From an uncultured Eubacteriales bacterium (GTDB lineage: Bacteria > Bacillota > Clostridia > Christensenellales > CAG-138): a stretch of DNA of 64,000 bases. The stretch covers positions 18,410 through 82,409 of the forward strand of contig CADCMN010000001.1 in assembly GCA_902802575.1 (NCBI GenBank). Reading direction: 5' to 3'. The notes under the pieces were generated by a model, which saw only the letters and a list, made by a program, of their open reading frames with translations, had not been told where the DNA came from and did no database searches. The translations under genes and the position numbers were made by a program. Shown piece after piece: positions 1-64,000 of the stretch. Numbering within the stretch: position 1 is the stretch's first letter; the number at the start of each line of letters is the position of its first letter.

Positions 1-810
1 AGCGAGGATCATTACAGCGTGTTTACCGAAGGACCGGACGGGTTGTTGCGCAAGACCGATTATTTGGAAGAGTATCATCTCGAAGCCGACGGAGAGGATG
101 ATGAGGCTGTTGATTCCTACACCGGTACGGAAGGGGAGATTGATTCTGCAACCTATGCGCAGCGGCTTTCCGTGCTGAAAGCGCAGTGCGGCGATCTGGT
201 TGCTTACTGCGGGACGCCTGCCGCCGATCAGATCACAAACAGCCGGGCCATGACCTTGGGGACGGCGACAGCGTGGCTGGACATGCATATCGGTTTTCTT
301 GCGGATCATGATCTCATCCTGCAGCGGATGCCGACAAAATTCTGGTTCGCTTCCGGCGTCGGGGCGTGGGCGACGGAACTGACGATTCAGCCGAACGGCA
401 GAGTGATCGGATACTATCACGATGCGGATGCGGGCAGCGCTGGGAACGGATATGATGGAACGCTGTATTACAGCAACTTTGTCTGTTGGATCGTCGGATT
501 GAAGAAGATCAATTCCTATACCTACGAGTTTCGCTTTGCGGACGTCTCCTATGTTGGCGGACGTCCCGGAGATGAAGAGATCCGAAAAGAAGGCCGCGAG
601 CGGACGCTGTACGTTTTCACGGAGTGCTATGGCGTTGTTGAAGGATGGCCATTTGAACTGTACACCGACGCCGCGCCGATCGCCAAGCTGCCGGAAGGAT
701 ATGTGGAAAACTGCGAAGGTTGGGCACCTGATCTCGACAAAAACACAACATTGCCATTTTACGGTATGTATAGCGAAGAAGCGAACATTTGGTATTTTTC
801 TGAAAAATAA
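1..810 (+). CDS. hypothetical protein, probably 5'-truncated by window edge
   Basis: ORF track 19..810 (263 aa). The same frame has no stop back to nt 1, so GTG at 19 may be internal. No family motif recognised. Confidence 0.45.
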   Translation, partial: SEDHYSVFTEGPDGLLRKTDYLEEYHLEADGEDDEAVDSYTGTEGEIDSATYAQRLSVLKAQCGDLVAYCGTPAADQITNSRAMTLGTATAWLDMHIGFLADHDLILQRMPTKFWFASGVGAWATELTIQPNGRVIGYYHDADAGSAGNGYDGTLYYSNFVCWIVGLKKINSYTYEFRFADVSYVGGRPGDEEIRKEGRERTLYVFTECYGVVEGWPFELYTDAAPIAKLPEGYVENCEGWAPDLDKNTTLPFYGMYSEEANIWYFSEK

Positions 811-939
811 TACAAGAAACATCAAACCTGAAAGAGGGATCCTGCGTCTATATGCTGTAAACGAAAACAGCCAGAACAGAAAAGCATTTTGAGAAAGCTG
901 AATGGGACAAGATGAACAGCAGTAAAGGAGTCAAAGACA

Positions 940-2007
940 ATGTTTTGCGGTAATTGCGGAAAGATGATACGGGACGAAGCCACCTTCTGCCCGTTCTGTG
1001 GAAAACCGGTGAAAGCGAGAAACGCTTCCGCACGGGTCTCGCCGCCCATGCCATCCACCGAACCGGTCGATAAGGATGGGATTCGTAAGCCTGTTGCGAA
1101 GCAGCCGGCAGCTTTTACGCCCCAAGAGAAGGGGGATCGGGCGAATCGTGTTGTTGCGCCGGATATGGATCAAAAGGCTCCTGCCGTCGGCGGCCAGGAG
1201 CGGCGCCCCCGGCCAACCCGTCCGGCGGAGAGCGCGCGCGAGGCAGGCCGAAGGAATGAGCAAGCCGCTGCAGCCGGAAAAAGCGGAAGGGATGCCGCCC
1301 GGCAAGGGGCGGCCGGAAACAGCAAACGCAGGAAGACAGCCGGCAAGAGGGAGGATAGATCGTTCTTCCTTCTGTCCCTCTTTTCCAAATTGGCTCTGCT
1401 CCTGATCCCGCTCGCCGCCTACGTGCCCTATTGCCAGATCGCCTATTCCGCGGAACGGACGGCCGATATGCCCCTGTGGAAGCTGATCCTGGGCGGAACG
1501 TACACCATGGGCGCTTCCAATCCTCTGGCTTTTACCCTGAAAGCTCATCCCATTCTGATTGCCCTGCTGGCGCTTCCCCTGCTGGCGGTGCTGATCTCCT
1601 GCTTCAGAAGGACCAGGGCAAAGCTGCCCATCGCTTCCCTGATGCTGCAGGCCGACGGGGCGGCGGTGTTGATACTGAACATTCGGACGCTGCGGACCAT
1701 TCAGAGCGCGGTGGAGGGACTGTCCCTGGACACCTTTGAAAAACAGGTTGTCAGCATGAATGGGATCATTGTCAAATGGGTCCAGAACGCCATCGCCCAA
1801 AATAAGGCCATGGCGGATACCTTCTATGTGACGACGAAACTTGGCTTCTGGCTGCTGCTCATACTTGGCGGCCTCATGGCGCTGCTGGGCGTGATTGGCA
1901 TGATCCTGTGGATCGTGTATCTCTTGCGGAAGACGGAAGACGCGGAGGCGGATGACGACGAGGCCGAAGAGGACGATGTGCCGGAACTGGCGGAGGATGA
2001 ACTATGA
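940..2007 (+). CDS. zinc-ribbon domain membrane protein
   Basis: 355 aa. N-terminal CGNCG..CPFCG ribbon, Arg/Ala/Pro-rich low-complexity linker, about 4 hydrophobic TM segments, acidic D/E tail. Stop overlaps next start (ATGA at 2004-2007). Confidence 0.7.
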   Translation: MFCGNCGKMIRDEATFCPFCGKPVKARNASARVSPPMPSTEPVDKDGIRKPVAKQPAAFTPQEKGDRANRVVAPDMDQKAPAVGGQERRPRPTRPAESAREAGRRNEQAAAAGKSGRDAARQGAAGNSKRRKTAGKREDRSFFLLSLFSKLALLLIPLAAYVPYCQIAYSAERTADMPLWKLILGGTYTMGASNPLAFTLKAHPILIALLALPLLAVLISCFRRTRAKLPIASLMLQADGAAVLILNIRTLRTIQSAVEGLSLDTFEKQVVSMNGIIVKWVQNAIAQNKAMADTFYVTTKLGFWLLLILGGLMALLGVIGMILWIVYLLRKTEDAEADDDEAEEDDVPELAEDEL

Positions 2008-3866
2008 TCTGCAAAAATTGCCAAACCGAGTTTGATACCAGCATGATCCAGCCGGGCGAGAACGTGCGCTGCCCCGGCTGCGGCAAGCTGTACACCAGAA
2101 AGGCGGCACCTGCGCCGCAAAAGGCCCAGCCGGTCAAAAAGAGCGTGCCCAAGGCCCCCGCATATCCCGTGAAGCGCCGCAAGAAAAGGACCTTCGGCGG
2201 GCTGCTGGTGCTGCTGATCTGCTTCATCCTGCTGTCCTTGACGGCGTTGGGCGTCATCGGCCTGCATCATTTCGCCCCGGAAACCTTTCACAAGGTGACC
2301 TTCGGCCTGTTCGCGGAAAAGACTGCCGAGCAAGCGGAGGAACCGTATGTCCTGGTATCGTTGACGTCAAAGCAATACGATACAGATGGCACCGAACGCA
2401 GCTCGGCAACTTCGCATATATCGTACTACCCGAACGGACTTGTACGCGGCGGATATGCAGACGGTGAAGCGTATCGTATTGAATATGAATACGATGATGC
2501 CGATTATCCGTGCAAAATGCGATATGGCATGGATGGTGCGGATGAGCGTTGGGATGAGGTGACCATCCAAACGGAGCATCAGAAAAACGGGATCGTACAA
2601 GTCACATTCGAAGGGATGAACGGCGACGTTTCTCAGTCTTTCTTGAACCTGCTTGCGGCATCCCCCTTATATCGAAACGCCGATCTGACGGACGGCAATA
2701 CTCTTGTGCAGATCCGGGACGGAGAGGCAGTTTTGAGCCGTAATGTCTATGATACCTTTATCGTTTCAAACGAAACGAAAGCCCATGACGACGGCAGCAA
2801 AACGGTGCGGAATACCACCGCTTACAACAATGGCGAAGAGACCGTGACCGTATCGGAGTATGACGCCGGGGGACGCCTGCTGAGAATGAGCTGGCAGCAA
2901 GGCGAGGAATCGGGCGCGCTCGAGCTGCAATACTTCCGCGAAGAGAAGGAAAATGGCGAAGGATATGTAGAACACGGGATGATCGTCCGCTGTAAAGGCG
3001 CCGCTTCTGTACTGACCGGGACTGAAACGGTGCTTGGCGGCATCCTGCTCCGATATACCTATACTGATAAAGGAGAGATGACTGCAGAGGAACGGTTCGA
3101 TCTGATCCATTCGGAGCCGTCCCAACAGACGTTCTTTGAGAAAGGCAGAGTGATTCGTGTCGTCAGTGCATCCTATGTATCTGACGGTCGGATCGGTTTC
3201 CAATCAATTACGGAATACGCGCCGCTTTCCCAGGCGCTGAAGCAAAGCACGGACGAATGGCCGTCATATCAAAAAGCAGACCCCGTCCCTGCCCTAACAG
3301 AAGACCCTGCTCCTGCTCTTCCCGCCGCGGAGAAGCAGGAGACCGGTGCTTCGGCGGAACCGGGGACCGTTCCCTCAACCGCAGATGTTACACCCACCCC
3401 CACCGCTACGCCCACCGCCACGCCCACAGCGACGCCCACGCCCACGCCGACGCCCACAACCACGCCCACGGCGGAAGCGCCCAAGAAGGCCACGATCCTT
3501 CATTGCAACAGAGCGGCCAACGTGCGGGAGGAGCCAAATTCCGGCAGCACGAAGCTGGGAACGATTGCCTGGGGCAAATCCGTGACGGTGCTGGGCCAGG
3601 TGGGCGAGTGGACCATGATCGAGTATAAGGGCGGCGTGGCCTACGTGTTCAGCGAGTACGTGGCCATCCATCATATGGGCACCGTAGTCAAGGTGAACAA
3701 CCGGGTCACCGTGCGGGTGGCGCCGGACGAGAACAGCGAGCGGCTGGGCGCCATCAACAAGGGCAACGCTGTGGAGGTCATCGAGATCGACGGCGACTGG
3801 GCCATGATCGTCTACAAGAACGGCATCGCCTATATCCACAGCAAATTCGTCGAACTGGACGACTGA
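2004..3866 (+). CDS. zinc-ribbon single-pass membrane protein with YD-like repeats and tandem SH3b domains
   Basis: 620 aa. CKNC..CPGCG ribbon, one TM (LLVLLICFILLSLTALGVIGL), YEYD / YDAGGRLL-type motifs, Thr/Pro linker, two C-terminal SH3b-like repeats (GEWTMIEYKGGVAYVFSEYV, GDWAMIVYKNGIAYIHSKFV). Confidence 0.7.
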   Translation: MICKNCQTEFDTSMIQPGENVRCPGCGKLYTRKAAPAPQKAQPVKKSVPKAPAYPVKRRKKRTFGGLLVLLICFILLSLTALGVIGLHHFAPETFHKVTFGLFAEKTAEQAEEPYVLVSLTSKQYDTDGTERSSATSHISYYPNGLVRGGYADGEAYRIEYEYDDADYPCKMRYGMDGADERWDEVTIQTEHQKNGIVQVTFEGMNGDVSQSFLNLLAASPLYRNADLTDGNTLVQIRDGEAVLSRNVYDTFIVSNETKAHDDGSKTVRNTTAYNNGEETVTVSEYDAGGRLLRMSWQQGEESGALELQYFREEKENGEGYVEHGMIVRCKGAASVLTGTETVLGGILLRYTYTDKGEMTAEERFDLIHSEPSQQTFFEKGRVIRVVSASYVSDGRIGFQSITEYAPLSQALKQSTDEWPSYQKADPVPALTEDPAPALPAAEKQETGASAEPGTVPSTADVTPTPTATPTATPTATPTPTPTPTTTPTAEAPKKATILHCNRAANVREEPNSGSTKLGTIAWGKSVTVLGQVGEWTMIEYKGGVAYVFSEYVAIHHMGTVVKVNNRVTVRVAPDENSERLGAINKGNAVEVIEIDGDWAMIVYKNGIAYIHSKFVELDD

Positions 3867-3903
3867 TCGGGACTATAGTTCGTAATAAGGGGAGAGACAT
3901 CGT

Positions 3904-6900
3904 ATGAAAAAGAGAGTGATCGCGGCAGTTTTTGCCTTGCTCATTTGTATCATGGCATTATCCATAAACGCTTCGGACTCGTATGCCGATACGAATGGAC
4001 ATACGCGAGCAGAAGCCGTTGCATGGGCAAAAGGAATGGAAAACACAGCCCAAAAATACTATACCCAACCGACGACGTTGGAATGTATGGATTTAGCCGG
4101 TCATTACTATGCATATCTTGGTCACCCCGTCTATAACCTTGGTTGCCCAAATTATATTATTGCAAATACCAATAACAGAGCCGGCGAGAGGGCGTCAACC
4201 GATTTGGGATGGGCTATGTACGGCAGCGATACGGATCCCATGCCCGGAGACCTGGTTCTGTGGCAAAATATAAATTATGGTCATATTGGAATTGTGCTTG
4301 AAGTCTATTCAGATTCATTCCAATATATCGATTATAACGGAAACGGTGCGCACTGTGGCGGCGTGATCCGTTCCATAGAAGGGAAGCGTAGTTTTGACAG
4401 AATAATCCGGCCTGATTTTCCAGACAAATTGACCCTGGACGTCAACGGCTGGCTGGACGGGAAAGACGTGACCAACGTCTATGGCTACGGCACGTTCGAT
4501 ATGTACCTGGGCGGAACCCGGGTGAAGCAAAGCGAAGGCGATTATTGGAATCAGGAAGTCAAGACGGGCACATCCTACACGATAAAGAATGTCAAAGCCG
4601 CCGACGGCAAGGTGTTCGCCGGGTTCAAATCCGGCAAGTACAAGGGGACGGTGTCGCAGAACACCACCGTCGTCATGGAGTTTCGCACCCTCAACAGCAA
4701 GGAATGGGTCAAAAAGCATTCCCCGGCGCAGACAAAGTCCTTTGGCGGTCATACCTACAAGTATTATGCCGACAAGGTGACCTGGATCGAGGCGTTCAAT
4801 TATTGCCAAAGACTGGGCGGCCATCTGGTGGTGATCGATTCAAAGGAAGAGAATGCTTTCGTCAGCGGCCTGATCAAGGAAACCGTCTGGCTGGGCGCGG
4901 TGGATTCCCTGAAGGAGGGCACTTTCATTTGGCTCGACGGTAAAAACATGTCTTACAGCAATTGGGCGACCAACCAGCCGGACAACGACAAGAGCAATGC
5001 CGAGGGCGGGGAGGACTTCGTGTCCATGTATGGACCGGAAACCAGCCAGAGCGGCAAATGGAACGATGTGTACAGCTACGCCCAGTACGGTTTCGTCTGT
5101 GAGATCGACAAAGATGACAATCGCTATACTCTGGACGTGAACGGCTGGCTGGACGGGAAGGAACTGGACAACATCCAGGGCATCGGTACCTTCGATTCCT
5201 ATATCGACAACAAGAAGACTGAAAACGACATCTACGATTATTACAACACCATCCTGCCCAGCGGCACCAAGTATGAGTTCAAGGACATCAAGGCCGCCGA
5301 AGGATATGAGTATGTGGGCGTAAAAAGCGGCTCCCTTTCCGGCACCATGAACGGGAACGTCAAGATCGTGCTGGAGTTCCGCAAAAAGGCGGAACCGTCC
5401 TTCACCTTCCAGGTGGATACAAACAAGTTCGAGGTGGGGGAGACCTATGCCCAGATCGGGTATTTCAAGGTCTATTCCAATATAGATGTGAACCAGATAA
5501 AGCTGGTGGGTTGTGCGCTTTACGCCGCAGACGGCACATATTTGGCTGGCGATGAGGAAAGCGCCTATGCGCAGGGTGACCATCTGACCCATTATTTCCA
5601 CATCAGCGGCGATTCCGGGGAGCAGGATATCCGCTATGCCCTTTCGCCCAACACGAAGTATTACGTGCGCATGTACGTGATCTGCGAGGGAAAGAAGTAT
5701 TACAGCGACAAACAGGCGTTTACCACGAAGGGGTCGGCCGAACCGGCGCCGCCGCAGGTAGTGTATCACACGGTGACCTTCGATGCCGGTGGCTACGGCG
5801 TGTCCTCCGAGACCTCCCGACGGGTGGAGCACGGCAAACCCATCGGTGAGCTGCCGAAGGTGACGAAGACCGTGGATACCCATGAGCCGTTCTTTTTTCG
5901 CTGGGATACGCCGGCTGAGACCATCGTCACCTCGGATATTACCGTGACCGCCATTTGGAAGTGGGGGACGCCGCCTCCGATAACGCCGACGCCTACGCCG
6001 CGGACAGTGACGCCCACGCCCACCAAGAAAACCACGGTCACACCCACGCCCACCAAGAAACCTACGATCACACCGACGCCCCGGCCGGTGACGCCTGGGC
6101 CGACAACGTCCCAAAGCGCATATGTGACGATCAGCGGCTTGAAGAACAAGCTGAGCGTTTGGAAGGAGGCAAATAATCAGGGAGGGCGCCTTGGATACGC
6201 GTATAACGGCGACGTGTTTGAGCTGCTGGCGCTCAAGGGGGATTGGTACATGATCCGCTACAACGGCAAAATAGCGTATGTCACCGGCGAGCATGTGTTC
6301 GCGACCAATACCGATCTGGTGCCTCATTATAAGTCAGACCCTACCCCGACGCCCCGCGCATATGTGACGATCAACGGGCTGAAGAACAAGCTGAGCGTTT
6401 GGAAGGAAGCGAACAATGAATCAGGCCGACTGGGATACGCCTATAACGGCGATGAGTTCGATCTGCTGTCGGTCATAGGGGAATGGTATGAGATCCGATA
6501 TAACGGTATGACCGGATATGTGACCGGCGATCATGTGTATGCGACGAATGAAGCTCTCGTTCCGCATACGGACAAGAACTGGTGGACGTATACCCCGAAA
6601 CCGACGCCGAAACCCACGCCCAAGCCCACGCCGACCAGAGAAGTCTATGTCACGGAGCCTCCTGCTTTCGTCACAGAGCCGCCACCCGAGGTGTATATCA
6701 CTCAGCCGCCTGTCACGGAGGGCCCTGCCCAAAGCGTCATCACGGAACCGCCACAGCAGACGCCGTCCCCGGAATCTGATGTTCTCTTGCCCACGCTTTC
6801 TGCGGCGAATATGCCGACCGAGTCCGCCGACACTGGCGGGGCTGAGACGGAGCCGTCCCCGAAAGCGAGGAAGGACGCGGAGGCGACCGTCACGAAGCGG

Positions 6901-7074
6901 CCTAAGTCGGGAAGGACCGCCTCCACGGAGGAGGATGACGATCCGAAATCCGATGTCCGGCTGGGCATCGCCCTTATCGGCATCGGAGGCATGCTGGTGG
7001 CCAGCCTGGGCGGCGTCGCCGCCATCCTCATCCACCGCCGGCGGATCAATTCCAAAAAGTACAGGAACAGGTAA
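3904..7074 (+). CDS. secreted multidomain wall protein: CHAP amidase + C-type-lectin-like domain + Listeria-Bacteroides repeat + 2x SH3b + C-terminal membrane anchor
   Basis: 1056 aa with signal peptide. CHAP-type Cys/His context (LECMDLAGHYY; PGDLVLWQNINYGHIGIVLEV). CTLD motifs WIEAFNYCQRLGGHLVVIDSKEENAFV, WLGAVD, FIWLDG, QPDN, WNDV, FVCEI. Two flanking DVNGWLDGK domains. TVTFDAGG..FRWDT repeat. Two SH3b repeats between PT linkers. C-terminal TM followed by HRRR. Confidence 0.8.
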   Translation: MKKRVIAAVFALLICIMALSINASDSYADTNGHTRAEAVAWAKGMENTAQKYYTQPTTLECMDLAGHYYAYLGHPVYNLGCPNYIIANTNNRAGERASTDLGWAMYGSDTDPMPGDLVLWQNINYGHIGIVLEVYSDSFQYIDYNGNGAHCGGVIRSIEGKRSFDRIIRPDFPDKLTLDVNGWLDGKDVTNVYGYGTFDMYLGGTRVKQSEGDYWNQEVKTGTSYTIKNVKAADGKVFAGFKSGKYKGTVSQNTTVVMEFRTLNSKEWVKKHSPAQTKSFGGHTYKYYADKVTWIEAFNYCQRLGGHLVVIDSKEENAFVSGLIKETVWLGAVDSLKEGTFIWLDGKNMSYSNWATNQPDNDKSNAEGGEDFVSMYGPETSQSGKWNDVYSYAQYGFVCEIDKDDNRYTLDVNGWLDGKELDNIQGIGTFDSYIDNKKTENDIYDYYNTILPSGTKYEFKDIKAAEGYEYVGVKSGSLSGTMNGNVKIVLEFRKKAEPSFTFQVDTNKFEVGETYAQIGYFKVYSNIDVNQIKLVGCALYAADGTYLAGDEESAYAQGDHLTHYFHISGDSGEQDIRYALSPNTKYYVRMYVICEGKKYYSDKQAFTTKGSAEPAPPQVVYHTVTFDAGGYGVSSETSRRVEHGKPIGELPKVTKTVDTHEPFFFRWDTPAETIVTSDITVTAIWKWGTPPPITPTPTPRTVTPTPTKKTTVTPTPTKKPTITPTPRPVTPGPTTSQSAYVTISGLKNKLSVWKEANNQGGRLGYAYNGDVFELLALKGDWYMIRYNGKIAYVTGEHVFATNTDLVPHYKSDPTPTPRAYVTINGLKNKLSVWKEANNESGRLGYAYNGDEFDLLSVIGEWYEIRYNGMTGYVTGDHVYATNEALVPHTDKNWWTYTPKPTPKPTPKPTPTREVYVTEPPAFVTEPPPEVYITQPPVTEGPAQSVITEPPQQTPSPESDVLLPTLSAANMPTESADTGGAETEPSPKARKDAEATVTKRPKSGRTASTEEDDDPKSDVRLGIALIGIGGMLVASLGGVAAILIHRRRINSKKYRNR

Positions 7075-7127
7075 GACGATACCGGTTTGAACCAAATAAC
7101 TCGGCTTTTCGTATAGGAGGACAAAAA

Positions 7128-7778
7128 ATGTTTGAAGATTCTGGAAGTAAAATCAAGTCGGTGGCCAAGGTGCTCTTTGTGTTGCTGCTGATCTGCCTGT
7201 TCGTCTGCGGCGTGGTCTCCTGTCGATCCTTCAGCGCCATGAGCGGCAAAAAAATCCCAGGAATGGGATTTCTGTCCTTTCTGCTTATCGTCGGCGTTGG
7301 TTCCCTTTCCGCATGGATCAGCTGCCTTATCATCCATGCTTTAGGGGAGATGGTGGAGAACACATCGAAAGCCGTGGAAAAGCAGGAGAAAATCGACAAA
7401 AAGCTGGACATGCTCCTGAAGGATCGGGCTGCCGCCGCGTCCAACCAGCAGTCGCCCCTTGCGGATGAATTTGTTTTTTGTCCCAAGTGTCATACCGCAA
7501 ATCCCAGGCAGTACCACTATTGCAAGGTTTGTAAAACCCCGCTGCCGGAAGGAAATACGGTGCTCTGTCCGTATTGCGGTCAAGTGAATCCCAAATCCAA
7601 CAAAACATGCGCAAAATGCGGGAAATATCTGCCCCTCATCCTGTCCTCCCAGGTCGATGCGCCTGTGGAACCGGCTCCCCCGACGCCCGTGGTCCGCAAC
7701 AAGGTCTGCCCCAAGTGCAAAAAGGACAACCCCGCCGATTACCTCTATTGCCAGTATTGTGGCGAACGGTTGAGCTAA
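7128..7778 (+). CDS. membrane protein with C-terminal multiple zinc ribbons
   Basis: 216 aa. Two N-terminal hydrophobic helices, then CPKC..CKVC, CPYC..CAKC and CPKC..CQYC ribbons. Confidence 0.7.
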   Translation: MFEDSGSKIKSVAKVLFVLLLICLFVCGVVSCRSFSAMSGKKIPGMGFLSFLLIVGVGSLSAWISCLIIHALGEMVENTSKAVEKQEKIDKKLDMLLKDRAAAASNQQSPLADEFVFCPKCHTANPRQYHYCKVCKTPLPEGNTVLCPYCGQVNPKSNKTCAKCGKYLPLILSSQVDAPVEPAPPTPVVRNKVCPKCKKDNPADYLYCQYCGERLS

Positions 7779-7806
7779 AGCAAACCGTCCGACGCATCAG
7801 AAAGGA

Positions 7807-9447
7807 ATGCAAGTTATGAAACGGATCCTGGTTTTCACCTTGGCCCTGCTGATGATCTTGGGAGGCTGCAGGACGGCGAACAAGCGCGAGAAGAAAGAGG
7901 ACGTCTTCGACCATCTGGCGGAAACAGATGAGCGGGGAAAGGAGACCCATGTGCCCGCTTCGCCGGAGCCGACCCCGGAGCCCACACCGGAGGCTACAGA
8001 GGAACCCATGGCGGAAGTGACGGCAGAGCCTACGGCGGAACCGACGCTCGAGCCCACTCAGGAACCGACGCCGGAACCTACCCAAGAGCCGACACCCGAG
8101 CCTGCGGCGGAGCCCTCGTCTCAGGCGCCCGTCGTTGAGAACGGTGTGCTGATAGCCAACGAGATCGAGCCCATGGAGACCCATGTGCCTGAGGCGACGA
8201 TCCTCAGCTGGTCCGGCAGCTTTAAGAAGGAAGAACAGATCGACAGTTATACCTTCACCACGGAGCGAGCCGGGGTGTACTGCTTCTTCTTTACGGACAT
8301 CCTGGATGGGCAGGAATACGCCATCCGGCTCACCAATGCCGCGGGGAACGCCGTGTTCAACGGAAACTATAACTATACGTATGGACTGGATGAATCCGCC
8401 GATCTTACGCTGAAGAAGGGCCAGACCTATACGCTGTCCGTGCGTCAGAAGGGCGACTATTACGGCGAGTATACCATCAACGTGGGCGTCCAGAAGGAAT
8501 ATCTGGAAGTGGGCGACTATACGGCCATCTACGACAGCTTTGAATTCGTTCATCAGCAGAACGGCTACACATTTGTCCCGAAGGTCAGCGGCACATACTG
8601 TTTCGGGGTGTCGGGGCTCCCGGAAGGATATTCCTGCGGCATCCAGGTGGTCAACGCCGCCGGAAAAGCCATCACCAACAGCAATTGGAATTACTCATAT
8701 TCGGACAAACAGGGGCATGCGGTCACCTTGTCCGCAGGCCAGACCTATGTGGTGAAGTACCGGGAGAGCGGGTATCGCGGTCCCTATTGCGTGGAAGTGG
8801 GCCTGTATAAGCAGGTGGGGGACGTGAGCAACGTCTTTGGGGTGGATGACAGCATCCAGTTTTTGAACCAGCGGAACCTGTACACCTTCGTCCCGGAGCA
8901 GACCGCCTCGTACCAGTTCGGCTTCTCAGGCATACCCGAGGGCTATTCCTATATGATCCAGGTCGTGAATCCGGTGGGTCAGGCCATCACCAACGGAAAC
9001 TGGAATTATTACTACGGCAACCACGAAAGCCAGTGGGTCAACCTGACGGCCGGACAAACCTATACCATCGTCGTGCGGCCCAGGAACGCGCTGTATGGGA
9101 AATACCGCCTCGACATCAGCGCCTTTTGTGCGCCGGTGGATGTGAAGCTGGACGAGCCCGTACAGGATTCGATCCAGTACCGCCTGCAGAGGAATATGTA
9201 CACCTTTACCCCGGGATCGGACGGCAAATACAGCATCGAACTTAGCGGCATGCCCCCCGAATACAGCTACTACATCCAGGTGTGGAACGGCATCGGGCAG
9301 ATCATCAGCAACGGGAATTGGAATTATACGTACAAAAACGGCAGTTCGCAGACCTTGGATCTGCAGGCCGGCCAGACCTACACCATCATCGTGAAGCAGA
9401 ACGGCAACTTCCTAAGCGACTACACCATCCGCATCCGCCGGAAATAG
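7807..9447 (+). CDS. lipoprotein with four tandem ~105-aa beta-sandwich (pre-peptidase C-terminal-like) repeats
   Basis: 546 aa. Lipobox-like LLMILGGC, Glu/Pro/Thr linker, four repeats each ending in (A/K)GQTYT..V......Y. Alternative start ATG at 7816 has the better RBS. Confidence 0.75.
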   Translation: MQVMKRILVFTLALLMILGGCRTANKREKKEDVFDHLAETDERGKETHVPASPEPTPEPTPEATEEPMAEVTAEPTAEPTLEPTQEPTPEPTQEPTPEPAAEPSSQAPVVENGVLIANEIEPMETHVPEATILSWSGSFKKEEQIDSYTFTTERAGVYCFFFTDILDGQEYAIRLTNAAGNAVFNGNYNYTYGLDESADLTLKKGQTYTLSVRQKGDYYGEYTINVGVQKEYLEVGDYTAIYDSFEFVHQQNGYTFVPKVSGTYCFGVSGLPEGYSCGIQVVNAAGKAITNSNWNYSYSDKQGHAVTLSAGQTYVVKYRESGYRGPYCVEVGLYKQVGDVSNVFGVDDSIQFLNQRNLYTFVPEQTASYQFGFSGIPEGYSYMIQVVNPVGQAITNGNWNYYYGNHESQWVNLTAGQTYTIVVRPRNALYGKYRLDISAFCAPVDVKLDEPVQDSIQYRLQRNMYTFTPGSDGKYSIELSGMPPEYSYYIQVWNGIGQIISNGNWNYTYKNGSSQTLDLQAGQTYTIIVKQNGNFLSDYTIRIRRK

Positions 9448-9474
9448 ATCAATCCACCGGAAACAGATCAAAAC

Positions 9475-9507
9475 AATGAGCCGAAACGCCATCCGTTTCG
9501 GCTCATT
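9475..9507. terminator. bidirectional intrinsic terminator between convergent genes
   Basis: Perfect hairpin aatgagccgaaacg / cgtttcggctcatt with a 6-nt loop, followed by ggctttt. Confidence 0.7.
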
Positions 9508-9521
9508 GGCTTTTGGTTGCA

Positions 9522-11180
9522 TCAGTTGAAATTCACTTTGACGGCGTTATATTTCTTTTTGGTCCAGTATTCCAGCGCCCAGGGGGAGGTGCGATAGGTG
9601 TCGTTGGGATACGCGGTCACAGAAATATTTTTGACCTTGGTATAATTGAATGTTTTCGCCACGGCGATGGCCAGATCCTGCACCTTTATCATCTGGTTCA
9701 TCAGCGAGACCGACGCCGAGTTCAGGGAATTGCTCTTGCGCTTGGCGGCCTTGTTCGCTTCGCTGTCCGCGGTGCTGTATTGCTTTTTCAGAGCGCTCAG
9801 GGCGGATTTGAATTCCGCAAACTGGGCGCGCTGCGCATCGGTATACTTGGGGGTGCCGGGTTCTCCGTTTTCATCCACCTGGGCCGCTTGGCGATCATCC
9901 TCATCGATCAGCTTCTGCACGTAGGCTTTGAGCGGGTCGCAGATATCCATATACTGAGGCCGGAGCATCTTGCACCAGGTATATCGGCCATAGGCCAGGG
10001 AGTATTTGGGGTTGGTCTTGACATCCACGCCATAGATCTCTTTGATCAGAGCCACCCGTTCGGACTGCTTCGTGAAGACGAAGTTCCAGTGAAACAGAGT
10101 GGCCGAATCCCCGCTCATGGAATGGGCGCCGATGTTGTCCGGATCCAGCTTGTAGCCAAAGAGGGCCAAGGCGGCGGTCTGCTCCGGCGTGCAGTTTGTG
10201 AACAGCACTCCATCGAAAGAGGCCAGGATCTCGGGCACCTTCAAAACGAGATTCTCTTCCTTCATCTTTTTGAAGATGGCCACCATCATGTTCTTCTGCC
10301 GTTTGACACGGTTGCTGTCTCCGGTGGGCAGCTGCCCGTGTCCGGACTTGCGCACCCGCATATAATCCAAACAGGCCTGGCCGTCCATGTGCTGGAAACC
10401 GGCCTTATAGTAGCGCCCGCCGTTGTCGAAATTGCCTTCCAGGTTGTACCAAACGCCGCCGACGATGTCCACGATCTGTTTCACTGATTCCATGGTCACG
10501 GCATAATAGTAATCCACATTGATGCCGCCCAGCATCCATTCGGCCGCTTCGCACACCTTTTCGAACCCTTCCCCGTTCTCACAGAACAAGCCGTAGTTGG
10601 TGCCGTCCGTGCCGCAGTTGAGAGCCGCGTTGAGCTTGTATACGCCCTCCACGCCGGGAATGCTGGCATAGGTGTCTCGGGGCAGGGAAATGAGATCCAC
10701 CCGGTTTTCGTTGAAGTTGACGGCGCAGACGATCATCACATCGGAATGGAAGGAATTGCCGCCCTTGCCTGACCAGTTGTTGATCCGTGCCGATTCATAG
10801 TCCACGCCGATGAACATGATGTTGACGATGCCGTCCATCATGCCGGTGTCTGCCACCTTGGCAAGCTCTTCATAGGGCCCGGGCGTTTGCGTGGGTTGGG
10901 GGGTGTCTTCGATCATGGTCGGGGAGCACGATTCTGGTACAGGGACTTCTGTTGCGTCTATAGAAGGTGCAGCCACGGGCACGAAAGGACTTGCGGTGGG
11001 CAGGGGAGTCGCCCGGACTGTACGATCATCCGTGTTGAACAGATCCTGGCCGGAAAACAACACGCCGGAAATCTTTCCGCCAAGCAGGACACCCAGGGCA
11101 ACGGCCAATACCGCTGCGGCGGAAAGCAGCGCGTAGGTTCGGATGCGTTTTTTCTTTTTGGAATCTTTGCCCATTGACAT
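9522..11180 (-). CDS. LCP (LytR-CpsA-Psr) family glycopolymer ligase
   Basis: 552 aa. N-terminal TM anchor. LCP core NIMFIGVD..SDVMIVCAVNFNENRVDLISLPRDTY. Long C-terminal extension. Confidence 0.85.
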   Translation of the reverse strand: MSMGKDSKKKKRIRTYALLSAAAVLAVALGVLLGGKISGVLFSGQDLFNTDDRTVRATPLPTASPFVPVAAPSIDATEVPVPESCSPTMIEDTPQPTQTPGPYEELAKVADTGMMDGIVNIMFIGVDYESARINNWSGKGGNSFHSDVMIVCAVNFNENRVDLISLPRDTYASIPGVEGVYKLNAALNCGTDGTNYGLFCENGEGFEKVCEAAEWMLGGINVDYYYAVTMESVKQIVDIVGGVWYNLEGNFDNGGRYYKAGFQHMDGQACLDYMRVRKSGHGQLPTGDSNRVKRQKNMMVAIFKKMKEENLVLKVPEILASFDGVLFTNCTPEQTAALALFGYKLDPDNIGAHSMSGDSATLFHWNFVFTKQSERVALIKEIYGVDVKTNPKYSLAYGRYTWCKMLRPQYMDICDPLKAYVQKLIDEDDRQAAQVDENGEPGTPKYTDAQRAQFAEFKSALSALKKQYSTADSEANKAAKRKSNSLNSASVSLMNQMIKVQDLAIAVAKTFNYTKVKNISVTAYPNDTYRTSPWALEYWTKKKYNAVKVNFN

Positions 11181-11348
11181 TCTCCTTTTTCATTATCGTT
11201 ATCATATACTGCGAGGGCCGTTCTTTCTACATCATTATCCTTGATATTACAAACAGTTTACAAATCTGTGACATGTTCGATGATTTTTCTCTTCCTTTTT
11301 TTCAACGCTGTGGTATAATGAAAAAAGTTTTTTAGGAGAAACCGAAGT

Positions 11349-12380
11349 ATGATGATCGTTATCCCTGCCTACCAGCCCGATGAAAAACTGACTGGCGTGG
11401 TGGATACCCTGATTGAAAAAACAAACTTTCCCATCGTCATCGTGGATGACGGCAGCCGTGAGGACTGTCAGCCCCTGTTCGCGGCGCTTTCTCAAAAGGA
11501 TCATGTCACGGTTCTGCATCATGAAGTGAACCGCGGTAAAGGCGCCGCCTTAAAGACGGCTTTTCAGTATGTGTATGAGAACTGTCCCGAAGCGGAGGGC
11601 GTGATCACAGTGGACGCCGACGGACAGCATCTCCCGGACGACGTGCTGCGGGTGGCGGAGGCCTTTGCCAACCATCGCGACGCTTTGGTCACCGGTTCCC
11701 GCCGCTTCACCGGCAAGGTGCCCTTCAAGAGCCGGGCCGGCAACGCCATCACGCGATTTGTGTTTGCCATTTCCACCGGCGTGAAGGTATATGATACGCA
11801 GACCGGCCTTCGAGCCTTCTCCCGGGAAAACATCCCCCGCATGCTCTCCTTGAAGGGGGACCGGTATGAATATGAGATCAGCCAGCTGCTCTATTGCTGC
11901 CGGGAGATGATCCCCATCGTTGAGGTGCCCATCGAGACCGTCTATATCGAGGACAACGCCTCGTCCCATTTCCGCGCCCTTCGGGACGGCTGGCGCATCT
12001 ACAAGATGATCCTCATGTTCGTCAGCTCCTCGCTGCTGAGCTTTCTTTTGGAGTACGTCCTGTTTCTGTTCCTGATCTGGCTCACCAAGAGCTGGGCCCA
12101 GGCGTCCTCCATCCTGTTCTCCACGGCGATCTCCCGGGTGCTGAGCTCCATCTTCAATTACCTGTACAACAAGCGCCTGGTGTTCGAGGCGGCCAACCGG
12201 ACCAGCTTTCTCCGGTATACCGTCCTGGCGCTGTTCATCTTTGGATGCCATTATGGGCTGCTGTATCTATTCACGGTGCTCTGCGGCATCCCGGAGTGGA
12301 TCTCCTATGCCATCGTGCAGCTGATCGTCTACCCCATGAGCTTCGTGCTCCAGCGTAAATTTGTGTTTGTAAAGGATTGA
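11349..12380 (+). CDS. glycosyltransferase family 2 fused to GtrA-like membrane domain
   Basis: 343 aa. GT-A signature IVIPAYQP..VIVDDGS..VDADGQH. C-terminal 4-TM GtrA-like part (FNYLYNKRLVFE). Confidence 0.85.
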   Translation: MMIVIPAYQPDEKLTGVVDTLIEKTNFPIVIVDDGSREDCQPLFAALSQKDHVTVLHHEVNRGKGAALKTAFQYVYENCPEAEGVITVDADGQHLPDDVLRVAEAFANHRDALVTGSRRFTGKVPFKSRAGNAITRFVFAISTGVKVYDTQTGLRAFSRENIPRMLSLKGDRYEYEISQLLYCCREMIPIVEVPIETVYIEDNASSHFRALRDGWRIYKMILMFVSSSLLSFLLEYVLFLFLIWLTKSWAQASSILFSTAISRVLSSIFNYLYNKRLVFEAANRTSFLRYTVLALFIFGCHYGLLYLFTVLCGIPEWISYAIVQLIVYPMSFVLQRKFVFVKD

Positions 12381-12387
12381 GACCGAT

Positions 12388-13596
12388 ATGAGAGCAAGCA
12401 GTAAAAAACGGATCCTGCGCTGGGTCATCCTGGATCTATGCGCGTTTTGTGTGATGGCGTATCTCATCTGCGCTCAGGTGTTCCGCTTCTTCCCCTGGAA
12501 ACCGGTGGATATAACCGAAACGATGACCGTTTTGGCCACGCCGACGCCCGTCGTGACAACGCCCACACCGGCGCCCACCGACACGCCCACTCCCACCGAA
12601 ACGCCTGCGCCGACCACTGAAGGAACGGACGCCCCCGGCGGCAGCGATCCCCAGGCGGCAGCGAGCGCTCCGGCGGACACGCCCGAACCCACCGCAACCC
12701 CCGAACCCACGCCGGCGCCCACGGAGGAGCCCAAGGGGCTGCTTCGCGGTAAATATGCGGAGAAGTTCTCCGCCAGCCAGGTCGTTTCCACCGAAAAGGA
12801 ATATCGCAGCGAAAACGTGGCCATAGAGATGACCTCTAAAACCGGTTATGTGTGCAAAAAATGTTATCATACGTCGGAGAATTACGGGACCTGCCCGTTC
12901 TGCGGAAGCGAGTTGACCAACAAGTCCGGCAAGAACGGCAACAAATTGACCTATATGGTGGCGGATATCTACGTACAGGATGTCTCCAGCCTGCGGACCG
13001 CATACAGCGACAGCAATCAGAAGAGAGTTAAGGATATGTGCAAGGAGAACAACGGTCTCCTGGCCATCAACGGGGACATGTACATGACATCCCATAAAAA
13101 CAATTACGGATGGTTCGTCCGTAACGGGGTAGAGATCGCACGGCACAGCAAACTGCGCACCGATCTTTGCATACTGTATTCGGACGGTACCGTGGAGACC
13201 GTGGATATCCAGACCCAAACGGTGAACATTGAAGGTATCTACGCAAAGTACCCCCAGCAGATTTGGTACTTTGGACCGGCGCTTCTGGGGGCTGACGGCT
13301 CAGCCAAGGATACATTCACCATCGGCAGAAATGTGGCCGGCAACAATCCCCGTTCTGTATTTGGATACTATGAACCCGGCCACTATTGCTTCATCACGGT
13401 GGACGGCCGGGATAATGATAGGGGCATTTCCATGGCGGAGCTGTCCATGCTCTGCGCGGATATGGGCATGGCCGCAGCGTACAACATGGATGGAGGCGGC
13501 TCGTCCTGTATGTATTTTGCCGGAAAGAACTACGGGCAGAACACGCGCGGTACAACCGATATCGTCTACATAACTGAACCTGCAAAGGAGAATTAA
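12388..13596 (+). CDS. phosphodiester glycosidase (NAGPA/DUF2233) family protein with inserted zinc ribbon
   Basis: 402 aa. Signal anchor, Pro/Thr/Glu linker, CKKC..CPFCG ribbon, LLAINGDMY and AYNMDGGGSS family motifs. Confidence 0.8.
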   Translation: MRASSKKRILRWVILDLCAFCVMAYLICAQVFRFFPWKPVDITETMTVLATPTPVVTTPTPAPTDTPTPTETPAPTTEGTDAPGGSDPQAAASAPADTPEPTATPEPTPAPTEEPKGLLRGKYAEKFSASQVVSTEKEYRSENVAIEMTSKTGYVCKKCYHTSENYGTCPFCGSELTNKSGKNGNKLTYMVADIYVQDVSSLRTAYSDSNQKRVKDMCKENNGLLAINGDMYMTSHKNNYGWFVRNGVEIARHSKLRTDLCILYSDGTVETVDIQTQTVNIEGIYAKYPQQIWYFGPALLGADGSAKDTFTIGRNVAGNNPRSVFGYYEPGHYCFITVDGRDNDRGISMAELSMLCADMGMAAAYNMDGGGSSCMYFAGKNYGQNTRGTTDIVYITEPAKEN

Positions 13597-13598
13597 GT

Positions 13599-13904
13599 AT
13601 GAAAAAAAAGAAATCCGTTCCCCGCTGGCTGCAGATCGTTTCCACGGTTGTCGCCAATGCCGCCATCGTGCTGTCCGTCGTGTATATCGTCTTCTATATC
13701 CTTGACGGCTTCAATCCCATGCTTCATTTTCTGGGCGAGCAGGTAGCCGTCTCCAAGTATATGGACGTCATCATTGCCGGTGTGGCGCTTATTTTGGGCG
13801 TTCTGTTCCTGATCTGCACCTGGAAGATCTTCTATGGAAAGAAGGGCAAGAAAGCAAAGCGCATTCCCCAGTCTCAGTATGAGGAACAATACGCGGAGGA
13901 ATAA
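13599..13904 (+). CDS. small membrane protein
   Basis: 101 aa. Two hydrophobic helices, Lys-rich tail. Starts 3 nt after the upstream stop. Confidence 0.5.
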   Translation: MKKKKSVPRWLQIVSTVVANAAIVLSVVYIVFYILDGFNPMLHFLGEQVAVSKYMDVIIAGVALILGVLFLICTWKIFYGKKGKKAKRIPQSQYEEQYAEE

Positions 13905-13912
13905 AGCAAAAC

Positions 13913-13946
13913 CAAAAAAAACGGACGGCGGACCGTCCGTTTTTTT
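13913..13946. terminator. bidirectional intrinsic terminator
   Basis: A-run, cggacgg/ccgtccg hairpin, T-run, between convergent genes. Confidence 0.8.
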
Positions 13947-13963
13947 GTTGTGTATGGGTTGTT

Positions 13964-15208
13964 TTATTCCTGCGGCTTGGGCGCCCGCTTCCGATTCAGA
14001 TAGATATCCAGCTTATCCTTGATCTTGTCCGGTATCTCCCGCTTCACCGGGCAGCGGACGGCGTTGGCCATGCGGCCGGTGAACCCGGCGATGAACTCTA
14101 TATCTGTCACCACCTGCTGCGCGGAAACGATGGCGGGCGTATCGTACCGCTCATGGATGGACCCGGCTGTGGGCGGCGCAAGGCGGGCAAAGGACAGGCT
14201 GGGCACGCCCTTGTCGGCAAAGGGGGTGGAGTCGCTGGAATAGACGCCGCTGCGGGCGGCGATGGGGAAGCCAAGCTCGTCCGCCGTGTACTCCAGGAAG
14301 GATACCAGCCGCTCCTCCGCGGAGCAGCAGGCGATGAACTTGCCCATGATGCTGCCGATCATATCCAGGTTGATGTTCAGCACCACCTTCTCCAGATCCT
14401 TTTCATGGTCGGCACAGTAGGCCTTGGAGCCCAGCAGCCCCAGCTCCTCACCGCCGCACCAGATGAACCGAAGACCGCGCCGGTGAGGGGCTTTGATAAA
14501 CCGCTCCGCCACCCCCAGGATGCCGATGGAACCGGTCATATTGTCATAGCTGCCGCAGGAGAGGGGCGTGGAATCGTAGTGGGCCGTCAGCACGATCCAT
14601 TCGTCGATCTCACCCGGGAGCTCGGCGATCAGATTGTGGGCGTCGGCCTCATAGGCTTCCTGGTCGATTTCGATGGAGGCTTGCTGTCCGTTCCGGGCGA
14701 CGATCGGCATGGCGTCCTTGACGTTGATGTTGACGCCCAGGATCTTCTTGCCCAGACTGGTGGCCGGGCGCAGGGTCTTTTGGTCAATGTCACGATCAGG
14801 GCAGCTGTATCGGCCCGTGAAGGTGATGAAGCCCAGGGCGCCGTTTTCCAGCATATCCTGATAGGTCCACATCTTCAGGGGCTGGTCTGTCAGCACGATG
14901 CGATCCCTGCACAGGGACAAAGACAGGGCGTCGGTATCCCGCAGGTAGTAGAGGGGGGCTTCCACCTTGCCGCTGCCGCAGCCGATGTATGCTTTACAGG
15001 GATATGCCGTTCCATCCACGGTCAGATGGGCGCAGCGTATGTTCGCGCGCTCGATGGGGAAGGCTTCCACTCTGGTGGTCAGCCCGATCCTCTCACACAC
15101 TGCCTGCAAATAGGACAAGCATTTCATTTCTTCGGGACTTGCCGCCGTGTGGGGGTAGGCGGTGTCCTTCAGGATCCGTTTCACGTCGTTGATTTTCAAC
15201 ACGATCAC
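13964..15208 (-). CDS. M28 family metallopeptidase
   Basis: 414 aa. LTAHYDS, DNMTGS and WCGGEELGLLGSKAY metal-ligand contexts. Confidence 0.75.
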   Translation of the reverse strand: MIVLKINDVKRILKDTAYPHTAASPEEMKCLSYLQAVCERIGLTTRVEAFPIERANIRCAHLTVDGTAYPCKAYIGCGSGKVEAPLYYLRDTDALSLSLCRDRIVLTDQPLKMWTYQDMLENGALGFITFTGRYSCPDRDIDQKTLRPATSLGKKILGVNINVKDAMPIVARNGQQASIEIDQEAYEADAHNLIAELPGEIDEWIVLTAHYDSTPLSCGSYDNMTGSIGILGVAERFIKAPHRRGLRFIWCGGEELGLLGSKAYCADHEKDLEKVVLNINLDMIGSIMGKFIACCSAEERLVSFLEYTADELGFPIAARSGVYSSDSTPFADKGVPSLSFARLAPPTAGSIHERYDTPAIVSAQQVVTDIEFIAGFTGRMANAVRCPVKREIPDKIKDKLDIYLNRKRAPKPQE

Positions 15209-15321
15209 CTGCCTTTCTTATGAAACAGAATACCACAGAAGCTCAGGTAAAACAAGTGAGATCAATTTCAAAAAAAGGCTTGCAAATTATTAGACGATGC
15301 TGTATAATCTTTCTTGCGCGC

Positions 15322-15398
15322 GGGGATGTAGCTCAGCTGGTTAGAGCGCTGTGTTCACATCGCAGAGGTCTAGGGTTCGAGTCCCTACATCCCCACCA
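15322..15398 (+). tRNA. tRNA-Val (anticodon CAC)
   Basis: Manual cloverleaf. Acceptor GGGGATG/CATCCCC, D stem GCTC/GAGC, anticodon stem CTGTG/CGCAG with loop TTCACAT, T arm TAGGG-TTCGAGT-CCCTA, discriminator A, encoded CCA. Confidence 0.9.
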
Positions 15399-15437
15399 AA
15401 GAAACAGCCACCCAATGCGAGACACCGATAAGGAAGT
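15375..15437 (+). repeat. left arm of interrupted long palindrome (tRNA-Val T-loop through 3' trailer)
   Basis: Inverted match to 25517..25582 in three identical blocks: gttcgagtccct (12), accaaagaaacagccaccc (19), accgataaggaagt (14). Confidence 0.85.
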
Positions 15438-15583
15438 AAACAAATCATATCGGGTTTCGCAGTAAGGGCAAAGGATTTCGGAGAGAGTGAAAAAGCTCTC
15501 TCCGATTTTCATGTTTGCACATTTGTGTTTCTGTGAAGATGCTGATATGCTGAAAGCAGAAAAACACAAAGGAGGTGTGAAAC

Positions 15584-15958
15584 ATGGAAAAGTACATTGT
15601 GGATGAGCAGAACGGATTGGAGTATGAATTGGTCGGGGATTATTACATCGTCGCCGGTGAGGACGAACCGCCGGCGAGACCGATCGGCGTATGGGGCACT
15701 ATGCGGCGCGACTATCTGAAACGGTACCGGCAATCGCTGTATTATCAACTGTTGCTTTCGGGCAAACTGAACGATCACCTTGCCGACATGGAAGAACAGG
15801 CGCAGGATTTGATGTGGACGCTGACAAAGCAGATGGCAAAAGCTGAAGGCGTGACTGAGGAATTGAAACGCAAAGATCAGATGGCGTGGGTAGGCGCGAT
15901 GAACAGCATTCAATCTCGCGTGAGAGAAATAGTTAATCATGAATTGATTTTCTCATAA
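15584..15958 (+). CDS. tnpV: TnpV family protein
   Basis: 124 aa. Family-typical IGVWG..R.YLK..R...Y..LLLSGKLN.HLAD..EQAQ..., AEGVTEELK..DQMAWVG.MN and ELIFS C-terminus. Confidence 0.8.
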   Translation: MEKYIVDEQNGLEYELVGDYYIVAGEDEPPARPIGVWGTMRRDYLKRYRQSLYYQLLLSGKLNDHLADMEEQAQDLMWTLTKQMAKAEGVTEELKRKDQMAWVGAMNSIQSRVREIVNHELIFS

Positions 15959-15970
15959 CAGCCGTATGAG

Positions 15971-16006
15971 AATGCTCGTCGGATTCGTACCCGGCGAGCA
16001 TTTTTC
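15971..16006 (+). terminator. intrinsic terminator after tnpV
   Basis: aatgctcg..cgagcatt hairpin followed by ttttt. Confidence 0.75.
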
Positions 16007-16016
16007 ACAGATTCGG

Positions 16017-17027
16017 TCAGGATTGCAGAGCTTTCAATACCTCTCCACTGTCGCCGTCGATACAGATGGAGTACGGCTTGATCTGCTTCGGGCAGATCGC
16101 TTCGTTATAGTTTAGACAGGCGTAGACCGCATTCGGGTTCTCCACGGTCAGCGCCCAGAAGGGGTATTTGATGATGATCGGCGTATTGGCGCCCACGCCG
16201 ATCTCTAAGTACAGAACGTGCTTTTCCTTGCACGATTCCAAAAAGGCGGCGTAGCGAGCCGACGCTTCGCGCCAACCGGCGTCTTCCACGAAGGTATCGT
16301 CGGCGCGCAGATTCATCGTGACCGCGCTCCCGTCGTCGGGGCAGCGCGGGATCAGTTCGTGGGGAAGACGCATGGAGATCAGCCGATCCCTCGGAATCTG
16401 AAAGACACCGTTCCCGTCCGGAATAAAGCGCTGGGCAGCCATTGCTTTGATTACCCAGTCCCGATTGTCGTACGTCTTGCCGTTTTTTCCGCTGATCGTC
16501 TGGAACAGCCCGTAATCCCCCTGCGTATAGAACAGGCGTTTTTTTTCGAAGCCCGCACGCTGAAACTGATGATCCACGTTGGTGGTGATCACGAAATAGT
16601 TTTTATCCTTGACCAACGCAAGCAGATTCTTATAAACCGGCTTCGGCGCGTCGATATAGCGGTTATAGTAGATATGCCGCGCCCACCATGCCCAGCGTGT
16701 TTCCTCGTCCGGGAACGGATAAAAACCACCGGAATACATATCCGTAATCCCAAACTGCTTTTTGAAATCGAAGAAAAACCGCTCGAAGCGTTCGCCGGAA
16801 TAGGTCAGTCCCGCGGCAGTGGACAGGCCCGCGCCCGCGCCGATCACGATCGCGTCGGCCGTCTCCAATTCGTGTTTCAGCAGGGCGATGTTCTCCTCAC
16901 GGCTGCCTGTTCCGTAGGAAAGTCCGGCGCGGAACGACCGCACTGCGGCAAGCCCCTTTTCGATTGTTTCAAGATACCCATTGGGCTGTTCATGATAAGA
17001 GCGCTTCATAGTATCTTCTGTCCTCAT
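16017..17027 (-). CDS. SIR2 family protein, SirTM-like (macrodomain-linked sirtuin)
   Basis: 336 aa (start may be Met-7 at 17009). IGAGAGLSTAAGL, ITTNVDHQF and YTQGDYGLFQ motifs. Overlaps the upstream macro gene by 20-38 nt. Confidence 0.8.
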   Translation of the reverse strand: MRTEDTMKRSYHEQPNGYLETIEKGLAAVRSFRAGLSYGTGSREENIALLKHELETADAIVIGAGAGLSTAAGLTYSGERFERFFFDFKKQFGITDMYSGGFYPFPDEETRWAWWARHIYYNRYIDAPKPVYKNLLALVKDKNYFVITTNVDHQFQRAGFEKKRLFYTQGDYGLFQTISGKNGKTYDNRDWVIKAMAAQRFIPDGNGVFQIPRDRLISMRLPHELIPRCPDDGSAVTMNLRADDTFVEDAGWREASARYAAFLESCKEKHVLYLEIGVGANTPIIIKYPFWALTVENPNAVYACLNYNEAICPKQIKPYSICIDGDSGEVLKALQS

Positions 17028-17796
17028 CCTTGAATACGTTAAAGATCACGCGGTCGATCTGCCCTTCGTGCGTTTGCATCCAATCCTCAACCGCTTGAAC
17101 CGCGATCTCGGCGGCACGCTGCTGTGGAAAGCCGAACACACCCGTGGAGATACAGCAGAACGCGACAGAGCGCAGCCCTTTTTCGGCGCACAGATTGAGC
17201 GTGTTGGTGTAGCAATCCGCTAAGTCTTGTTCCAACGCAGGGGTGAGCCGACCGGACACGATGGGGCCGACGATGTGGATCACTTTCTTGGCGGGCAGGT
17301 TATAGGCGTCCGTCAGCATGGGCACGGCGGTCGGCTGCTCGTAGCTGCTGCCGTATCTTGCCCGCAGCCGATTCATCTGCCGATTGCACTCCGCGCGAAG
17401 TTGGACACCTGCAAATGTATGAATACAGTTGTCGATGCAGGTGTGCATGGGCACAAAGCAGCCCAGCATCTGCGAGTTGGCGGCATTCACAATGGCGTCT
17501 ACAGAAAGGCGCGTGATGTCGCCCTGCCAGATGGAAAGATAATCCCGAATAACGGGAATCTCCTTGACCGTTACGATCCCTTTTTCGGCATTCCGTTCGA
17601 TCAGATATTCGTCTTGGATCGCAAGCACCTCGTCCGGCAGCGCCTTCGGCAGACGAATGTTCATCAGAGAGCGAAGAATCCTTCGCTTTCCTTCCGAATC
17701 GGAAGGCGTCTGCAGGTCTCGGTATGTACCGGAATCTTCTTTGAAAGCCTCCACCAGATAGTCGAGGCGCTGATCGTTTGTCATTTTCTCATTCAT
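16990..17796 (-). CDS. macro domain protein (protein-ADP-ribose hydrolase, MacroD-like)
   Basis: 268 aa. WQGDITRLSVDAIVNAANS, IHIVGP and SVAFCCISTGVFGFP motifs. Confidence 0.85.
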   Translation of the reverse strand: MNEKMTNDQRLDYLVEAFKEDSGTYRDLQTPSDSEGKRRILRSLMNIRLPKALPDEVLAIQDEYLIERNAEKGIVTVKEIPVIRDYLSIWQGDITRLSVDAIVNAANSQMLGCFVPMHTCIDNCIHTFAGVQLRAECNRQMNRLRARYGSSYEQPTAVPMLTDAYNLPAKKVIHIVGPIVSGRLTPALEQDLADCYTNTLNLCAEKGLRSVAFCCISTGVFGFPQQRAAEIAVQAVEDWMQTHEGQIDRVIFNVFKDEDRRYYEALLS

Positions 17797-17801
17797 GTGC
17801 G

Positions 17802-18428
17802 TTACCTCTTTTCCACAGCGCTAACAGGACAGACCTCCATACAGTTTCCGCAATGCAGGCAGTGCGCCTGATCGATCACCAACGGTACGCTATCCACACA
17901 AATGCACTGCTGCGGACAGACCGGTACACAGGATCGACACCCGATGCAGGCGTCCGTGATGAAATATCCCTCAGTTTTTCTCTCTGCGCCGCCGAAGGTG
18001 AAGGACGCCCGCTCAATCGGCTTCTTGGAAAGATCGAACCATTCACCGCTGCCCTCATAGATGTGGAAAACGGTCAGCGCGTGCATGGACTCCTCTGTGG
18101 GATAGATCTCCCGCATATACGGGTTCTTTTCAAAAAGCATCGATATCGCTTCGTAACCGAGTTCTCTGACCTTTCCTCGAATGGAAACCGCAACAGAGGT
18201 CATAGTCGTTTCGCCCTTTATTGCGGTCAAAGCAAGAAAGCCACGCTTCTTGAGACGGTCATAGAAGCCCTTGCCTTTTGCTGTGAGGAAATATAATCCG
18301 TTTCCATCGCTGTCCATCATGTCGATGGCGGCGGTCACAGGCAGGCCTTCGTCATCTACCGTTGCGACAACAGCCGTATGGATTTCATTTACCAAGTAGG
18401 CGAGATAATCTTTCGTATTCATATCCAT
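17802..18428 (-). CDS. pyridoxamine-5'-phosphate-oxidase-like flavoprotein fused to 2x[4Fe-4S] ferredoxin domain
   Basis: 208 aa. N-terminal split-barrel-like region. C-terminal CIGCRSCVPVCP and CLHCGNCMEVCP. Confidence 0.75.
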   Translation of the reverse strand: MDMNTKDYLAYLVNEIHTAVVATVDDEGLPVTAAIDMMDSDGNGLYFLTAKGKGFYDRLKKRGFLALTAIKGETTMTSVAVSIRGKVRELGYEAISMLFEKNPYMREIYPTEESMHALTVFHIYEGSGEWFDLSKKPIERASFTFGGAERKTEGYFITDACIGCRSCVPVCPQQCICVDSVPLVIDQAHCLHCGNCMEVCPVSAVEKR

Positions 18429-18476
18429 GACTTTCGTGCAAAGAACGCCGGACGACGCTTTTGAAGTCCCTCGTTC

Positions 18477-18917
18477 TCATTCTCCATTTGCGATCCTTTC
18501 CAACGCGCCGTTTTTCAAGTCCTCGATGGTATATCGCTTCATCTCGTCCTCCATCGCGCATTGGATCGCTTTCAGCTTGTCATCCAAAAGCGCATGAATG
18601 TTACGTCCCACGGGACAATCCGGGTTAGGACTTTCATGGAAATGGAACAGATCGCCGTTTTCTACCGGCTCAATCGCTTCGTATACATCATAAAATGTGA
18701 TATCGGCAAGCGGTTTTGTGATGATTATGCCGCCGGTGCCTCGCAGAACTTCGATCAATCCCGCACTTTTCAACTGCGTCAGAATCTTGCGGATGATCAC
18801 GGGATTGGTGTTGATCGACCCTGCAAGAAAGTCACTTGTAACCTTATATTCATCCTTAAAGACTTCCACACAAGTGAAGATATGCAGCGCCACCGTGAAT
18901 CTGCTTGAAATCTGCAT
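18477..18917 (-). CDS. Rrf2 family transcriptional regulator
   Basis: 146 aa. N-terminal MQISSRFTVALHIF winged-helix signature. Confidence 0.8.
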   Translation of the reverse strand: MQISSRFTVALHIFTCVEVFKDEYKVTSDFLAGSINTNPVIIRKILTQLKSAGLIEVLRGTGGIIITKPLADITFYDVYEAIEPVENGDLFHFHESPNPDCPVGRNIHALLDDKLKAIQCAMEDEMKRYTIEDLKNGALERIANGE

Positions 18918-18932
18918 GAATACCGCCTCCTC

Positions 18933-19970
18933 TTAAAAGCATCTCTGCTTACGTTCGCTCTTGCAGCGCTCGATGTTCCCGCAACGATAGCAAAGCTCGT
19001 TGTCGCACATACCGCCGTTTTCAAAGTACGACAGGATGTTGTTCACGGTCGTCTCAGCGATGTTGTTCAGCGCTTCCTCGGTCAGAAACGCCTGATGCGA
19101 CGTCACGATCACGTTCGGCATGGAGATCAGCCGGGACAGCAAATCGTCATTCAGAATATGTCCGGAGCGATCTTCGAAGAAAATATCCGCTTCCTCCTCA
19201 TATACATCGAGACACGCCGCACCGATCTTGCGTGCCTTGATGCCGTCCAACAGCGCTTCCGCGTCGATCAGCCCGCCGCGGGAGGTGTTGAGGATTACGA
19301 CACCCTTTTTCATCTTCGCGATTGCATCAGCATCGATCATGTGCCGCGTTTCGTCTGTCAGCGGACAGTGCAGGGAGATCACGTCGCTCTTTGCAAACAG
19401 CTCGTCGAGCGTAACATATTCGATCCCGCTGTCTGCTGCCGGAAATCGGTCGTAGGCGATCACATGCATTCCAAAGCCGCGGCAGATATCAATGAAGATG
19501 CGGCCGATCTTGCCCGTACCGATCACGCCGATCGTCTTACCATGAAGATCGAAGCCGGTCAACCCTTTTAGTGAGAAATTGAACTCCCGCGTACGGTTGT
19601 ACGCCTTATGGATGCGGCGAACGGAAGTTAACAGAAGCGCCATCGCGTGCTCCGCAACCGCATAGGGCGAATAGGCGGGTACGTGAACGACGTGCACCTT
19701 GCCGAATGCGGCGCGGACATCCACGTTGTTATACCCCGCCGAACGCAGCGCGATCAGCTTGACCCCGTTTTTATAGAGCTTGTCGATCACGGCGGCGTTT
19801 GCCGTGTCGTTGACGAAGATGCAGACAGCGTCGCAGCCCGCCGAGAGCGCGGCGGTATCCCCGTTCAATTTGGTTTCAAGAAAGCGGAACTGCATGTCAT
19901 GCAGTTTTCCATATTTCTCGAATGACGGCTTGTCATATGGCTTTGCATCATAGAATGCAACTTTGATCAT
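18933..19970 (-). CDS. ldhA: D-isomer-specific 2-hydroxyacid (D-lactate-type) dehydrogenase with Cys-rich C-terminal tail
   Basis: Start chosen at MIKVAFYD (GGAGGG RBS 7 nt upstream). GVIGTGKIGR NAD motif. C-terminal CDNELCYRCGNIERCKSERKQRCF extension. Confidence 0.85.
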   Translation of the reverse strand: MIKVAFYDAKPYDKPSFEKYGKLHDMQFRFLETKLNGDTAALSAGCDAVCIFVNDTANAAVIDKLYKNGVKLIALRSAGYNNVDVRAAFGKVHVVHVPAYSPYAVAEHAMALLLTSVRRIHKAYNRTREFNFSLKGLTGFDLHGKTIGVIGTGKIGRIFIDICRGFGMHVIAYDRFPAADSGIEYVTLDELFAKSDVISLHCPLTDETRHMIDADAIAKMKKGVVILNTSRGGLIDAEALLDGIKARKIGAACLDVYEEEADIFFEDRSGHILNDDLLSRLISMPNVIVTSHQAFLTEEALNNIAETTVNNILSYFENGGMCDNELCYRCGNIERCKSERKQRCF

Positions 19971-20084
19971 GCACATCCCTCCGATTTGCTTTACATATAC
20001 GATTTCGCCGGACATATGCGGGCATACGTCCGGCGCTTCCTAATTGTATTCTACCGCAATTTGGCTGTAATTACAAGTATTACA

Positions 20085-20858
20085 TCAAAACTTGCCATTC
20101 TGGTTCTGCCACGTATCCTTGTCCGCGATTGTCTCCATGACGTCCCAGTGCTCAGCGATCTTGCCGTTCTCTACTCTCCACAGATCATAGTAAGAAGTAG
20201 GCACTCCGCCGAAGGTTCCTTCGGAAACCGCAAGAACATAATCGCCCTGTGCCAGCACCTGATGCACGGTGGTATAGATCATCTGGATGCCTGCTTCGGC
20301 AAGAGATGCCAGAGCTGCGCCGAGACCGGAGAGCCCATCAGCAATGCCGGTATTGTGCTGGATATACTTGTCGTCGTCGAAGTATTCAGGCGTTTTCTGC
20401 GGGTTATTTCCCTGCATCACGTCATACAGGAAGTTCTTGACCAACTCGCGGTTTGCTTCGGTCTTGTCAAGATCCTTCACGGAAGCGACATTATCGATCT
20501 GCGTATGACCGGAGGGGTTCGGTTCAGCTTTGGCAGCGAGGTTATCCCAATGCTCGGCGATCTTCCCATCTGCATCGAAGCGGAAGATGTCGAACGCAAC
20601 CTGCTCACCCATACCTGCGAAGTTGTAAACGGTCTGCAGGAATACCTTGTCGCCGTCCTCGTAGGCGCGGATGTTGTTAACTGTGGTCTTCACAGGAGCG
20701 GAGCCAAGATAGGCAACGCTGCCGACAAATGCATCCGCACCGGTGCCGTAGGCTAGGTTGTGCTGGATATAGCCGGGAGCCAGAAGTTCCTTCGCGGTCT
20801 CGGTGTCGCCGGTAACGAAGCAGTTGATCAGAGTAAGGGCTTTTTCGATGTTTGTCAT
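20085..20858 (-). CDS. tandem SnoaL/NTF2-like fold protein
   Basis: Start at MTNIEKAL (AGGAGG RBS). Two similar halves, each with ..YIQHN.. and ..IAEHWD.. motifs. Confidence 0.65.
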   Translation of the reverse strand: MTNIEKALTLINCFVTGDTETAKELLAPGYIQHNLAYGTGADAFVGSVAYLGSAPVKTTVNNIRAYEDGDKVFLQTVYNFAGMGEQVAFDIFRFDADGKIAEHWDNLAAKAEPNPSGHTQIDNVASVKDLDKTEANRELVKNFLYDVMQGNNPQKTPEYFDDDKYIQHNTGIADGLSGLGAALASLAEAGIQMIYTTVHQVLAQGDYVLAVSEGTFGGVPTSYYDLWRVENGKIAEHWDVMETIADKDTWQNQNGKF

Positions 20859-21322
20859 GGTAGTGACCTCCTGAAAGATATTTGATGTAACCGTCGTGAT
20901 TTCATCTGGATGCAATATAGCACATCCTTGTTGTAATGTCAATAGTTACATCTAAAATTTTTTGGTTTTTTGTTCTGTGTTGCTTCAAGCTATTTTTGAG
21001 GATTGTCTAAATGAAAAAGGAGAGCGGCATTGCAACACTCATTGTCGAATCCTGCAAAGGAGTTATATCGGGGTTTAAGGGGACACCCTTACGAACGGAT
21101 TTTGCGGCAAATGCCAGCAAAATCCAATGCTGGCTAATCCTCAACAGATCATCCTCTTTCTTCAGCGCCTTTCGGATCGGGTTTATCATGGGTATTATGC
21201 GCTGAAGGCGGATTAGAGGCGGCAGAAACGATCTCTTTCGCTTCCGCGCATGGCAGAATAGGATGCGAGCAAGTTACGAGTCCGAATAAACGGACTTGCA
21301 TTCTAAGTGAAAAATAAAGTTC

Positions 21323-21352
21323 TTGCTTTTTCGGCAAGGTGTGCCGTATAAT
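21323..21352 (+). promoter_or_regulatory. candidate sigma-70 promoter
   Basis: TTGCTT, 18 nt, TATAAT, inside a ~1.1-kb non-coding lower-GC stretch. Confidence 0.35.
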
Positions 21353-21358
21353 CGTATT

Positions 21359-21538
21359 GTCGAAAGCGGAACCGCCGAGACAAATTGAAAACTGAATAAC
21401 GCAAAACAGTTTCTAATCGCGCAAGCGGGGCAGGATCCGCAAGGACTGAAAAACCACCAAGCACCGTACGAAATTGGATTGAGATCGGATAGGAATATCC
21501 GCCGTCTCAGTTCATTTTGTACGGTGCTTTTTCTTTTC
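21359..21538 (+). ncRNA. candidate ~180-nt structured small RNA (family unknown)
   Basis: Lies downstream of the promoter above. Ends in a 10-bp helix AGCACCGTAC/GTACGGTGCT (21460-21469 / 21519-21528) followed by TTTTTCTTTT. Has internal GCGG..CCGC hairpins and no convincing ORF. Confidence 0.3.
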
Positions 21539-22072
21539 TCGGCAGCCGGACGATCAAAGTATTTTTGAACGATGTCGTTTTTCGGCATTCCAGCCCCCTG
21601 TAACTAAACAGAAAGGTCAAAAGGAGAGGCAACTAAATGCCGCAAAAATATATTTTCAAAAACCACCGCCCAAAAACGCAAAAATGTTCCCCAAAGAAAG
21701 TAGAGGGACTTATTCAGAAGCACCTTGAAAACCGAATATTGAAAACGCACAAATGAAGGATTTATGAACAGTTCCTCTGAAACTGCAAAAAACGGCTGCA
21801 ATTTCGCATTGGGTATGAGAGGCAGAGAATTGTGAAGAAACTGCAAATCCTTTCCAATTCACCTCTGAAATTTCACCAATGCACAGTGAAAGGATTTTGA
21901 ATGCGACCGGCAAGAGAGAACGCCGGTGCAGATACACCGTTTCCCCCGATCAAGGAAACGAGACCGTTGCCGCTTCGGGACGCCGGAGCGTTAAGAACTG
22001 AAATCGACGAAAGAGAGGTACAAACCATGAATCCTTACAACCAAACAAACAACCTTGCGGAGGCATCCCGAC

Positions 22073-22918
22073 ATGAAAGCATCCGGTGAAAAAGTAACGA
22101 ACATTGCGATCGATCAGATTCATCCGTTTCCGAATCATCCGTTTCAGGTGAACGACGACGAAGCAATGGAGCGCCTGAAAGAAAGCATTTCGCTCAACGG
22201 CGTGTTGACGCCCGCAACGGTACGGCAGTTGCCGGACGGATCGTTTCAGATGGTTTCCGGTCATCGGCGCATGGCGGCGTGTAAAGCGCTGGGTATGGAG
22301 AAGATGCCGGTGATCGTTAGGGAGATGGACGACATCACCGCAACGCTGACGATGGTGGATTCCAACCGGCAGCGCGAATCGCTGCTGCCGAGCGAGAAGG
22401 CGAACGCCTACAAAATGCGGCAGGACGCCTTGAAAAGCCGTTCCGTGGGACAAGTTGTCCCACAGGGCGGACGGACGACCGAGCAGATCGGAAATGAGAC
22501 CGGCGAAAGCTACAAGACCGTGCAGCGGTTTATCCGGCTGACGAAGCTCATCCCACCGCTGCTGCAAATGGTGGACGAAGGCAAGATGGGCATGATTCCG
22601 GCGGTCGAGCTTTCCTACCTTCCGACAAAGGAACAGGAGGCGGTGCTGTCCGCCATCGAAGCAGAGCAGAGCGTCCCGTCGCTCGCACAGGCGAAAGCGT
22701 TGCGAAAGAGCTATGTCGAGGACGAGTTCACCGACGATACCCCGCTTTGCGTTCTGTCTGACAGCAAGTGGAAACCGGCGGAGAAGCTGACGCTGCCTAT
22801 GGAGCGCTTTGCAAAGTTCTTTCCGAAAGACGCCACGCCGAAGCAAATGGAGCAGGCGATGCTGGAGGGCTTGGAACTGCGGCAGAAGCGGATTCGGTCG
22901 CGGCAGCAGGAACGGTAA
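22073..22918 (+). CDS. ParB N-terminal (ParB/Srx) domain protein
   Basis: ORF 22055..22918; ATG at 22073 has a GGAGG RBS. IDQIHPFPNHPF and VSGHRRMAACKALG motifs. Confidence 0.8.
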   Translation: MKASGEKVTNIAIDQIHPFPNHPFQVNDDEAMERLKESISLNGVLTPATVRQLPDGSFQMVSGHRRMAACKALGMEKMPVIVREMDDITATLTMVDSNRQRESLLPSEKANAYKMRQDALKSRSVGQVVPQGGRTTEQIGNETGESYKTVQRFIRLTKLIPPLLQMVDEGKMGMIPAVELSYLPTKEQEAVLSAIEAEQSVPSLAQAKALRKSYVEDEFTDDTPLCVLSDSKWKPAEKLTLPMERFAKFFPKDATPKQMEQAMLEGLELRQKRIRSRQQER

Positions 22919-23103
22919 TCGGAGATGGATGGGGCTTCCTTCTTTGGTAGGTATTTGGCATGGGGGACGCTGCTCCCCCGTACCGGATCGATCCGATGCA
23001 GCCATGGCTGCGTTGGATTAGCGAGCATTGAATTTTGCCGGCATTCGGCCAAATTCGTAACGTAAGGGAGTTCCCTTAAACCCCAGCATATGACAAAAAA
23101 GGA

Positions 23104-23515
23104 GATCAAACACATGAAACGCACCAATAAAATCACGTTCCGGCTATCGGATCAAGAGCTTGCCCGGTTCAAGCAGCAGGTCAAGGAAAGCGGATTGTTT
23201 CAGGAAACATATCTGCGGTTTCTGATCGAGGGCTTTTGCCCAAATCAGCTTCCTCCGCCGGAGTTCTGGAAAGAAATGGGAGGTTTTTTCAAAGCGTTGG
23301 GCAATCTGGATGAATTGGCAAAAATCGCGTATCGCACCGGAAACATCCATTACGAGGAAATCCGGGAAATGTATCGGGACATAGCCGAGCATATTCACCG
23401 GATCGAGGATGAAATCTTTCATCATGTTCCTATTGACCTGCGGAGCATTCCAAAGAAAGACCGTCCGAAACAGAAGTACAAAGCACCCGCGAAACAGGAG
23501 GAAGAACAGGCATGA
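23104..23515 (+). CDS. MobC-like / ribbon-helix-helix mobilisation accessory protein
   Basis: ORF 23090..23515; ATG at 23104 follows AAGGAG. KITFRLSDQELARFK..YLR pattern. Confidence 0.55.
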
Positions 23516-23715
23516 AAGATATGAACGGAAAAGCAGATGATTGCATCGTTTCGCTGATCCCTTATCTGTACGACAGCATGGAAGCGGCGACGCAGCCGGA
23601 GACCTTTACCGTGCAGATCGGGAAAACGGAATATGTGGTCAACACCCATTTCAATCCGAACGGTCGGCAAACCATGTTTCAGCAAATGAAGGACTTGATT
23701 CTGCGGCAAGATTGA
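23512..23715 (+). CDS. tnpW: TnpW family small protein
   Basis: 67 aa. IGKTEYVVNTHF....GRQT......KDLILR pattern. Start overlaps upstream stop (ATGA). Confidence 0.65.
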   Translation: MKDMNGKADDCIVSLIPYLYDSMEAATQPETFTVQIGKTEYVVNTHFNPNGRQTMFQQMKDLILRQD

Positions 23716-23737
23716 CAGGCGGAGCCGGGTGCAGTAG

Positions 23738-25468
<1,731 letters not shown>

Positions 25469-25516
25469 CGGAAACGGAGCAGCCCTTTCGGACTGCTCCG
25501 CCCCTCACACAAGAAA

Positions 25517-25582
25517 ACTTCCTTATCGGTATCGCCCTAATCGGGTGGCTGTTTCTTTGGTATTTTTGGGAGGGACTCGAAC
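25517..25582 (-). repeat. right arm of interrupted palindrome (inverted copy of tRNA-Val T-loop and trailer)
   Basis: Its reverse complement reads gttcgagtccct-cccaaaaat-accaaagaaacagccaccc-gattagggcgat-accgataaggaagt. Confidence 0.85.
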
Positions 25583-25729
25583 GGATGCGGGAGTGAAAGG
25601 AGCGCCGGTGGCGCTCCAGAGCCTGCCCATGGGCTTCGCCCGGCCTCACTGAAACAGCTCCACCGGAGCTTTTTCCTGGCGCTCGGCTCCAACCAAGCCG
25701 CAGCGTAAATTCGAGTCCCTATCCCGCCG
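25568..25729. repeat. multi-hairpin module closed by T-arm-like inverted repeat; right end is a tRNA 3'-end-like fragment
   Basis: GGGAGGGACTCGAA (25568-25581) pairs with TTCGAGTCCCTATCCC (25710-25725). A second helix is TGCGG/CCGCA. Internal hairpins: GGAGCGCC-GGT-GGCGCTCC, GGGC-TTC-GCCC, CAGCTCC-ACC-GGAGCT. 25710-25729 reads T-loop + CCCTA + TCCCGCC + G. Confidence 0.6.
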
Positions 25730-26159
25730 TCAGAGCAACAGTCTTGTCTTCCGACCTTTCCTCGCTTCTTGCCGGCAGAAACGCCATGGTCAGCAGGGAC
25801 AACAGCAGGCACAGGCCGCCGGATAGCCAATAAAACATGGTGAGCTGGCTGCTGGTGCCGTAGATCTCCAGGGCGCCGGAGAAAAGACTGCCCACCGTCA
25901 GGGCTGAGATGCCGAAATGCCACAGCTGCCAGGCCACGGCGGAGGGGAAACGGCGGCCATTTCTGGCCAGTAAAAAGGCGGGGAGGAGGCCGCCCAGCAA
26001 GGGGAAGGCGAAGGCATACAGCATACCGTAGGCATAGACGCCGTGGCTGAACAGTTCATACACCGCGCCAAAGGCGGCGCTGAAGATGGTGACCATCAGA
26101 TATCCAAATGCTATGCGAAAACAGGCCTTTCGCTGGGGTTCAAAGGGTGATGCAGACAA
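25719..26159 (-). CDS. small polytopic membrane protein
   Basis: 146 aa, about 4 TM helices. Its stop codon lies inside the tRNA-like fragment. Confidence 0.6.
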   Translation of the reverse strand: MSASPFEPQRKACFRIAFGYLMVTIFSAAFGAVYELFSHGVYAYGMLYAFAFPLLGGLLPAFLLARNGRRFPSAVAWQLWHFGISALTVGSLFSGALEIYGTSSQLTMFYWLSGGLCLLLSLLTMAFLPARSEERSEDKTVALTAG

Positions 26160-27144
26160 TGTCGCTCACGCTCCTTTCCGAAATCTTTTTTCCGTTGGTG
26201 GTGGGGCGGTTGACCACGTCGCCCTGGAAGACCATGGTGGAAGAGCCGCCGCCGTCCAGGTTATACGCTGTCTTCGCGCCCAAGTCCAGCAGCACCTGGG
26301 CCAGTTCCTGAAGGGAGAGTCCTTCGCTGACGCTGGTTCGTCCATCGGAGACGACGAACAGATAGTGCAGCGTATCGACGATGCCGATGGCGGTGCGCGG
26401 ATTGCTGGCCATGGCCTGCCCCACTTCATCGTTTTCGTCCACGGAGATATCGCCGTCGATCAACAGAGCCGGCCCGAAGGAGAGGACGTTCCAGGCCCCC
26501 TTGGCCAACAGCTCCTGCGCGGTGATCTCTGATTCGTTGACGATTTCAAAGCTGCCATCCTGGTAGATCACCAGATCCTCCCCATTTCGCTTGGCTTTGC
26601 TGCGGTATAGCACGCCGTTTCGTATGACGTAGCCGGATTCTCTTGCGCCGTAGTAATCCCCGTTGATGGCCAGAACGGCGTTCGCCTCCTCGGCGATGCT
26701 GCTGGTTTTCGCCTTCACGTTCCGCCCGTAGACGCTGTTCGCGAGAGCCGTTTGCAGATATTCGGGAGAGGAGAGGACCACGTCGGCCACATAGACGGTG
26801 GAATCATAGGCGCGTATTTCCGAAATGGTGATGGAAACATTGCCGTCCGAATAGCTGTTCTCCGTGGAGACGATGGGCACGGCCGTGGCAGGGGCCTGCG
26901 TCGCTTCCGGCGTGGCGCTGAGTATGACCGATTGCTCCTGCGTTGCGGCGGCAGAGGCGGCGACGGGCGCTGCTTCGGCCGATTGCACGGCCTGGGGGGA
27001 CGCTGTGGACGGGCTTTCGGCGGCGGAGGGCTCCACGGCGGAATAGGTGTGTTCGATCACAAAGGTGTCCAATGCCGCAAAGACGGTAAAGCCGAACAGG
27101 AGCATGGCCCACGCAAGGCTGATGATTTTTTGACCGCGCTTCAT
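26140..27144 (-). CDS. phosphodiester glycosidase (NAGPA/DUF2233) family protein
   Basis: 334 aa. Signal anchor. VLAINGDYYG and AYNLDGGGSS motifs. Paralog of 12388..13596. Confidence 0.8.
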   Translation of the reverse strand: MKRGQKIISLAWAMLLFGFTVFAALDTFVIEHTYSAVEPSAAESPSTASPQAVQSAEAAPVAASAAATQEQSVILSATPEATQAPATAVPIVSTENSYSDGNVSITISEIRAYDSTVYVADVVLSSPEYLQTALANSVYGRNVKAKTSSIAEEANAVLAINGDYYGARESGYVIRNGVLYRSKAKRNGEDLVIYQDGSFEIVNESEITAQELLAKGAWNVLSFGPALLIDGDISVDENDEVGQAMASNPRTAIGIVDTLHYLFVVSDGRTSVSEGLSLQELAQVLLDLGAKTAYNLDGGGSSTMVFQGDVVNRPTTNGKKISERSVSDIVCITL

Positions 27145-27169
27145 ACGGGCCTCCTTCCATACATGGTTT

Positions 27170-27838
27170 TCATAGGGCGTCGCTGTCCTCCATCTTTTCC
27201 GAGAGCAGTATCTCCAGATTCCCGTTCCGGCAGCGCAGCTCGTCGATGAAGGCTTGGGCGGCGTTGGGATCCTTCAGCTCCAGGTCATAGGAGAGCTTAT
27301 AGAGGCTCCCCATGTTGGAGGTCCGGGTCTTGATAAGCTTGTGGCGATTGGCGTAGCGGGCGAACAGGTCGTCGAAGGCGCCGGCGATCTGCAAGGTTTC
27401 GGGAACGGTGATGTGCAGCTCGTACATGGGGCGCTGACCAAAGGACAGGGTGGAGAGAAGGACCATCACCAGGCTCACCAGCAGGGTGAAGAACAGGGCG
27501 ATGACCACGTACCCGGCAGCGCAGGCTAGACCCGCCGTCATCACGAGAAAGATGGCGGAGATATCCCTGGCCTTCCCGGCTGCGGATCGAAAACGGACCA
27601 GGGAGAAGGCGCCCGCCACGGCAATGCCTGTGCCCACGCTGCCGTTGACCATGAGGATCACGGTGCAGACCACCATGGGCAGCACCACCAGGGAGATCAA
27701 AAACCCTTTGCTGGTATCGCCAAAGCGGCTCATGATGAGAGCGGCTATGAGGCCGCAAGCCCCGGCGACGGCCAGGCAGATCAAAAACAGGCTGACAGAA
27801 AAGCCGCCGGACAGTATGGAATCAAAAATTGCTGACAT
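27170..27838 (-). CDS. DUF4956 family membrane protein
   Basis: 222 aa. 4-5 TM N-terminal half plus soluble C-terminal half. Overlaps the upstream VTC gene by 17 nt. Confidence 0.7.
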   Translation of the reverse strand: MSAIFDSILSGGFSVSLFLICLAVAGACGLIAALIMSRFGDTSKGFLISLVVLPMVVCTVILMVNGSVGTGIAVAGAFSLVRFRSAAGKARDISAIFLVMTAGLACAAGYVVIALFFTLLVSLVMVLLSTLSFGQRPMYELHITVPETLQIAGAFDDLFARYANRHKLIKTRTSNMGSLYKLSYDLELKDPNAAQAFIDELRCRNGNLEILLSEKMEDSDAL

Positions 27839-28562
27839 TTTTTATCGCTCCTTTCATGGGAAATGGTTCGCTGTTCTCTTGGCGTGAGCGCAGATAGGCC
27901 GTGCCATACTTGGAGAAGGAAGTCGGCAGGATGGACAGCTCGTTCAGAGCCCGGGCAAAGGCAAGGGGCATGGCGGCGGCGCTCTTCACCTCCATCAGCT
28001 CCAGGCCCAAGGGCAGCAGAGGAGCGCCTCCCGAGCCGCGTTCCAGCAGCAAAGCGGTGTTTCGAGCCCGCGGCGCAGTATCGAAGGTGACGCGAAAGCC
28101 GGCGTCGTCCGCCCATGCATAGGCTTCCCGTTCATAGGAGATGAGCATGGCCGGCTTCGGCCATCCGTAATACCCCATGGCGTAGTCGATCTCCCGCCAG
28201 ATCTGGCTGTTTTCCGGCGGCTTTTCCCCCATCAGGTAGGCTTTGGCGGCGGCAAGCGGCAGGCTCACCCGGCGTTTATAGACCACTCCCTGATATTTCT
28301 TCTTCAGCTCCAGATACACGATGGAATCCGCCTTGGGCGTGCCGTAGCTCCTGAGCCGCAGCTTTTCCTTGTACGCGCCTGCGTCGATGGAGTTGCGGAT
28401 GATCCGATGATCCGGCGTGTCCAAATACAGGCTGCAGATGGTGCTTTTGCCATATTGATCCAATATCAGCTCGTTTTTCAATCGCTGCAGGAGCCGCTTT
28501 TTGGTGACGTCGTCCACAAAATATTTACATTCGATCCGTTTGAATATATAGGTGGTTTCCAT
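27822..28562 (-). CDS. VTC-domain (polyphosphate polymerase-like, CYTH-type) protein
   Basis: 246 aa. FKRIECKY..SLYLDTPD..KLRLRSY..YLELKKKYQGVVYKRR pattern typical of the VTC catalytic tunnel domain. Confidence 0.75.
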   Translation of the reverse strand: METTYIFKRIECKYFVDDVTKKRLLQRLKNELILDQYGKSTICSLYLDTPDHRIIRNSIDAGAYKEKLRLRSYGTPKADSIVYLELKKKYQGVVYKRRVSLPLAAAKAYLMGEKPPENSQIWREIDYAMGYYGWPKPAMLISYEREAYAWADDAGFRVTFDTAPRARNTALLLERGSGGAPLLPLGLELMEVKSAAAMPLAFARALNELSILPTSFSKYGTAYLRSRQENSEPFPMKGAIKNVSNF

Positions 28563-28812
28563 GGCAGGTTCGCTCCTTGTTTTGATAGGTCAATGATATT
28601 GGGCAAAGTTTAAGTTAACCTAAAACAAAAGAGTCGATTCCTGTGAAAAATGTAAACAGAGTGTGACCTGACAAGCGCAAAAGATTGCTCGGACGCCGCC
28701 TGTCAGATCATTTACTAAAAAAATAACGAAAAAGAAAAATGGCGAAAAATCACGTTTACAAAGATAACATATCGTGTTAAACTATTGATATAAACGATAA
28801 AAAGAGGATTGA

Positions 28813-29856
28813 ATGATGGAACAGAAAACGGTGAAACTGACCAAGCTGAGCAAATGCGCGGGCTGCGGCGCCAAGGTGGGCGCGGGCGTGCTGGCTAAAT
28901 TGCTGCAGGACATCAAGGTGCATTCCGATCCCAATCTGCTGGTGGGATTCGATCACAGCGACGATGCGTCGGTGTACAGGATATCCAACGAGTTGGCGCT
29001 GGTGCAGACGGTGGATTTCTTCCCGCCCATTGCAGACGATCCCTATCTCTTTGGGCAAATCGCGGCCACCAACGCCCTGTCCGACGTATACGCCATGGGC
29101 GGGGAGCCAAAGCTCTGCCTCAACATCATGGCGGTGCCGGAGAAAATGCCCATGGATGCGGTCCACGACATCCTGCGGGGGGGCTACGACAAGGTGTACG
29201 AGGCAGGGGCGCTGATCACCGGCGGTCACAGCATCCATGACGACGAACCGAAGTATGGCCTGGCCGTCACGGGATTCGTGCATCCCGACCATGTGCTGAC
29301 CAATTCCGGCGCGCGCCCCGGGGATGTGCTGTTCCTCACCAAGCCCCTGGGCATCGGCATCCTTAGCACGGCGGCCAAGGCGGATATGGTATCAGAGGCG
29401 GGGGAGAGGCGCATGTTTGCGCTCATGACCACCCTCAACCGGGCAGCCCGCGACGTGATGGTCAAATATGAGGTCCATGCCTGTACGGATGTGACGGGTT
29501 TCGGCCTCATGGGCCACGCCTTGGAGATGATGGAAGGGAGCGGCGTGCAGGCAGTCATCGACACCGGGGCGCTGGATCTGATCCCGGAAGCCAAGGAGCT
29601 GGCCAGATATGGGCTGATCCCCGCCGGAGCCTATCGCAACCGCGCCTTTGCGGAGAAGGCGGTGGCGCTGGATGGGATCGAGCTATGCGTCCAAGACATG
29701 CTGTTCGACCCGCAGACCTCCGGCGGACTGCTGATCGCCTGCGCGCCTCGGGATGCGGAGCGGATGTTCCGGGAGCTGCAACAAACCGTTCCCAGCGCCC
29801 AGCGCATAGGAATGGTACAGGCGTATGAGGGCGGGAAGCGGATCTTCCTTCGCTGA
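28813..29856 (+). CDS. selD: selenide, water dikinase (selenophosphate synthetase), Cys form
   Basis: 347 aa. LTKLSKCAGCGAKVG N-terminal active-site loop (Cys, not a TGA codon). AIR-synthase-like body. Confidence 0.9.
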   Translation: MMEQKTVKLTKLSKCAGCGAKVGAGVLAKLLQDIKVHSDPNLLVGFDHSDDASVYRISNELALVQTVDFFPPIADDPYLFGQIAATNALSDVYAMGGEPKLCLNIMAVPEKMPMDAVHDILRGGYDKVYEAGALITGGHSIHDDEPKYGLAVTGFVHPDHVLTNSGARPGDVLFLTKPLGIGILSTAAKADMVSEAGERRMFALMTTLNRAARDVMVKYEVHACTDVTGFGLMGHALEMMEGSGVQAVIDTGALDLIPEAKELARYGLIPAGAYRNRAFAEKAVALDGIELCVQDMLFDPQTSGGLLIACAPRDAERMFRELQQTVPSAQRIGMVQAYEGGKRIFLR

Positions 29857-30999
29857 TCAAGCCAAGGCGCCAATGGCGGCAATGGCGGCGTCCACGTCCG
29901 CCTCGGTGTTGGCGTAGCCCAGGGAAAAACGGACCGTACCCCGGGGGAAGGTCCCGAGGCTCCTGTGGGCGGCGGGGGCGCAATGCAGACCGCAGCGGAT
30001 CAGGATGCCGAAGCGCTGCTCCAGGGCAAAGGAGACGGCGGCGTTGTCCTGATCTACAAAGTCCAGCGAGAAGACGCCCACGCGGTGTTCAAGGCCTTTG
30101 GGACCGCACAGACGGACCCTGGGGATATCCCGGATGCCGTTGATGAACCGGCGCATCAAAAGGAGCTCGTGAGCCCGCAGAGAATCCATGCCGACCTCGG
30201 AAACATAGGCCATGGCGGCCTCCCAGCCATAGATGCCGGGCAGATTCATGGTGCCGGACTCGAACCGGTCGGGGAGGTATTCCGGCAGCAGCTCGCTGTC
30301 AGAAGCGCTGCCCGTGCCGCCGGCGATGAGGGGCGACAGCTGCCGCGCCATTTCATCGGTCAACAGTAGAGCGCCGATGCCCGATGGCCCCAGCAGCCCC
30401 TTGTGACCCGGAACGGACAGGGCGCTGAGATGAAAGCGTTCAAAGTCCAGGGGAAAATGGCCGGCGGTCTGGGCCCCGTCCAGCACGAAGGGGATGCCGT
30501 ACTGAGCGGCGATGGCGCCGACAGCTTCCGCATCCTGCACGGAACCGGCCACATTGGAACCGTGGGCCATGAGGATCAGGCGGGTGTTGGGCCGAATGAG
30601 GGCGTGGATATCATGGGGGTCGATGAACCCCTCCGCATCCGCCCGGACGCGGTCAAAGCTCACCTCCGGCAGCTGCAGCAAAGGCCGCATGACGGCGTTG
30701 TGCTCCATGCTGCTGACGATCACGTGATCCCCCGGGCGCAGATACCCTTTGATGATCAGGTTCAGACCGTAGGTGTTGCCGGGGGTCAGGATCACATGGG
30801 TGGCCTTCTCAGGAAAATGAAAGAAGCCCTTGAGCTGCTCCCGGAGGGACAGGGTCACCAGCTCCGTTTCCTGGGCGTTCCGGTAGACGGAGCGGTTGAG
30901 GGGCGCGCCCACCTCCGTGAGATAGCGCACCATAGCCTGAGCCACGGCTTCCGGTTTGGGGAAGGACGTGGCGGCATTGTCAAGATAGATCGTATTCAT
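29857..30999 (-). CDS. class V aminotransferase, cysteine desulfurase / selenocysteine lyase-like
   Basis: 380 aa. MNTIYLDNAATSFPKP start and a SVPGHKGL PLP-lysine context. Its stop abuts the selD stop (TGA|TCA). Confidence 0.85.
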   Translation of the reverse strand: MNTIYLDNAATSFPKPEAVAQAMVRYLTEVGAPLNRSVYRNAQETELVTLSLREQLKGFFHFPEKATHVILTPGNTYGLNLIIKGYLRPGDHVIVSSMEHNAVMRPLLQLPEVSFDRVRADAEGFIDPHDIHALIRPNTRLILMAHGSNVAGSVQDAEAVGAIAAQYGIPFVLDGAQTAGHFPLDFERFHLSALSVPGHKGLLGPSGIGALLLTDEMARQLSPLIAGGTGSASDSELLPEYLPDRFESGTMNLPGIYGWEAAMAYVSEVGMDSLRAHELLLMRRFINGIRDIPRVRLCGPKGLEHRVGVFSLDFVDQDNAAVSFALEQRFGILIRCGLHCAPAAHRSLGTFPRGTVRFSLGYANTEADVDAAIAAIGALA

Positions 31000-31068
31000 G
31001 GATACAGGATATCACAGACGATCCTAAAAGTCACATAGATTTTTTCCATACATCAGAAAGGAGAGAGC

Positions 31069-31983
31069 ATGCTCGATATCAGCGTTCGACAGTTGGAGGT
31101 ATTCGTGGCCACCGCGGAGTATTGCAGCTTCACCAGGGCCGCGGAGGACCTGCATCTCACCCAATCCACCGTCAGCATGCATATACGCACGTTGGAGGAG
31201 GTGCTCCATGCCTGCCTCATTGAACGAGGCGCCCGCAAAAAGGTCATTTTGACGGAGGAGGGGAAGCGGGTCTATTCCATCGCCAAGGATATCCTTTCCC
31301 GGATGGAAGCCCTACAGGACCATGGGGCGGAGGGGGCGGAAGAACCGATCCGCATCGGAACGTCCACCGTGCCCGCCCAATATCTGCTGCCCAAGCTCCT
31401 GTCCGGCTTTCTGAAAAAGTATCCCCAAGCCAGGTACATCCTGCGGCGCGGCGACAGCGAACATGTGCTGGACTGCATCCAAAAGGGCGAGGTGCGCATA
31501 GGGCTGGTCGGCTACAAAAACGCCGATCGATCCTTGATCTTTCAGGAAATTGCACGGGACCGCCTGGTGCTGATCACGGAAAACAGCGAGGCGTTTCGCT
31601 CCATGCAGGCAGCGGGAAAAAATGGCCAGGACTTGCTGGGCTTCCCCATGATCGCACGGGAGGCAAGCTCCGGCACCCAGCACGCCGCCGACCTTTTTCT
31701 GCAGCGGCTGGGCGTGAAAGCCCCCAATATCGTGGCCCGGATGGATAACCCGGAGAGCATCAAGACGAGCGTGGCCGAGGGCGTCGGCGTGTCCATCGTC
31801 TCCGATCTGGCCGTTTCGGCGGAGGTCAGGTCAGGCAAGCTCCTGGCCTTTCCGTTCACGCCGCGATCGGAGGAGAGGAAGCTGTATATCGTCTGGCCAA
31901 AGGACGCCCTGCTGACCACCGCGGAACTTAGATTCGTACAGCATGTGAAGACCCAAACCGGCGCTATTCTTTCATCGAAATAA
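31069..31983 (+). CDS. LysR family transcriptional regulator
   Basis: 304 aa. N-terminal wHTH (LEVFVATAEYCSFTRAAEDLHLTQSTVSMHI) and a LysR substrate-binding domain. Confidence 0.85.
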   Translation: MLDISVRQLEVFVATAEYCSFTRAAEDLHLTQSTVSMHIRTLEEVLHACLIERGARKKVILTEEGKRVYSIAKDILSRMEALQDHGAEGAEEPIRIGTSTVPAQYLLPKLLSGFLKKYPQARYILRRGDSEHVLDCIQKGEVRIGLVGYKNADRSLIFQEIARDRLVLITENSEAFRSMQAAGKNGQDLLGFPMIAREASSGTQHAADLFLQRLGVKAPNIVARMDNPESIKTSVAEGVGVSIVSDLAVSAEVRSGKLLAFPFTPRSEERKLYIVWPKDALLTTAELRFVQHVKTQTGAILSSK

Positions 31984-32087
31984 CCGATTTTTTGAAGCAT
32001 TCGATCTGTAATTCCCATTCGATTTTTGCCGAAAGAACGCCTATAATGGGAAGGAAGAATCCGATCCGTCGGATAAGGGAGGTATGT

Positions 32088-33191
32088 ATGAAAAAGATAA
32101 ACTGGACGGTCGTATTGGCCGGCGTGGTGGTGGGCGTGGCCGCGCTGATCCTGAGCGGTTTGGGAAATCCTGCGAACATGGGCTTCTGCATCGCCTGCTT
32201 CGAGCGGGACATCGCCGGCACGCTGGGGCTCCATTCCGCCGCTGTGGTCCAATATATGCGGCCTGAGATCATCGGCCTGGTGCTGGGCGCCATGATAATG
32301 GCGCTCGTCAAGGGCGAGTTCCGCGCCAAAGGCGGTTCCTCTCCCGCGACGCGGTTCCTGCTGGGCGCTTTGGTCATGATCGGGGCGCTGGTATTCCTGG
32401 GCTGCCCGCTGCGGATGGTCCTGCGGTTGGGCGGCGGCGACCTCAATGCGCTCCTTGCGCTGGTGGGCTTCGCGCTGGGCATCTTTGTGGGCACGCTGTT
32501 TTTGAAGCGGGGCTTCTCCCTGAAGCGGAGCTACACCCTGGCCGCGTCGGAAGGGTTCGTGCTGCCTGCGGTGCTTCTGATCGCAGGAGCGCTGTTCCTG
32601 ATCGTTCCGTCGCTGTTCAGGATCAGCACCGAAGGGCCCGGCTCCCAGCATGCGCCGTTCCTGATCGCGCTGCTCATCGCCGCGGTGGTGGGCGCCCTTG
32701 CCCAGCGCGCTCGGCTGTGCATGGTGGGCGGTCTCAGGGACGCCATGATGTTCAAGGACTTCAAGCTTCTGTATGGGTTTGCGGCTATTTTGATCGTCAC
32801 TATCCTGGGCAAGCTGGCGTTGGGCGGCCTTGGCTGGGGCAAGCTCACGCCCTTCAAGCTGGGCTTTGCCGAGCAGCCCGTGGCCCACAGCAACCATGTG
32901 TGGAGCTTCCTGGGCATGGCGTTGGCGGGCTGGGGGTCCGTGCTTCTGGGCGGTTGTCCCCTTCGGCAGCTGATCCTTTCGGGCGAGGGCAACGGTGATT
33001 CTGCCGTGGCCGTGTTCGGCATGATCGCCGGCGCCGCCATCTCCCACAACTTCGGCCTGGCCGGCAAGGGCGGCGCGGCCGCCGCGGAGGCTGTCTCGAC
33101 GAACGCCAAGGTCGTGATCCTGTGCGGCTTCGTGATCCTGCTGGCCATTTCCCTTATCAACCTGCCCAAAGGGGCAAAAAAGCAGGCCTGA
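32088..33191 (+). CDS. yedE: YedE family putative selenium/sulfur transporter
   Basis: ORF 31992..33191; ATG at 32088 follows AAGGGAGG. Polytopic, with GFCIACFERD and GGCPLRQ Cys motifs. Confidence 0.8.
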   Translation: MKKINWTVVLAGVVVGVAALILSGLGNPANMGFCIACFERDIAGTLGLHSAAVVQYMRPEIIGLVLGAMIMALVKGEFRAKGGSSPATRFLLGALVMIGALVFLGCPLRMVLRLGGGDLNALLALVGFALGIFVGTLFLKRGFSLKRSYTLAASEGFVLPAVLLIAGALFLIVPSLFRISTEGPGSQHAPFLIALLIAAVVGALAQRARLCMVGGLRDAMMFKDFKLLYGFAAILIVTILGKLALGGLGWGKLTPFKLGFAEQPVAHSNHVWSFLGMALAGWGSVLLGGCPLRQLILSGEGNGDSAVAVFGMIAGAAISHNFGLAGKGGAAAAEAVSTNAKVVILCGFVILLAISLINLPKGAKKQA

Positions 33192-33216
33192 ACGGCGCAG
33201 AAGGAGGTTATTTGCT

Positions 33217-33420
33217 ATGGTAGACGCGCGTGGTTATTCCTGCCCCATCCCGGTGGTCATGGTGCAGCGGGCGGTGAAGACGGATGATCCCAAGAGCTTG
33301 ACGGTGCTGGTGGACGAGCAGGTCTGCGTGGAGAACGTGACCCGCTTTGCCAACGCCGCCGGCTACAAGGTGACGGTCAGCCGGGATGGCGACGACTATC
33401 GGATGGAACTCACAAAATGA
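33217..33420 (+). CDS. yedF: TusA/YedF-like sulfurtransferase-fold selenium metabolism protein
   Basis: 67 aa. DARGYSCPIPVV active-site Cys-Pro motif. Confidence 0.75.
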   Translation: MVDARGYSCPIPVVMVQRAVKTDDPKSLTVLVDEQVCVENVTRFANAAGYKVTVSRDGDDYRMELTK

Positions 33421-33659
33421 AGGAGTACGTTGCCACCTTTCACACCCATCTGGCTGCATTGATGACCAGCCGAAATCTGAAAGCTGCGGGCGTTCCGGCG
33501 CAAATGATGCCCGTGTTCAGGAAGCTCAGCTCCTCCTGCGGCACCTGCGTGGTATACAGGGCTCAAAGCCCCTGCCTGGCGCAGATGGACGAGGATGTGG
33601 AAGGCGTGTACGAGATCATCGGCAACGAGGAGTACAGTCTTCTGTACGAAAACGAATAA
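33417..33659 (+). CDS. DUF3343-like small protein
   Basis: 80 aa. Start overlaps the yedF stop (ATGA). This family is commonly linked to Se/S carrier genes. Confidence 0.6.
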   Translation: MKEYVATFHTHLAALMTSRNLKAAGVPAQMMPVFRKLSSSCGTCVVYRAQSPCLAQMDEDVEGVYEIIGNEEYSLLYENE

Positions 33660-33677
33660 GGGTCAATGGAAGACAAA

Positions 33678-33708
33678 CGACGGAGCCGAAAAGCTCCGCC
33701 GTTTTTTT
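33678..33708. terminator. intrinsic terminator
   Basis: cggagc..gctccg hairpin followed by a T7 run, between convergent genes. Confidence 0.7.
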
Positions 33709-33720
33709 ACCGCATATGTT

Positions 33721-35325
33721 TTATGGCTCGTGCCGTTCGATCACGGCGGCAACCTCCTTGGCCGTCTCCTTCAGCTCGTGATTGCTGCGCCCGCCCATGC
33801 TGTCGATCAGCGCCATGAGCTTCTTTGCCACAGCCTTCAGGGATTCATACAGCGGATTCATACGGATCGGCTGCTTTTTGGCGATCCGCTTCCCTTCGGG
33901 CGCGTACAGCAGCTGTCCTGCGGCCAGGTCATATTCCGCGCCGGAGAAGGGAGCGATCACTTCGGCGGCGGGGAAGGACTCCCGCAGGAGCTGGGCAAAG
34001 GCTTCGCAGGCATCCTCGTCCCCGTGATTCACGAAGATGGTACCCGGACAGGCAGAGAATCCCTTGACCCAGTTCAGCAATCCCGCCTGGTCCGCATGGC
34101 CGCTGGTGCCATGGAGGGAGCAGATCTCCGCGTTGACGGCGATGGTCTCCCCGAAGAGCTTCACCTGCTTGGCGCCGTGGAGCAACGCGTGGCCCAGGGT
34201 GCCCACGGTTTGATATCCCACGAACAGGATCATATTTTTGGGATCCCACAGGTTGTGCTTGAGATGGTGGCGAATGCGGCCCGCATCACACATGCCGCTG
34301 GCGGAGATGATGACCTTGGGCCTGGGATCGTTATTGATGGCGATGGAATCCTCCGTGGTGACGGACAGCTCCAGACCATCGAACCAAACCGGGTTTTCGC
34401 CCCGATGGAGGATAGCTAACGCTTCCTCATCGAGATAGGATTCGTCCACATCCCGGAAGATAGCCGTGGCTTCCTGGGCCAGGGGACTGTCCAGGAACAC
34501 CGGCGCGTCGTCATGGCCGTGGAGCAGCCCGCGCCGTTTGATCTCCCGGATGCCGTACAGCAGCTCCTGGGTCCGGCCAACGGCAAAAGCGGGGATGACA
34601 AGGTTGCCACCCCGATCCAATACCCGCTGCATATAGGACGCAAAGTCAGCCACAGGGTCCATGCCCTCCGAGGGCTCATGGAGCCGATTCCCGTAGGTGG
34701 ATTCGATCAAAAGATAGTCGGCTTCCGCCACCGTCTGAGGGTCCCGGATGATGGGCTGATCTGTGTTGCCCACGTCGCCGCTGAAAACCATCTTCCGCGT
34801 TGTTTCCCCTTCCTGCATCCAAACTTCGATGCAGGCGGAGCCCAACAGATGGCCGATGTCGGTGAACCGCAGGCGAACAGCATCCGTCACAGAGACGATC
34901 TCGTTATAGCTGCAGGGGACGAAGAGGGGCATGAGGCCCTGCACGTCTTCCGCCGTGTACAGAGGCGTCACCATCTCCTCCCCGGAACGGGCGGCCTTGC
35001 GGTTTTTCCATTCGGCTTCGGATTCCTGGATATGGGCGGCGTCCAGCAGCATGATGCGGCAGAGACTGCAGGTGGCAGAAGTGGCATAGACGGCCCCACG
35101 AAAGCCGTCCTTATAGAGCTTGGGCAGCATGCCCGTGTGGTCGATGTGAGCATGGGTGATGAACACGGCGCTGATTTCCTGGGGAGCCACAGGCAAAGGC
35201 ACGTTTTCAAACAGATCCACGCCTTGTTCCATGCCCATGTCCACCAGATAATACTTGCCATCGTTCTCTAACAGGGTACAGCTGCCGGTCACCTCATGGG
35301 TGGCGCCGATAAACGTGATCTTCAT
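33721..35325 (-). CDS. MBL-fold beta-CASP metallo-hydrolase (RNA-specificity domain type)
   Basis: Start at MKITFIGATHEVTGSC (GGAGG RBS). HAHIDHTG motif. beta-CASP and C-terminal RNA-specificity regions. Confidence 0.85.
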   Translation of the reverse strand: MKITFIGATHEVTGSCTLLENDGKYYLVDMGMEQGVDLFENVPLPVAPQEISAVFITHAHIDHTGMLPKLYKDGFRGAVYATSATCSLCRIMLLDAAHIQESEAEWKNRKAARSGEEMVTPLYTAEDVQGLMPLFVPCSYNEIVSVTDAVRLRFTDIGHLLGSACIEVWMQEGETTRKMVFSGDVGNTDQPIIRDPQTVAEADYLLIESTYGNRLHEPSEGMDPVADFASYMQRVLDRGGNLVIPAFAVGRTQELLYGIREIKRRGLLHGHDDAPVFLDSPLAQEATAIFRDVDESYLDEEALAILHRGENPVWFDGLELSVTTEDSIAINNDPRPKVIISASGMCDAGRIRHHLKHNLWDPKNMILFVGYQTVGTLGHALLHGAKQVKLFGETIAVNAEICSLHGTSGHADQAGLLNWVKGFSACPGTIFVNHGDEDACEAFAQLLRESFPAAEVIAPFSGAEYDLAAGQLLYAPEGKRIAKKQPIRMNPLYESLKAVAKKLMALIDSMGGRSNHELKETAKEVAAVIERHEP

Positions 35326-35352
35326 AAGGTCTACCTCCAAATCGACGTTAGG

Positions 35353-36966
35353 TCACTTCTCGTTTTTGATCTTCAGCAAGCGGATCACAGCGTGCGTCAC
35401 AGCGTCTAAAATCAGGATGATGCCTACGGTGACGGCGTACCAGCGTATGGCCCATTGGGGGGCGACTAAAATAAACAGGCCGCACAGGGCAAAGATCACG
35501 GCTTCCGCCAGATGGAGCCAGAAGAACGTGCCCCATCGACGATCCTGTTTCAGTTTCGCGGCGGTGTAGTAGGCGTAGTACAGCAAGGCGCCGCCGAAGA
35601 GCGCGGAGCTGAGCACGAACAGGGCCTGCTCCTTCACCAGGATCAACAGGAAGATGACCAGCAGAATGAGACACAGCGTGATCCGGGTGCGCTCCTCGCG
35701 AACGTTCCAGCGGTTGTGAATGAGGCGGCGCACGGTGTATACGGTTTCTGCGGCAAACGCCAGAAACAGAACGCCGGCCATGACCAGGTCAAAGAAGTAT
35801 ACCGGCAGCAACAGCAGCAATATGCCGGTCAGGGCAATGGCCGCGTCCAGCAGATAGGGCTGATGAGCGATCTCCTTTTTCACCAGGACGGACACCTTAC
35901 TGGCCGCTTGTTTTTCCGCATGGATGGCGGCCTCCGGAAGCTTCAGCAAGGTTTCCTTGGTGACGGCGTCGGCGTCCAACATGGACACGATCACATTTTC
36001 GAAGGAAGCGGGCCACTTGTTCAGCACGTCAAAGAGGGTCTTGGAGCCATCCTTTTCCAGGGCCTCGAAGATGCTGTTGGTAAACGTCCTGCGCTCCTCC
36101 GGGGAAACATTCTCCAGCCATTTATCCAAAAGGGCTTCCAGGGCAAGGCTTTGGGGATCATACTCTTCCGCCAGGGCAAGGCGGCCGCAATCGACGCCCC
36201 AGGAGAAGATGGAGTGCTGCATACCGGCCTTCTGGGTGCTCTTCACGATGCGGCAATCGGTGATCTTCGGTTCGAAAATCTTGCCGATCACGCAGTATTC
36301 AGGGCGAATGGCCGTGGAGATGGCGTCGATGGAATCCAAAAGCCGGGGATCAAGCACCTCCTTGCAAAAGCCCGGACCATCGTTGATGTACAGATGTTTC
36401 AACTGGGCTTTCTGATGATCCGGCAGCAAAGCGGCGGCATAGAGGACCTCGTTGGCGCCTTTGCTGTGGCCCCCCACATAGTAGGCCAAATGAGGCTGGA
36501 TGTGATCCTTGAGGTATTCCAGACTCAGTTTTTGGGCCTTAGTCTCCATGAAGCTGATCATGAAATCTTCCTTCCAACCGGCGATGGAGCTGTCCGTACC
36601 GCGAAAGGCGATGTATCGGGTGGTCGAATCGAGGTGAAAGGTGACGGCGGAAAACTGGATGGGGACCTCGGGGAAAAACTCATCCACATAGTCGCTGACG
36701 AAGAGCTCGCCGAACCGTTTCGACGTGCAGGCATATCGGACGAAATCGGCCATGGTCTCGTCCGTGTCGGTGGTCATCATCTCTACTTTGCCCTCTTTCA
36801 GCGCAGCATAGCAGGCGTTGAGGGGGTGTTTGCCCGAAAGCCAGTCCATCTCGGGGAACTTCCAATAGGACAGAGCGCATAAAACCAGATTATCCACCTC
36901 GTTGAAGGGGAGGATATCGAAGGTGAGATCCGAGTACCAGCGGACATAGTCGATGATTCGCTCCAT
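35353..36966 (-). CDS. Mbeg1-like (DUF2974) alpha/beta-hydrolase fused to polytopic membrane domain
   Basis: 537 aa. N-terminal FNEVDNLVLCALSY, nucleophile-elbow-like GGHSKG, C-terminal ~5 TM. Confidence 0.7.
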   Translation of the reverse strand: MERIIDYVRWYSDLTFDILPFNEVDNLVLCALSYWKFPEMDWLSGKHPLNACYAALKEGKVEMMTTDTDETMADFVRYACTSKRFGELFVSDYVDEFFPEVPIQFSAVTFHLDSTTRYIAFRGTDSSIAGWKEDFMISFMETKAQKLSLEYLKDHIQPHLAYYVGGHSKGANEVLYAAALLPDHQKAQLKHLYINDGPGFCKEVLDPRLLDSIDAISTAIRPEYCVIGKIFEPKITDCRIVKSTQKAGMQHSIFSWGVDCGRLALAEEYDPQSLALEALLDKWLENVSPEERRTFTNSIFEALEKDGSKTLFDVLNKWPASFENVIVSMLDADAVTKETLLKLPEAAIHAEKQAASKVSVLVKKEIAHQPYLLDAAIALTGILLLLLPVYFFDLVMAGVLFLAFAAETVYTVRRLIHNRWNVREERTRITLCLILLVIFLLILVKEQALFVLSSALFGGALLYYAYYTAAKLKQDRRWGTFFWLHLAEAVIFALCGLFILVAPQWAIRWYAVTVGIILILDAVTHAVIRLLKIKNEK

Positions 36967-37016
36967 ACAGACTCCTTTTTCTTGAAAAGGCAGCCGGAAG
37001 GCTGCCGCAGAAAGGT

Positions 37017-37385
37017 TCAGTTCAGGGTCTTGGCAAAGGCTTTGATCCGTTCAAAAGAGGCGTCGCTGATATAATGCTCTATCTTGCAGGCGTCCTCCAG
37101 GGCTGTTTTCTCATCCACGCCGATGCTGATCAGAAAATGGAACAGGGTGGTATGCCGCTCATAGATCTTTTCGGCGATGGCCCGGCCCTCGTCGGTCAGA
37201 GTCAGATAACCGGTGGGGTCCATGAGAAGATAGCCGGCGTTTTTCAGAAGCCCTACGGCCCGTGAAATGCTGGGCTTGCTGAACCCCATGTGCTCCGCCA
37301 CATCCAACGAGCGCACATGTTCCAGCCGCTGAGAAAGGATCAGGATGGTCTCCAAATACATTTCTCCGGATTCCTGCAAGCGCAT
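37017..37385 (-). CDS. mntR: DtxR/MntR family metal-dependent repressor
   Basis: Start at MRLQESGEMYLETIL (GGGAGG RBS); 122 aa. Confidence 0.85.
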   Translation of the reverse strand: MRLQESGEMYLETILILSQRLEHVRSLDVAEHMGFSKPSISRAVGLLKNAGYLLMDPTGYLTLTDEGRAIAEKIYERHTTLFHFLISIGVDEKTALEDACKIEHYISDASFERIKAFAKTLN

Positions 37386-37621
37386 CGTCTCGCCTCCCTT
37401 CGTATAGAAGTATAGTATCATATATCCTGTTTTTTGCAACCCTTCCTCCGAAATCTTACAGCAAGTTCATAGGATAGGTCTTTCGTTTAGATGGTGTCGA
37501 TAGCTGGACGCAGGCCGTGGTTTTGACAAGCTGCGGCAGGAGCCGAGAAAAGTTCACCGTTTAAGAACGTGGAACGGGTTGCTATAGTGGGGGTGCTGAT
37601 CAAAAGAACGGGAGGTGTTTC

Positions 37622-37906
37622 ATGAGGAGCAAAGACTGTCGTCACTATTCCAGGCGGGAATTGATCGAAATCATCTATGAGCTGGAGCGCAGGGAGGCGG
37701 AGCTGGAACGGAAGCTGGAGAAAGCAAAAACCAGACTGAAGGAACGAAAGATGCATATGGAGCAGGCAGGGTCCCTGGCGGAAGTCTGTGCGGTGCTTGC
37801 AGGCCTGTTTGAAGCGGCGGATGAGACCGCGTCCATGTATCTGTCGGGCGTAAAGGCTCAGGCGGAGGGCCTGAGAAAAGCGGATCGAAAGGAAAAGGCC
37901 TCATGA
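37622..37906 (+). CDS. small coiled-coil protein
   Basis: 94 aa. ELERREAELERKLEKAKTRLKERK heptads. Stop overlaps the lepB start. Confidence 0.5.
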   Translation: MRSKDCRHYSRRELIEIIYELERREAELERKLEKAKTRLKERKMHMEQAGSLAEVCAVLAGLFEAADETASMYLSGVKAQAEGLRKADRKEKAS

Positions 37907-38493
37907 TCTATCAAACGCAGCGGGGACAAGCCATTCCGACGCTCATGCAGGTGCGGGAGGAACGACGGAAGCTGAATCGGCGGAGTCATCGCAGACGGGC
38001 CTTTGTCACCTTTCTGCTCTCCTTCATCATGACGATCCTGGGCGGCATGATGATCCTGCTGATGTTCCTTCCGGTGCTGGAGGTGTCGGGCAGCAGCATG
38101 GAACCCACCTTGCAGGATGGGGACATTCTGGTGCTGCAAAAGCCCGGCGACATCCATGCGGGGGAGATGTGCGGCATGTACGCCCAGGGACGTCTGATCC
38201 TGAAACGGGTCATCGGCCTGCCGGGAGACGTCATCAGCATGGATGATCGGGGGATGGTGTATGTGAACGGCGTACAGCTGGAGGAACCGTATATTTCCCA
38301 AAATGCGGTGGGCACCTGCGATCTGTCATTTCCCTACACGGTTCCCGAAGACAGCCTGTTTGTTTTGGGCGACCACAGAGAAACCAGCATCGACAGCCGC
38401 AGCAATCTGATCGGGTGCGTCAGGATAAACGAGGTCATGGGGCAGGTGGTGGCGCGAATCTGGCCGCCTAAAAGCATCGGGTGGGTGGGATGA
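37903..38493 (+). CDS. lepB: signal peptidase I
   Basis: 196 aa. SGSSMEPTL (Ser), LKRVIGLPGD (Lys) and GDHRETSIDSR boxes. Confidence 0.9.
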   Translation: MIYQTQRGQAIPTLMQVREERRKLNRRSHRRRAFVTFLLSFIMTILGGMMILLMFLPVLEVSGSSMEPTLQDGDILVLQKPGDIHAGEMCGMYAQGRLILKRVIGLPGDVISMDDRGMVYVNGVQLEEPYISQNAVGTCDLSFPYTVPEDSLFVLGDHRETSIDSRSNLIGCVRINEVMGQVVARIWPPKSIGWVG

Positions 38494-38599
38494 TTCGACC
38501 TGCGGGGGTACCGCCGGCGTTTGTTCTGCCCTGAGGAATTGACACGTCTTCCCGGAACAGGTAAACTAAGATTCAGTATAGTGCGACGGGAGGAAGGAT

Positions 38600-39445
38600 A
38601 TGCTCCATATCGAGACGATCGATCTATATGATCGGTATGCTGCCGAAAGAAAGGGCCCGGGCGGACAGCTGACCGTGTATGCCCTGCAGCCCATACCGAA
38701 GGTGGACCCCAACCGGCGGTTTCCCGCCGTCCTGATCCTGCCCGGCGGCGCCTACGCCTGGGTCTCTCCCCGGGAGGCGGAGCCCGTGGCCATGCGCTTT
38801 CTCAGTCGAGGCTTTTCCTGTTTCATCCTGAACTATTCCTGCGCCCCCGCCCGGTTCCCCGTGGCTCTTAGGGAGGCGGCCCTGGCCATGGCCTATATCC
38901 GCAGCGAGGCGGATCGGCTCCATATCGATCCCGCCAAAGTGGCCGCTCTGGGCTTTTCTGCCGGCGGGCATCTCTGCGGGACGCTGGGAACCCTGTATGA
39001 CAGGGATGAAGTGGCGGATATCGCTCCGGCGGACCGGCTCCGTCCGGACGCCCTCATCCTGTGCTATCCCGTGTCCGTTTCCCGAGGCAGGACTCACAGG
39101 GACAGCTTCGCCAACCTCTGCGGGGACGATCGGTTGCTGATGGACCGGCTCTCCCTGGACAGGCTGGTCCGGCGGGACATGATGCCGGTGTTCCTTTGGC
39201 ACACCCGGACCGACGATTCGGTCCCTGTGGACGGCACGCTGCAGCTGGCGGCGGCCCTGGCGGAGAACGACGTGCCCTTTTCTCTCCACGTCTTTTCATA
39301 CGGCAGACACGGCCTGGCCACGGGGGACGATCTGGTCTATCGCCGGGACAACCTCCCGCCCGTCAGCGACGGGGTCCTGGACTGGCCGGAGCTGGCGATA
39401 CGGTTTTTGTGGGAGAACGGCTTTCGTATCAGGGACAGCCAATAA
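38600..39445 (+). CDS. alpha/beta hydrolase (esterase-like)
   Basis: 281 aa. LILPGGAY and GFSAGGH nucleophile elbow. Confidence 0.75.
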   Translation: MLHIETIDLYDRYAAERKGPGGQLTVYALQPIPKVDPNRRFPAVLILPGGAYAWVSPREAEPVAMRFLSRGFSCFILNYSCAPARFPVALREAALAMAYIRSEADRLHIDPAKVAALGFSAGGHLCGTLGTLYDRDEVADIAPADRLRPDALILCYPVSVSRGRTHRDSFANLCGDDRLLMDRLSLDRLVRRDMMPVFLWHTRTDDSVPVDGTLQLAAALAENDVPFSLHVFSYGRHGLATGDDLVYRRDNLPPVSDGVLDWPELAIRFLWENGFRIRDSQ

Positions 39446-39502
39446 AATGTGCGGTACGAAAAAGCAGCAGGCCGAAAACCTGCTGCTTTGACGTTCCTTT
39501 GG

Positions 39503-40549
39503 CTACCGCTCCTCGCGGAAGTACGGCAGGCCCAGGGACATGGGCGGCTGATCCTCCTTGCGCTTGCGCAGGGCGACGAACAGCAGCACGAAGATGGTCA
39601 CCACGTAGGGGAGCATCTTGAACAGCTCCTGGGAGCTGCGGGTAAGGCCCCCGATGTAGAAGAAGGCCCAGTACAGCATGCCGAACAGGTAGGACCCCCA
39701 AATGGCCCTGAGGGGCTTCCAGGTGGCGAAGATGACCAGGGCCACGGCCAGCCAGCCCAGCGCTTCGATAGTGCCCTGGTTCTCCCAGGTGCCCTTGATG
39801 TAGTTCATGACGTAATAAGTGCCGCCGAAGCCCGAGACGCCGGCGCCGATGCAGGTTGCCAGATACTTGTATTTGGTGACGTTGATGCCGGCGGCGTCCG
39901 CGGTGGCTGTGTTCTCGCCCACAGCCCTCAGCGACAGGCCGTACCGCGTCTTCTTGAAAAACCACCAGAGGAAAATGGCCAGCAGGATGGCAAAGTAGGT
40001 CAAGAAGCCATAGGAGAACAGCATGGTGCCCAAACCGAACCCCAGCTTTGCCGTCCATCCGTCCACGGTCTTGACGAGATCCGTGGAGAAGGCGCGGAAC
40101 AGCTCGGAGGTCACCTTCACGTTCACCTGGCCTACGCCGCCGGCCAGGGTGTTCAGACTCCCGCCGAAGAAGTTGCCGATGCCGGAACCGAAGATGGTCA
40201 GCGTAAGGCCGGTCACGTTCTGGTTGGTCCGCAATGAGATGGTCAAAAAGCTGTAGATCAAGCCGCCGCAGGCCGCCGCCAGGAAGGTCGCGGCCAGGCA
40301 GATGATGATGCAGAGGACAGGATTGGGCGCGATATTGAGCCGGTGGCAGAGGAGGTTCTCATAATAGAACGTGGACGCCAGGCCCGCGATGCCGCCCAGG
40401 TACATGATGCCGGGAACGCCCAGATTCAGGTTGCCCGATTTTTCCGTCAGGATCTCACCAAGGGCGCCGAAAAGGATGACCGTGCCGAAGATGACCCCCG
40501 ATTGGAACAGGGACGGAAGAGACGTCAGAAAACTAACAAAGCCGTTCAT
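39503..40549 (-). CDS. ABC transporter permease (BMP/nucleoside-type system)
   Basis: 348 aa, polytopic. Follows the paralogous permease. Confidence 0.85.
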   Translation of the reverse strand: MNGFVSFLTSLPSLFQSGVIFGTVILFGALGEILTEKSGNLNLGVPGIMYLGGIAGLASTFYYENLLCHRLNIAPNPVLCIIICLAATFLAAACGGLIYSFLTISLRTNQNVTGLTLTIFGSGIGNFFGGSLNTLAGGVGQVNVKVTSELFRAFSTDLVKTVDGWTAKLGFGLGTMLFSYGFLTYFAILLAIFLWWFFKKTRYGLSLRAVGENTATADAAGINVTKYKYLATCIGAGVSGFGGTYYVMNYIKGTWENQGTIEALGWLAVALVIFATWKPLRAIWGSYLFGMLYWAFFYIGGLTRSSQELFKMLPYVVTIFVLLFVALRKRKEDQPPMSLGLPYFREER

Positions 40550-40561
40550 ACATTCGCCCCC

Positions 40562-41695
40562 TTACTGCTTTTGCTTGCCAAAGTGCACCTGGTAGTTCAA
40601 GAAGAATTCGCATCCCAGGATGAAGAACAGGATGATGCCCGTGATGATCTGGGAGACGTATTCGTTGAGGCCGAAATCGGAGGCGATCTGAATGGCGCCT
40701 TTGCTCATGAACGTGAGCAAGGCGGAGATGCCGATCATTACGAAGGGATTCATCTTGGCAAGCCAGGCTACGATGATGGCAGTGAAGCCTCGGCCGCCGG
40801 CGGTGTCGATGGAGATGGTGCGGGAAACGGCGGACACGGCAAGGAACCCGGCAAAGCCGCAGATGGCGCCGGAGATGGCCATGGTCCGCATGTAGACGTA
40901 GGGCACGCGGATGCCGGAATACCGGGCGGTGTTCTCCGATTCACCTACCACAGCGATCTCATAGCCCTGCTTGGTGTACCGAAGATAGATGTACATCAGA
41001 GCGGCCAGGAAAAGCACGATCAAAACCACGATCATGTAGTCGTCGTCAAAGCCCTTTTTGAACAGGTTCCCGATCCAGCCGATGTAGGTGTTGGGCTTGC
41101 CCGCACCGTTGATGGTGCCCACGGAGTTGGACCCCGGAGGGTATTCCCAAAGCGCCACACAAAAACTGGTCAGCTGGATGGCAATATAGTTCATCATCAG
41201 GGTGAACAGGGTCTCGTTGGTATTCCACCTGGCCTTGAAGAAACCGGGAATGAAGCCCCAAAAGGCGCCGGCCAGGATGGCGAACACCACCATGCACAGA
41301 AACAGCACCGGCGTGGGGACCTTGCCCGCCAGATTTATCATGCAGAACGCCGCGCCGATGGCGCCCACCAGCATCTGACCCTCGGCGCCGATGTTCCAGA
41401 AGCGCATCTTGAAGGCCGGGGCCAGGCCGATGGCGATGCAGGTGAGGATCATGCAGTCGCGGATGGTGATCCAGCTGCGCATCTTGGTGATCATCCAGGA
41501 GCTGGAGGTGCCGAAGGCGCCGTCGGCCATGGACATATAGACCTTGATGGGGTTCAAAGACACGCCGCGCATGGAGCCCACCATCATGATAACGAAGCCC
41601 GCCACCACCAGGGCGATCAGAACGGCGATCAGGCGGATCAGCCATGCCTTCCAGGTTGCGATCCCGTCTCGTTTTGAAATATGCATCTTATTCAC
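40562..41695 (-). CDS. ABC transporter permease (BMP/nucleoside-type system)
   Basis: 377 aa, polytopic. Overlaps the ATPase gene stop by 8 nt. Confidence 0.85.
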   Translation of the reverse strand: MNKMHISKRDGIATWKAWLIRLIAVLIALVVAGFVIMMVGSMRGVSLNPIKVYMSMADGAFGTSSSWMITKMRSWITIRDCMILTCIAIGLAPAFKMRFWNIGAEGQMLVGAIGAAFCMINLAGKVPTPVLFLCMVVFAILAGAFWGFIPGFFKARWNTNETLFTLMMNYIAIQLTSFCVALWEYPPGSNSVGTINGAGKPNTYIGWIGNLFKKGFDDDYMIVVLIVLFLAALMYIYLRYTKQGYEIAVVGESENTARYSGIRVPYVYMRTMAISGAICGFAGFLAVSAVSRTISIDTAGGRGFTAIIVAWLAKMNPFVMIGISALLTFMSKGAIQIASDFGLNEYVSQIITGIILFFILGCEFFLNYQVHFGKQKQ

Positions 41696-43322
41696 CTCCT
41701 CCGACCTTGGTCATCATGAGACCCACCTGCTCCTTGGTGATGGAGCGGCCGTCCACGATGCCGGAGACCTGGCCGCCGCACAGGACCAGGATCCTGTCGC
41801 ACAGCTCCAGCAGCACGTCCAGATCCTCGCCCACGTAGATGACGGCGACGCCCTGCATCTTCTGCTGGGTCAACAGATTATAGATGGTGTAGGACGTGTT
41901 GATATCAAGTCCGCGCACGGCATAGGCCGTCATCAAAACGGTCGGGCTTTGCTCGATCTCACGGCCCACCAGCACCTTCTGCACGTTGCCGCCGGAAAGC
42001 CGACGCAGGGGCGTGCGATTGATGTCGGGGGTCACCACCTCCAGGTCGTTGACGATCTTATCGGCCAGCTTGCGCGGCGTTTGCTGATCCAGCATGGGGC
42101 CGGCACCCTTGCGGTAGCTGCGCAGCATGACGTTTTGGGTGATGTTCATGCCGCCCACCAAGCCCATGCCGAAACGATCCTCTGGCACGAAGGACAGGAG
42201 GATGCCCTTGCGGATGATGTCCAGGGGGTCCATACCCTCAAGATGTATTCCCTTTCCCTGGGGGTCGATATAGGTGATATTGCCGCCCTCTTCCACATGC
42301 TGAATGCCGGCGATGGACTCCAGCAGCTCCTTTTGGCCGCTGCCGGCGATACCGGCAATGCCGAGGATCTCCCCGCCGTAGGCGGTGAAGGATACGTCGC
42401 TCAGCTTCTTGACGCCCTCTTTATTCTTGACGGTCAGATGCTCCACCCGCAGCCGCTCCTTGAGGGAATCGGCCATGGGCCGATCGATGTTCAGGCTGAC
42501 GGCGTGGCCCACCATCATGTCGGTCAGGGACTGCTGGGAAGCCTGGCTGGTGGGAACGTCCCCGATATACTGGCCTTTGCGCAGCACGGCCACCCGGTCG
42601 GAAACGGCCAGCACCTCATGGAGCTTGTGGGTGATGATGATGATGGCCTTGCCGTCCTTCTTCATGTTCTTCATGACGGCAAAGAGCTTGTCCGTCTCCT
42701 GGGGCGTCAGCACGGCGGTGGGCTCGTCCAGGATCAGGATGTCGGCGCCGCGGTACAGCACCTTGACGATCTCCACGGTCTGCTTCTGGGAAACGGACAT
42801 ATCGTAGACCTTCTGGTTGGGGTCGATCTCGAACCCGTAGCGGTCCGCGATCTCCCGCACGGCCTTGGCGACGGCGTTCTTGTCCAGCTTGCCGCGCTCG
42901 CCGGGCAGGCCGAGGACGATGTTTTCAGCGGCGGTGAACACGTCCACCAGCTTGAAATGCTGATGGATCATGCCGATGCGCAGATCGAAGGCGTCCTTGG
43001 GCGAGCGGATCTCCACCTTGCTGCCGTTGACGAAAATCTCTCCTTCATCGGGATAGTAGATGCCGGACAGCATGTTCATCAGGGTGGTTTTACCGCTGCC
43101 GTTCTCGCCGAGAAGGGATAGGATCTCCCCCTTATTCAGGGTCAGATCAATGGCGTTGTTGGCGACCACACTGCCAAATCGCTTGGTGATTCCCTTCAAT
43201 TCGATGGCAGGGACCTCAGAAGGGACTTGCTGATCGATCGGGCTGGGGATCTTGTTATCCTGTTTTGTTTCCAAAGACGCCGTCCTTTCTTCTTTGCGTG
43301 GGAAAAACACGGAAAGAACCAT
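41688..43322 (-). CDS. ABC transporter ATP-binding protein, duplicated ATPase
   Basis: 544 aa. Two Walker A / LSGG cassettes (GENGSGKTT; LSGGNVQK). The true start may be an internal TTG with a better RBS. Confidence 0.85.
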   Translation of the reverse strand: MVLSVFFPRKEERTASLETKQDNKIPSPIDQQVPSEVPAIELKGITKRFGSVVANNAIDLTLNKGEILSLLGENGSGKTTLMNMLSGIYYPDEGEIFVNGSKVEIRSPKDAFDLRIGMIHQHFKLVDVFTAAENIVLGLPGERGKLDKNAVAKAVREIADRYGFEIDPNQKVYDMSVSQKQTVEIVKVLYRGADILILDEPTAVLTPQETDKLFAVMKNMKKDGKAIIIITHKLHEVLAVSDRVAVLRKGQYIGDVPTSQASQQSLTDMMVGHAVSLNIDRPMADSLKERLRVEHLTVKNKEGVKKLSDVSFTAYGGEILGIAGIAGSGQKELLESIAGIQHVEEGGNITYIDPQGKGIHLEGMDPLDIIRKGILLSFVPEDRFGMGLVGGMNITQNVMLRSYRKGAGPMLDQQTPRKLADKIVNDLEVVTPDINRTPLRRLSGGNVQKVLVGREIEQSPTVLMTAYAVRGLDINTSYTIYNLLTQQKMQGVAVIYVGEDLDVLLELCDRILVLCGGQVSGIVDGRSITKEQVGLMMTKVGGGE

Positions 43323-43442
43323 ATTTATTCACAAATTATAGTAGCATATCAAAACGTGGATGTAAAGAAATATCGTCGCGTTTTATGCAAAAAAAGAGGA
43401 CGGCCGTCGTAAAGACAGCCGTCCTGAAGGAGCCTGGGATGA

Positions 43443-44672
43443 TTAGTTGAGCTCGGTGATGCCGTCGATCCTCAGAGAGAAGGAAGGCGCGGACTGGAAG
43501 TAGGACTCATGGTAGTAGCCGTCAAAGACCGCGTTGTCCGCATCGTTGACCCAGTCGCCGTCGGTATCGGTGGCAAAGGCCTCCTCGACCTTGACACCGC
43601 CCACGGTGAAGGTGTTGGTGTCGAACACGTTGAGCTTGCCGGCCTTGAAGGCGGCGATCAGCTCATCGACCTTCTCCTGGGTGCCGGGGGCGCAGGAGGG
43701 ACCCAGCTTGGTGACCGCGACAGCGTCATCCGCAAAGCCCTTGGCCCAGTTGGTGTCGAACTTCTCACCCTTGAGCACGGCGCCGATAGCGTAGGTGTAG
43801 TACTCGACCCACTCGTTGGTGGGGGAGGTCAGGGCGGCGGTGGGGGCGTTGGCCAGCATGTCCACGTTGTAGCCCACGGAGTAGACGGTGGTGTTCTTCT
43901 TGGTCAGGTACTCTTCGCAGGTGGCGGGAGCGCCGGTGGAGTCGGCGTGCTGACCGATGATGATGCAGCCGCGCTCGATCAAGGCCTTGGCAGCCTCGGA
44001 CTCAGCGGTGATGTTGAACCAGGAGTTGGTGTACTGCACGTCCATGACCACGTTGGGCACGACGGACTTGATGCCCAGATAGAAGGCGGTGTAACCGGAG
44101 ACCACTTCGGCGTAGGGATAGGCGCCGACGTAACCGATCTTGATGTTCTCGCCGTCCTTGTTCTTGTCTTCCACCTTGCCCTCGTCGATGAGCTGCTGCA
44201 GCTTCATGCCGGCGACGACGCCGCCCACGTAGCGGGCTTCATAGATGTTGGTGAAAGCGTTGTGGAAGTTGGCAAGGCCGGACTTCTTGGCGGTATCGCC
44301 CGTCATGGCGACGAACTCCACATCGGGATACTTGGCCGCCGCCTGCTCACAGAAGCTCTGATGGCCGTAGGAGTTGGTGATGACCAGCTTCGCACCCTTG
44401 GCGACGCAGTCAACGCACGCATCGTAGCACGCCTCGGTCTCGCCGACGGTGTACTTCCAGATGACGTTCTCCTCGGAGAGGCCAAGCCGCTTCAGAGCGC
44501 CCTTGATGCCCTCGATGTGCGCATAGGTATATCCCTCGTTCTCATCGCCGACCAGGACCGCGCCGACCTTGAACGGGGCCTCTTCCTTAGCGTCGGACTT
44601 AGCACCGCTCTGGCAGCCAACGATGGAAAGGACCATCAGCAGGCACATCAGGATTGCCAATAAACGTTTCAT
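43443..44672 (-). CDS. BMP family ABC substrate-binding lipoprotein
   Basis: 409 aa. Lipobox LSIVGC. PnrA/Med-like body. Confidence 0.85.
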   Translation of the reverse strand: MKRLLAILMCLLMVLSIVGCQSGAKSDAKEEAPFKVGAVLVGDENEGYTYAHIEGIKGALKRLGLSEENVIWKYTVGETEACYDACVDCVAKGAKLVITNSYGHQSFCEQAAAKYPDVEFVAMTGDTAKKSGLANFHNAFTNIYEARYVGGVVAGMKLQQLIDEGKVEDKNKDGENIKIGYVGAYPYAEVVSGYTAFYLGIKSVVPNVVMDVQYTNSWFNITAESEAAKALIERGCIIIGQHADSTGAPATCEEYLTKKNTTVYSVGYNVDMLANAPTAALTSPTNEWVEYYTYAIGAVLKGEKFDTNWAKGFADDAVAVTKLGPSCAPGTQEKVDELIAAFKAGKLNVFDTNTFTVGGVKVEEAFATDTDGDWVNDADNAVFDGYYHESYFQSAPSFSLRIDGITELN

Positions 44673-44918
44673 TCAGATTCTTCCTCCTATTTTTTGGCTT
44701 TATTGCAGACCGTCATCGGTCTTACAATCCAGTGGCACAACGGTTCATTGCTGCGAACACACATAAAAAAAGTATCGCACAATAAAACGTTGGCACTATA
44801 TTACCAGAAAAATACGGATTTGTACAGCCGTGTTTTTCAGATTCTTGCAAAAATGAGGGGGAACCGAGAGAATATATCATTTTGTCAAGGATTTTTTGGC
44901 GGCGGTACGGAAAAAGCT

Positions 44919-44947
44919 TTGAAAAAAGACGCACTATACAGTATACT
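44919..44947 (+). promoter_or_regulatory. candidate sigma-70 promoter of the alcohol dehydrogenase gene
   Basis: TTGAAA, 17 nt, TATACT, about 30 nt upstream of the RBS. Confidence 0.5.
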
Positions 44948-44975
44948 GGTATCATCTTCAGCAAGGAGGCAGATT

Positions 44976-46160
44976 ATGAACGGAGACTTTACGTTGTATA
45001 CCCCCACCAAGGTGGTGTTCGGACGGAAGACGGAAGAGAAGGCAGGGGAGCTGGTGGCTGCCTTCGGCGGCAGCCGGGTGCTGATCCATTACGGCGGCAG
45101 CAGCGCCGTGCGCTCGGGCCTCATCGACCGGGTGAAGGCGTCGCTGGATCGTGCGTGCATATTCCATGTGGAGCTGGGCGGCGTGGTGCCCAATCCTCAG
45201 CTCTCCAAAGTATATGAGGGTATCGAGCTGGCGAAACAGAACGGCGTGGACTTCCTGTTAGCCGTGGGCGGCGGGTCCGTCATCGACTCGGCCAAGGCCA
45301 TTGCCTATGCGCTCGCTGAGCCGGAATATGACGTGAAGGAGCTCTATGAGCATACCCGCAAGGCCAAGGCCTGCTTCCCTGTCGGCACCATTCTGACCAT
45401 CGCCGCCTCGGGCAGCGAGATGAGCGACAGCAGCGTCATCTCCTACGAGGACAAAAAGCGGGGCTACAACAGCGACCTGTGCCGGCCCAGATTCGCCGTC
45501 ATGGACCCGGAGCTCACCATGACATTGCCGGACTATCAGACATGCGCGGGGTGTTCCGACATCCTGATGCACACCATGGAGCGGTATTTCACCAACGGCA
45601 GCAAGCTGGAGATCACGGACGCCCTGGCCGAGGGGCTGCTGCGCACGGTGATGAAATACGCCGCCGTCCTCCACAGGGATCCCTTGAACTATGAGGCCCG
45701 GGCGGAGATCATGTGGGCCGGGAGCCTGTCCCACAACGGCCTCACCGGCTGCGGCAACGACGCCAACGACTTTGCCTCCCATCGGCTGGAGCATGAGCTG
45801 GGCGCTCTGTACGGCGTGACCCACGGGGCGGGGCTCACCGCGGTCTGGCCCAGCTGGGCGCGGTATGTGTACAAGAACTGCCTGCCCCGATTCGTCAGGT
45901 TTGCCGTGAACGTCATGGGCGTGGCTCCCGGCGCTTCCGACGAGGAGACCGCCCTTTCCGGCATCGCCGCCATGGAGGAATTCTTCCGCTCCATCGGCAT
46001 GCCCGTGACCATCCGGGAGCTTCTGGGCAAGGAGATCACGGAAGAGGAGATAGGGCTCCTCGCCAAGAACTGCGCCTTGGCCACCGGCGGCAAGGTAGGC
46101 AGCGCCATGGCCCTCTACGAAGAGGACATGGCCAACATCTTCCGCATGGCGAGGGCGTAA
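44976..46160 (+). CDS. iron-containing alcohol dehydrogenase (butanol dehydrogenase-like)
   Basis: Start at MNGDFTLYTPTKVVFG (AGGAGG RBS). GGGSVIDSAK and HxxxH metal motifs. Confidence 0.85.
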   Translation: MNGDFTLYTPTKVVFGRKTEEKAGELVAAFGGSRVLIHYGGSSAVRSGLIDRVKASLDRACIFHVELGGVVPNPQLSKVYEGIELAKQNGVDFLLAVGGGSVIDSAKAIAYALAEPEYDVKELYEHTRKAKACFPVGTILTIAASGSEMSDSSVISYEDKKRGYNSDLCRPRFAVMDPELTMTLPDYQTCAGCSDILMHTMERYFTNGSKLEITDALAEGLLRTVMKYAAVLHRDPLNYEARAEIMWAGSLSHNGLTGCGNDANDFASHRLEHELGALYGVTHGAGLTAVWPSWARYVYKNCLPRFVRFAVNVMGVAPGASDEETALSGIAAMEEFFRSIGMPVTIRELLGKEITEEEIGLLAKNCALATGGKVGSAMALYEEDMANIFRMARA

Positions 46161-46175
46161 GGTAGAATCGTTCAG

Positions 46176-46204
46176 AAAGAGGCGCTTGACGGCGCCTCCT
46201 TTTC
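46176..46204. terminator. bidirectional intrinsic terminator
   Basis: gaggcgc..gcgcctc hairpin with a flanking A-run and T-run, between convergent genes. Confidence 0.7.
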
Positions 46205-46205
46205 G

Positions 46206-47738
46206 TTATCTGTATATGCGCTGCAATCCGTTTTCCGTCAGGGTGCAGAGGATGGGCGTGACCTCCTCGATAAACTTTCTGTCGTGGGACACAGCCAGGA
46301 TGCAGCCCGGGAATTCGGAGAGGAGCTTTCGCACCGCGGGGCAGGAGAGGGGGCTGAAGTTCCGGGTGGGCTCGTCCAGAAGCAGCACGTTGCTTTTGTC
46401 CAGAATGGCCTTGAGCAGCAGGAGCTTGGCCCGCTGGCCGCCGGAAAGGTCGCTGACGGCGTGGTTCATCTCGTCGGTGGTGTACTTCATGCTGCCCAAG
46501 TAGATGCGGGCCTTGGTGACGCTCTCCTTGTCCCCGTCCGGGGCCAGGAACGCCTCGGGCCGCATGGAATAGCTCACGCCCTCGCCGTAGCGCTGGGGCA
46601 TATAGGTGCAGCGGATATCCTGGCGAGAGAGGAGCTCCCGGGCGATCCGGTCCATCAGCGTGCTCTTGCCGCAGCCGTTGGGCCCCAGGATGCAGATCTT
46701 CTCCGGGCCGATGATCTTGAGCCGCACATCCCGGGACAGAAGCCGGTCGCCCACCCGCAATTCGTCCAGGGCATAGTCCAACACCACCTTGCCCCGGCTC
46801 AGCTCCACGCCCGGCTCCCACTTGGGCAGGATGGCCCATTCCGCCTCGGGGAGCTGCGTTAGCTCTTCCTCATCCTTATCAAGGCGCCGTCCCATGGACT
46901 TGACCGCGTGCATCTTCTTTTTCAATAGTCGCCCACCGGAGGGATTGCCCCGACTGATGGAATCCTGGGCGTGCTCCACGGCATTGTAGATGGAGAGATA
47001 CCGATCCTTCTTCTTCCGAAAGTCCGCCTGCTCGAACCGGGCCTGTTGCTCCTGATGGGCGAACTGCCGTGCACGCTGATCCATATAGGCCCGATACCCC
47101 TCCCGGGACACGGTAGAGCGGCAGATGGTCTTTCGCCGCACCTGCTCCAGATGTATGATGACGTCCGCCGTCTCCTCCAACAGGACCTCGTCGTGGGAGA
47201 TGTAGAGGACTGCCCCGGGGAATGCGTTCATGAATTCGGACAACCATTCCAACGTCTCGATATCGAGGTCGTTGGAGGGCTCGTCCAGCAGCAGGATGTC
47301 GCACCGGCTCAGCAGCAGCGCCGAGAGCTGGACCTTCACCCGCTCCCCGCCGGAAAGAGTCTCCAGGGGGCGCGCCTCTTCGAAGAGGGCGGGGGAAAGG
47401 CCCAGGCGGCAGGCCACATCGTTGATCTCCCTGGGGGACAGGGCATAGAACCCGCAGGCCCCCTCCATATAGGCGCAGACGGGCAGGGCCTTCTCCTCAG
47501 ACGGCAGCTCCTGGGGGAGATAGCCCATCTTGCCGTCGATGATCCGCTGGCCCCGGACTTCGGCGTAGCCTTCCACCATGGCCGGGTCGAAGATCCATTT
47601 GAGCAGGGTGGACTTGCCGTTGCCCTCCTCGCCGATGAGGGCGGCCCGCTCGCCCTTGTGCAATGTGAAAGAAAGGTCGTCCGCCAGCAGACGGTCGTCC
47701 TTTCGGGAAAGGATGGTCACATTTCGAATTTGCAGCAT
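46206..47738 (-). CDS. ABC-F family ATPase (ribosome-associated, ARE-like)
   Basis: 510 aa. Two NBDs with no TM. Basic inter-domain linker (QEQQARFEQADFRKKKDRY..GGRLLKKKMHAVK). Confidence 0.85.
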   Translation of the reverse strand: MLQIRNVTILSRKDDRLLADDLSFTLHKGERAALIGEEGNGKSTLLKWIFDPAMVEGYAEVRGQRIIDGKMGYLPQELPSEEKALPVCAYMEGACGFYALSPREINDVACRLGLSPALFEEARPLETLSGGERVKVQLSALLLSRCDILLLDEPSNDLDIETLEWLSEFMNAFPGAVLYISHDEVLLEETADVIIHLEQVRRKTICRSTVSREGYRAYMDQRARQFAHQEQQARFEQADFRKKKDRYLSIYNAVEHAQDSISRGNPSGGRLLKKKMHAVKSMGRRLDKDEEELTQLPEAEWAILPKWEPGVELSRGKVVLDYALDELRVGDRLLSRDVRLKIIGPEKICILGPNGCGKSTLMDRIARELLSRQDIRCTYMPQRYGEGVSYSMRPEAFLAPDGDKESVTKARIYLGSMKYTTDEMNHAVSDLSGGQRAKLLLLKAILDKSNVLLLDEPTRNFSPLSCPAVRKLLSEFPGCILAVSHDRKFIEEVTPILCTLTENGLQRIYR

Positions 47739-47784
47739 ATCTGCCTCCTGTTTCCGCGCTCATAAAAAGCACGTCCGGCAGAAT

Positions 47785-47847
47785 AAAAAAAGCCTGCGGT
47801 CGTGATCCTTTGAGCGCACACACTGAGCGACACTCTCGTGCCGCAGG
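47785..47847 (-). promoter_or_regulatory. candidate leader terminator/attenuator of the ABC-F gene
   Basis: In the ~170-nt leader, CCTGCGG..CCGCAGG is followed by T7. A second CGTGC-T5 element lies closer to the start. A tiny uORF ATG-CGC-AAC-TGA lies upstream. Confidence 0.35.
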
Positions 47848-47918
47848 GGATGTTGTTGCGTTCAAAATCGATCAGTTGCGCATGCCTTACTTGAAGTGCT
47901 CCTTTGGTTGTTACAGTG

Positions 47919-47947
47919 AGTATAAAGGAGGAAAGAGGAAAAGTCAA
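47919..47947 (-). promoter_or_regulatory. candidate sigma-70 promoter of the ABC-F gene
   Basis: On the minus strand: TTGACT, 17 nt, TATACT. Confidence 0.5.
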
Positions 47948-47949
47948 TG

Positions 47950-47984
47950 AAAAAAATCAGGAGACGGTCAAAAGCCGTCTCCTG
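47950..47984 (-). terminator. intrinsic terminator after the AraC gene
   Basis: caggagacgg..ccgtctcctg hairpin followed by T7 on the minus strand. Confidence 0.7.
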
Positions 47985-47995
47985 CAGGGGGACCG

Positions 47996-48901
47996 TCAGT
48001 CTTTTTTGACGATGGGGAGCCAGATCTCGCAATAGTGAGAGTTGTTGACCGCCTCGTTCCCGTCCTCGAAGGGCCAATGGATCACGCCGATCTCCGGGGC
48101 TTCCCGCAGCATGTAGCCCGAGGACGGCAGCCATTGGGTGACGGCTTGCCGACGAAGATCGTCCACCAGCTCTATGGGAAACTTGCAGCGCTCGGTCTCG
48201 CATACGAGATAGGTCCCGGCGGGGATGGAAAGGTGTTCGTACCGCTTGGCAAACTCGCCCAAACATTCGTCGAAATCCTTCAGCGCCCAATGGGGCAGCC
48301 GGTAGGCGAAATAGAAGTCGTAGCCCTCGGGCGTAAAGTCAGTCATGACCGTGTAGACGAGCTCGTGCTCCCGGCTCATCCCTTCCAGCACATACTGCTC
48401 CACCCGGGTCTCGCAGGCAAAGCAGTGGTCCTGATCCTGTTTGTCGCAGGGGTCGCCAATAAAGCGGCGCTTGAAGCCGGTCAGGAGCATCTCGGGCTTT
48501 TCTTCGATACGATAGTTCATGATGTTGCCTCCTTCCAAAGTGACTTTGATGAACAGAGGGGAAAAGGACTTGAGCTTCGCCCCGCTTTTGCGGGCCTCGG
48601 AGGGCGTGATGCCGTGGAACTTTTGAAAGGCCTTGGCAAAGCTGTCGGGACTGTCGTAGCCGTATTGAAGGGCGATATCGATCACCTTCTCCTTCCCGGC
48701 GGCCAGCTTCGACCCGGCGATGGACAGTCTTCGGTTGCGGATGTATTCGCCCAGGGTGTTCCCGCACAGGATGCTGAAGATGCGCTGGAAATGGAAGGGC
48801 GAAGACAGGCTCTCCCGGGCGATGCGCTCATAGTCGAGATCGTCCTCCATATGGGTTTCGATGTAGTCCAGCGCGCGCTGTATGCCGGTGATCCAATCCA
48901 T
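47996..48901 (-). CDS. AraC family regulator with GyrI-like effector-binding domain
   Basis: Start at MDWITGIQRALDYIE (GGAGGGG RBS). AraC HTH region followed by a GyrI-like C-terminal half. Confidence 0.8.
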   Translation of the reverse strand: MDWITGIQRALDYIETHMEDDLDYERIARESLSSPFHFQRIFSILCGNTLGEYIRNRRLSIAGSKLAAGKEKVIDIALQYGYDSPDSFAKAFQKFHGITPSEARKSGAKLKSFSPLFIKVTLEGGNIMNYRIEEKPEMLLTGFKRRFIGDPCDKQDQDHCFACETRVEQYVLEGMSREHELVYTVMTDFTPEGYDFYFAYRLPHWALKDFDECLGEFAKRYEHLSIPAGTYLVCETERCKFPIELVDDLRRQAVTQWLPSSGYMLREAPEIGVIHWPFEDGNEAVNNSHYCEIWLPIVKKD

Positions 48902-49127
48902 GGCTTCCCCTCCTGTCAAGGACATCATAGCAGAGTCCGGGGCCTGATGCACGACTTTTTGTGCGCACAGGCATCGGACAGATACAGAATCAAAACTCCG
49001 TTTGTTTTCATGTTTGAAATGTTTTTGCATCCGCGCATCTCTCCGTTTATACTAAATAAAAACAGTTTTCGGAGAAATCAAACGCAGACAAACAGAACTT
49101 TTGCTATCCAGCAGGGAGGAAAACAGC

Positions 49128-49769
49128 ATGACGGAAAAACTATTATCCATGATCGGTGAACGGTATCCGATCCAAGAGATCGACGTGGGGCCCTATGGGG
49201 CCATCAAAGCAAAGGGCATGGTATTCTCCGCCCGCGCGTTCGAGGCGCAGGGGCTGGGACACATTTCGGTGATGCAGGCTAAAGGCTTCTTCGGCCTTAT
49301 GAAGATGGACACGCTGATCGTGAACCCGAAGGAGTTGGATCTGCCCCTGTATTCCTATGACCGCATCCTGGCCATGGGCAACGACACGCTGATCATCGAG
49401 CTGTACGACACCATGGTCGAAGCCTGCCCGATGGACGCGATCCATGGGGTGAACGCCAAGTATGAGAGTCTGCCGGAGCGCGACCCGGGCCAGCACTGGT
49501 ACGATTCCATCAAGCTCCCCGAGAGCGTTTCAAAGAAGGGGAAGAAGCTTTCGACCCGGTTTGACGCCTATACGACGGACTTCACAAAGGCGTACCTGTC
49601 GCTGCCGACCCAGCCGGTCGCGGACCCGGAGAAGAAGCGTGAAAAGACGAACGTCTATGTGGAGGGGCTGCTGCGCAACGGCGGACCGTCCACGGATGTG
49701 TTCAAGCAGGCCTTGGGCGAGGAGAAGTGCGCCGAGATGTTCCGGACCGTGCTCTTCGGAACGAACTAA
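49128..49769 (+). CDS. hypothetical protein (possible bilin-reductase-like fold, weak)
   Basis: Start at MTEKLL (GGGAGG RBS). See finding. No firm family assignment. Confidence 0.55.
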   Translation: MTEKLLSMIGERYPIQEIDVGPYGAIKAKGMVFSARAFEAQGLGHISVMQAKGFFGLMKMDTLIVNPKELDLPLYSYDRILAMGNDTLIIELYDTMVEACPMDAIHGVNAKYESLPERDPGQHWYDSIKLPESVSKKGKKLSTRFDAYTTDFTKAYLSLPTQPVADPEKKREKTNVYVEGLLRNGGPSTDVFKQALGEEKCAEMFRTVLFGTN

Positions 49770-49820
49770 TATAATTCCAATTGATCCGTTGGGTATGAGG
49801 AAGAAAAACGTATAGACAAA

Positions 49821-50072
49821 GTGATCGACCGATTCTGGCTCGAATCCATTGCGGCAAAGGACGCCGACACAGCGGAAAAAGCTTTCCGGCAACGGCAAGG
49901 GAAAGAGCTGTTTGCATGCTGGCGCGACAAGGATTGGTATCAAAGTGAAAAACCTGCCGATGAAAAGATGCTGCTTGCATACGAAACGGGCGGAATCGAT
50001 GCCTGCATGGCGCTTCTCACAAAAACCTGTCAGCGCAACATGAAAAAGCTGAAGGAAGGGGGCATTCTGTAA
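49821..50072 (+). CDS. hypothetical small protein
   Basis: 83 aa ORF with a GTG start and a poor RBS. Confidence 0.3.
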   Translation: MIDRFWLESIAAKDADTAEKAFRQRQGKELFACWRDKDWYQSEKPADEKMLLAYETGGIDACMALLTKTCQRNMKKLKEGGIL

Positions 50073-50100
50073 ATCAGCAGCCCGCACCGCGCCGATAACA

Positions 50101-50498
50101 GCATCCCACCGCTGAAGCATCCACAATATCGGTAAAAACCCGTTCGGATCCTGACGTCTCCGAATAAGGCCAAAACACAGGAATGGGGAGTACGGCCCCC
50201 AGATATTTGAATATATAACGGGGTGGGATTCGACCCGCGCTGCGGCGCGGGCCATGGGCTCGGCTCTCAGGCCCCACCGGGGCCTGATTCACTACCGAGC
50301 CCGTTCGAATCCCACCGTCTCCGGAAGGCCAAAACACAGAGGTGGGGAGAACGGCCCCCAGAGACTTGAGCGCCCGCCGGGGTGGGATTCTGCCCTTGCC
50401 GCTGAAAACGCCGCACTGCGGCGTTTTCTTAACGCGGCTTCGAATCCCGCCGTCTCCGGAAGGCCAAAACAAAACCACCCATGCGGGTGGTTTTGTTT
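50101..50498. repeat. array of tRNA-Ser 3'-end-derived fragments in alternating orientation with conserved spacers
   Basis: Plus-strand copies of TTCGAATCCCACCGTCTCCG at 50304 (20/20), 50439 (19/20) and 50143 (16/20). Inverted partners GGTGGGATTCGA at 50222 and 50381. Conserved spacer ggccaaaacacag..tggggag.acggcccccaga..ttga occurs twice. Confidence 0.75.
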
Positions 50499-50587
50499 TG
50501 GCGGAGACGGTGGGATTCGAACCCACGGAACATCGCTGTTCAACTGATTTCGAGTCAGCCCCGTTATGACCGCTTCGATACGTCTCC
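50499..50587 (-). tRNA. tRNA-Ser (anticodon CGA)
   Basis: Manual fold. Acceptor GGAGACG/CGTCTCC, anticodon stem GCTGA/TCAGT with loop CTCGAAA, long variable arm GAAC-AGCGAT-GTTC, T arm GTGGG-TTCGAAT-CCCAC, discriminator G, encoded CCA. Confidence 0.85.
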
Positions 50588-50604
50588 AGGCAGAGGGAAA
50601 AAAA

Positions 50605-51045
50605 TCAACGCTTTCTTTGAAAGAATTCCGTGAGCAGGGCGGCGCCGTCCCTTTCCAGGATCCCGCCCCAGGTCTCCACTGAGTGATAGAACCAATGGTC
50701 CGTCAGATCCACCCGGGAGCCTGTGCAGCCGCAGCTCGTATCGAAAGCCCCGAAGACCAGCCGGGGGAGCTTCAAAAGCACCATGGCCCCGGCGCACATG
50801 GCGCAGGGCTCCATGGTCACGTACAGGGTGCAGCCGGTCAGGGACCCGAGCTGCCGCTGGGCTTGACGAAGGGCCAGCAGCTCCGCGTGCTGGGTGGGAT
50901 CATTGTTTTGCCGGGACAGGTTGTGGGCCCGGGCCACGATCTCGTCATCCTTGACGACCACGGCCCCCACGGGTACCTCGTCCTCCTGTAAGGCGGCCTG
51001 AGCCTCCTGGAGCGCCGCCCGCATCCACTGTTCATCATTCCTCAC
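50605..51045 (-). CDS. tadA: tRNA adenosine(34) deaminase
   Basis: 146 aa. HAELLAL and TMEPCAMCAGA zinc motifs. Confidence 0.9.
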   Translation of the reverse strand: MRNDEQWMRAALQEAQAALQEDEVPVGAVVVKDDEIVARAHNLSRQNNDPTQHAELLALRQAQRQLGSLTGCTLYVTMEPCAMCAGAMVLLKLPRLVFGAFDTSCGCTGSRVDLTDHWFYHSVETWGGILERDGAALLTEFFQRKR

Positions 51046-51808
51046 GGGCGAGCACCTCCTCCGTGTCGAAGTCGGGATATTTCACCCGCCACAGCACCAG
51101 GCCGTGGGGCGGGGCTGTGGGACCGGCGTCCTTCCGGGAGAGGGAGGAGAGGGCTTTTTCCATGCTGTCAGGGGCTATCCGCCCGCTGCCCATGCCCACC
51201 ATAGTGCCCGCCAGGATGCGGACCATGTTGTAGAGGAATCCGTTCCCCTGGACGGTGTAGACGAGAAACTTTCCCTGCTTTTCCCAGCGGGACAGGCTAA
51301 CGGAGCGCACGGCGCTTTCCACCTCCCGGCCTGTGGACATGAAAGCCGAAAAGTCGTGGGTGCCCATCACGAGAGCGGCGGCCTCGTTCATCAGGTCAAA
51401 ATCGAGGGGCATATAGGCGTGGAGCGAGTATTTGCGGGCGAACACGTCCGCATGGGGGCCGGTTTGCACAAAGTAGCGGTACTGCTTCTCCTTGGCGGAG
51501 AAGCGGGCGTGAAAGTCGGGCGAGACCTCCTCGGAGCAGAGGACCCGGATGTCCGCAGGCAGATGGGTATTGAGGGCGATGGCAAACTTGTCCGCCGCCA
51601 TGCGGACCCCCGTGTCGAAGTGAGCCACCTGGGCCCGGGCGTGGACGCCGGAGTCCGTACGGCCGCTGCCCTGGAGGCTGACGCGCTCGCCGGTCACTTC
51701 CAGGATGGCCTTTTCGACCACTTCCTGGACGGCCACGCCGTTATTTTGGGTCTGCCAGCCCACGTAGTCCGTGCCGTCGTATGAAATTATGGTCCGAATG
51801 CGCCGCAT
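51035..51808 (-). CDS. truA: tRNA pseudouridine(38-40) synthase
   Basis: Start MRRIRTIISYDGTDYVGWQ at 51808, overlapping the ecfT stop (TGATG). GRTDSGVHA catalytic Asp motif. Confidence 0.9.
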   Translation of the reverse strand: MRRIRTIISYDGTDYVGWQTQNNGVAVQEVVEKAILEVTGERVSLQGSGRTDSGVHARAQVAHFDTGVRMAADKFAIALNTHLPADIRVLCSEEVSPDFHARFSAKEKQYRYFVQTGPHADVFARKYSLHAYMPLDFDLMNEAAALVMGTHDFSAFMSTGREVESAVRSVSLSRWEKQGKFLVYTVQGNGFLYNMVRILAGTMVGMGSGRIAPDSMEKALSSLSRKDAGPTAPPHGLVLWRVKYPDFDTEEVLAREE

Positions 51809-52602
51809 CACAGAAGCCTCGGGAAAAGCCCCTGGACCGTCAATATGACGGCCAGGAAGGCCATCGTCACCAGGGCGGCCACAAGGTCCCCCCGGCCCAG
51901 CTTCAGCTGGTGGAGCTTGGTCCTCCCCTCGCCGCCGTGATAGCAGCGGGATTCCATGGCCATGGCCAGCTCGTCCGCCCGCCGGAAGGAGGAGACGAAC
52001 AGGGGGATCAGGATAGGGATCATGGCCTTGGCCCGGGCGATGATGTTCCCGGATTCGAAGTCCGCGCCCCGGGCCATCTGGGCCTTGCGGATCTTGTCGG
52101 CCTCCTCCATGAGGGTGGGGATGAAGCGGAGGGCGATGGTCATCATCATGGCCAGTTCGTGGGCGGGGAAGCGGAGGGCCTTGAGGGGCGAGAGCATCCG
52201 TTCGAGGCCGTCCGTCAGGGCGATGGGGGAGGTGGTCAGCGTCATGATGGACGCGCCGGTCACCAGCAGGATCAGGCGCAGGGAGATGTAGACCGCCTGC
52301 CGCAGCCCTTCTTCGGTGATCTTGATGAACTTCCAGCTGTACAGAATCGTATTCCCCGGAGTGATGAACAGGTTCAACAGGAACATGAACACCAGCAAAA
52401 AGCGGATGGGCTTGATGGCTTTGCCGAAGTAGGTGAAGGAGATCTGCCCCAGCCCCAGGCACAGAAACACGTAGGCGAGGGGCACCAAAAACAAGGGCAG
52501 GGATTTCACCAGGAACACCATGACGATATAGACCAGCATCAGCACGATCTTCGTCCGGGGGTCCAGCCGGTGGATGCAGGAGTTGCCGGGGATGAATTGG
52601 CC
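51808..52602 (-). CDS. ecfT: ECF transporter transmembrane component (start unresolved)
   Basis: ORF 51808..52545. The same frame continues upstream as GGQFIPGNSCIHRLDPRTKIV (conserved EcfT N-terminus) to a TGA at 52606-52608 with no start codon. Confidence 0.75.
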   Translation of the reverse strand, partial: GQFIPGNSCIHRLDPRTKIVLMLVYIVMVFLVKSLPLFLVPLAYVFLCLGLGQISFTYFGKAIKPIRFLLVFMFLLNLFITPGNTILYSWKFIKITEEGLRQAVYISLRLILLVTGASIMTLTTSPIALTDGLERMLSPLKALRFPAHELAMMMTIALRFIPTLMEEADKIRKAQMARGADFESGNIIARAKAMIPILIPLFVSSFRRADELAMAMESRCYHGGEGRTKLHQLKLGRGDLVAALVTMAFLAVILTVQGLFPRLL

Positions 52603-53434
52603 CCCTCAACAGATATTCCTCCAGGTCCTCCCGGGTGCAGACGTCCAGGGGGGCGTCCACGCCCATCTTCCGCAGCAAAGCCGCCACCCGGCAGGGGGCA
52701 GGCAGGGAGAGCCCCATCTCGGAGAGCTCGTCGCTGTGGGAGAAGACGGCCTTGGGGGTGTCCAGATATTTGACCTCGCCCTGATTCATGACCAGGATGC
52801 GGTCCGCGTGCCGGGCCACGTCCTCCATGGAGTGTGAGACCATGATGATGCTGCAGCCCGTGTCTGAGCGCAGCTTTTCCAGCATGGCGAGGATGCTCTG
52901 CCGTCCCTGAGGGTCCAGGCCCGCCATGGGCTCGTCCAGCACCAGGTATTTGGGCCGCATGGCCAGGATGCCCGCCAGGGCCGCCCGCCGCTTCTCGCCG
53001 CCGGACAGCTCAAAGGGGGATTTTTCGGCGAACTGGTCCATACTGAGCCCGACCATGGACATGGCTTCGCTGACTCGGATAGAGATCTCCTCCTCGCTGA
53101 GCTTCATGTTCTGGGGCCCGAAGGCCACGTCCTCCCGGACCGTGTCCGCAAAGAGCTGGTATTCGGGATATTGGAACACCATGCCCACCAGGGATCGGAT
53201 GCGGGGACGCAGCTTTTTATCCGCGGTGTCGAGCCCGTCCACCAGCACCCGGCCGGCGCTGGGGAGCAGCAGGCCGTTGAGATGCTGGACCAACGTGGTC
53301 TTGCCGCAGCCGGTGTGGCCGATGAGGGACAAAAATTCGCCTTCGCGTATCTCAAGGGAAACGTCCTTCACCGCGGTATTGGACGTGACGCCGTCGAAAT
53401 AGGTATGGGACAGATGATCTATAACAATGGGCAT
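52603..53434 (-). CDS. ecfA2: ECF transporter ATPase A2 (no in-frame stop at expected end)
   Basis: N-terminal ~280 aa of the 799-aa ORF 51035..53434. GHTGCGKTT, LSGGEKRR, LVLDEP. Recognisable sequence ends near ..EDLEEYLLRG. Confidence 0.8.
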
Positions 53435-54199
53435 AGGGCCTCCGCAAGCTGTGTGTCGGTCAAAACGGAGAAAGGGAGAGACACGCTGTTCCTGGCCAGG
53501 TCCTCCCGGATGCGCACGATCTCCGGCACGTCGAGCCCGAGAGCGCGCAGTTCGTCGCCCCGGGAGAAGATCTCGGCGGGCGCGTCGTCCATGACGATCC
53601 GGCCCCCGCTCATGACGATCAGCCGATCCGCCATGACCGCTTCCTCCATGTACTGGGTGATCATGATTACGGTCATGCCGTTCTTCCGGTTCAGCTCATA
53701 CACCGTTTGCAAGAGCTCCTCCCGGCCCTTGGGGTCCAGCATGGCCGTGGCTTCGTCCAGCACCAAAATCTTCGGCTCCATGGCCAGCATCCCGGCGATG
53801 GCGACCCTTTGCTTCTGGCCGCCGGAAAGCCGATGGGCGGCGCTTTCAGCGTAGGCGGACATCCCCACCTTCTGCAGCGCTTCGTCCACACGGACGCGGA
53901 TCTCGGGGGAGGGGACGCCCAGATTTTCCGGCCCGAAGGCCACGTCCTCCTCCACGATGGTGGTCACCAGCTGGTTGTCCGGGTTCTGGAACACCATGCC
54001 CACCTGCTGGCGGATGGAAAGGAGGTTGCTCCGTGGGGAGCAGGAGCCCGTTGATGTGCTTCGAGAGGGTGCTTTTGCCGCTGCCGTTGTGTCCGGCTAC
54101 TACCAAAAAGATGCCGTCGGGGATCACAAGGTCGACGCCCTTGAGCGCCTCCGCCCCTTCCTCGTCATATTTGAATCTGACGCCTTTACATTCGATCAT
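53419..54199 (-). pseudogene. ecfA1: ECF transporter ATPase A1, frame disrupted (pseudogene or assembly error)
   Basis: N-terminal fragment ORF 53846..54199 (..GHNGSGKSTLSKHINGLLLPTE) and C-terminal ORF 53419..54003 (VGMVFQNPDNQ..) are in different frames. About 13 codons are missing relative to the in-window paralog ecfA2. Confidence 0.75.
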
Positions 54200-54319
54200 G
54201 CGCTTTCCTCCAAAACTATTTCATTATACCAAGGCAAACGCCATAAGACAAGCCTAAAATGGGGGATGACCGGAGAAGGAAAAGATGATATACTTCTTAT
54301 ATAGATCGGAGGTGGGATT

Positions 54320-55666
54320 ATGCGCACGCTGCTGAAGAACGTGGACACCGTGATCTCCTGCGACGGGGAGGATCGGGTATACCGGCATACGGACGTCTGG
54401 TTTTCGGACGGGGTCGTCGAGAGGATCGGCCCGGGGGAGGAAAAGCCGGATGAGGCGTATGACTGTACCGGGATGATCCTTTACCCCGGCTTCGTCAACA
54501 CCCATCATCATCTCTATCAGTATTTCACCCGGAGCCTTGCCAAGGTCCAGGGCATGGAGCTCTTCGACTGGCTTCGGACCCTCTATGAGATCTGGAAGAA
54601 CCTGAACGGGGACACGGTGTATCTCTCCTCCCTGGCCGCCATGGGGGAGCTGATGCGCTATGGCTGCACCACCTGCTTCGATCATCATTACGTGTTCCCC
54701 CGGGGCGCCGGGGACCTGATCGCCCGGCAGATGGCGGCGGCGGACAAATTGGGCGTCCGCTTCGTGGCCTCCCGGGGCAGCATGGACCTCTCGAAGAAGG
54801 ATGGGGGCCTGCCCCCGGACAGCGTGGTCCAGACCATCGACGAGATCCTGGCTGACAGCCGGCGGCTCATCGAAAGGTATCATCATCCCGATCAGGACCC
54901 CATGCACGACATCGTCCTGGCCCCCTGCTCGCCCTTCTCCGTCAGCGGCGACCTGATGCGGGAGAGCGCCAAACTGGCCCGGGCCTACGGGGTGCGGCTC
55001 CACACCCACGTGGGGGAGACGAAGGACGAGGAGAAGTACACCCTGTCCCGGTTCGGTATGCGCCCCGTGGCCTATATGGAATCCCTGGGCTGGGTGGGGC
55101 CGGACGTGTGGTACGCCCACGGCATCCACATGAACGACGAAGAGCTGGACCTGCTGGCCGCCACGGGCACGGGCGTGGCCCATTGCCCCAACTCCAACAT
55201 GAAGCTCCACAGCGGCGTCTGCCGGGTGCCGGACATGCTCTCTCGCGGCGTGAAGGTGGGCTTGGCGGTGGACGGCTCCGCCAGCAACGACGGCAGCAAC
55301 ATGATGGACGAGATCCGGACAGCGTTTCTGCTGCACCGCCTCACCTGGGGCGAGAAAGCACCCACCGGATACGATCTGCTGAAGATGGCCACGGCGGGCA
55401 GCGCCGCCCTACTGGGCCGGAGGGACATCGGCAGCATCGAGGCGGGGAAGGGGGCCGACTGCTTCCTGATCCGCAAGGAGCAGCCGGATCTGCTCTGCGC
55501 GGAGCTGGATCCCAAGAACCTGTTCGGCAACGTGGGGTATCATCGACCCTGCGACTTGGTGTTTGTGAACGGTCGGCTGACGGTCCGGGACGGGCGTCTT
55601 CTGGGCGTGGATGAGGAATGGCTCTATCAAAAGGGGCGGTGGGAGATCGAGCGGCTGCTCGGCTGA
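54320..55666 (+). CDS. amidohydrolase family deaminase (8-oxoguanine / cytosine deaminase-like)
   Basis: 448 aa. PGFVNTHHHLYQ metal motif, HTHVGET, and HG..M..EE..LL region. Confidence 0.8.
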   Translation: MRTLLKNVDTVISCDGEDRVYRHTDVWFSDGVVERIGPGEEKPDEAYDCTGMILYPGFVNTHHHLYQYFTRSLAKVQGMELFDWLRTLYEIWKNLNGDTVYLSSLAAMGELMRYGCTTCFDHHYVFPRGAGDLIARQMAAADKLGVRFVASRGSMDLSKKDGGLPPDSVVQTIDEILADSRRLIERYHHPDQDPMHDIVLAPCSPFSVSGDLMRESAKLARAYGVRLHTHVGETKDEEKYTLSRFGMRPVAYMESLGWVGPDVWYAHGIHMNDEELDLLAATGTGVAHCPNSNMKLHSGVCRVPDMLSRGVKVGLAVDGSASNDGSNMMDEIRTAFLLHRLTWGEKAPTGYDLLKMATAGSAALLGRRDIGSIEAGKGADCFLIRKEQPDLLCAELDPKNLFGNVGYHRPCDLVFVNGRLTVRDGRLLGVDEEWLYQKGRWEIERLLG

Positions 55667-55852
55667 GCCACCACCCGTTGTGACCCGTTCACAACCTGGT
55701 CACAGCATGTTGAATGAGCCATGACGGAAAATTGAATGACTCATGAATCGAATATGAACGCTCCTTAAACATTGTTCATAGATACTCATGCCCATTCAGA
55801 ATCTATACATCGGGACTGAATAGAATCTCAGCCCGGTGAATAACCAAAATCG

Positions 55853-55889
55853 CGGCGGCTTGCCTTTTGAGAGCCGCCGTTTGATTTTT
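55853..55889 (+). terminator. intrinsic terminator
   Basis: cggcggct..agccgccg hairpin followed by tttgattttt, about 190 nt after the amidohydrolase stop. Confidence 0.65.
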
Positions 55890-56010
55890 CCACACCATTT
55901 ATTCATCGTATACCCAAAAAACTTTCAAGATATGGTATGCATTTTCGGCGATTGACACTAAATATGGCGGTTGTTATACTTCCAACAGCAAGGTACACGG
56001 GGAGGGGCTT

Positions 56011-58075
56011 ATGATTCGACAGATCAAGAAGCGGGACGGACGCATCGAATCCTTCGATCAGGAGAAGATTAAAAACGCCATCTGGAAGGCGGCCAAGGCG
56101 GTGGGCGGCACCAACGAGGCCATCGCGGAGGATCTATCCGATCAGGTGGTCCAGATGGTGTCCCAGCGGTTTACGGACGCCATCCCCGAGGTGGAAGATA
56201 TCCAGGACGCGGTGGAGAAGGTTCTCATCGAGAACGGCCACGCCAGGACCGCCAAGGCCTACATCCTCTATCGGGAGAAGCGCCGGGCCACCCGGGAGAT
56301 CAACGCCATGATCGGCGCTACCATCGACATGTTCGCCGACTACCTGGACGACAAGGATTGGGGCACCAAGGAAAACGCCAACATGCAGCGGAGCGTCAAC
56401 GGCCTCAACAATTACGTCCGGGAGTCCTTCACCAAGAAATACTGGCTCTACAAGGTCTATCCCGAGGACGTGCGCAAGGCCCATGAATCCGGCGACGCCC
56501 ACATCCACGATCTGGGCTTCTTCGGCCCCTACTGCGCGGGCTGGGATCTTCGGCAGCTCCTCATGGACGGCTTCGGCGGCGTGGAGGGCAAGGTGGAATC
56601 GAGCCCCGCAAGACACCTTCGCTCCTTCCTCGGTCAGGTGGTCAACTCCACCTTTACCACCCAGGGCGAGACCGCCGGCGCCCAGGCCTGGTCCTCCTTC
56701 GACACCTACTGCGCCCCCTTCATCTACTACGATCATATGACCTTCGACGAGGTCAAGCAGTGCCTGCAGGAGTTCGTCTTCAACATCAACGTGCCCACCC
56801 GGGTGGGCTTCCAGTGCCCCTTCTCCAACTTGACCTTCGACATCAAGGTGCCGAGCACCCTCCGGGAGGAGCCCGTCATCATCGGCGGTGAATACAAGGA
56901 AAAAACCTACGGGGACTTCCAGAAGGAAATGGATCTCTTCAACCAGGCCTTCTGCGCCGTCATGCTGGAGGGAGATTCCAAGGGCCGGGTATTCACGTTC
57001 CCCATCCCCACCATCAACATCACCAGGGATTTCGACTGGGACAGCCCCGTGGTCAACAGCTTCATGGAGATCACCTGCAAGTACGGCATCCCCTACTTTG
57101 CCAACTACGTGAACTCCGACCTTTCGCCGGAGGACGCGGTGAGCATGTGCTGCCGGCTGCGCCTCGACAAGCGGGAGCTTCGCAAGCGGGGCGGCGGCCT
57201 CTTCGGCAGCAACCCCATGACGGGCAGCATCGGCGTGTACACCGTGAACCTGCCCCGGATCGGGTATCTGGCCACGGACAAGGCGGACTTCTTCGCCCGG
57301 CTCAGGCGGGTGGCGGAGCTGGGCAAGGTCTCCCTGGAGATCAAGCGCAAGATCATCGAGCACCAGACGGATAGGGGATTATACCCCTATTCCGCTCACT
57401 ATCTTCGCAACGTGAAGGCCCGCACCGGGGAATACTGGTACAACCACTTCAACACCATCGGCCTCGTGGGCATGAACGAAGCCTGCCTCAACTTCCTGGG
57501 CAAGGACATCGGCAGCAAGGAGGGACTTGCCTTCGCGTTGGAGGTCATGCACTTCCTTCGCGATCTCATGGTGGAGTTCCAGGAGGAGACGGGCCACAGC
57601 TACAACCTGGAGGCCACCCCCGCCGAGGGCACCAGCTACCGCCTGGCCCGGCTGGACAAGGAGAAGTACCCCAACATCATCCAGAGCGGCCACGACGAGC
57701 CCCAGTACACCAACAGCACCCAGCTGCCCGTGACCTATACGGACGACATCTTCGAGTGCATGGACCTGCAGGACGAGCTTCAGGATCAACGACGTGGAGA
57801 CGGTGAAGGACCTGATCCGCACCATCTTCACGAAATACAAGATGCCCTACATCTCCATCACGCCCACCTTCTCCATCTGCGAGGAGCACGGCTACATCTC
57901 CGGCGAGCATTTCTCCTGCCCGGAGTGCGGCAAGCCCACGGAGGTATGGAGCCGGGTGGTGGGCTACCTTCGCCCCGTGCAGAACTTCAACGCCGGGAAG
58001 AAGGAGGAGTACGTGCTGCGCAAGAAGTTCGTCCTGGACGAGAGCGAGCTCGTACACGAGCAGAAAGCCTGCTGA
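56011..58075 (+). pseudogene. nrdD: anaerobic ribonucleoside-triphosphate reductase, frame disrupted near C-terminus (pseudogene or assembly error)
   Basis: N-terminal ATP-cone and class III RNR body run in frame to ..CMDLQDELQ (57781). The glycyl-radical C-terminus (RINDVETVKDL..TPTFSICEEHGYISGEHFSCPECG..SRVVGYLRPV) is in the +1 frame (ORF 57794..58075). Confidence 0.8.
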
Positions 58076-58089
58076 GGATCGAAACACAC

Positions 58090-58118
58090 AAAGAGCCGGG
58101 GGAGGAACCCGGCTCTTT
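58090..58118. terminator. bidirectional intrinsic terminator
   Basis: agagccggg..cccggctct hairpin followed by tttt, between convergent genes. Confidence 0.75.
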
Positions 58119-58132
58119 TGCTGTCCATCGCC

Positions 58133-59770
58133 TTATCTAAGGGTGAATGTGAGGGCGTATTGGGGGTATTCGGTCCGCTGGAATTTCTGGCCCATGTACC
58201 CGTCGCTTGAATACTTGGGATTCTCCGTGCGCACGTTGAGGGGCAGCTCCACAAAAGTCTTGTCGGGGCCTTCAAAGCCGGTCACGTATCGCAGCACGGG
58301 GATCAGCGTCACCGTCTTGATGTTTCGGATCGTTTCCAGGTCCAGTCCCTGGATATTCTCGATGTGGAAGGTCAAGGTGCCATCCCCATTGGGCTGGATG
58401 CCGAAACCGCCGAAATGCCAGTTGCCCTCCTTTTCATCGATCAGGATCTTGAAGTTCAGGGGCAGCATGGAGGAAAGGTTGGTCCAGACCGCCCGGGCGG
58501 TCCCCTGCATGCTGTCGGGCAGAGTGATCTTCACGTCCAGATCGTAGATGCCCAGATCGTCGGCGTGGGCGCCGGGCATGGCCTCCATGGTCATGCCGTC
58601 CAGGGACGCAGGGCAGTTGGTGAACACCTGCAGGGCGTTGTTCCAGTCCGCGGCCGGCTTGGTGTGGTCCCGTTCATCCACCAGCTCCATATAGGTGAGG
58701 ATGGTGTCGCCCTGCCAAACGATCTTCTCCGGCCCGGCCTCCACCGCTCGCTGCTCGTTGGTCTGGTACCCGGTCACATTGAACCGGACGGTGCCGATCT
58801 CAGCGTTCAGCAGCTCCGTGGGGGGCAGATCGTAGTCCTCTTCCACGAACACATGGAAATAGGCTTTGGCGGTCACCATGCCGTTCTCGTCCGCATTCTT
58901 GCCCAGTATCTCCCGGCCTTCGGCCATCACCGTATAGGCGACGATCTCGTTCTTCTCCAGGAAAACCTGGTTCATCCGGTCGATCTTGGCCACTTCCGCC
59001 GGCTGCAGGTCGTCCCAATGGAAGCTTTTCGCTTCCAGGGCGGCCCAATGGGCTTTGAACGATTCCGTTTCGGTCTGATCCAGGAAGCCGGACATCCTGG
59101 ACCCGTCCGCAAACACCAACAGAAGCTCCGACGTGGGACGCCAATACATCTCCTTTTCACCGGACAAATATTCCCGGCCCGGACCGCCGGCAAAGAAATC
59201 GTACATCCGCTGGGGGTCCACCTTCACCAGGGTGGCGCCGCCGCCGGTCCAGCTGTCCAGCAGGGGCAAGGCCGCCGTGCCGCCCAGGCGCAGGGAAACG
59301 TAGGCGGTGCTGCCGTCGAACAGGGTATCGCCGATGGTGATGCGCACGTCCTGTTGCAGCAGTTGGGCCACCCTGAGGGCCCCTTCGCTGTTCACGGCGT
59401 TGGACTTGGTGCGGTCGATCTCCACCACATTCACCTTAGAGTCCTCCGGCTTGGCGGTGGTGATCATGCTGTCCAGCACGGGGATGGCGGGCCGAGAAGA
59501 GGGGTCCGCCGTCAGATAGTCCTGGGGCCGGGAGATGATCCCCAGCCAGGAGAGGACCTCCGCCCGGGCGGAGGGGATGGCCATGACGGCGGTGGCGAAC
59601 AGCAGCAGACAGGCTGCCGCGACCAGGCCGAACTTGCGATAGGAGAAGCTCCTTTTCTCCCGTGTCACGGCGGGGATGGCCGCAATGCGTCCATCCAGCG
59701 CCGCCTTCATCTTTTTCCCGTCCAGCAGGGACAGATTCAATGCTGTCTGATAGAATCTTGTTTCTTTCAT
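58133..59770 (-). CDS. anti-sigma-factor-like membrane protein with large extracytoplasmic domain
   Basis: Start at MKETRFYQ (GGAGG RBS), 4 nt after the sigma gene stop. One TM (FGLVAAACLLLFATAVMAI). Confidence 0.6.
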   Translation of the reverse strand: MKETRFYQTALNLSLLDGKKMKAALDGRIAAIPAVTREKRSFSYRKFGLVAAACLLLFATAVMAIPSARAEVLSWLGIISRPQDYLTADPSSRPAIPVLDSMITTAKPEDSKVNVVEIDRTKSNAVNSEGALRVAQLLQQDVRITIGDTLFDGSTAYVSLRLGGTAALPLLDSWTGGGATLVKVDPQRMYDFFAGGPGREYLSGEKEMYWRPTSELLLVFADGSRMSGFLDQTETESFKAHWAALEAKSFHWDDLQPAEVAKIDRMNQVFLEKNEIVAYTVMAEGREILGKNADENGMVTAKAYFHVFVEEDYDLPPTELLNAEIGTVRFNVTGYQTNEQRAVEAGPEKIVWQGDTILTYMELVDERDHTKPAADWNNALQVFTNCPASLDGMTMEAMPGAHADDLGIYDLDVKITLPDSMQGTARAVWTNLSSMLPLNFKILIDEKEGNWHFGGFGIQPNGDGTLTFHIENIQGLDLETIRNIKTVTLIPVLRYVTGFEGPDKTFVELPLNVRTENPKYSSDGYMGQKFQRTEYPQYALTFTLR

Positions 59771-59774
59771 GCTC

Positions 59775-60305
59775 TTACCTCCCGGTTTCCGAATCCGCAT
59801 CCTCCGCCGTCAGGTATGCCCGTATGGCCTTGCGGCCCCGGAACAAACGGCTCTTGACGGCCTCCGCCCCCATGCCCAGCTCCTTGGCGATCTCCGAGAC
59901 GGTCAGCTCGTAGCCGTAGTACAGCACGAAGATCCGGTAGGTCTCCCGGGGCAGGCGCTTGGCCTCCGCCAGGATATCCTCCGCCAGGGCCCGGTCCAGC
60001 ACCCCGTCCTCAAAGACCCAATCGTCCCGGAGCCGCTCTTCGGGCACGTCCTCCAGCAGCCGCACGGCGTGCTTCTCCCGCTCGGCGTACTGCTCGATGA
60101 TCTCCCGCTTGAGCATCTTCAACAGGAACGCTTTGGGAAGCAGCACGTCCAGATGGCCGTATCGCTCGATGCGGCGGCAGAAGGCGAGATACACGTTCTG
60201 CAGGGCGTCCTCCGCGTCCGTGGGATCGCTCAGATGGATGATGGCATATTTGAGCAAAGGTCGATATGTGGTTTCGTAGACTCGATCAAAGTATTGTTGA
60301 TCCAT
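59775..60305 (-). CDS. ECF-type sigma-70 family RNA polymerase sigma factor
   Basis: 176 aa. Region 2 (DAEDALQNVYLAF) and region 4 (LTVSEIAKELGMGAEAVKSRLFRGR). Confidence 0.85.
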   Translation of the reverse strand: MDQQYFDRVYETTYRPLLKYAIIHLSDPTDAEDALQNVYLAFCRRIERYGHLDVLLPKAFLLKMLKREIIEQYAEREKHAVRLLEDVPEERLRDDWVFEDGVLDRALAEDILAEAKRLPRETYRIFVLYYGYELTVSEIAKELGMGAEAVKSRLFRGRKAIRAYLTAEDADSETGR

Positions 60306-60377
60306 GCTTCTTTCTCTTTCTGTAAGCGCTTACACCCATATAGAGCCGAAAGAACTTTAATCGGTTGCATGAAAGAT

Positions 60378-60408
60378 GAAAAACGCAGCCTGCTTTCACA
60401 GGCTGCGT
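60378..60408 (-). terminator. intrinsic terminator after fba
   Basis: acgcagcctg..caggctgcgt hairpin followed by T5 on the minus strand. Confidence 0.8.
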
Positions 60409-60429
60409 CCATAGGTAGAGAGGCAGGAT

Positions 60430-61413
60430 TTACGCTTTGCCGTTGCAGCCCAGCACATGGATGAGCTTGTGGGTGACCATGGCCTTGATGGCCTCCCGGC
60501 CGGGCTTGAGGTACTGCCGAGGATCAAAGTGCTCGGGATGCTCCACGAAGTGCTTGCGGATGCAGGCGGTGAGGGCCAGCCTGAGATCGGAGTCGATGTT
60601 GATCTTGCAGACGGCCATGCGGGCCGCTTCCCTGAGCTGCTCCTCGGGGATGCCCACGGCGTCGGGCATCTTGCCGCCGCACTCGTTGATGATCTTGACG
60701 AATTCCTGGGGCACGGAGGAGGAGCCGTGGAGCACGATGGGGAAGCCGGGCAGCCGCTTTTCAACCTCTTTCAAAATGTCGAAGCGGAGGGGCGGGGGCA
60801 CCAGCTTGCCGTCGGCGTCCCGGGTGCACTGGGCGGCGGTGAACTTGTAGGCGCCGTGGCTGGTGCCGATGGCGATGGCCAGGGAGTCCACGCCCGTGCG
60901 GGTGACGAAGTCCTCGACCTCTTCGGGACGGGTGTAGGAGGAATCCTCGGCGGACACGTTGACCTCATCCTCGATGCCGGCCAGGGTGCCGAGCTCGCCT
61001 TCCACCACCACGCCGTGGTCGTGGGCGTATTCCACCACCTTGCGGGTCAGGGCCACGTTCTCCTCGTAGGGCTTGCTGGAGCCGTCGATCATGACGGAGG
61101 AGAAGCCGCCGTCGATGCAGCTCTTGCAGAGCTCGAAGGAATCGCCGTGGTCCAGGTGGACCGCGATGGGCAGGTCGAAGCCGGCGGTCTGCTCCGCATC
61201 CTCGATGGCGGCTTCGATGAGCTTCATGAGGTAGACGTGCTTGGCGTAGGCCCGGGCGCCCTTGCTGACCTGGAGGATCAGGGGGGCGTGCTGCTCGATG
61301 GCAGCCTCGGTGATGCCCTGGATGATCTCCATGTTGTTCACGTTGAACGCGCCGATGGCGTAGCCGCCGTCGTAGGCCTTTTTGAACATCTCTTTTGTGG
61401 TGACGATTGCCAT
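60430..61413 (-). CDS. fba: class II fructose-1,6-bisphosphate aldolase
   Basis: 327 aa. YAIGAFNVNNME, HLDHG and GTSHGAYKF motifs. Confidence 0.9.
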   Translation of the reverse strand: MAIVTTKEMFKKAYDGGYAIGAFNVNNMEIIQGITEAAIEQHAPLILQVSKGARAYAKHVYLMKLIEAAIEDAEQTAGFDLPIAVHLDHGDSFELCKSCIDGGFSSVMIDGSSKPYEENVALTRKVVEYAHDHGVVVEGELGTLAGIEDEVNVSAEDSSYTRPEEVEDFVTRTGVDSLAIAIGTSHGAYKFTAAQCTRDADGKLVPPPLRFDILKEVEKRLPGFPIVLHGSSSVPQEFVKIINECGGKMPDAVGIPEEQLREAARMAVCKINIDSDLRLALTACIRKHFVEHPEHFDPRQYLKPGREAIKAMVTHKLIHVLGCNGKA

Positions 61414-61578
61414 ATGATGATCTCCTTTGCAGATTTTTTACATCCATGTCAGTATATCATCTATGAACGGAAAATGCAACTGTAACAAAAATGCAAAAAA
61501 CAGCCTCGCCCCTTTGCGCCGGCGGGCGGATGCTGGTATACTTTTCCTATCGACAGCATAGCAGGAGGCGTATTTAAG

Positions 61579-62532
61579 ATGCAAGCGAACAAACGGCTTT
61601 CCCTCATCGTTCCGGTGTACTACGAGGAGGAGGTGCTGCCCCTGGCCTATCCCCGCATGAAGGCGGCCATGGAGAAGACCGGGTACGACTTCGAGATCAT
61701 CTTCGTCAACGACGGCAGCCGGGACGGCACCATGAAGATCCTGCGCGGCATCGCCAAGGCGGACAGGCGGGTGAAGGTGCTGTCCTTTTCCCGGAACTTC
61801 GGCCACCAGCTGGCGGTCACCGCGGGCATGGACCAGGCCGCGGGCGACGCCCTCATCATTATCGACGCGGATCTCCAGGATCCGCCGGAACTGATCCCCG
61901 ACATGGTGAAACTGTGGGAGCAGGGAGCGGATATCGTCTACGGCAAACGTAAGAAACGGGAGGGGGAGACTTTCTTCAAAAAGTTCACCGCCGCCTGTTA
62001 TTATCGACTGCTCACCAGCATGAGCGCTTACCCGATCCCTCTGGACACCGGCGATTTTCGGCTGATCGGCCGGAACGTGGCGGACGTGTTTTTGCGGATG
62101 CGGGAGCACGGGAGATTTCTCCGCGGCATGTCCGCGTGGATGGGGTTTGAAAGTGTGCCCATAGAATACATACGCCATGAGCGGGCGGCGGGGAAGACCA
62201 AGTATACCCTGAAGAAGATGCTGAAGTTTGCCCTGGACGGCATCACGGGCTTCTCCACCAAGCCTCTTACCCTGCCTCTTGCCTTTGGCGGTGTGGTCAC
62301 GGGCCTGTCGCTCCTGGGCTTCCTGGCCGTGCTCATATGCGCCTGCACCGTGGGCGCAGCGGCCTGGCTTTGGGGCTTGTGCGGCGTATGCCTCCTCCAG
62401 GGCGTCGTGCTGCTGTGCCTGGGCGTCCATGGCGCGTATTTGGGCCGGATCTTCGAGGAATCCAAGGGGCGGCCCCTCTATATCGTGGCGGAGGCGCTCA
62501 ATACGGATTTTGCATCGGAGGAAGAAAAATAA
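61579..62532 (+). CDS. glycosyltransferase family 2 (polyprenyl-phosphate sugar transferase, GtrB/ArnC-like)
   Basis: 317 aa. LSLIVPVYYEE, FVNDGSRD and IIDADLQDPPE motifs. Two C-terminal TM helices. Confidence 0.85.
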   Translation: MQANKRLSLIVPVYYEEEVLPLAYPRMKAAMEKTGYDFEIIFVNDGSRDGTMKILRGIAKADRRVKVLSFSRNFGHQLAVTAGMDQAAGDALIIIDADLQDPPELIPDMVKLWEQGADIVYGKRKKREGETFFKKFTAACYYRLLTSMSAYPIPLDTGDFRLIGRNVADVFLRMREHGRFLRGMSAWMGFESVPIEYIRHERAAGKTKYTLKKMLKFALDGITGFSTKPLTLPLAFGGVVTGLSLLGFLAVLICACTVGAAAWLWGLCGVCLLQGVVLLCLGVHGAYLGRIFEESKGRPLYIVAEALNTDFASEEEK

Positions 62533-62607
62533 ATATACCTTCCCTGTTGAAAACGGAGACGGGGTAGTATATAATATCTGCGACAAAAAATAAAAGGAGG
62601 CTTCCTA

Positions 62608-63675
62608 ATGTCTATCAAAGTTGCAATCAACGGTTTTGGCCGCATCGGTCGTCTCGCGTTCCGTCAGATGTTCGGCGCGGAAGGGTATGAGATCGTCGCC
62701 ATCAACGACCTCACCAGCCCCGCCATGCTGGCTCACCTCTTGAAGTATGACACCGCTCAGAAGGGGTACTGCGGCGTCATCGGCGAGAACAAGCACACCG
62801 TGTCCTCCAAGGAGCCCGTCTTCGAAGAGGACGGCAAGACCGTGAAGGTTCCCGGCTCCATCACCGTGGATGGCAAGGAGATCACCATTTACGCCGAGCC
62901 CAAGGCCCAGAACCTGCCCTGGAAGGCCCTGGATGTGGACGTGGTGCTGGAGTGTACCGGCTTCTACACCAGCAAGGCCAAGTCCCAGGCCCACATCGAC
63001 GCCGGCGCCAAGAAGGTCGTCATCTCCGCCCCCGCGGGCAACGACCTGCCCACCGTGGTGTTCAACGTGAACAACAACATCCTCACCAAGGAGGACAAGA
63101 TCATCTCCGCCGCCAGCTGCACCACCAACTGCCTGGCGCCCATGACCAAGGCCCTCAACGACAACTTCCCCATCGTCTCCGGCATCATGACCACCGTCCA
63201 TGCCTACACCGGCGACCAGATGATCCTGGATGGTCCCCACAAGAAGGGCGATCTGCAGCGTGCCCGGGCCGGCGCGGCCAACATCGTGCCCAACAGCACC
63301 GGCGCGGCCAAAGCCATCGGCCTGGTCATCCCCGAGCTCAACGGCAAGCTCATCGGCTCCGCCCAGCGCGTCCCCGTGGCCACCGGCTCCACCACCATCC
63401 TCGTTGCGGTGGTCAAGGGCAAGGACGTCACCAAGGAAGCGGTCAACGCGGCCATGAAGTCCCAGCAGAGCGAGTCCTTCGGCTACACCACCGAGAAGCT
63501 GGTCTCCTCCGACATCATCGGCATGACCTACGGCTCCCTGTTCGACGCCAACCAGACCATGGTCCAGAAGATCGACGACGACACCTATCAGGTCCAGGTC
63601 GTGTCCTGGTACGACAACGAGAACAGCTACACCTCCCAGATGGTCCGCACCATCAAGTACTTCGCCGAGCTGTAA
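62608..63675 (+). CDS. gap: type I glyceraldehyde-3-phosphate dehydrogenase
   Basis: 355 aa. INGFGRIGR and SCTTNCLAP active site. Confidence 0.95.
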
Positions 63676-63702
63676 TTCGCTGTCAGAGAATACCGCATCC
63701 CG

Positions 63703-63730
63703 CCGGAGGCCCCAGGGCCTCCGGTTTTTT
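63703..63730 (+). terminator. intrinsic terminator after gap
   Basis: ccggaggcc-ccag-ggcctccgg followed by T6. Confidence 0.85.
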
Positions 63731-63974
63731 GTTCAGGAACCTCTTCCATCTTTTGCCTGCGGCGCATGTGCACGAGGCGCGTGCAATGGCACACTCCCCA
63801 TGCTTGGTACAGGGGAGATTTTACATGCATTGCGGCGTCACGGTCCAAAACTACCGTTCGAGACAAATTTACTACCGCTTAAGCCAAATCTATTGCAATC
63901 GTTTTTTTCTTTTGATATGTTCAGCCTCGAGAAGGGTATTTTCCACGCTGCGGCGTGCAAAACAGGAGGATATC

Positions 63975-64000
63975 ATGGGGGAGAAGGACGGCGTGATCAG
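63975..64000 (+). CDS. start of an unidentified CDS running off the window
   Basis: AGGAGGA RBS 5 nt upstream of ATG at 63975. Only 8 codons are visible. Confidence 0.25.

Follow-up and report, generated by a model that had tools for sequence, protein, structure and literature searches.

The window, that is, the whole stretch of 64,000 nucleotides analysed here, contains a tRNA-Ser(CGA) gene on the reverse strand. Directly behind the gene lie a predicted bidirectional intrinsic terminator (T0) and a lineage-specific DNA repeat array, composed of stacked long imperfect palindromes and anchored on the tRNA gene (Table 1). The 3'-terminal 20-mer of the gene, TTCGAATCCCACCGTCTCCG, recurs on the forward strand in three inverted copies, designated a1, a2 and a3, which match it at 16, 20 and 19 of 20 positions as the initial annotation had stated; shuffles of the window give a chance expectation of none for matches such as a2 and a3. 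From left to right, the array consists of a1, spacer, linker, IR and a 72-nt core of type A, followed by a2, spacer, linker, IR and a 48-nt core of type B, and finally a3, T0 and the tRNA gene. Each unit is therefore built in the same order, namely 'a', the left edge of the terminator, a linker of about 27 nt, the 13-nt IR and a hairpin core of type A or B. Between the two units of the window, a good alignment is obtained for 'a', spacer, linker and IR; their cores differ.

Table 1. Features of the repeat array and the adjacent tRNA gene, listed from the distal edge of the array to the tRNA.
Feature	Position	Strand	Description
Candidate oldest remnant of an inverted copy	50099-50110	+	CAGCATCCCACC; distal edge of the array; single 12-nt match, weak
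a1	50143-50162	+	Inverted copy, degenerate (16/20 by repeat comparison and our own count)
Spacer 1 and linker 1	50163-50218	+	AATAAGGCCAAAACACAGGAATGGGGAGTACGG + CCCCCAGATATTTGAATATATAA; 87% identical to spacer 2 and linker 2
IR1	50219-50231	+	CGGGGTGGGATTC, continuing as GA; pairs with a2 over 12 bp
Type-A core	50232-50303		72 nt; hairpin CCCGCGC/GCGCGGG and long hairpin GGGCTCGG..AGGCCCC/GGGGCCT..CCGAGCCC
a2	50304-50323	+	Inverted copy (20/20)
Spacer 2	50324-50354	+	GAAGGCCAAAACACAG..TGGGGAGAACGG
Linker 2	50355-50377	+	CCCCCAG-N4-TTG-N9; motif fixed in position, variable in between; no consensus structure
IR2	50378-50390	+	CGGGGTGGGATTC; same-sense partial copy of the tRNA T-arm region; pairing partner a3
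Type-B core	50391-50438		48 nt; outer helix GCCGC/GCGGC and apical hairpin (A-tract, GC stem, T-tract); terminator-like on both strands
a3	50439-50458	+	Inverted copy (19/20); left arm of the palindrome a3-T0-tRNA
T0	50463-50502	both	Predicted bidirectional intrinsic terminator; 18-bp perfect palindrome GCCAAAACAAAACCACCC / GGGTGGTTTTGTTTTGGC
tRNA-Ser(CGA)	50499-50587	-	ARAGORN; Rfam tRNA, 52.8 bits

On each strand, T0 shows a GC stem between an A-tract and a T-tract. As noted previously, the third inverted copy runs into the terminator palindrome: a3 adjoins T0, and together with the true 3' end of the tRNA (50502-50521 on the forward strand, reading CGGAGACGGTGGGATTCGAA), which provides the right arm, they form a palindrome with 38-nt arms, the largest in the array. 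The start of spacer 2 repeats the sequence found 3' of a3 (GGAAGGCCAAAACA), which corresponds to the left edge of the terminator. Read on the reverse strand, which is the tRNA strand, spacer 2 contains TGGGGGCCGTTCTCCCCA followed by a T-rich tail and appears terminator-like, with a weaker hairpin. The motif TGGGGAG.ACGGCCCCCAGA, described earlier as a conserved spacer behind the two upstream copies, is found at 50184 and 50343 and nowhere else in the 64 kb, and no further copies of the array elements occur elsewhere in the window. The same-sense pieces previously noted at 50222 (GGTGGGATTCGA) and 50381 (GGTGGGATTC) are present; their true extent is the 13-nt repeat CGGGGTGGGATTC, starting at 50219 and 50378. 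Among all cassettes compared, this IR is invariant except in one. The reported helix in which the only mismatch is a T opposite G is formed by 50381-50390 and 50442-50451.

Three simple accounts of the repeats were discarded. A dispersed repeat or MITE disagrees with the lack of a second copy in the window and of a target-site duplication, judged by eye, at the cassette edges. A protein-coding repeat was rejected as well, since only mechanical ORFs overlap the tRNA and the unit periods (161, 135 and 136 nt) are not all multiples of 3. Nor is the array a general trait of the tRNAs of this organism, as the tRNA-Val gene at 15322 has no such array.

The orthologous locus was compared in contigs with identical TadA and in TadA relatives down to 84% identity. 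Nearly all of these loci (TadA 84-100% identical) contain the same modules, which vary in number and order (Table 2). The unit number differs between strains, as had been anticipated, since even strains with 100% identical TadA are distinguished by the loss or gain of whole units between repeats. At the same time, ten contigs of the lineage with the order B, B, A carry an identical array save for one base in L021. The distal copies are the most decayed, as exemplified by a1 (16/20) and by cassette C. L024 and L047 share a near-identical left flank up to the IR and then continue into different cores (B and A, respectively). All 18 distinct cassettes have their cores in one orientation, which leaves the inversion events suggested initially without support. 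The genes beyond the array differ among relatives. Many contigs break off within the array or close to it, and in some the end coincides precisely with the centre of a hairpin, as would be expected in de Bruijn assemblies of palindromes and of tRNA sequence common to several strains. A metagenome scan for the linker plus IR motif returned six loci, all adjoining tRNA-Ser(CGA); in these six matches and in the 64-kb window, the array is confined to one locus. A scan of a genome collection for TGGGGAGNACGGCCCCCAGA, a pattern that is too strict, gave only four chance matches in unrelated phyla.

Table 2. Order of cassettes at the tRNA-Ser(CGA) locus of the window and its relatives, from the distal end to the tRNA (C, decayed A).
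Order	Loci
A, B	Window, L001
A, B	L032
B, B, A	L014-22, L039
C, A	L029; L003 as far as the contig reaches
C, B	L028
B	L024, L030, L031, L052
B, B	L036, L037
A	L033, L047
Only a degenerate 'a' beside the terminator, no cassette	L040
No array; neighbour gene co-directional	L049

The cassettes fold far better than expected by chance. The segment from IR through core A to the following 'a' (50219-50323) has a predicted DNA folding energy of -43.2 kcal/mol (z -8.2 against shuffles), the corresponding IR-core B-a segment reaches a z of -5.3, and the segment joining a3, T0 and the tRNA end (50433-50527) folds at -44.1 kcal/mol (z -11.3). By contrast, the other register, in which 'a' pairs across the spacer with the next IR, is no better than shuffles (z -1.4 for unit 2 and -0.2 for unit 1). 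Thus, of the two alternative pairing registers proposed at the outset, only IR-core-a exceeds chance, and within it the tRNA-derived arms lack covariation and their mismatches are uncompensated. Because only one of them folds better than shuffles, the registers are not comparable structures, and their apparent duality is a by-product of alternating repeats.

The cores show a clear record of maintained pairing. Type-B cores are always 48 nt long in 11-12 distinct orthologous copies, and across 11 distinct cassettes three pairs of the apical hairpin have undergone compensatory double changes. The outer helix GCCGC/GCGGC and the IR-a helix of type B never covary, and the few changes in them produce mismatches or G-T pairs; in L052, IR is changed without compensation. 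Type-A cores are always 72 nt long in the relatives compared. Seven type-A cassettes, representing three lineages, show changes on both sides of seven pairs distributed over three helices, a number reached by none of 500 shuffles, and the two strands of the conserved internal loop of the long hairpin, CTCTC and GATTCACTA, barely vary. In T0, the stem exists in five sequence types among the lineages, all of them paired, indicating compensatory change.

In addition, conservation extends to bases outside the helices. The mean pairwise identity in type-B cassettes is 97% in IR, 94% in the unpaired 5' basal stretch, 92% in 'a' and 85% in the apical hairpin, compared with 58-61% in the 32 nt to the left of these cassettes. 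Type B has TGCCCWT as near-invariant unpaired bases, type A has CTCTC / GATTCACTA, and IR has the extra G of its CGGGG. This conservation pattern together with the compensatory changes argues that the cassettes are not free-running debris. The initial impression of an arrangement more regular than random att-site remnants is thereby borne out, since many relatives retain this arrangement at their orthologous locus and the core hairpins preserve their pairing. The similarity between the cores and the interior of the tRNA is no higher than that of shuffles.

By sequence, T0 and the type-B cores have the attributes of intrinsic terminators (a GC hairpin followed by a T-tract) on both strands. The 6-bp GC stem of type B has a predicted stability of -7 to -10 kcal/mol, and the next 9 nt hold 6 T on the forward strand and 4-5 T on the reverse strand. 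Type A, in which the T-tract is missing, does not qualify as a terminator. The surroundings of the array agree with a role at a transcriptional boundary. On the tRNA strand of L024 and L036, the tRNA promoter, the tRNA, T0 and the array are followed directly by a promoter, TTGACA/TTGACT-N17-TATACT, which serves a gene for a ribosomal-protection-type ABC-F protein. The -35 box of the ABC-F promoter, identified by eye, also adjoins the array in L030, L031, L037, L047 and L052, giving seven loci from five lineages. In most relatives, the interval separating the tRNA terminator from the next sigma-70 promoter is taken up by the array. In other lineages, an AraC or a GNAT gene lies between the array and the ABC-F gene, and in the window this interval is occupied by AraC and two ORFs without family assignment. 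Neither the promoter scans nor the flanks of L024 and L036 revealed a sigma-70-like promoter inside the array or facing into it. A promoter within the linker, with TTG as -35 box or of the sigma-54 type, was considered and rejected, as the spacing and the -10 region do not fit and the scans found none. The terminator-like hairpins are thus placed to face transcription from either side of the array.

The explanation that we favour, with a probability of roughly 45%, is that the terminator palindrome expanded into the 3' end of the tRNA gene, that units were then duplicated and lost, and that the resulting array acts as a two-way transcription insulator. We infer both the template-switch origin and the insulator function. 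Template switching during replication would extend the terminator hairpin outward and thereby place a copy of the tRNA 3' end on its opposite side, and the first inverted copy would then be the mirror image of the tRNA end across T0. A tandem duplication of segments reaching from the linker to the terminator loop would by itself give rise to the alternation in orientation. Unequal recombination between the 20-95-nt repeats would subsequently add, remove and swap units among strains; recombination of this kind can produce all the differences in units seen between them. Exchange between repeats could also explain the high identity of 'a', with the selected tRNA gene probably serving as an unchanging reference. 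The tRNA-derived 20-mers would need no role as parts of a tRNA, acting as palindrome arms and homology tracts. T0, the type-B cores and the spacer hairpin, as two-strand terminators, would form a two-way insulator between the tRNA terminator and the next promoter, an action suggested by the position of the array between the two and by its several terminator-like elements.

Several structural details are in line with this terminator-based origin. In L032, L037 and L036, the left half of a T0-type terminator occupies the whole interval between an internal 'a' and the linker. Moreover, the 4-6 nt after 'a' are common to internal and terminal copies, reading GGAAGG in the window and TAATG in L036 and L037, with L014 as an exception. 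Both observations fit a duplication whose breakpoint lay in the terminator loop, with the copies evolving in concert thereafter. L040 shows a mirrored 'a' without any cassette. Template switching at hairpins has been reported to create and extend stems, to homogenise their arms and to cause multi-base compensatory changes (PMC8794818, PMC13100816).

The main fact left unaccounted for by palindrome expansion is the strong conservation of the unpaired cassette bases and of the linker motif. Homogenisation of palindromes cannot explain near-invariant unpaired bases next to a linker that is only about 58-61% identical, and their conservation suggests that some factor may read the cassettes. In addition, the core swap between L024 and L047 needs a breakpoint within about 13 nt, or two deletions plus a terminator replacement. 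Regarding the insulator, type A is no terminator, and L049, which has a co-directional neighbour and no array, shows that the insulator is not obligatory.

An alternative origin, raised in the initial annotation as serial integrase scars, is that a tyrosine recombinase using the T-loop and T-arm of tRNA-Ser captured small non-coding cassettes one after another, or left the two ends of larger elements whose interior has since disappeared. The tRNA-derived arms would then be binding sites, and the palindromic T-loop (TTCGAA) would permit both orientations, comparable to the pdif sites of Acinetobacter. Such a mechanism would suit the sharp ends of the tRNA-derived repeats, which stop in the T-loop on both sides of every core (GGGATTC|core|TTCGAATCC), and the fact that IR with the first bases of core A reproduces nearly the whole T-arm in direct orientation. 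The simplest arrays (L031, L024 and L052) look like one cassette between two 'a', and L040, with 'a' only, resembles an empty site. The exchange of A and B cores behind a near-identical flank, the status of IR and 'a' as the best-conserved parts, and the variable genes beyond the array point in the same direction. In a relative with 84% TadA identity (L053), this same tRNA even hosts an element that encodes a tyrosine integrase, PemK and a Y-family polymerase and has an excisionase-like gene, which establishes tRNA-Ser(CGA) as a used integration site.

However, the L053 element does not explain the fragments. Its insertion point is the anticodon loop, it supplies a complete tRNA-Ser of its own whose acceptor stem differs, and it contains no 'a', IR or core. 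The 10-mer TGGGGAGAAC of the spacer motif occurs twice in this element; local alignment gives no significant link to the array (32 of 300 shuffles). No integrase or recombinase lies beside any array locus examined, and the ORFs to the left of the array match no phage or other family. Furthermore, att duplications are direct repeats, whereas the 19-20-nt copies here are inverted and only the 13-nt T-arm piece is direct. Three scans of viral contigs yielded either nothing or chance GC-rich matches, plasmids gave no match, and phages provided no real matches: a phage origin was discarded since phage matches cover the tRNA only, and a record titled 'Bacteriophage sp.' (L034) proved to be bacterial, a fragment without an array that has tRNA-Ser and an ORF of 998 aa. 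Inspection by eye of the AT-rich linker in unit 1 for a dif/Xer site showed a mismatched right arm, and this reading was also rejected. The near-uniform array in ten contigs of one lineage, and the capacity of homologous unequal recombination to yield all unit differences, weigh against serial capture as well. We regard integrase scars as considerably less probable than the favoured origin.

The second alternative is a structured non-coding RNA. Transcripts of the cassettes, above all of type A, would come either from read-through of the tRNA gene or from a promoter that escaped recognition, and their conserved loops would mediate binding or processing. The tRNA-like and anti-tRNA 20-mers would pair with tRNA-Ser or its precursor. 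The compensatory changes (seven pairs in A and three in B) accompanied by conserved unpaired loops are what such an RNA would leave, several G-T pairs read as G-U on the forward strand, and the region, folded as RNA, greatly exceeds shuffles in stability on either strand (z about -10). Nevertheless, the wobble pairs point both ways, since the A-C at the end of the B hairpin and the C-A in L047 favour the reverse strand. The array lies after a strong predicted terminator and before a promoter, there is no sigma-70-like promoter in or before the array in the relatives, and the distal cassettes decay. In addition, the T-tract of type B precedes the 3' strands of two basal helices, which a terminated RNA could not form; this argues against an RNA role of the tRNA-derived arms. 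Rfam at gathering thresholds finds tRNAs only, and at E<=10 only artefacts of long hairpins and a sub-threshold permuted-tmRNA match over the terminal palindrome. Pseudo-tRNA, tmRNA-like and permuted-tRNA cassettes were considered and rejected, as neither ARAGORN, on either strand, nor the tRNA model detects anything in the cassettes and the cores are unlike the tRNA interior; GGATTCGAC resembles tmRNA 5' ends because the T-arm is nearly palindromic. An RNA structural element, as proposed at first, or an RNA gene is unlikely.

Quite improbable, too, is that the palindromes serve as protein-bound DNA of the BIME/REP kind, offering a site, as a duplex or a cruciform, for instance for a nucleoid protein, gyrase or a regulator of the adjacent ABC-F or AraC gene. 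The alternating palindromic units, the two kinds of linker and the extragenic position behind a gene recall the BIME layout as far as it is set out in PMC2817692, the basal parts and the linker motif conserve sequence rather than pairing, and the array adjoins the ABC-F -35 box in the seven loci mentioned above. Against a protein-bound site stand the restriction of the motif to one locus, where REP/BIME elements number more than 100 dispersed copies in a genome, the lack of a REP-associated transposase or candidate binding protein among our findings, and the persistence of the array where the neighbour gene is replaced (the window, L014 and L033). A final idea, which we regard as a long shot, is that the cassettes are folded-DNA recombination sites, in which the IR-core-a stem of single-stranded DNA mimics the T-arm duplex of tRNA-Ser and a tyrosine recombinase captures, stacks and exchanges them. 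It would explain the sharp boundaries in the T-loop, the invariant stem bases beside variable centres and the core swaps behind identical flanks and, if true, would turn the locus into a tRNA-anchored system akin to integrons or dif modules.

The array was compared with several known systems. Attachment-site scars (attL/attR) and tandem accretion of integrative elements at tRNA genes share with it the tRNA 3'-end pieces beside the gene, the T-loop boundaries, the variable genes beyond and the integrase element in one relative; att sites are direct repeats bracketing an integrase element, whereas the full copies here are inverted, the 'elements' are hairpins of 48-72 nt and no integrase is adjacent. 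Integron attC sites are imperfect palindromes of 57-141 nt that occur in arrays, with conserved stem bases and a centre of variable sequence and conserved structure. The IR-core-a segments (71-95 nt) resemble them in size and conservation pattern, but no array locus has an IntI gene, no ORFs lie between the sites, and the junction between core and 'a' reads, by eye, GTTCGAA rather than the consensus GTTRRRY. In the dif modules (pdif) of Acinetobacter plasmids, the recombination-site repeats must alternate in orientation and modules are shuffled between replicons (PMC13141974). Alternating site-like repeats likewise bound discrete modules in the array; pdif sites, however, are 28-bp XerC/XerD sites on plasmids enclosing gene-bearing modules, whereas the modules here are non-coding and chromosomal at a tRNA, and the linker of unit 1 shows by eye no Xer-like match to dif. 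The single orientation of the 18 distinct cassettes and the lack of an adjacent recombinase also set the array apart from invertons and shufflons.

Further parallels concern terminators and extragenic repeats. Tandem intrinsic terminators are known behind stable-RNA operons, for example rrnB T1-T2. The array shares with them serial GC hairpins with T-tracts behind a tRNA, kept by compensatory change, but ordinary terminators are not known to be embedded in longer conserved palindromes derived from the 3' end of their gene or to occur as cassette arrays that vary between strains. The distal repeats of E. coli tyrT, attributed to Egan and Landy (1978) and Rossi et al. (1981), reportedly comprise about three tandem 178-bp units, each with the last 19 nt of tRNA-Tyr. 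They are ascribed to duplication and unequal recombination, contain the termination region of the operon and encode a small basic protein in each unit. They resemble the present array in having tandem units directly behind a tRNA gene, each with about 20 nt of its 3' end, and differ in that the tyrT copies are direct and non-palindromic; alternating orientation and hairpin cassettes are not known from them. REP/BIME families, with their high dispersed copy number, are linked to RAYT transposases. The account of BIMEs in PMC2817692 gives alternating palindromic units with regular spacing and alternating linkers, extragenic at 3' ends, capable of forming hairpins and variable in unit number. This is the closest layout, as palindromic units alternate here too ('a' with IR, spacer with core). 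The array departs from it in occupying a single locus, with all six metagenome matches at tRNA-Ser(CGA) and no other copy in the 64 kb, in having the 3' end of the adjacent tRNA as its repeat, and in 'linkers' that are conserved hairpin cores of 48 and 72 nt.

The array is most likely neither a new RNA gene nor simple integration debris. Its strain-variable unit content provides a ready strain marker for this uncultured gut or rumen group of Clostridia, and its frequent location at or near contig ends may help to explain assembly breaks at this tRNA. The conserved unpaired bases suggest a factor reading the cassettes, which, if it were a recombinase, would make the locus a new kind of cassette system. 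Under the favoured terminator expansion, the locus would clearly illustrate how, in nature, a terminator palindrome can grow into its gene and subsequently seed a tandem array, and would supply a natural instance of the part that template switching is reported to play in the formation of long hairpins. Taken together, the array is a variation on two known types, the palindromic extragenic repeat array and the terminator stack, and would represent a repeat class with a BIME layout but a single-locus, tRNA-derived origin.

On sequence comparison, the flank of tRNA-Ser(CGA) is a small variable region. Gene content between the conserved ABC-F gene of the ribosomal-protection type and the array of palindromic cassettes behind the tRNA varies among close relatives (compared: window 48965-50098 and its counterparts in the relatives' loci L014, L024, L033, L040, and L049). 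The gap contains no gene, an AraC gene, AraC together with a 222-aa and an 83-aa ORF, or a GNAT gene, and the neighbors in L040 and L049 are quite different. The two ORFs beside AraC have no family match, and no mobility genes are visible in the flank.

The bidirectional terminator T0, located between the array and the tRNA, was compared between L003/L024/L029 and the window/L005/L028. Its sequence type differs among strains with identical TadA, the neighboring protein that gauges relatedness, and one T0 type recurs in lineages whose TadA is only 86% identical. The comparison suggests that this small region has been exchanged across lineages.

In the relative L053, the tRNA locus itself harbors an integrative element, which carries genes for a tyrosine integrase, an HTH_17 excisionase-like protein, PemK, an ImmA-like peptidase, and a Y-family polymerase. 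The host tRNA-Ser(CGA) is reduced to its 5' half.

Coordinates of the integrative element, its tRNA, and the mechanical ORF
Feature	Location	Strand	Description
Integrative element	L053 7873-15372		Interrupts the chromosomal tRNA-Ser(CGA) at its anticodon loop
Complete tRNA-Ser(CGA)	L053 8101-8189		Brought by the element; acceptor stem is different
Mechanical ORF, 799 aa	window 51035..53434	-	EcfA2, then out-of-frame EcfT, then TruA

The window and L001 share 99.1% sequence identity over 6.4 kb. At window 50597, between tRNA-Ser and tadA, 18 bp (TAGTATAGCGTATCGGTT) present in L001 and all other relatives are missing, and with them the tRNA-Ser promoter, TTGATT-N17-TATACT, loses its -10 box. The tRNA-Ser in the window may in that case depend on read-through from tadA, or else the gap may reflect an error in the assembly. 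At the ecfA2/ecfT junction (window 52604), the window is 28 bp shorter than L001, and this deletion gives rise to the 799-aa mechanical ORF; EcfA2, EcfT, and TruA are three separate genes in L001.

Inspection by eye of the ABC-F leader in L024 (3275-3455) revealed AAGGAG ahead of a uORF of three codons (ATG CGC AAC TGA), together with hairpins, features also found in L030-32, L036-37, L047, and L052. This leader looks like a putative ribosome-dependent attenuator.

Follow-up and report, generated by a model that had tools for sequence, protein, structure and literature searches.

Trailers complementary to their own tRNA behind two tRNA genes of an uncultured clostridial bacterium are arms of a conserved non-coding hairpin module

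Prophages and genomic islands insert chiefly at tRNA genes, and displaced tRNA fragments are normally regarded as passive scars. A displaced 3' tDNA fragment is an accepted mark of integration at a tRNA gene, and attP sites in the T-stem region are the commonest class (PMC4383910). The 64,000-nucleotide stretch of DNA that we analyzed (the window) contains two tRNA genes, and a sequence-only reading had claimed that each is followed by a trailer complementary to its own T-arm and 3' end. Each of these anti-tRNA trailers forms the left arm of a non-coding hairpin module, conserved, structured, free of ORFs and only ~75-160 nt long. On the strand of the tRNA, the order is tRNA, intrinsic terminator, short AT-rich spacer, 5' arm, core and 3' arm. 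The 5' arm is the complement of the T-loop and the 3' strand of the T-stem (10-12 nt) and occasionally reaches into the acceptor; the core consists of two or three conserved hairpins; and the 3' arm repeats the tRNA sequence directly, beginning at about T54/T55 and often continuing past CCA into a second terminator.

Islands and prophages that tyrosine integrases have placed in tRNA genes, at attachment sites of the T-stem/T-loop class (the 'Islander' signature), resemble this arrangement in the intact tRNA and in the direct displaced fragment that runs from the T-loop/T-stem to CCA (PMC4383910). Tandem accretion at a single tRNA is likewise shared, and a 2.4-kb insertion at one related locus (L022) has the same boundary. 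Unlike those islands, however, the 'island' formed by a module is only ~95-170 nt long, carries neither genes nor an integrase, has a conserved hairpin core, and adds a reverse-complement copy of the T-loop/T-stem that is no product of classical integration. The attC sites of integrons and the hairpin attP of CTX phage offer a parallel for the fold: they too are imperfect palindromes in which structure is conserved above sequence, with inverted half-sites around a variable or structured center, arrays of short units, and a folded stem that reproduces the duplex recombination site. By reading, the ends of the module arms (ATTCGAAC and GTCGAAT) fit the attC boxes (RYYYAAC ... GTTRRRY) in part. 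The module nevertheless lacks an integron integrase, an attI site and cassette ORFs, none of which lie between its units; its arm is the T-loop of a tRNA rather than GTTRRRY or dif; and its unpaired core nucleotides are strongly conserved. We use attC and CTX attP as a working analogy and not as a family to which the module belongs.

The tRNA-Ser(cga) gene lies on the minus strand at 50499..50587 (ARAGORN; Rfam tRNA, 52.8 bits), with tadA upstream on the same strand (50605-51045; TadA-type deaminase domains in Pfam). It is followed by a bidirectional intrinsic terminator palindrome (50463..50502) that reads CCAAAACAAAACCACCC, a 4-nt loop and GGGTGGTTTTGTTTTGG, a perfect 18-nt inverted repeat with halves at 50463-50480 and 50485-50502. 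The succession of CCACCC, a GCAT loop, GGGTGG and then TTTTGTTTTGG is that of an intrinsic terminator; a simple terminator scan omits it, probably because the A/T tracts are taken as stem pairs. This type of terminator recurs behind tRNAs at related loci, and the similarity that had been noted between the trailers at the two tRNAs traces to this A-rich, xCACCC bidirectional form, which is found across the module family. The palindrome extends outward into 38-nt arms (50433-50470 and 50490-50527) with 79% complementarity, the extension being broken by a 5-nt GAAGG asymmetry. Beyond the terminator itself, 50438-50457 (CTTCGAATCCCGCCGTCTCC) matches GTTCGAATCCCACCGTCTCC of tRNA-Ser on the opposite strand at 18 of 20 positions, where dinucleotide shuffles give an expectation of 0 matches.

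This segment opens the first of three modules that stand in tandem behind tRNA-Ser, all on the minus strand. Module A (50381..50457), of a short type 2, rests on inverted and direct repeats, fold z-scores and relatives. Its 5' arm, GGAGACGGCGGGATTCGAAG at 50438-50457, is complementary to tRNA-Ser over the acceptor 3' strand, the T-stem and the T-loop; its core is a GCCGC/GCGGC helix with a hairpin at 50404-50428; and its 3' arm, CAGAATCCCACC at 50381-50392, is the partner in sense orientation. Folding gives a z-score of -3.2 for the tRNA-sense strand and one of -4.6 for the plus strand. Its match to the covariance model of the family is weak (17 bits, E = 0.5), and in three relatives (L005, L007 and L009) Module A is likewise first in line. 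The spacer that follows (50333..50369) contains a terminator-like hairpin, TGGGGGCCGTTCTCCCCA, and then a T-rich tail, and is a direct repeat of 50166-50210 with 87% identity. Module B (50221..50322) is the canonical form, type 1, with a covariance-model score of 107 bits (E = 3e-23). Its 5' arm, GGAGACGGTGGGATTCGAAC at 50303-50322, is a second anti-tRNA copy that matches at 20 of 20 positions; the core comprises P2 (GGGCTCGG/CCGAGCCC), an AGTGAAT internal loop, P3 with a CCGGTGG loop and P4 with a CGCA loop; and the sense-oriented 3' arm is TCGAATCCCACC at 50222-50233. The fold energy of this module is -75 kcal/mol (z = -6.8), and it contains a 12-nt inverted repeat of 100% identity. A third anti-tRNA copy, the degenerate 5' arm GGAGACGTCAGGATCCGAAC of a Module C remnant (50142..50162), runs into unrelated sequence; its counterpart in one relative (L003) retains the start of a core. 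We also considered whether the plus strand carries a degenerate tRNA-Ser gene in convergent orientation and rejected this, as there is neither an acceptor 5' strand nor a cloverleaf and ARAGORN was negative.

At the second locus, on the plus strand, the tRNA-Val(cac) gene (15322..15398; ARAGORN and Rfam) and its module lie 10.1 kb apart. The terminator palindrome of this tRNA is split exactly, in its loop, into a left half (CCAAAGAAACAGCCACCC, 15396..15413) and a right half (GGGTGGCTGTTTCTTTGG, 25543..25560) by an inserted 10.1-kb mobile element (15414..25542) with inverted ends CCGATAAGGAAGT and ACTTCCTTATCGG, which leaves the tRNA gene intact. The element encodes a TnpV protein (15584-15958) and a large serine recombinase (23756-25468) with Resolvase, Recombinase and zinc-ribbon domains (Pfam E-values 1.7e-26, 1.7e-24 and 9.3e-14) and DUF4368. 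With its recombinase at one end and a site of dyad symmetry, it has the makeup of a large-serine-recombinase mobile element. It is outside the module family, a separate insertion to which the serine recombinase belongs; the earlier suggestion that these palindromes are sites of which one was used by a recombinase is borne out by the split terminator. Searches with the flanking proteins for an uninterrupted tRNA-Val site led back to the same contig or to no record.

The Val module itself (25568..25721) belongs to type 1 and has an enlarged P4 region; it scores 41 bits with the covariance model (E = 6e-7). Its 5' arm is GAGGGACTCGAAC (25569-25581), of which 25570-25581 is the complement of TTCGAGTCCCTC with one mismatch against the tRNA-Val T-loop/T-stem, and its sense-oriented 3' arm is TTCGAGTCCCTA (25710-25721). 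Its core and the core of Module B are homologous, and a gapless alignment of the Val and Ser modules spans 62 nt at ~70% likeness, with compensatory changes in the hairpins. The self-complementary trailers are real at both tRNAs and lie after the terminator palindrome. The anti-tRNA segment of Val, however, covers T-loop and T-stem only, so that complementarity to the acceptor strand holds at tRNA-Ser and not at tRNA-Val.

A scan with the core motif recovered 39 genome loci, nearly all in metagenome-assembled genomes of Oscillospiraceae/Clostridia, where the motif lies 49-82 nt after a tRNA and always on the same strand. The tRNAs that precede modules in these gut and rumen Clostridia represent at least ten amino-acid types: Ser (four anticodons), Val, Leu, Gln, Trp, Asn, Ala, Glu, Gly and Arg. 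That each trailer is matched to its own tRNA also holds beyond chance across 26 related loci, with a mean score of 10.85 of 12 arm positions against the neighboring tRNA and 9.21 ± 0.18 in shuffled pairings; 0 of 10,000 shuffles attain the observed score. The arms track all eight T-loop variants exactly, including the non-palindromic TTCAAGT of Leu and TTCAAAT of Ser. In 26 of 26 units the arm agrees exactly with the T-loop, and the outer T-stem positions match about half the time, which is the pattern expected if the T-loop were a crossover region requiring identity. Complementarity to the acceptor strand behaves differently in a permutation test (3.24 for the own tRNA versus 3.22 in shuffled pairings). 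It is peculiar to the Ser(cga) lineage and a few further loci and not a general property, and we accordingly dropped the idea that the left arm as a rule mirrors the entire tRNA end across the terminator.

The second regularity is direct duplication. In 17 of 41 related units the 3' arm extends into a copy of the tRNA end that is 22-23 nt long, includes CCA and has one mismatch at most, giving the regenerated tRNA and displaced direct 3' fragment by which tDNA islands are recognized; a near-copy of the tRNA terminator often follows (L012, L013 and L019). These copies through CCA are the mark of an insertion or duplication bounded at the T-loop. The 2.4-kb insertion at L022 is bounded at the same T54 position and encodes a TnpV-like protein (judged by eye, from its similarity to the Pfam-confirmed TnpV of the window) and another small ORF; here the end of tRNA-Gln is present as three copies in a row. 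No integrase was found in the 2.5-kb stretches between tRNA-Gln and module at L022 and L043. The sequence-only reading had allowed that its two cases might prove to be att-site duplications; direct duplications of tRNA 3' ends are indeed present, but the feature stands behind many tRNAs and not at two loci. The window itself has short direct copies (GTCGAATCCCACC with 13 nt and TTCGAGTCCCTA with 12 nt), and the duplication signature is clearest in the relatives.

The number and order of modules differ among contigs with identical TadA, and arrays reach five diverged units. Recombination between the repeated arms could explain these differences among relatives. The inner units of arrays have no acceptor, CCA or terminator part, so the arrays look like the result of tandem duplication and not of serial integration. 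In distant lineages (L064, L089 and L096) the same layout of tRNA, terminator, anti-T segment, simple hairpin and T-like segment encloses unrelated centers.

The two arms of a module pair with each other and close a conserved three-way junction, and the sequence of the junction stem is that of the tRNA gene's own T-loop/T-stem duplex. Across 64 distinct units, standard pairs occupy 88% of the pair cells, compared with 34-47% in slid controls, and changes on both sides of a pair were seen in 402 cells and at 31 of 35 pairs; the observed covariation values were reached by 0 of 500 shuffles. Diverged tandem copies still keep all helices. Conservation extends to unpaired nucleotides, namely AGTGAAT, the CCRGTGG loop and GAGCC. 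A K-turn or loop-E identity for the AGTGAAT/GAG internal loop is doubtful, since on inspection neither consensus fits cleanly. The helices carry no RNA wobble signature: they contain 44 G·U and 56 A·C among 2090 pairs (p = 0.27), whereas the stems of the neighboring tRNAs contain 22 G·U and 0 A·C among 408 pairs. A hint of a sense strand in small sets (12 G·U versus 4 A·C) is gone on the full alignment. Half of the units have a tandem G·A mismatch in P2 that is strand-specific, which shows that one strand matters, be it as RNA or as DNA.

Related cores with other closing arms occur in phage contigs, two or three per contig and intergenic, in either orientation relative to genes and antisense as often as sense. 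No similar sequence was found in INPHARED (GenBank phages) or among the PLSDB plasmids. In the window, Rfam 15 at gathering score and ARAGORN each returned only the two tRNAs, and Rfam at E <= 10 over the window, the locus and the phage relatives added nothing meaningful besides tRNAs; the best tmRNA_permuted match (24 bits against a gathering score of 47) is confined to the palindrome. Literature searches on tRNA-adjacent structured RNAs, T-loop repeats, folded attP sites and tRNA fragments turned up no account of the module, which to that extent is an undescribed non-coding element.

Other classes of short structured sequence resemble it in single features. MITEs and the REP/BIME, BOX, Correia and bcr repeats are likewise short, non-coding, hairpin-rich, intergenic and multi-copy, and often sit beside terminators; the phage relatives of the module share with such interspersed repeats their occurrence in either orientation. 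Unlike these, the chromosomal modules are confined to tRNA 3' ends in a fixed orientation. In contrast to MITEs, their 'terminal inverted repeats' copy, and vary with, the neighboring tRNA, and the copies within one genome are diverged, as in the array at L029. We know of no cognate transposase for the module. TCGAA flanks the core on both sides and is indistinguishable from a duplication of the tRNA end. The Ser palindrome (50463-50502) and the split Val palindrome are ordinary hairpins with A and T tracts, as in intrinsic bidirectional terminators, from which the loci differ in that the complementarity reaching the tRNA T-arm belongs to the adjacent module.

Several RNAs with tRNA-like ends also invite comparison. 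Like tmRNA, the module shows GGAUUCGA(A)C after the acceptor 5' strand and a T-arm-like 3' end, and its arms resemble acceptor/T-arm minihelices where both acceptor strands are present. GGAUUCGAAC at the 5' end and the T-arm-like 3' end have a likeness to the ends of tmRNA in the B. subtilis ssrA sequence. Unlike tmRNA and the YrlA Y RNAs, the module has no ARAGORN or Rfam match and no tag reading frame, and unlike tRNA-like RNAs in general its T-loop nucleotides are predicted to be paired and not looped, with acceptor pairing usually absent. We rejected a tmRNA-like or Y-RNA-like identity for the missing ARAGORN and Rfam support and the unpaired acceptor strands. GGUAGUG and AGCGAAG in the module are reminiscent of 5S rRNA; Rfam gave no 5S match, and this identity was likewise set aside.

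The module looks like a DNA-level entity rather than a regulator of tRNA maturation. We tentatively suggest, at somewhat less than an even chance, that it is an element, mobile now or formerly, that occupies T-loop attachment sites of tRNA genes. An insertion or duplication bounded at the T-loop would give the gene a replacement 3' end and terminator and displace the original 3' fragment to the far side of the module. The left arm, kept complementary to the displaced fragment, would allow the module to fold into a hairpin in single-stranded or supercoiled DNA, and in its folded state it would offer a T-loop duplex to a recombinase provided in trans, which might use it much as folded attC or CTX-phage sites are used. 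In favor of this reading we count the placement of the family behind tRNAs, the match of the arms to their own tRNA with an exact T-loop, the direct duplications, the covariation, the lack of an RNA-type G·U excess and of a promoter-like site, the turnover of modules and arrays, and the phage relatives; the mechanism of recombination, DNA folding to form the substrate and the lack of a part in tRNA maturation are inferences. A bolder proposal, which we regard as unlikely and which leans on that analogy, is that the modules constitute a new class of gene-less, cassette-like mobile DNA in which a tyrosine recombinase acting in trans joins the folded site to tRNA T-loops. They might then be a tRNA-targeted counterpart of the folded sites of integrons and CTX phage, with relatives that colonize phage hairpins. 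Several observations run against a DNA-level role. The copies within a genome are diverged, unlike those of a recently active MITE. The units are co-oriented with the tRNA and most precede a terminator, which would suit a transcribed RNA too. Classical integration does not explain the reverse-complement arm. Finally, the ORFs that flank the modules in the window encode TadA and two proteins without a Pfam match; judged from flanking ORFs and Pfam, there is no integrase gene inside or beside the modules and no recombinase linked to them, and our searches found neither an empty site nor a circular junction.

The module might instead be a structured non-coding RNA, transcribed by read-through from the tRNA or from a start of its own and ending at its own terminator. 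Its arm helix and a tRNA-like 3' tail (acceptor strand and CCA) would then mimic part of a tRNA, for example by binding or titrating a factor that binds tRNA ends, or would serve as a stable 3' structure. The constant placement on the strand of the tRNA agrees with such an RNA, as do the terminator or terminator-like hairpin that usually follows each unit, the strong covariation together with the conserved AGTGAAT, CCRGTGG and GAGCC nucleotides, and the fold maintained in diverged tandem copies. The tandem G·A of P2 is a common RNA motif, and at L021, where both acceptor strands are present, the arms form an acceptor/T-stem minihelix. We nonetheless consider an RNA doubtful. G·U pairs do not exceed A·C pairs as they do in the neighboring tRNAs, and the phage cores are as often antisense to the flanking genes as sense. 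A terminator lies ahead of every unit and a consensus scan of 49900-50750 at the Ser locus detected no promoter-like site, Rfam 15 offers no match even at E = 10, and the tRNA-like tail is absent from many units, including those of the window. Another RNA-based proposal was that of the sequence-only reading, in which the anti-tRNA segment of a read-through transcript pairs with the upstream T-arm and acceptor and so controls folding or processing. The segment is indeed specifically complementary to the adjacent tRNA, and at the Ser locus tRNA end, terminator and anti segment form one long quasi-palindrome. Yet the segment has a conserved cis partner downstream with which it closes the three-way junction, a terminator intervenes between tRNA and segment, most loci have no acceptor complementarity, the wobble signature of an RNA is missing, and the intact tRNA-Val gene lies far from its module. 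Moreover, only ~5 of 79 unselected loci with the same tRNA 3' end carry the feature, which is therefore not a general part of that tRNA's maturation. Sequestration of the tRNA is thus very improbable.

The modules could also be neutral by-products of local DNA mutation, through recurrent template switching or fold-back at two places, the terminator hairpin and the nearly palindromic T-loop (TTCGAA), and/or decayed relics of attachment sites, with inverted and direct copies of the tRNA end around a core that is filler or a hitch-hiking repeat without function. TTCGAA is self-complementary, and in the Ser(cga) lineage and at a Leu locus (L016) the complementary stretch extends from the terminator across the acceptor. 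The loci with the same layout and unrelated centers would follow naturally, and the long palindromes are interrupted by indels, which instability of perfect palindromes would lead one to expect. A mirror image through the acceptor is not general, however, and non-palindromic T-loops are tracked exactly as well. A core conserved across tRNA types and phages with compensatory changes, all of its helices kept in diverged tandem copies, is likewise unlike filler, and we consider neutral origins quite unlikely, more so than an RNA.

What stands behind these tRNAs is a conserved, structured and gene-less module that is built on a tRNA fragment and carries an arm complementary to that fragment. If it is a folded recombination site, it would extend att sites folded from single strands past integrons and Xer-dependent phages and would help explain why tRNA loci are unstable and why assemblies break there. 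As an RNA, it would represent a new tRNA-end-associated class missing from Rfam. In practice, island finders that work from tRNA fragments can be misled by the modules, which also mark hairpin hot spots such as the one used by the serine-recombinase element at the adjacent terminator palindrome of tRNA-Val.

Both tRNA genes in the window are followed by segments complementary to their own tRNA. tRNA-Ser(cga) (50499-50587, minus strand; ARAGORN and Rfam), which has a TadA-type deaminase gene upstream, is followed by a palindrome whose 18-nt arms pair perfectly around a 4-nt loop (50463-50480/50485-50502) and which extends outward into 38-nt arms of 79% complementarity. Positions 50438-50457 match GTTCGAATCCCACCGTCTCC of this tRNA on the opposite strand at 18 of 20 positions, and shuffles gave no such match. 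The equivalent palindrome of tRNA-Val(cac) (15322-15398, plus strand; ARAGORN and Rfam) lies in two halves, 15396-15413 and 25543-25560, with 10.1 kb between them; after the right half comes the complement of the tRNA-Val T-loop/T-stem, with one mismatch in 12. The sequence-only reading, which described trailers complementary to their own tRNA, was therefore correct; at tRNA-Val the match covers the T-loop and T-stem but not the acceptor strand.

The Val halves are parted by a 10.1-kb mobile element (15414-25542) located exactly within the loop of the terminator palindrome, with tRNA-Val on one side and the Val module described below on the other. The element has short inverted ends (CCGATAAGGAAGT/ACTTCCTTATCGG), encodes TnpV at its left end (15584-15958) and, at its right end, a large serine recombinase of 570 aa (23756-25468; Resolvase, Recombinase, Zn ribbon and DUF4368). 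This supports the earlier suggestion that one of the palindromes was used as a recombinase target. The insertion is unrelated to the modules.

The downstream side of tRNA-Ser holds three anti-tRNA copies (50438-50457, 50303-50322 and 50142-50162). The first two, and likewise the Val segment, are matched a few dozen nucleotides onward by a partner in sense orientation: GAATCCCACC at 50381-50392, TCGAATCCCACC at 50222-50233 and, for Val, TTCGAGTCCCTA at 25710-25721. The stretches from arm to arm fold far better than shuffles; module B, one of the tandem modules A, B and C behind tRNA-Ser, reaches -75 kcal/mol (z = -6.8). A gapless 62-nt alignment links the Val module with module B; they share GGGAYTCGAACGG..CGG.AGTGAA, a hairpin with a CCGGTGG loop, and AGAGCC...CCCATGG, and compensatory changes separate their hairpin stems. 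The two loci therefore carry homologous modules with arms fitted to their own tRNA. A 45-nt direct repeat between the window modules (50166-50210 and 50325-50369, 87% identical) contains a weak terminator-like hairpin, GGGG..CCCC followed by TGTGTTTTGG, and looks like a degenerate version of the trailer behind tRNA-Ser.

Alignment of thirty units defined a structure of four helices, P1 (formed by both arms), P2, P3 and P4, and the covariance model built from them recovered 66 units at E < 1e-5. Across 64 distinct units, standard pairs fill 88% of pair cells, versus 34-47% with slid partners, and changes on both sides occur at 31 of 35 pairs; no shuffle attains the observed values. Half of the units have a tandem G·A mismatch in P2. 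Module A, which adjoins tRNA-Ser, is a shorter type without P4 that scores weakly (17 bits), and close relatives again have this type in first place; it also turns up in intermediate forms.

Scanning one genome per species with the core motif returned 39 loci, nearly all in Oscillospiraceae, Clostridia or Eubacteriales metagenome-assembled genomes from gut and rumen. At about 30 of the 39, the motif shares the strand of a tRNA gene that ends 49-82 nt before it, and it comes shortly after the terminator hairpin of that tRNA. The preceding tRNAs are Ser (cga, tga, gct, gga), Val, Leu, Gln, Trp, Asn, Ala, Glu, Gly and Arg, and the left arm changes with each T-loop variant: ACTTGAA for Leu, ATTTGAA for Ser(gct), GCTCGAA for Val and Asn, AATCGAA or AGTCGAA for Gly, and GATCGAA for Trp. 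Matches between the 12-nt arm and its own tRNA stand at 10.85 positions over 26 loci, versus 9.21 +/- 0.18 in shuffled pairings; in 10,000 shuffles the observed value was never reached, and every one of the 26 has all seven T-loop positions exact. Mirroring of the acceptor strand, prominent at the Ser locus of the window, is no family trait (3.24 for the own tRNA versus 3.22 for shuffled pairings).

We also took an unselected sample of 79 loci, metagenome contigs with this exact tRNA 3' end. An anti-T 12-mer (the T-loop/T-stem complement) with 0-1 mismatch occurs within 200 nt at four of the 79, against a chance expectation of about 4e-4 per locus, and one further locus, L129, is a clear relative. 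Some of these loci (L064, L089 and L096, with tRNA-Ser(gct)) have the same layout around centres unrelated to the main family: the tRNA and its terminator are followed by the complement of acceptor and T-arm, by a simple, perfect hairpin and finally by CCGAATCGCCCAAC. This layout is thus not confined to the main family, but beyond it only a minority of lineages has it. L096 has a second complete tRNA copy in place of the fragment.

In 17 of the 41 units with an identified tRNA, the right arm is extended into a 22-23-nt copy that begins near T54/T55 of the tRNA, includes CCA and has no more than one mismatch, and a near-copy of the tRNA's own terminator often comes next (loci L012, L013 and L019). 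The direct copies in the window are short (12-13 nt), and in arrays the acceptor and CCA part is kept in the last unit only. Site-specific integration into tRNA genes has as its accepted hallmark a regenerated tRNA plus a displaced 3' fragment, and its largest class of sites lies in the T-stem region (PMC4383910). One related contig, L022 (minus strand, ~1560-4240), has three direct copies of the tRNA-Gln 3' end TTCGAATCCTTCTCCCGCTGCCA, every one with a different terminator after it; between them lie first a 2.4-kb insert and then one module. The insert encodes a TnpV-like protein and no integrase, and it is bounded at the same T54/T55 position as the right-arm copies, giving the three successive tRNA-Gln ends. 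The arrangement suggests tandem accretion at a single T-loop site.

Behind tRNA-Ser, modules vary in identity and order among contigs with identical TadA. Arrays reach five units, whose copies have diverged through compensatory substitutions while keeping the fold. Most assemblies of the TadA-identical contigs (L001-L009; TadA at 50605-51045 in the window) are short and stop within, or shortly past, tRNA-Ser or a module; evidently the repeats at this locus break short-read assemblies. In L004 the variable arm of the tRNA differs.

Our tentative reading is that the module is a DNA element without genes, resident at the T-loop attachment sites of tRNAs. The anti-tRNA segment forms the 5' strand of the closing helix and has as its partner the nearby downstream duplicate of the tRNA end rather than the tRNA; a folded module strand would thereby rebuild the T-loop/T-stem duplex. 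Seven exact T-loop positions with a looser outer T-stem would be expected of a crossover region between protein-binding half-sites. We found no recombinase, empty site or circle for the modules, and classical integration does not account for the origin of the inverted arm. A neutral origin through template switching ranks lower, as does the earlier model in which the anti-tRNA segment of read-through RNA sequesters its tRNA; there the pairing with the downstream fragment speaks against the tRNA as partner.

The leading alternative is a structured RNA, produced together with the tRNA or after it. All units are co-oriented with their tRNA and most are followed by a terminator, as such an RNA would have it. 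However, G·U is not preferred over A·C in the helices (44 versus 56 in 2090 pairs, p = 0.27), unlike in the acceptor and T stems of the 34 tRNAs examined nearby (22 versus 0 in 408 pairs), and no promoter-like site was found at the Ser locus. Moreover, the P2-P3-P4 core occurs on twelve IMG/VR phage contigs (among L049-L061; one to three copies each) in intergenic gaps and in either orientation relative to genes. Together these observations favour, but do not prove, selection on a DNA hairpin rather than on an RNA. A hint of G·U excess in a smaller set (12 versus 4) failed on the larger one.

The phage cores have other closing arms (CCCCTT.../...GAGGGG) and GCGAAGC or GCGCAGC mini-hairpins; one copy is flanked by portal and terminase genes. 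The three copies on L052 (4424-4500, 9062-9138 and 12696-12772) are identical save for a hairpin segment of about 15 nt with compensatory changes. The modules have no match in Rfam 15, GenBank phages or PLSDB, and our literature search returned no description of them. Displaced tRNA fragments, terminators and hairpin repeats are familiar components; a conserved module that combines them, with arms that are copies of the adjacent tRNA, appears undescribed.

Some related loci hold altered modules. In L030 (725-975), about 230 nt of unrelated sequence interrupts one module right after GGTAG of the internal loop, and two truncated modules come next, both starting at P3, each with CGGCGGTCCGGCCCTTTTTTGCCGGTCCGG before it and a tRNA-end copy and terminator after it. 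L006 (from ~1250) and L003 (2353-2413) have another continuation (…GAGAGCAAAGCCGGACATAGGCCGCC…) past the same left arm and P2 5' strand, and the inner palindrome of L006 is in the opposite orientation relative to module B. The L006 and L003 variants may represent another core type, or an inversion between inverted repeats.
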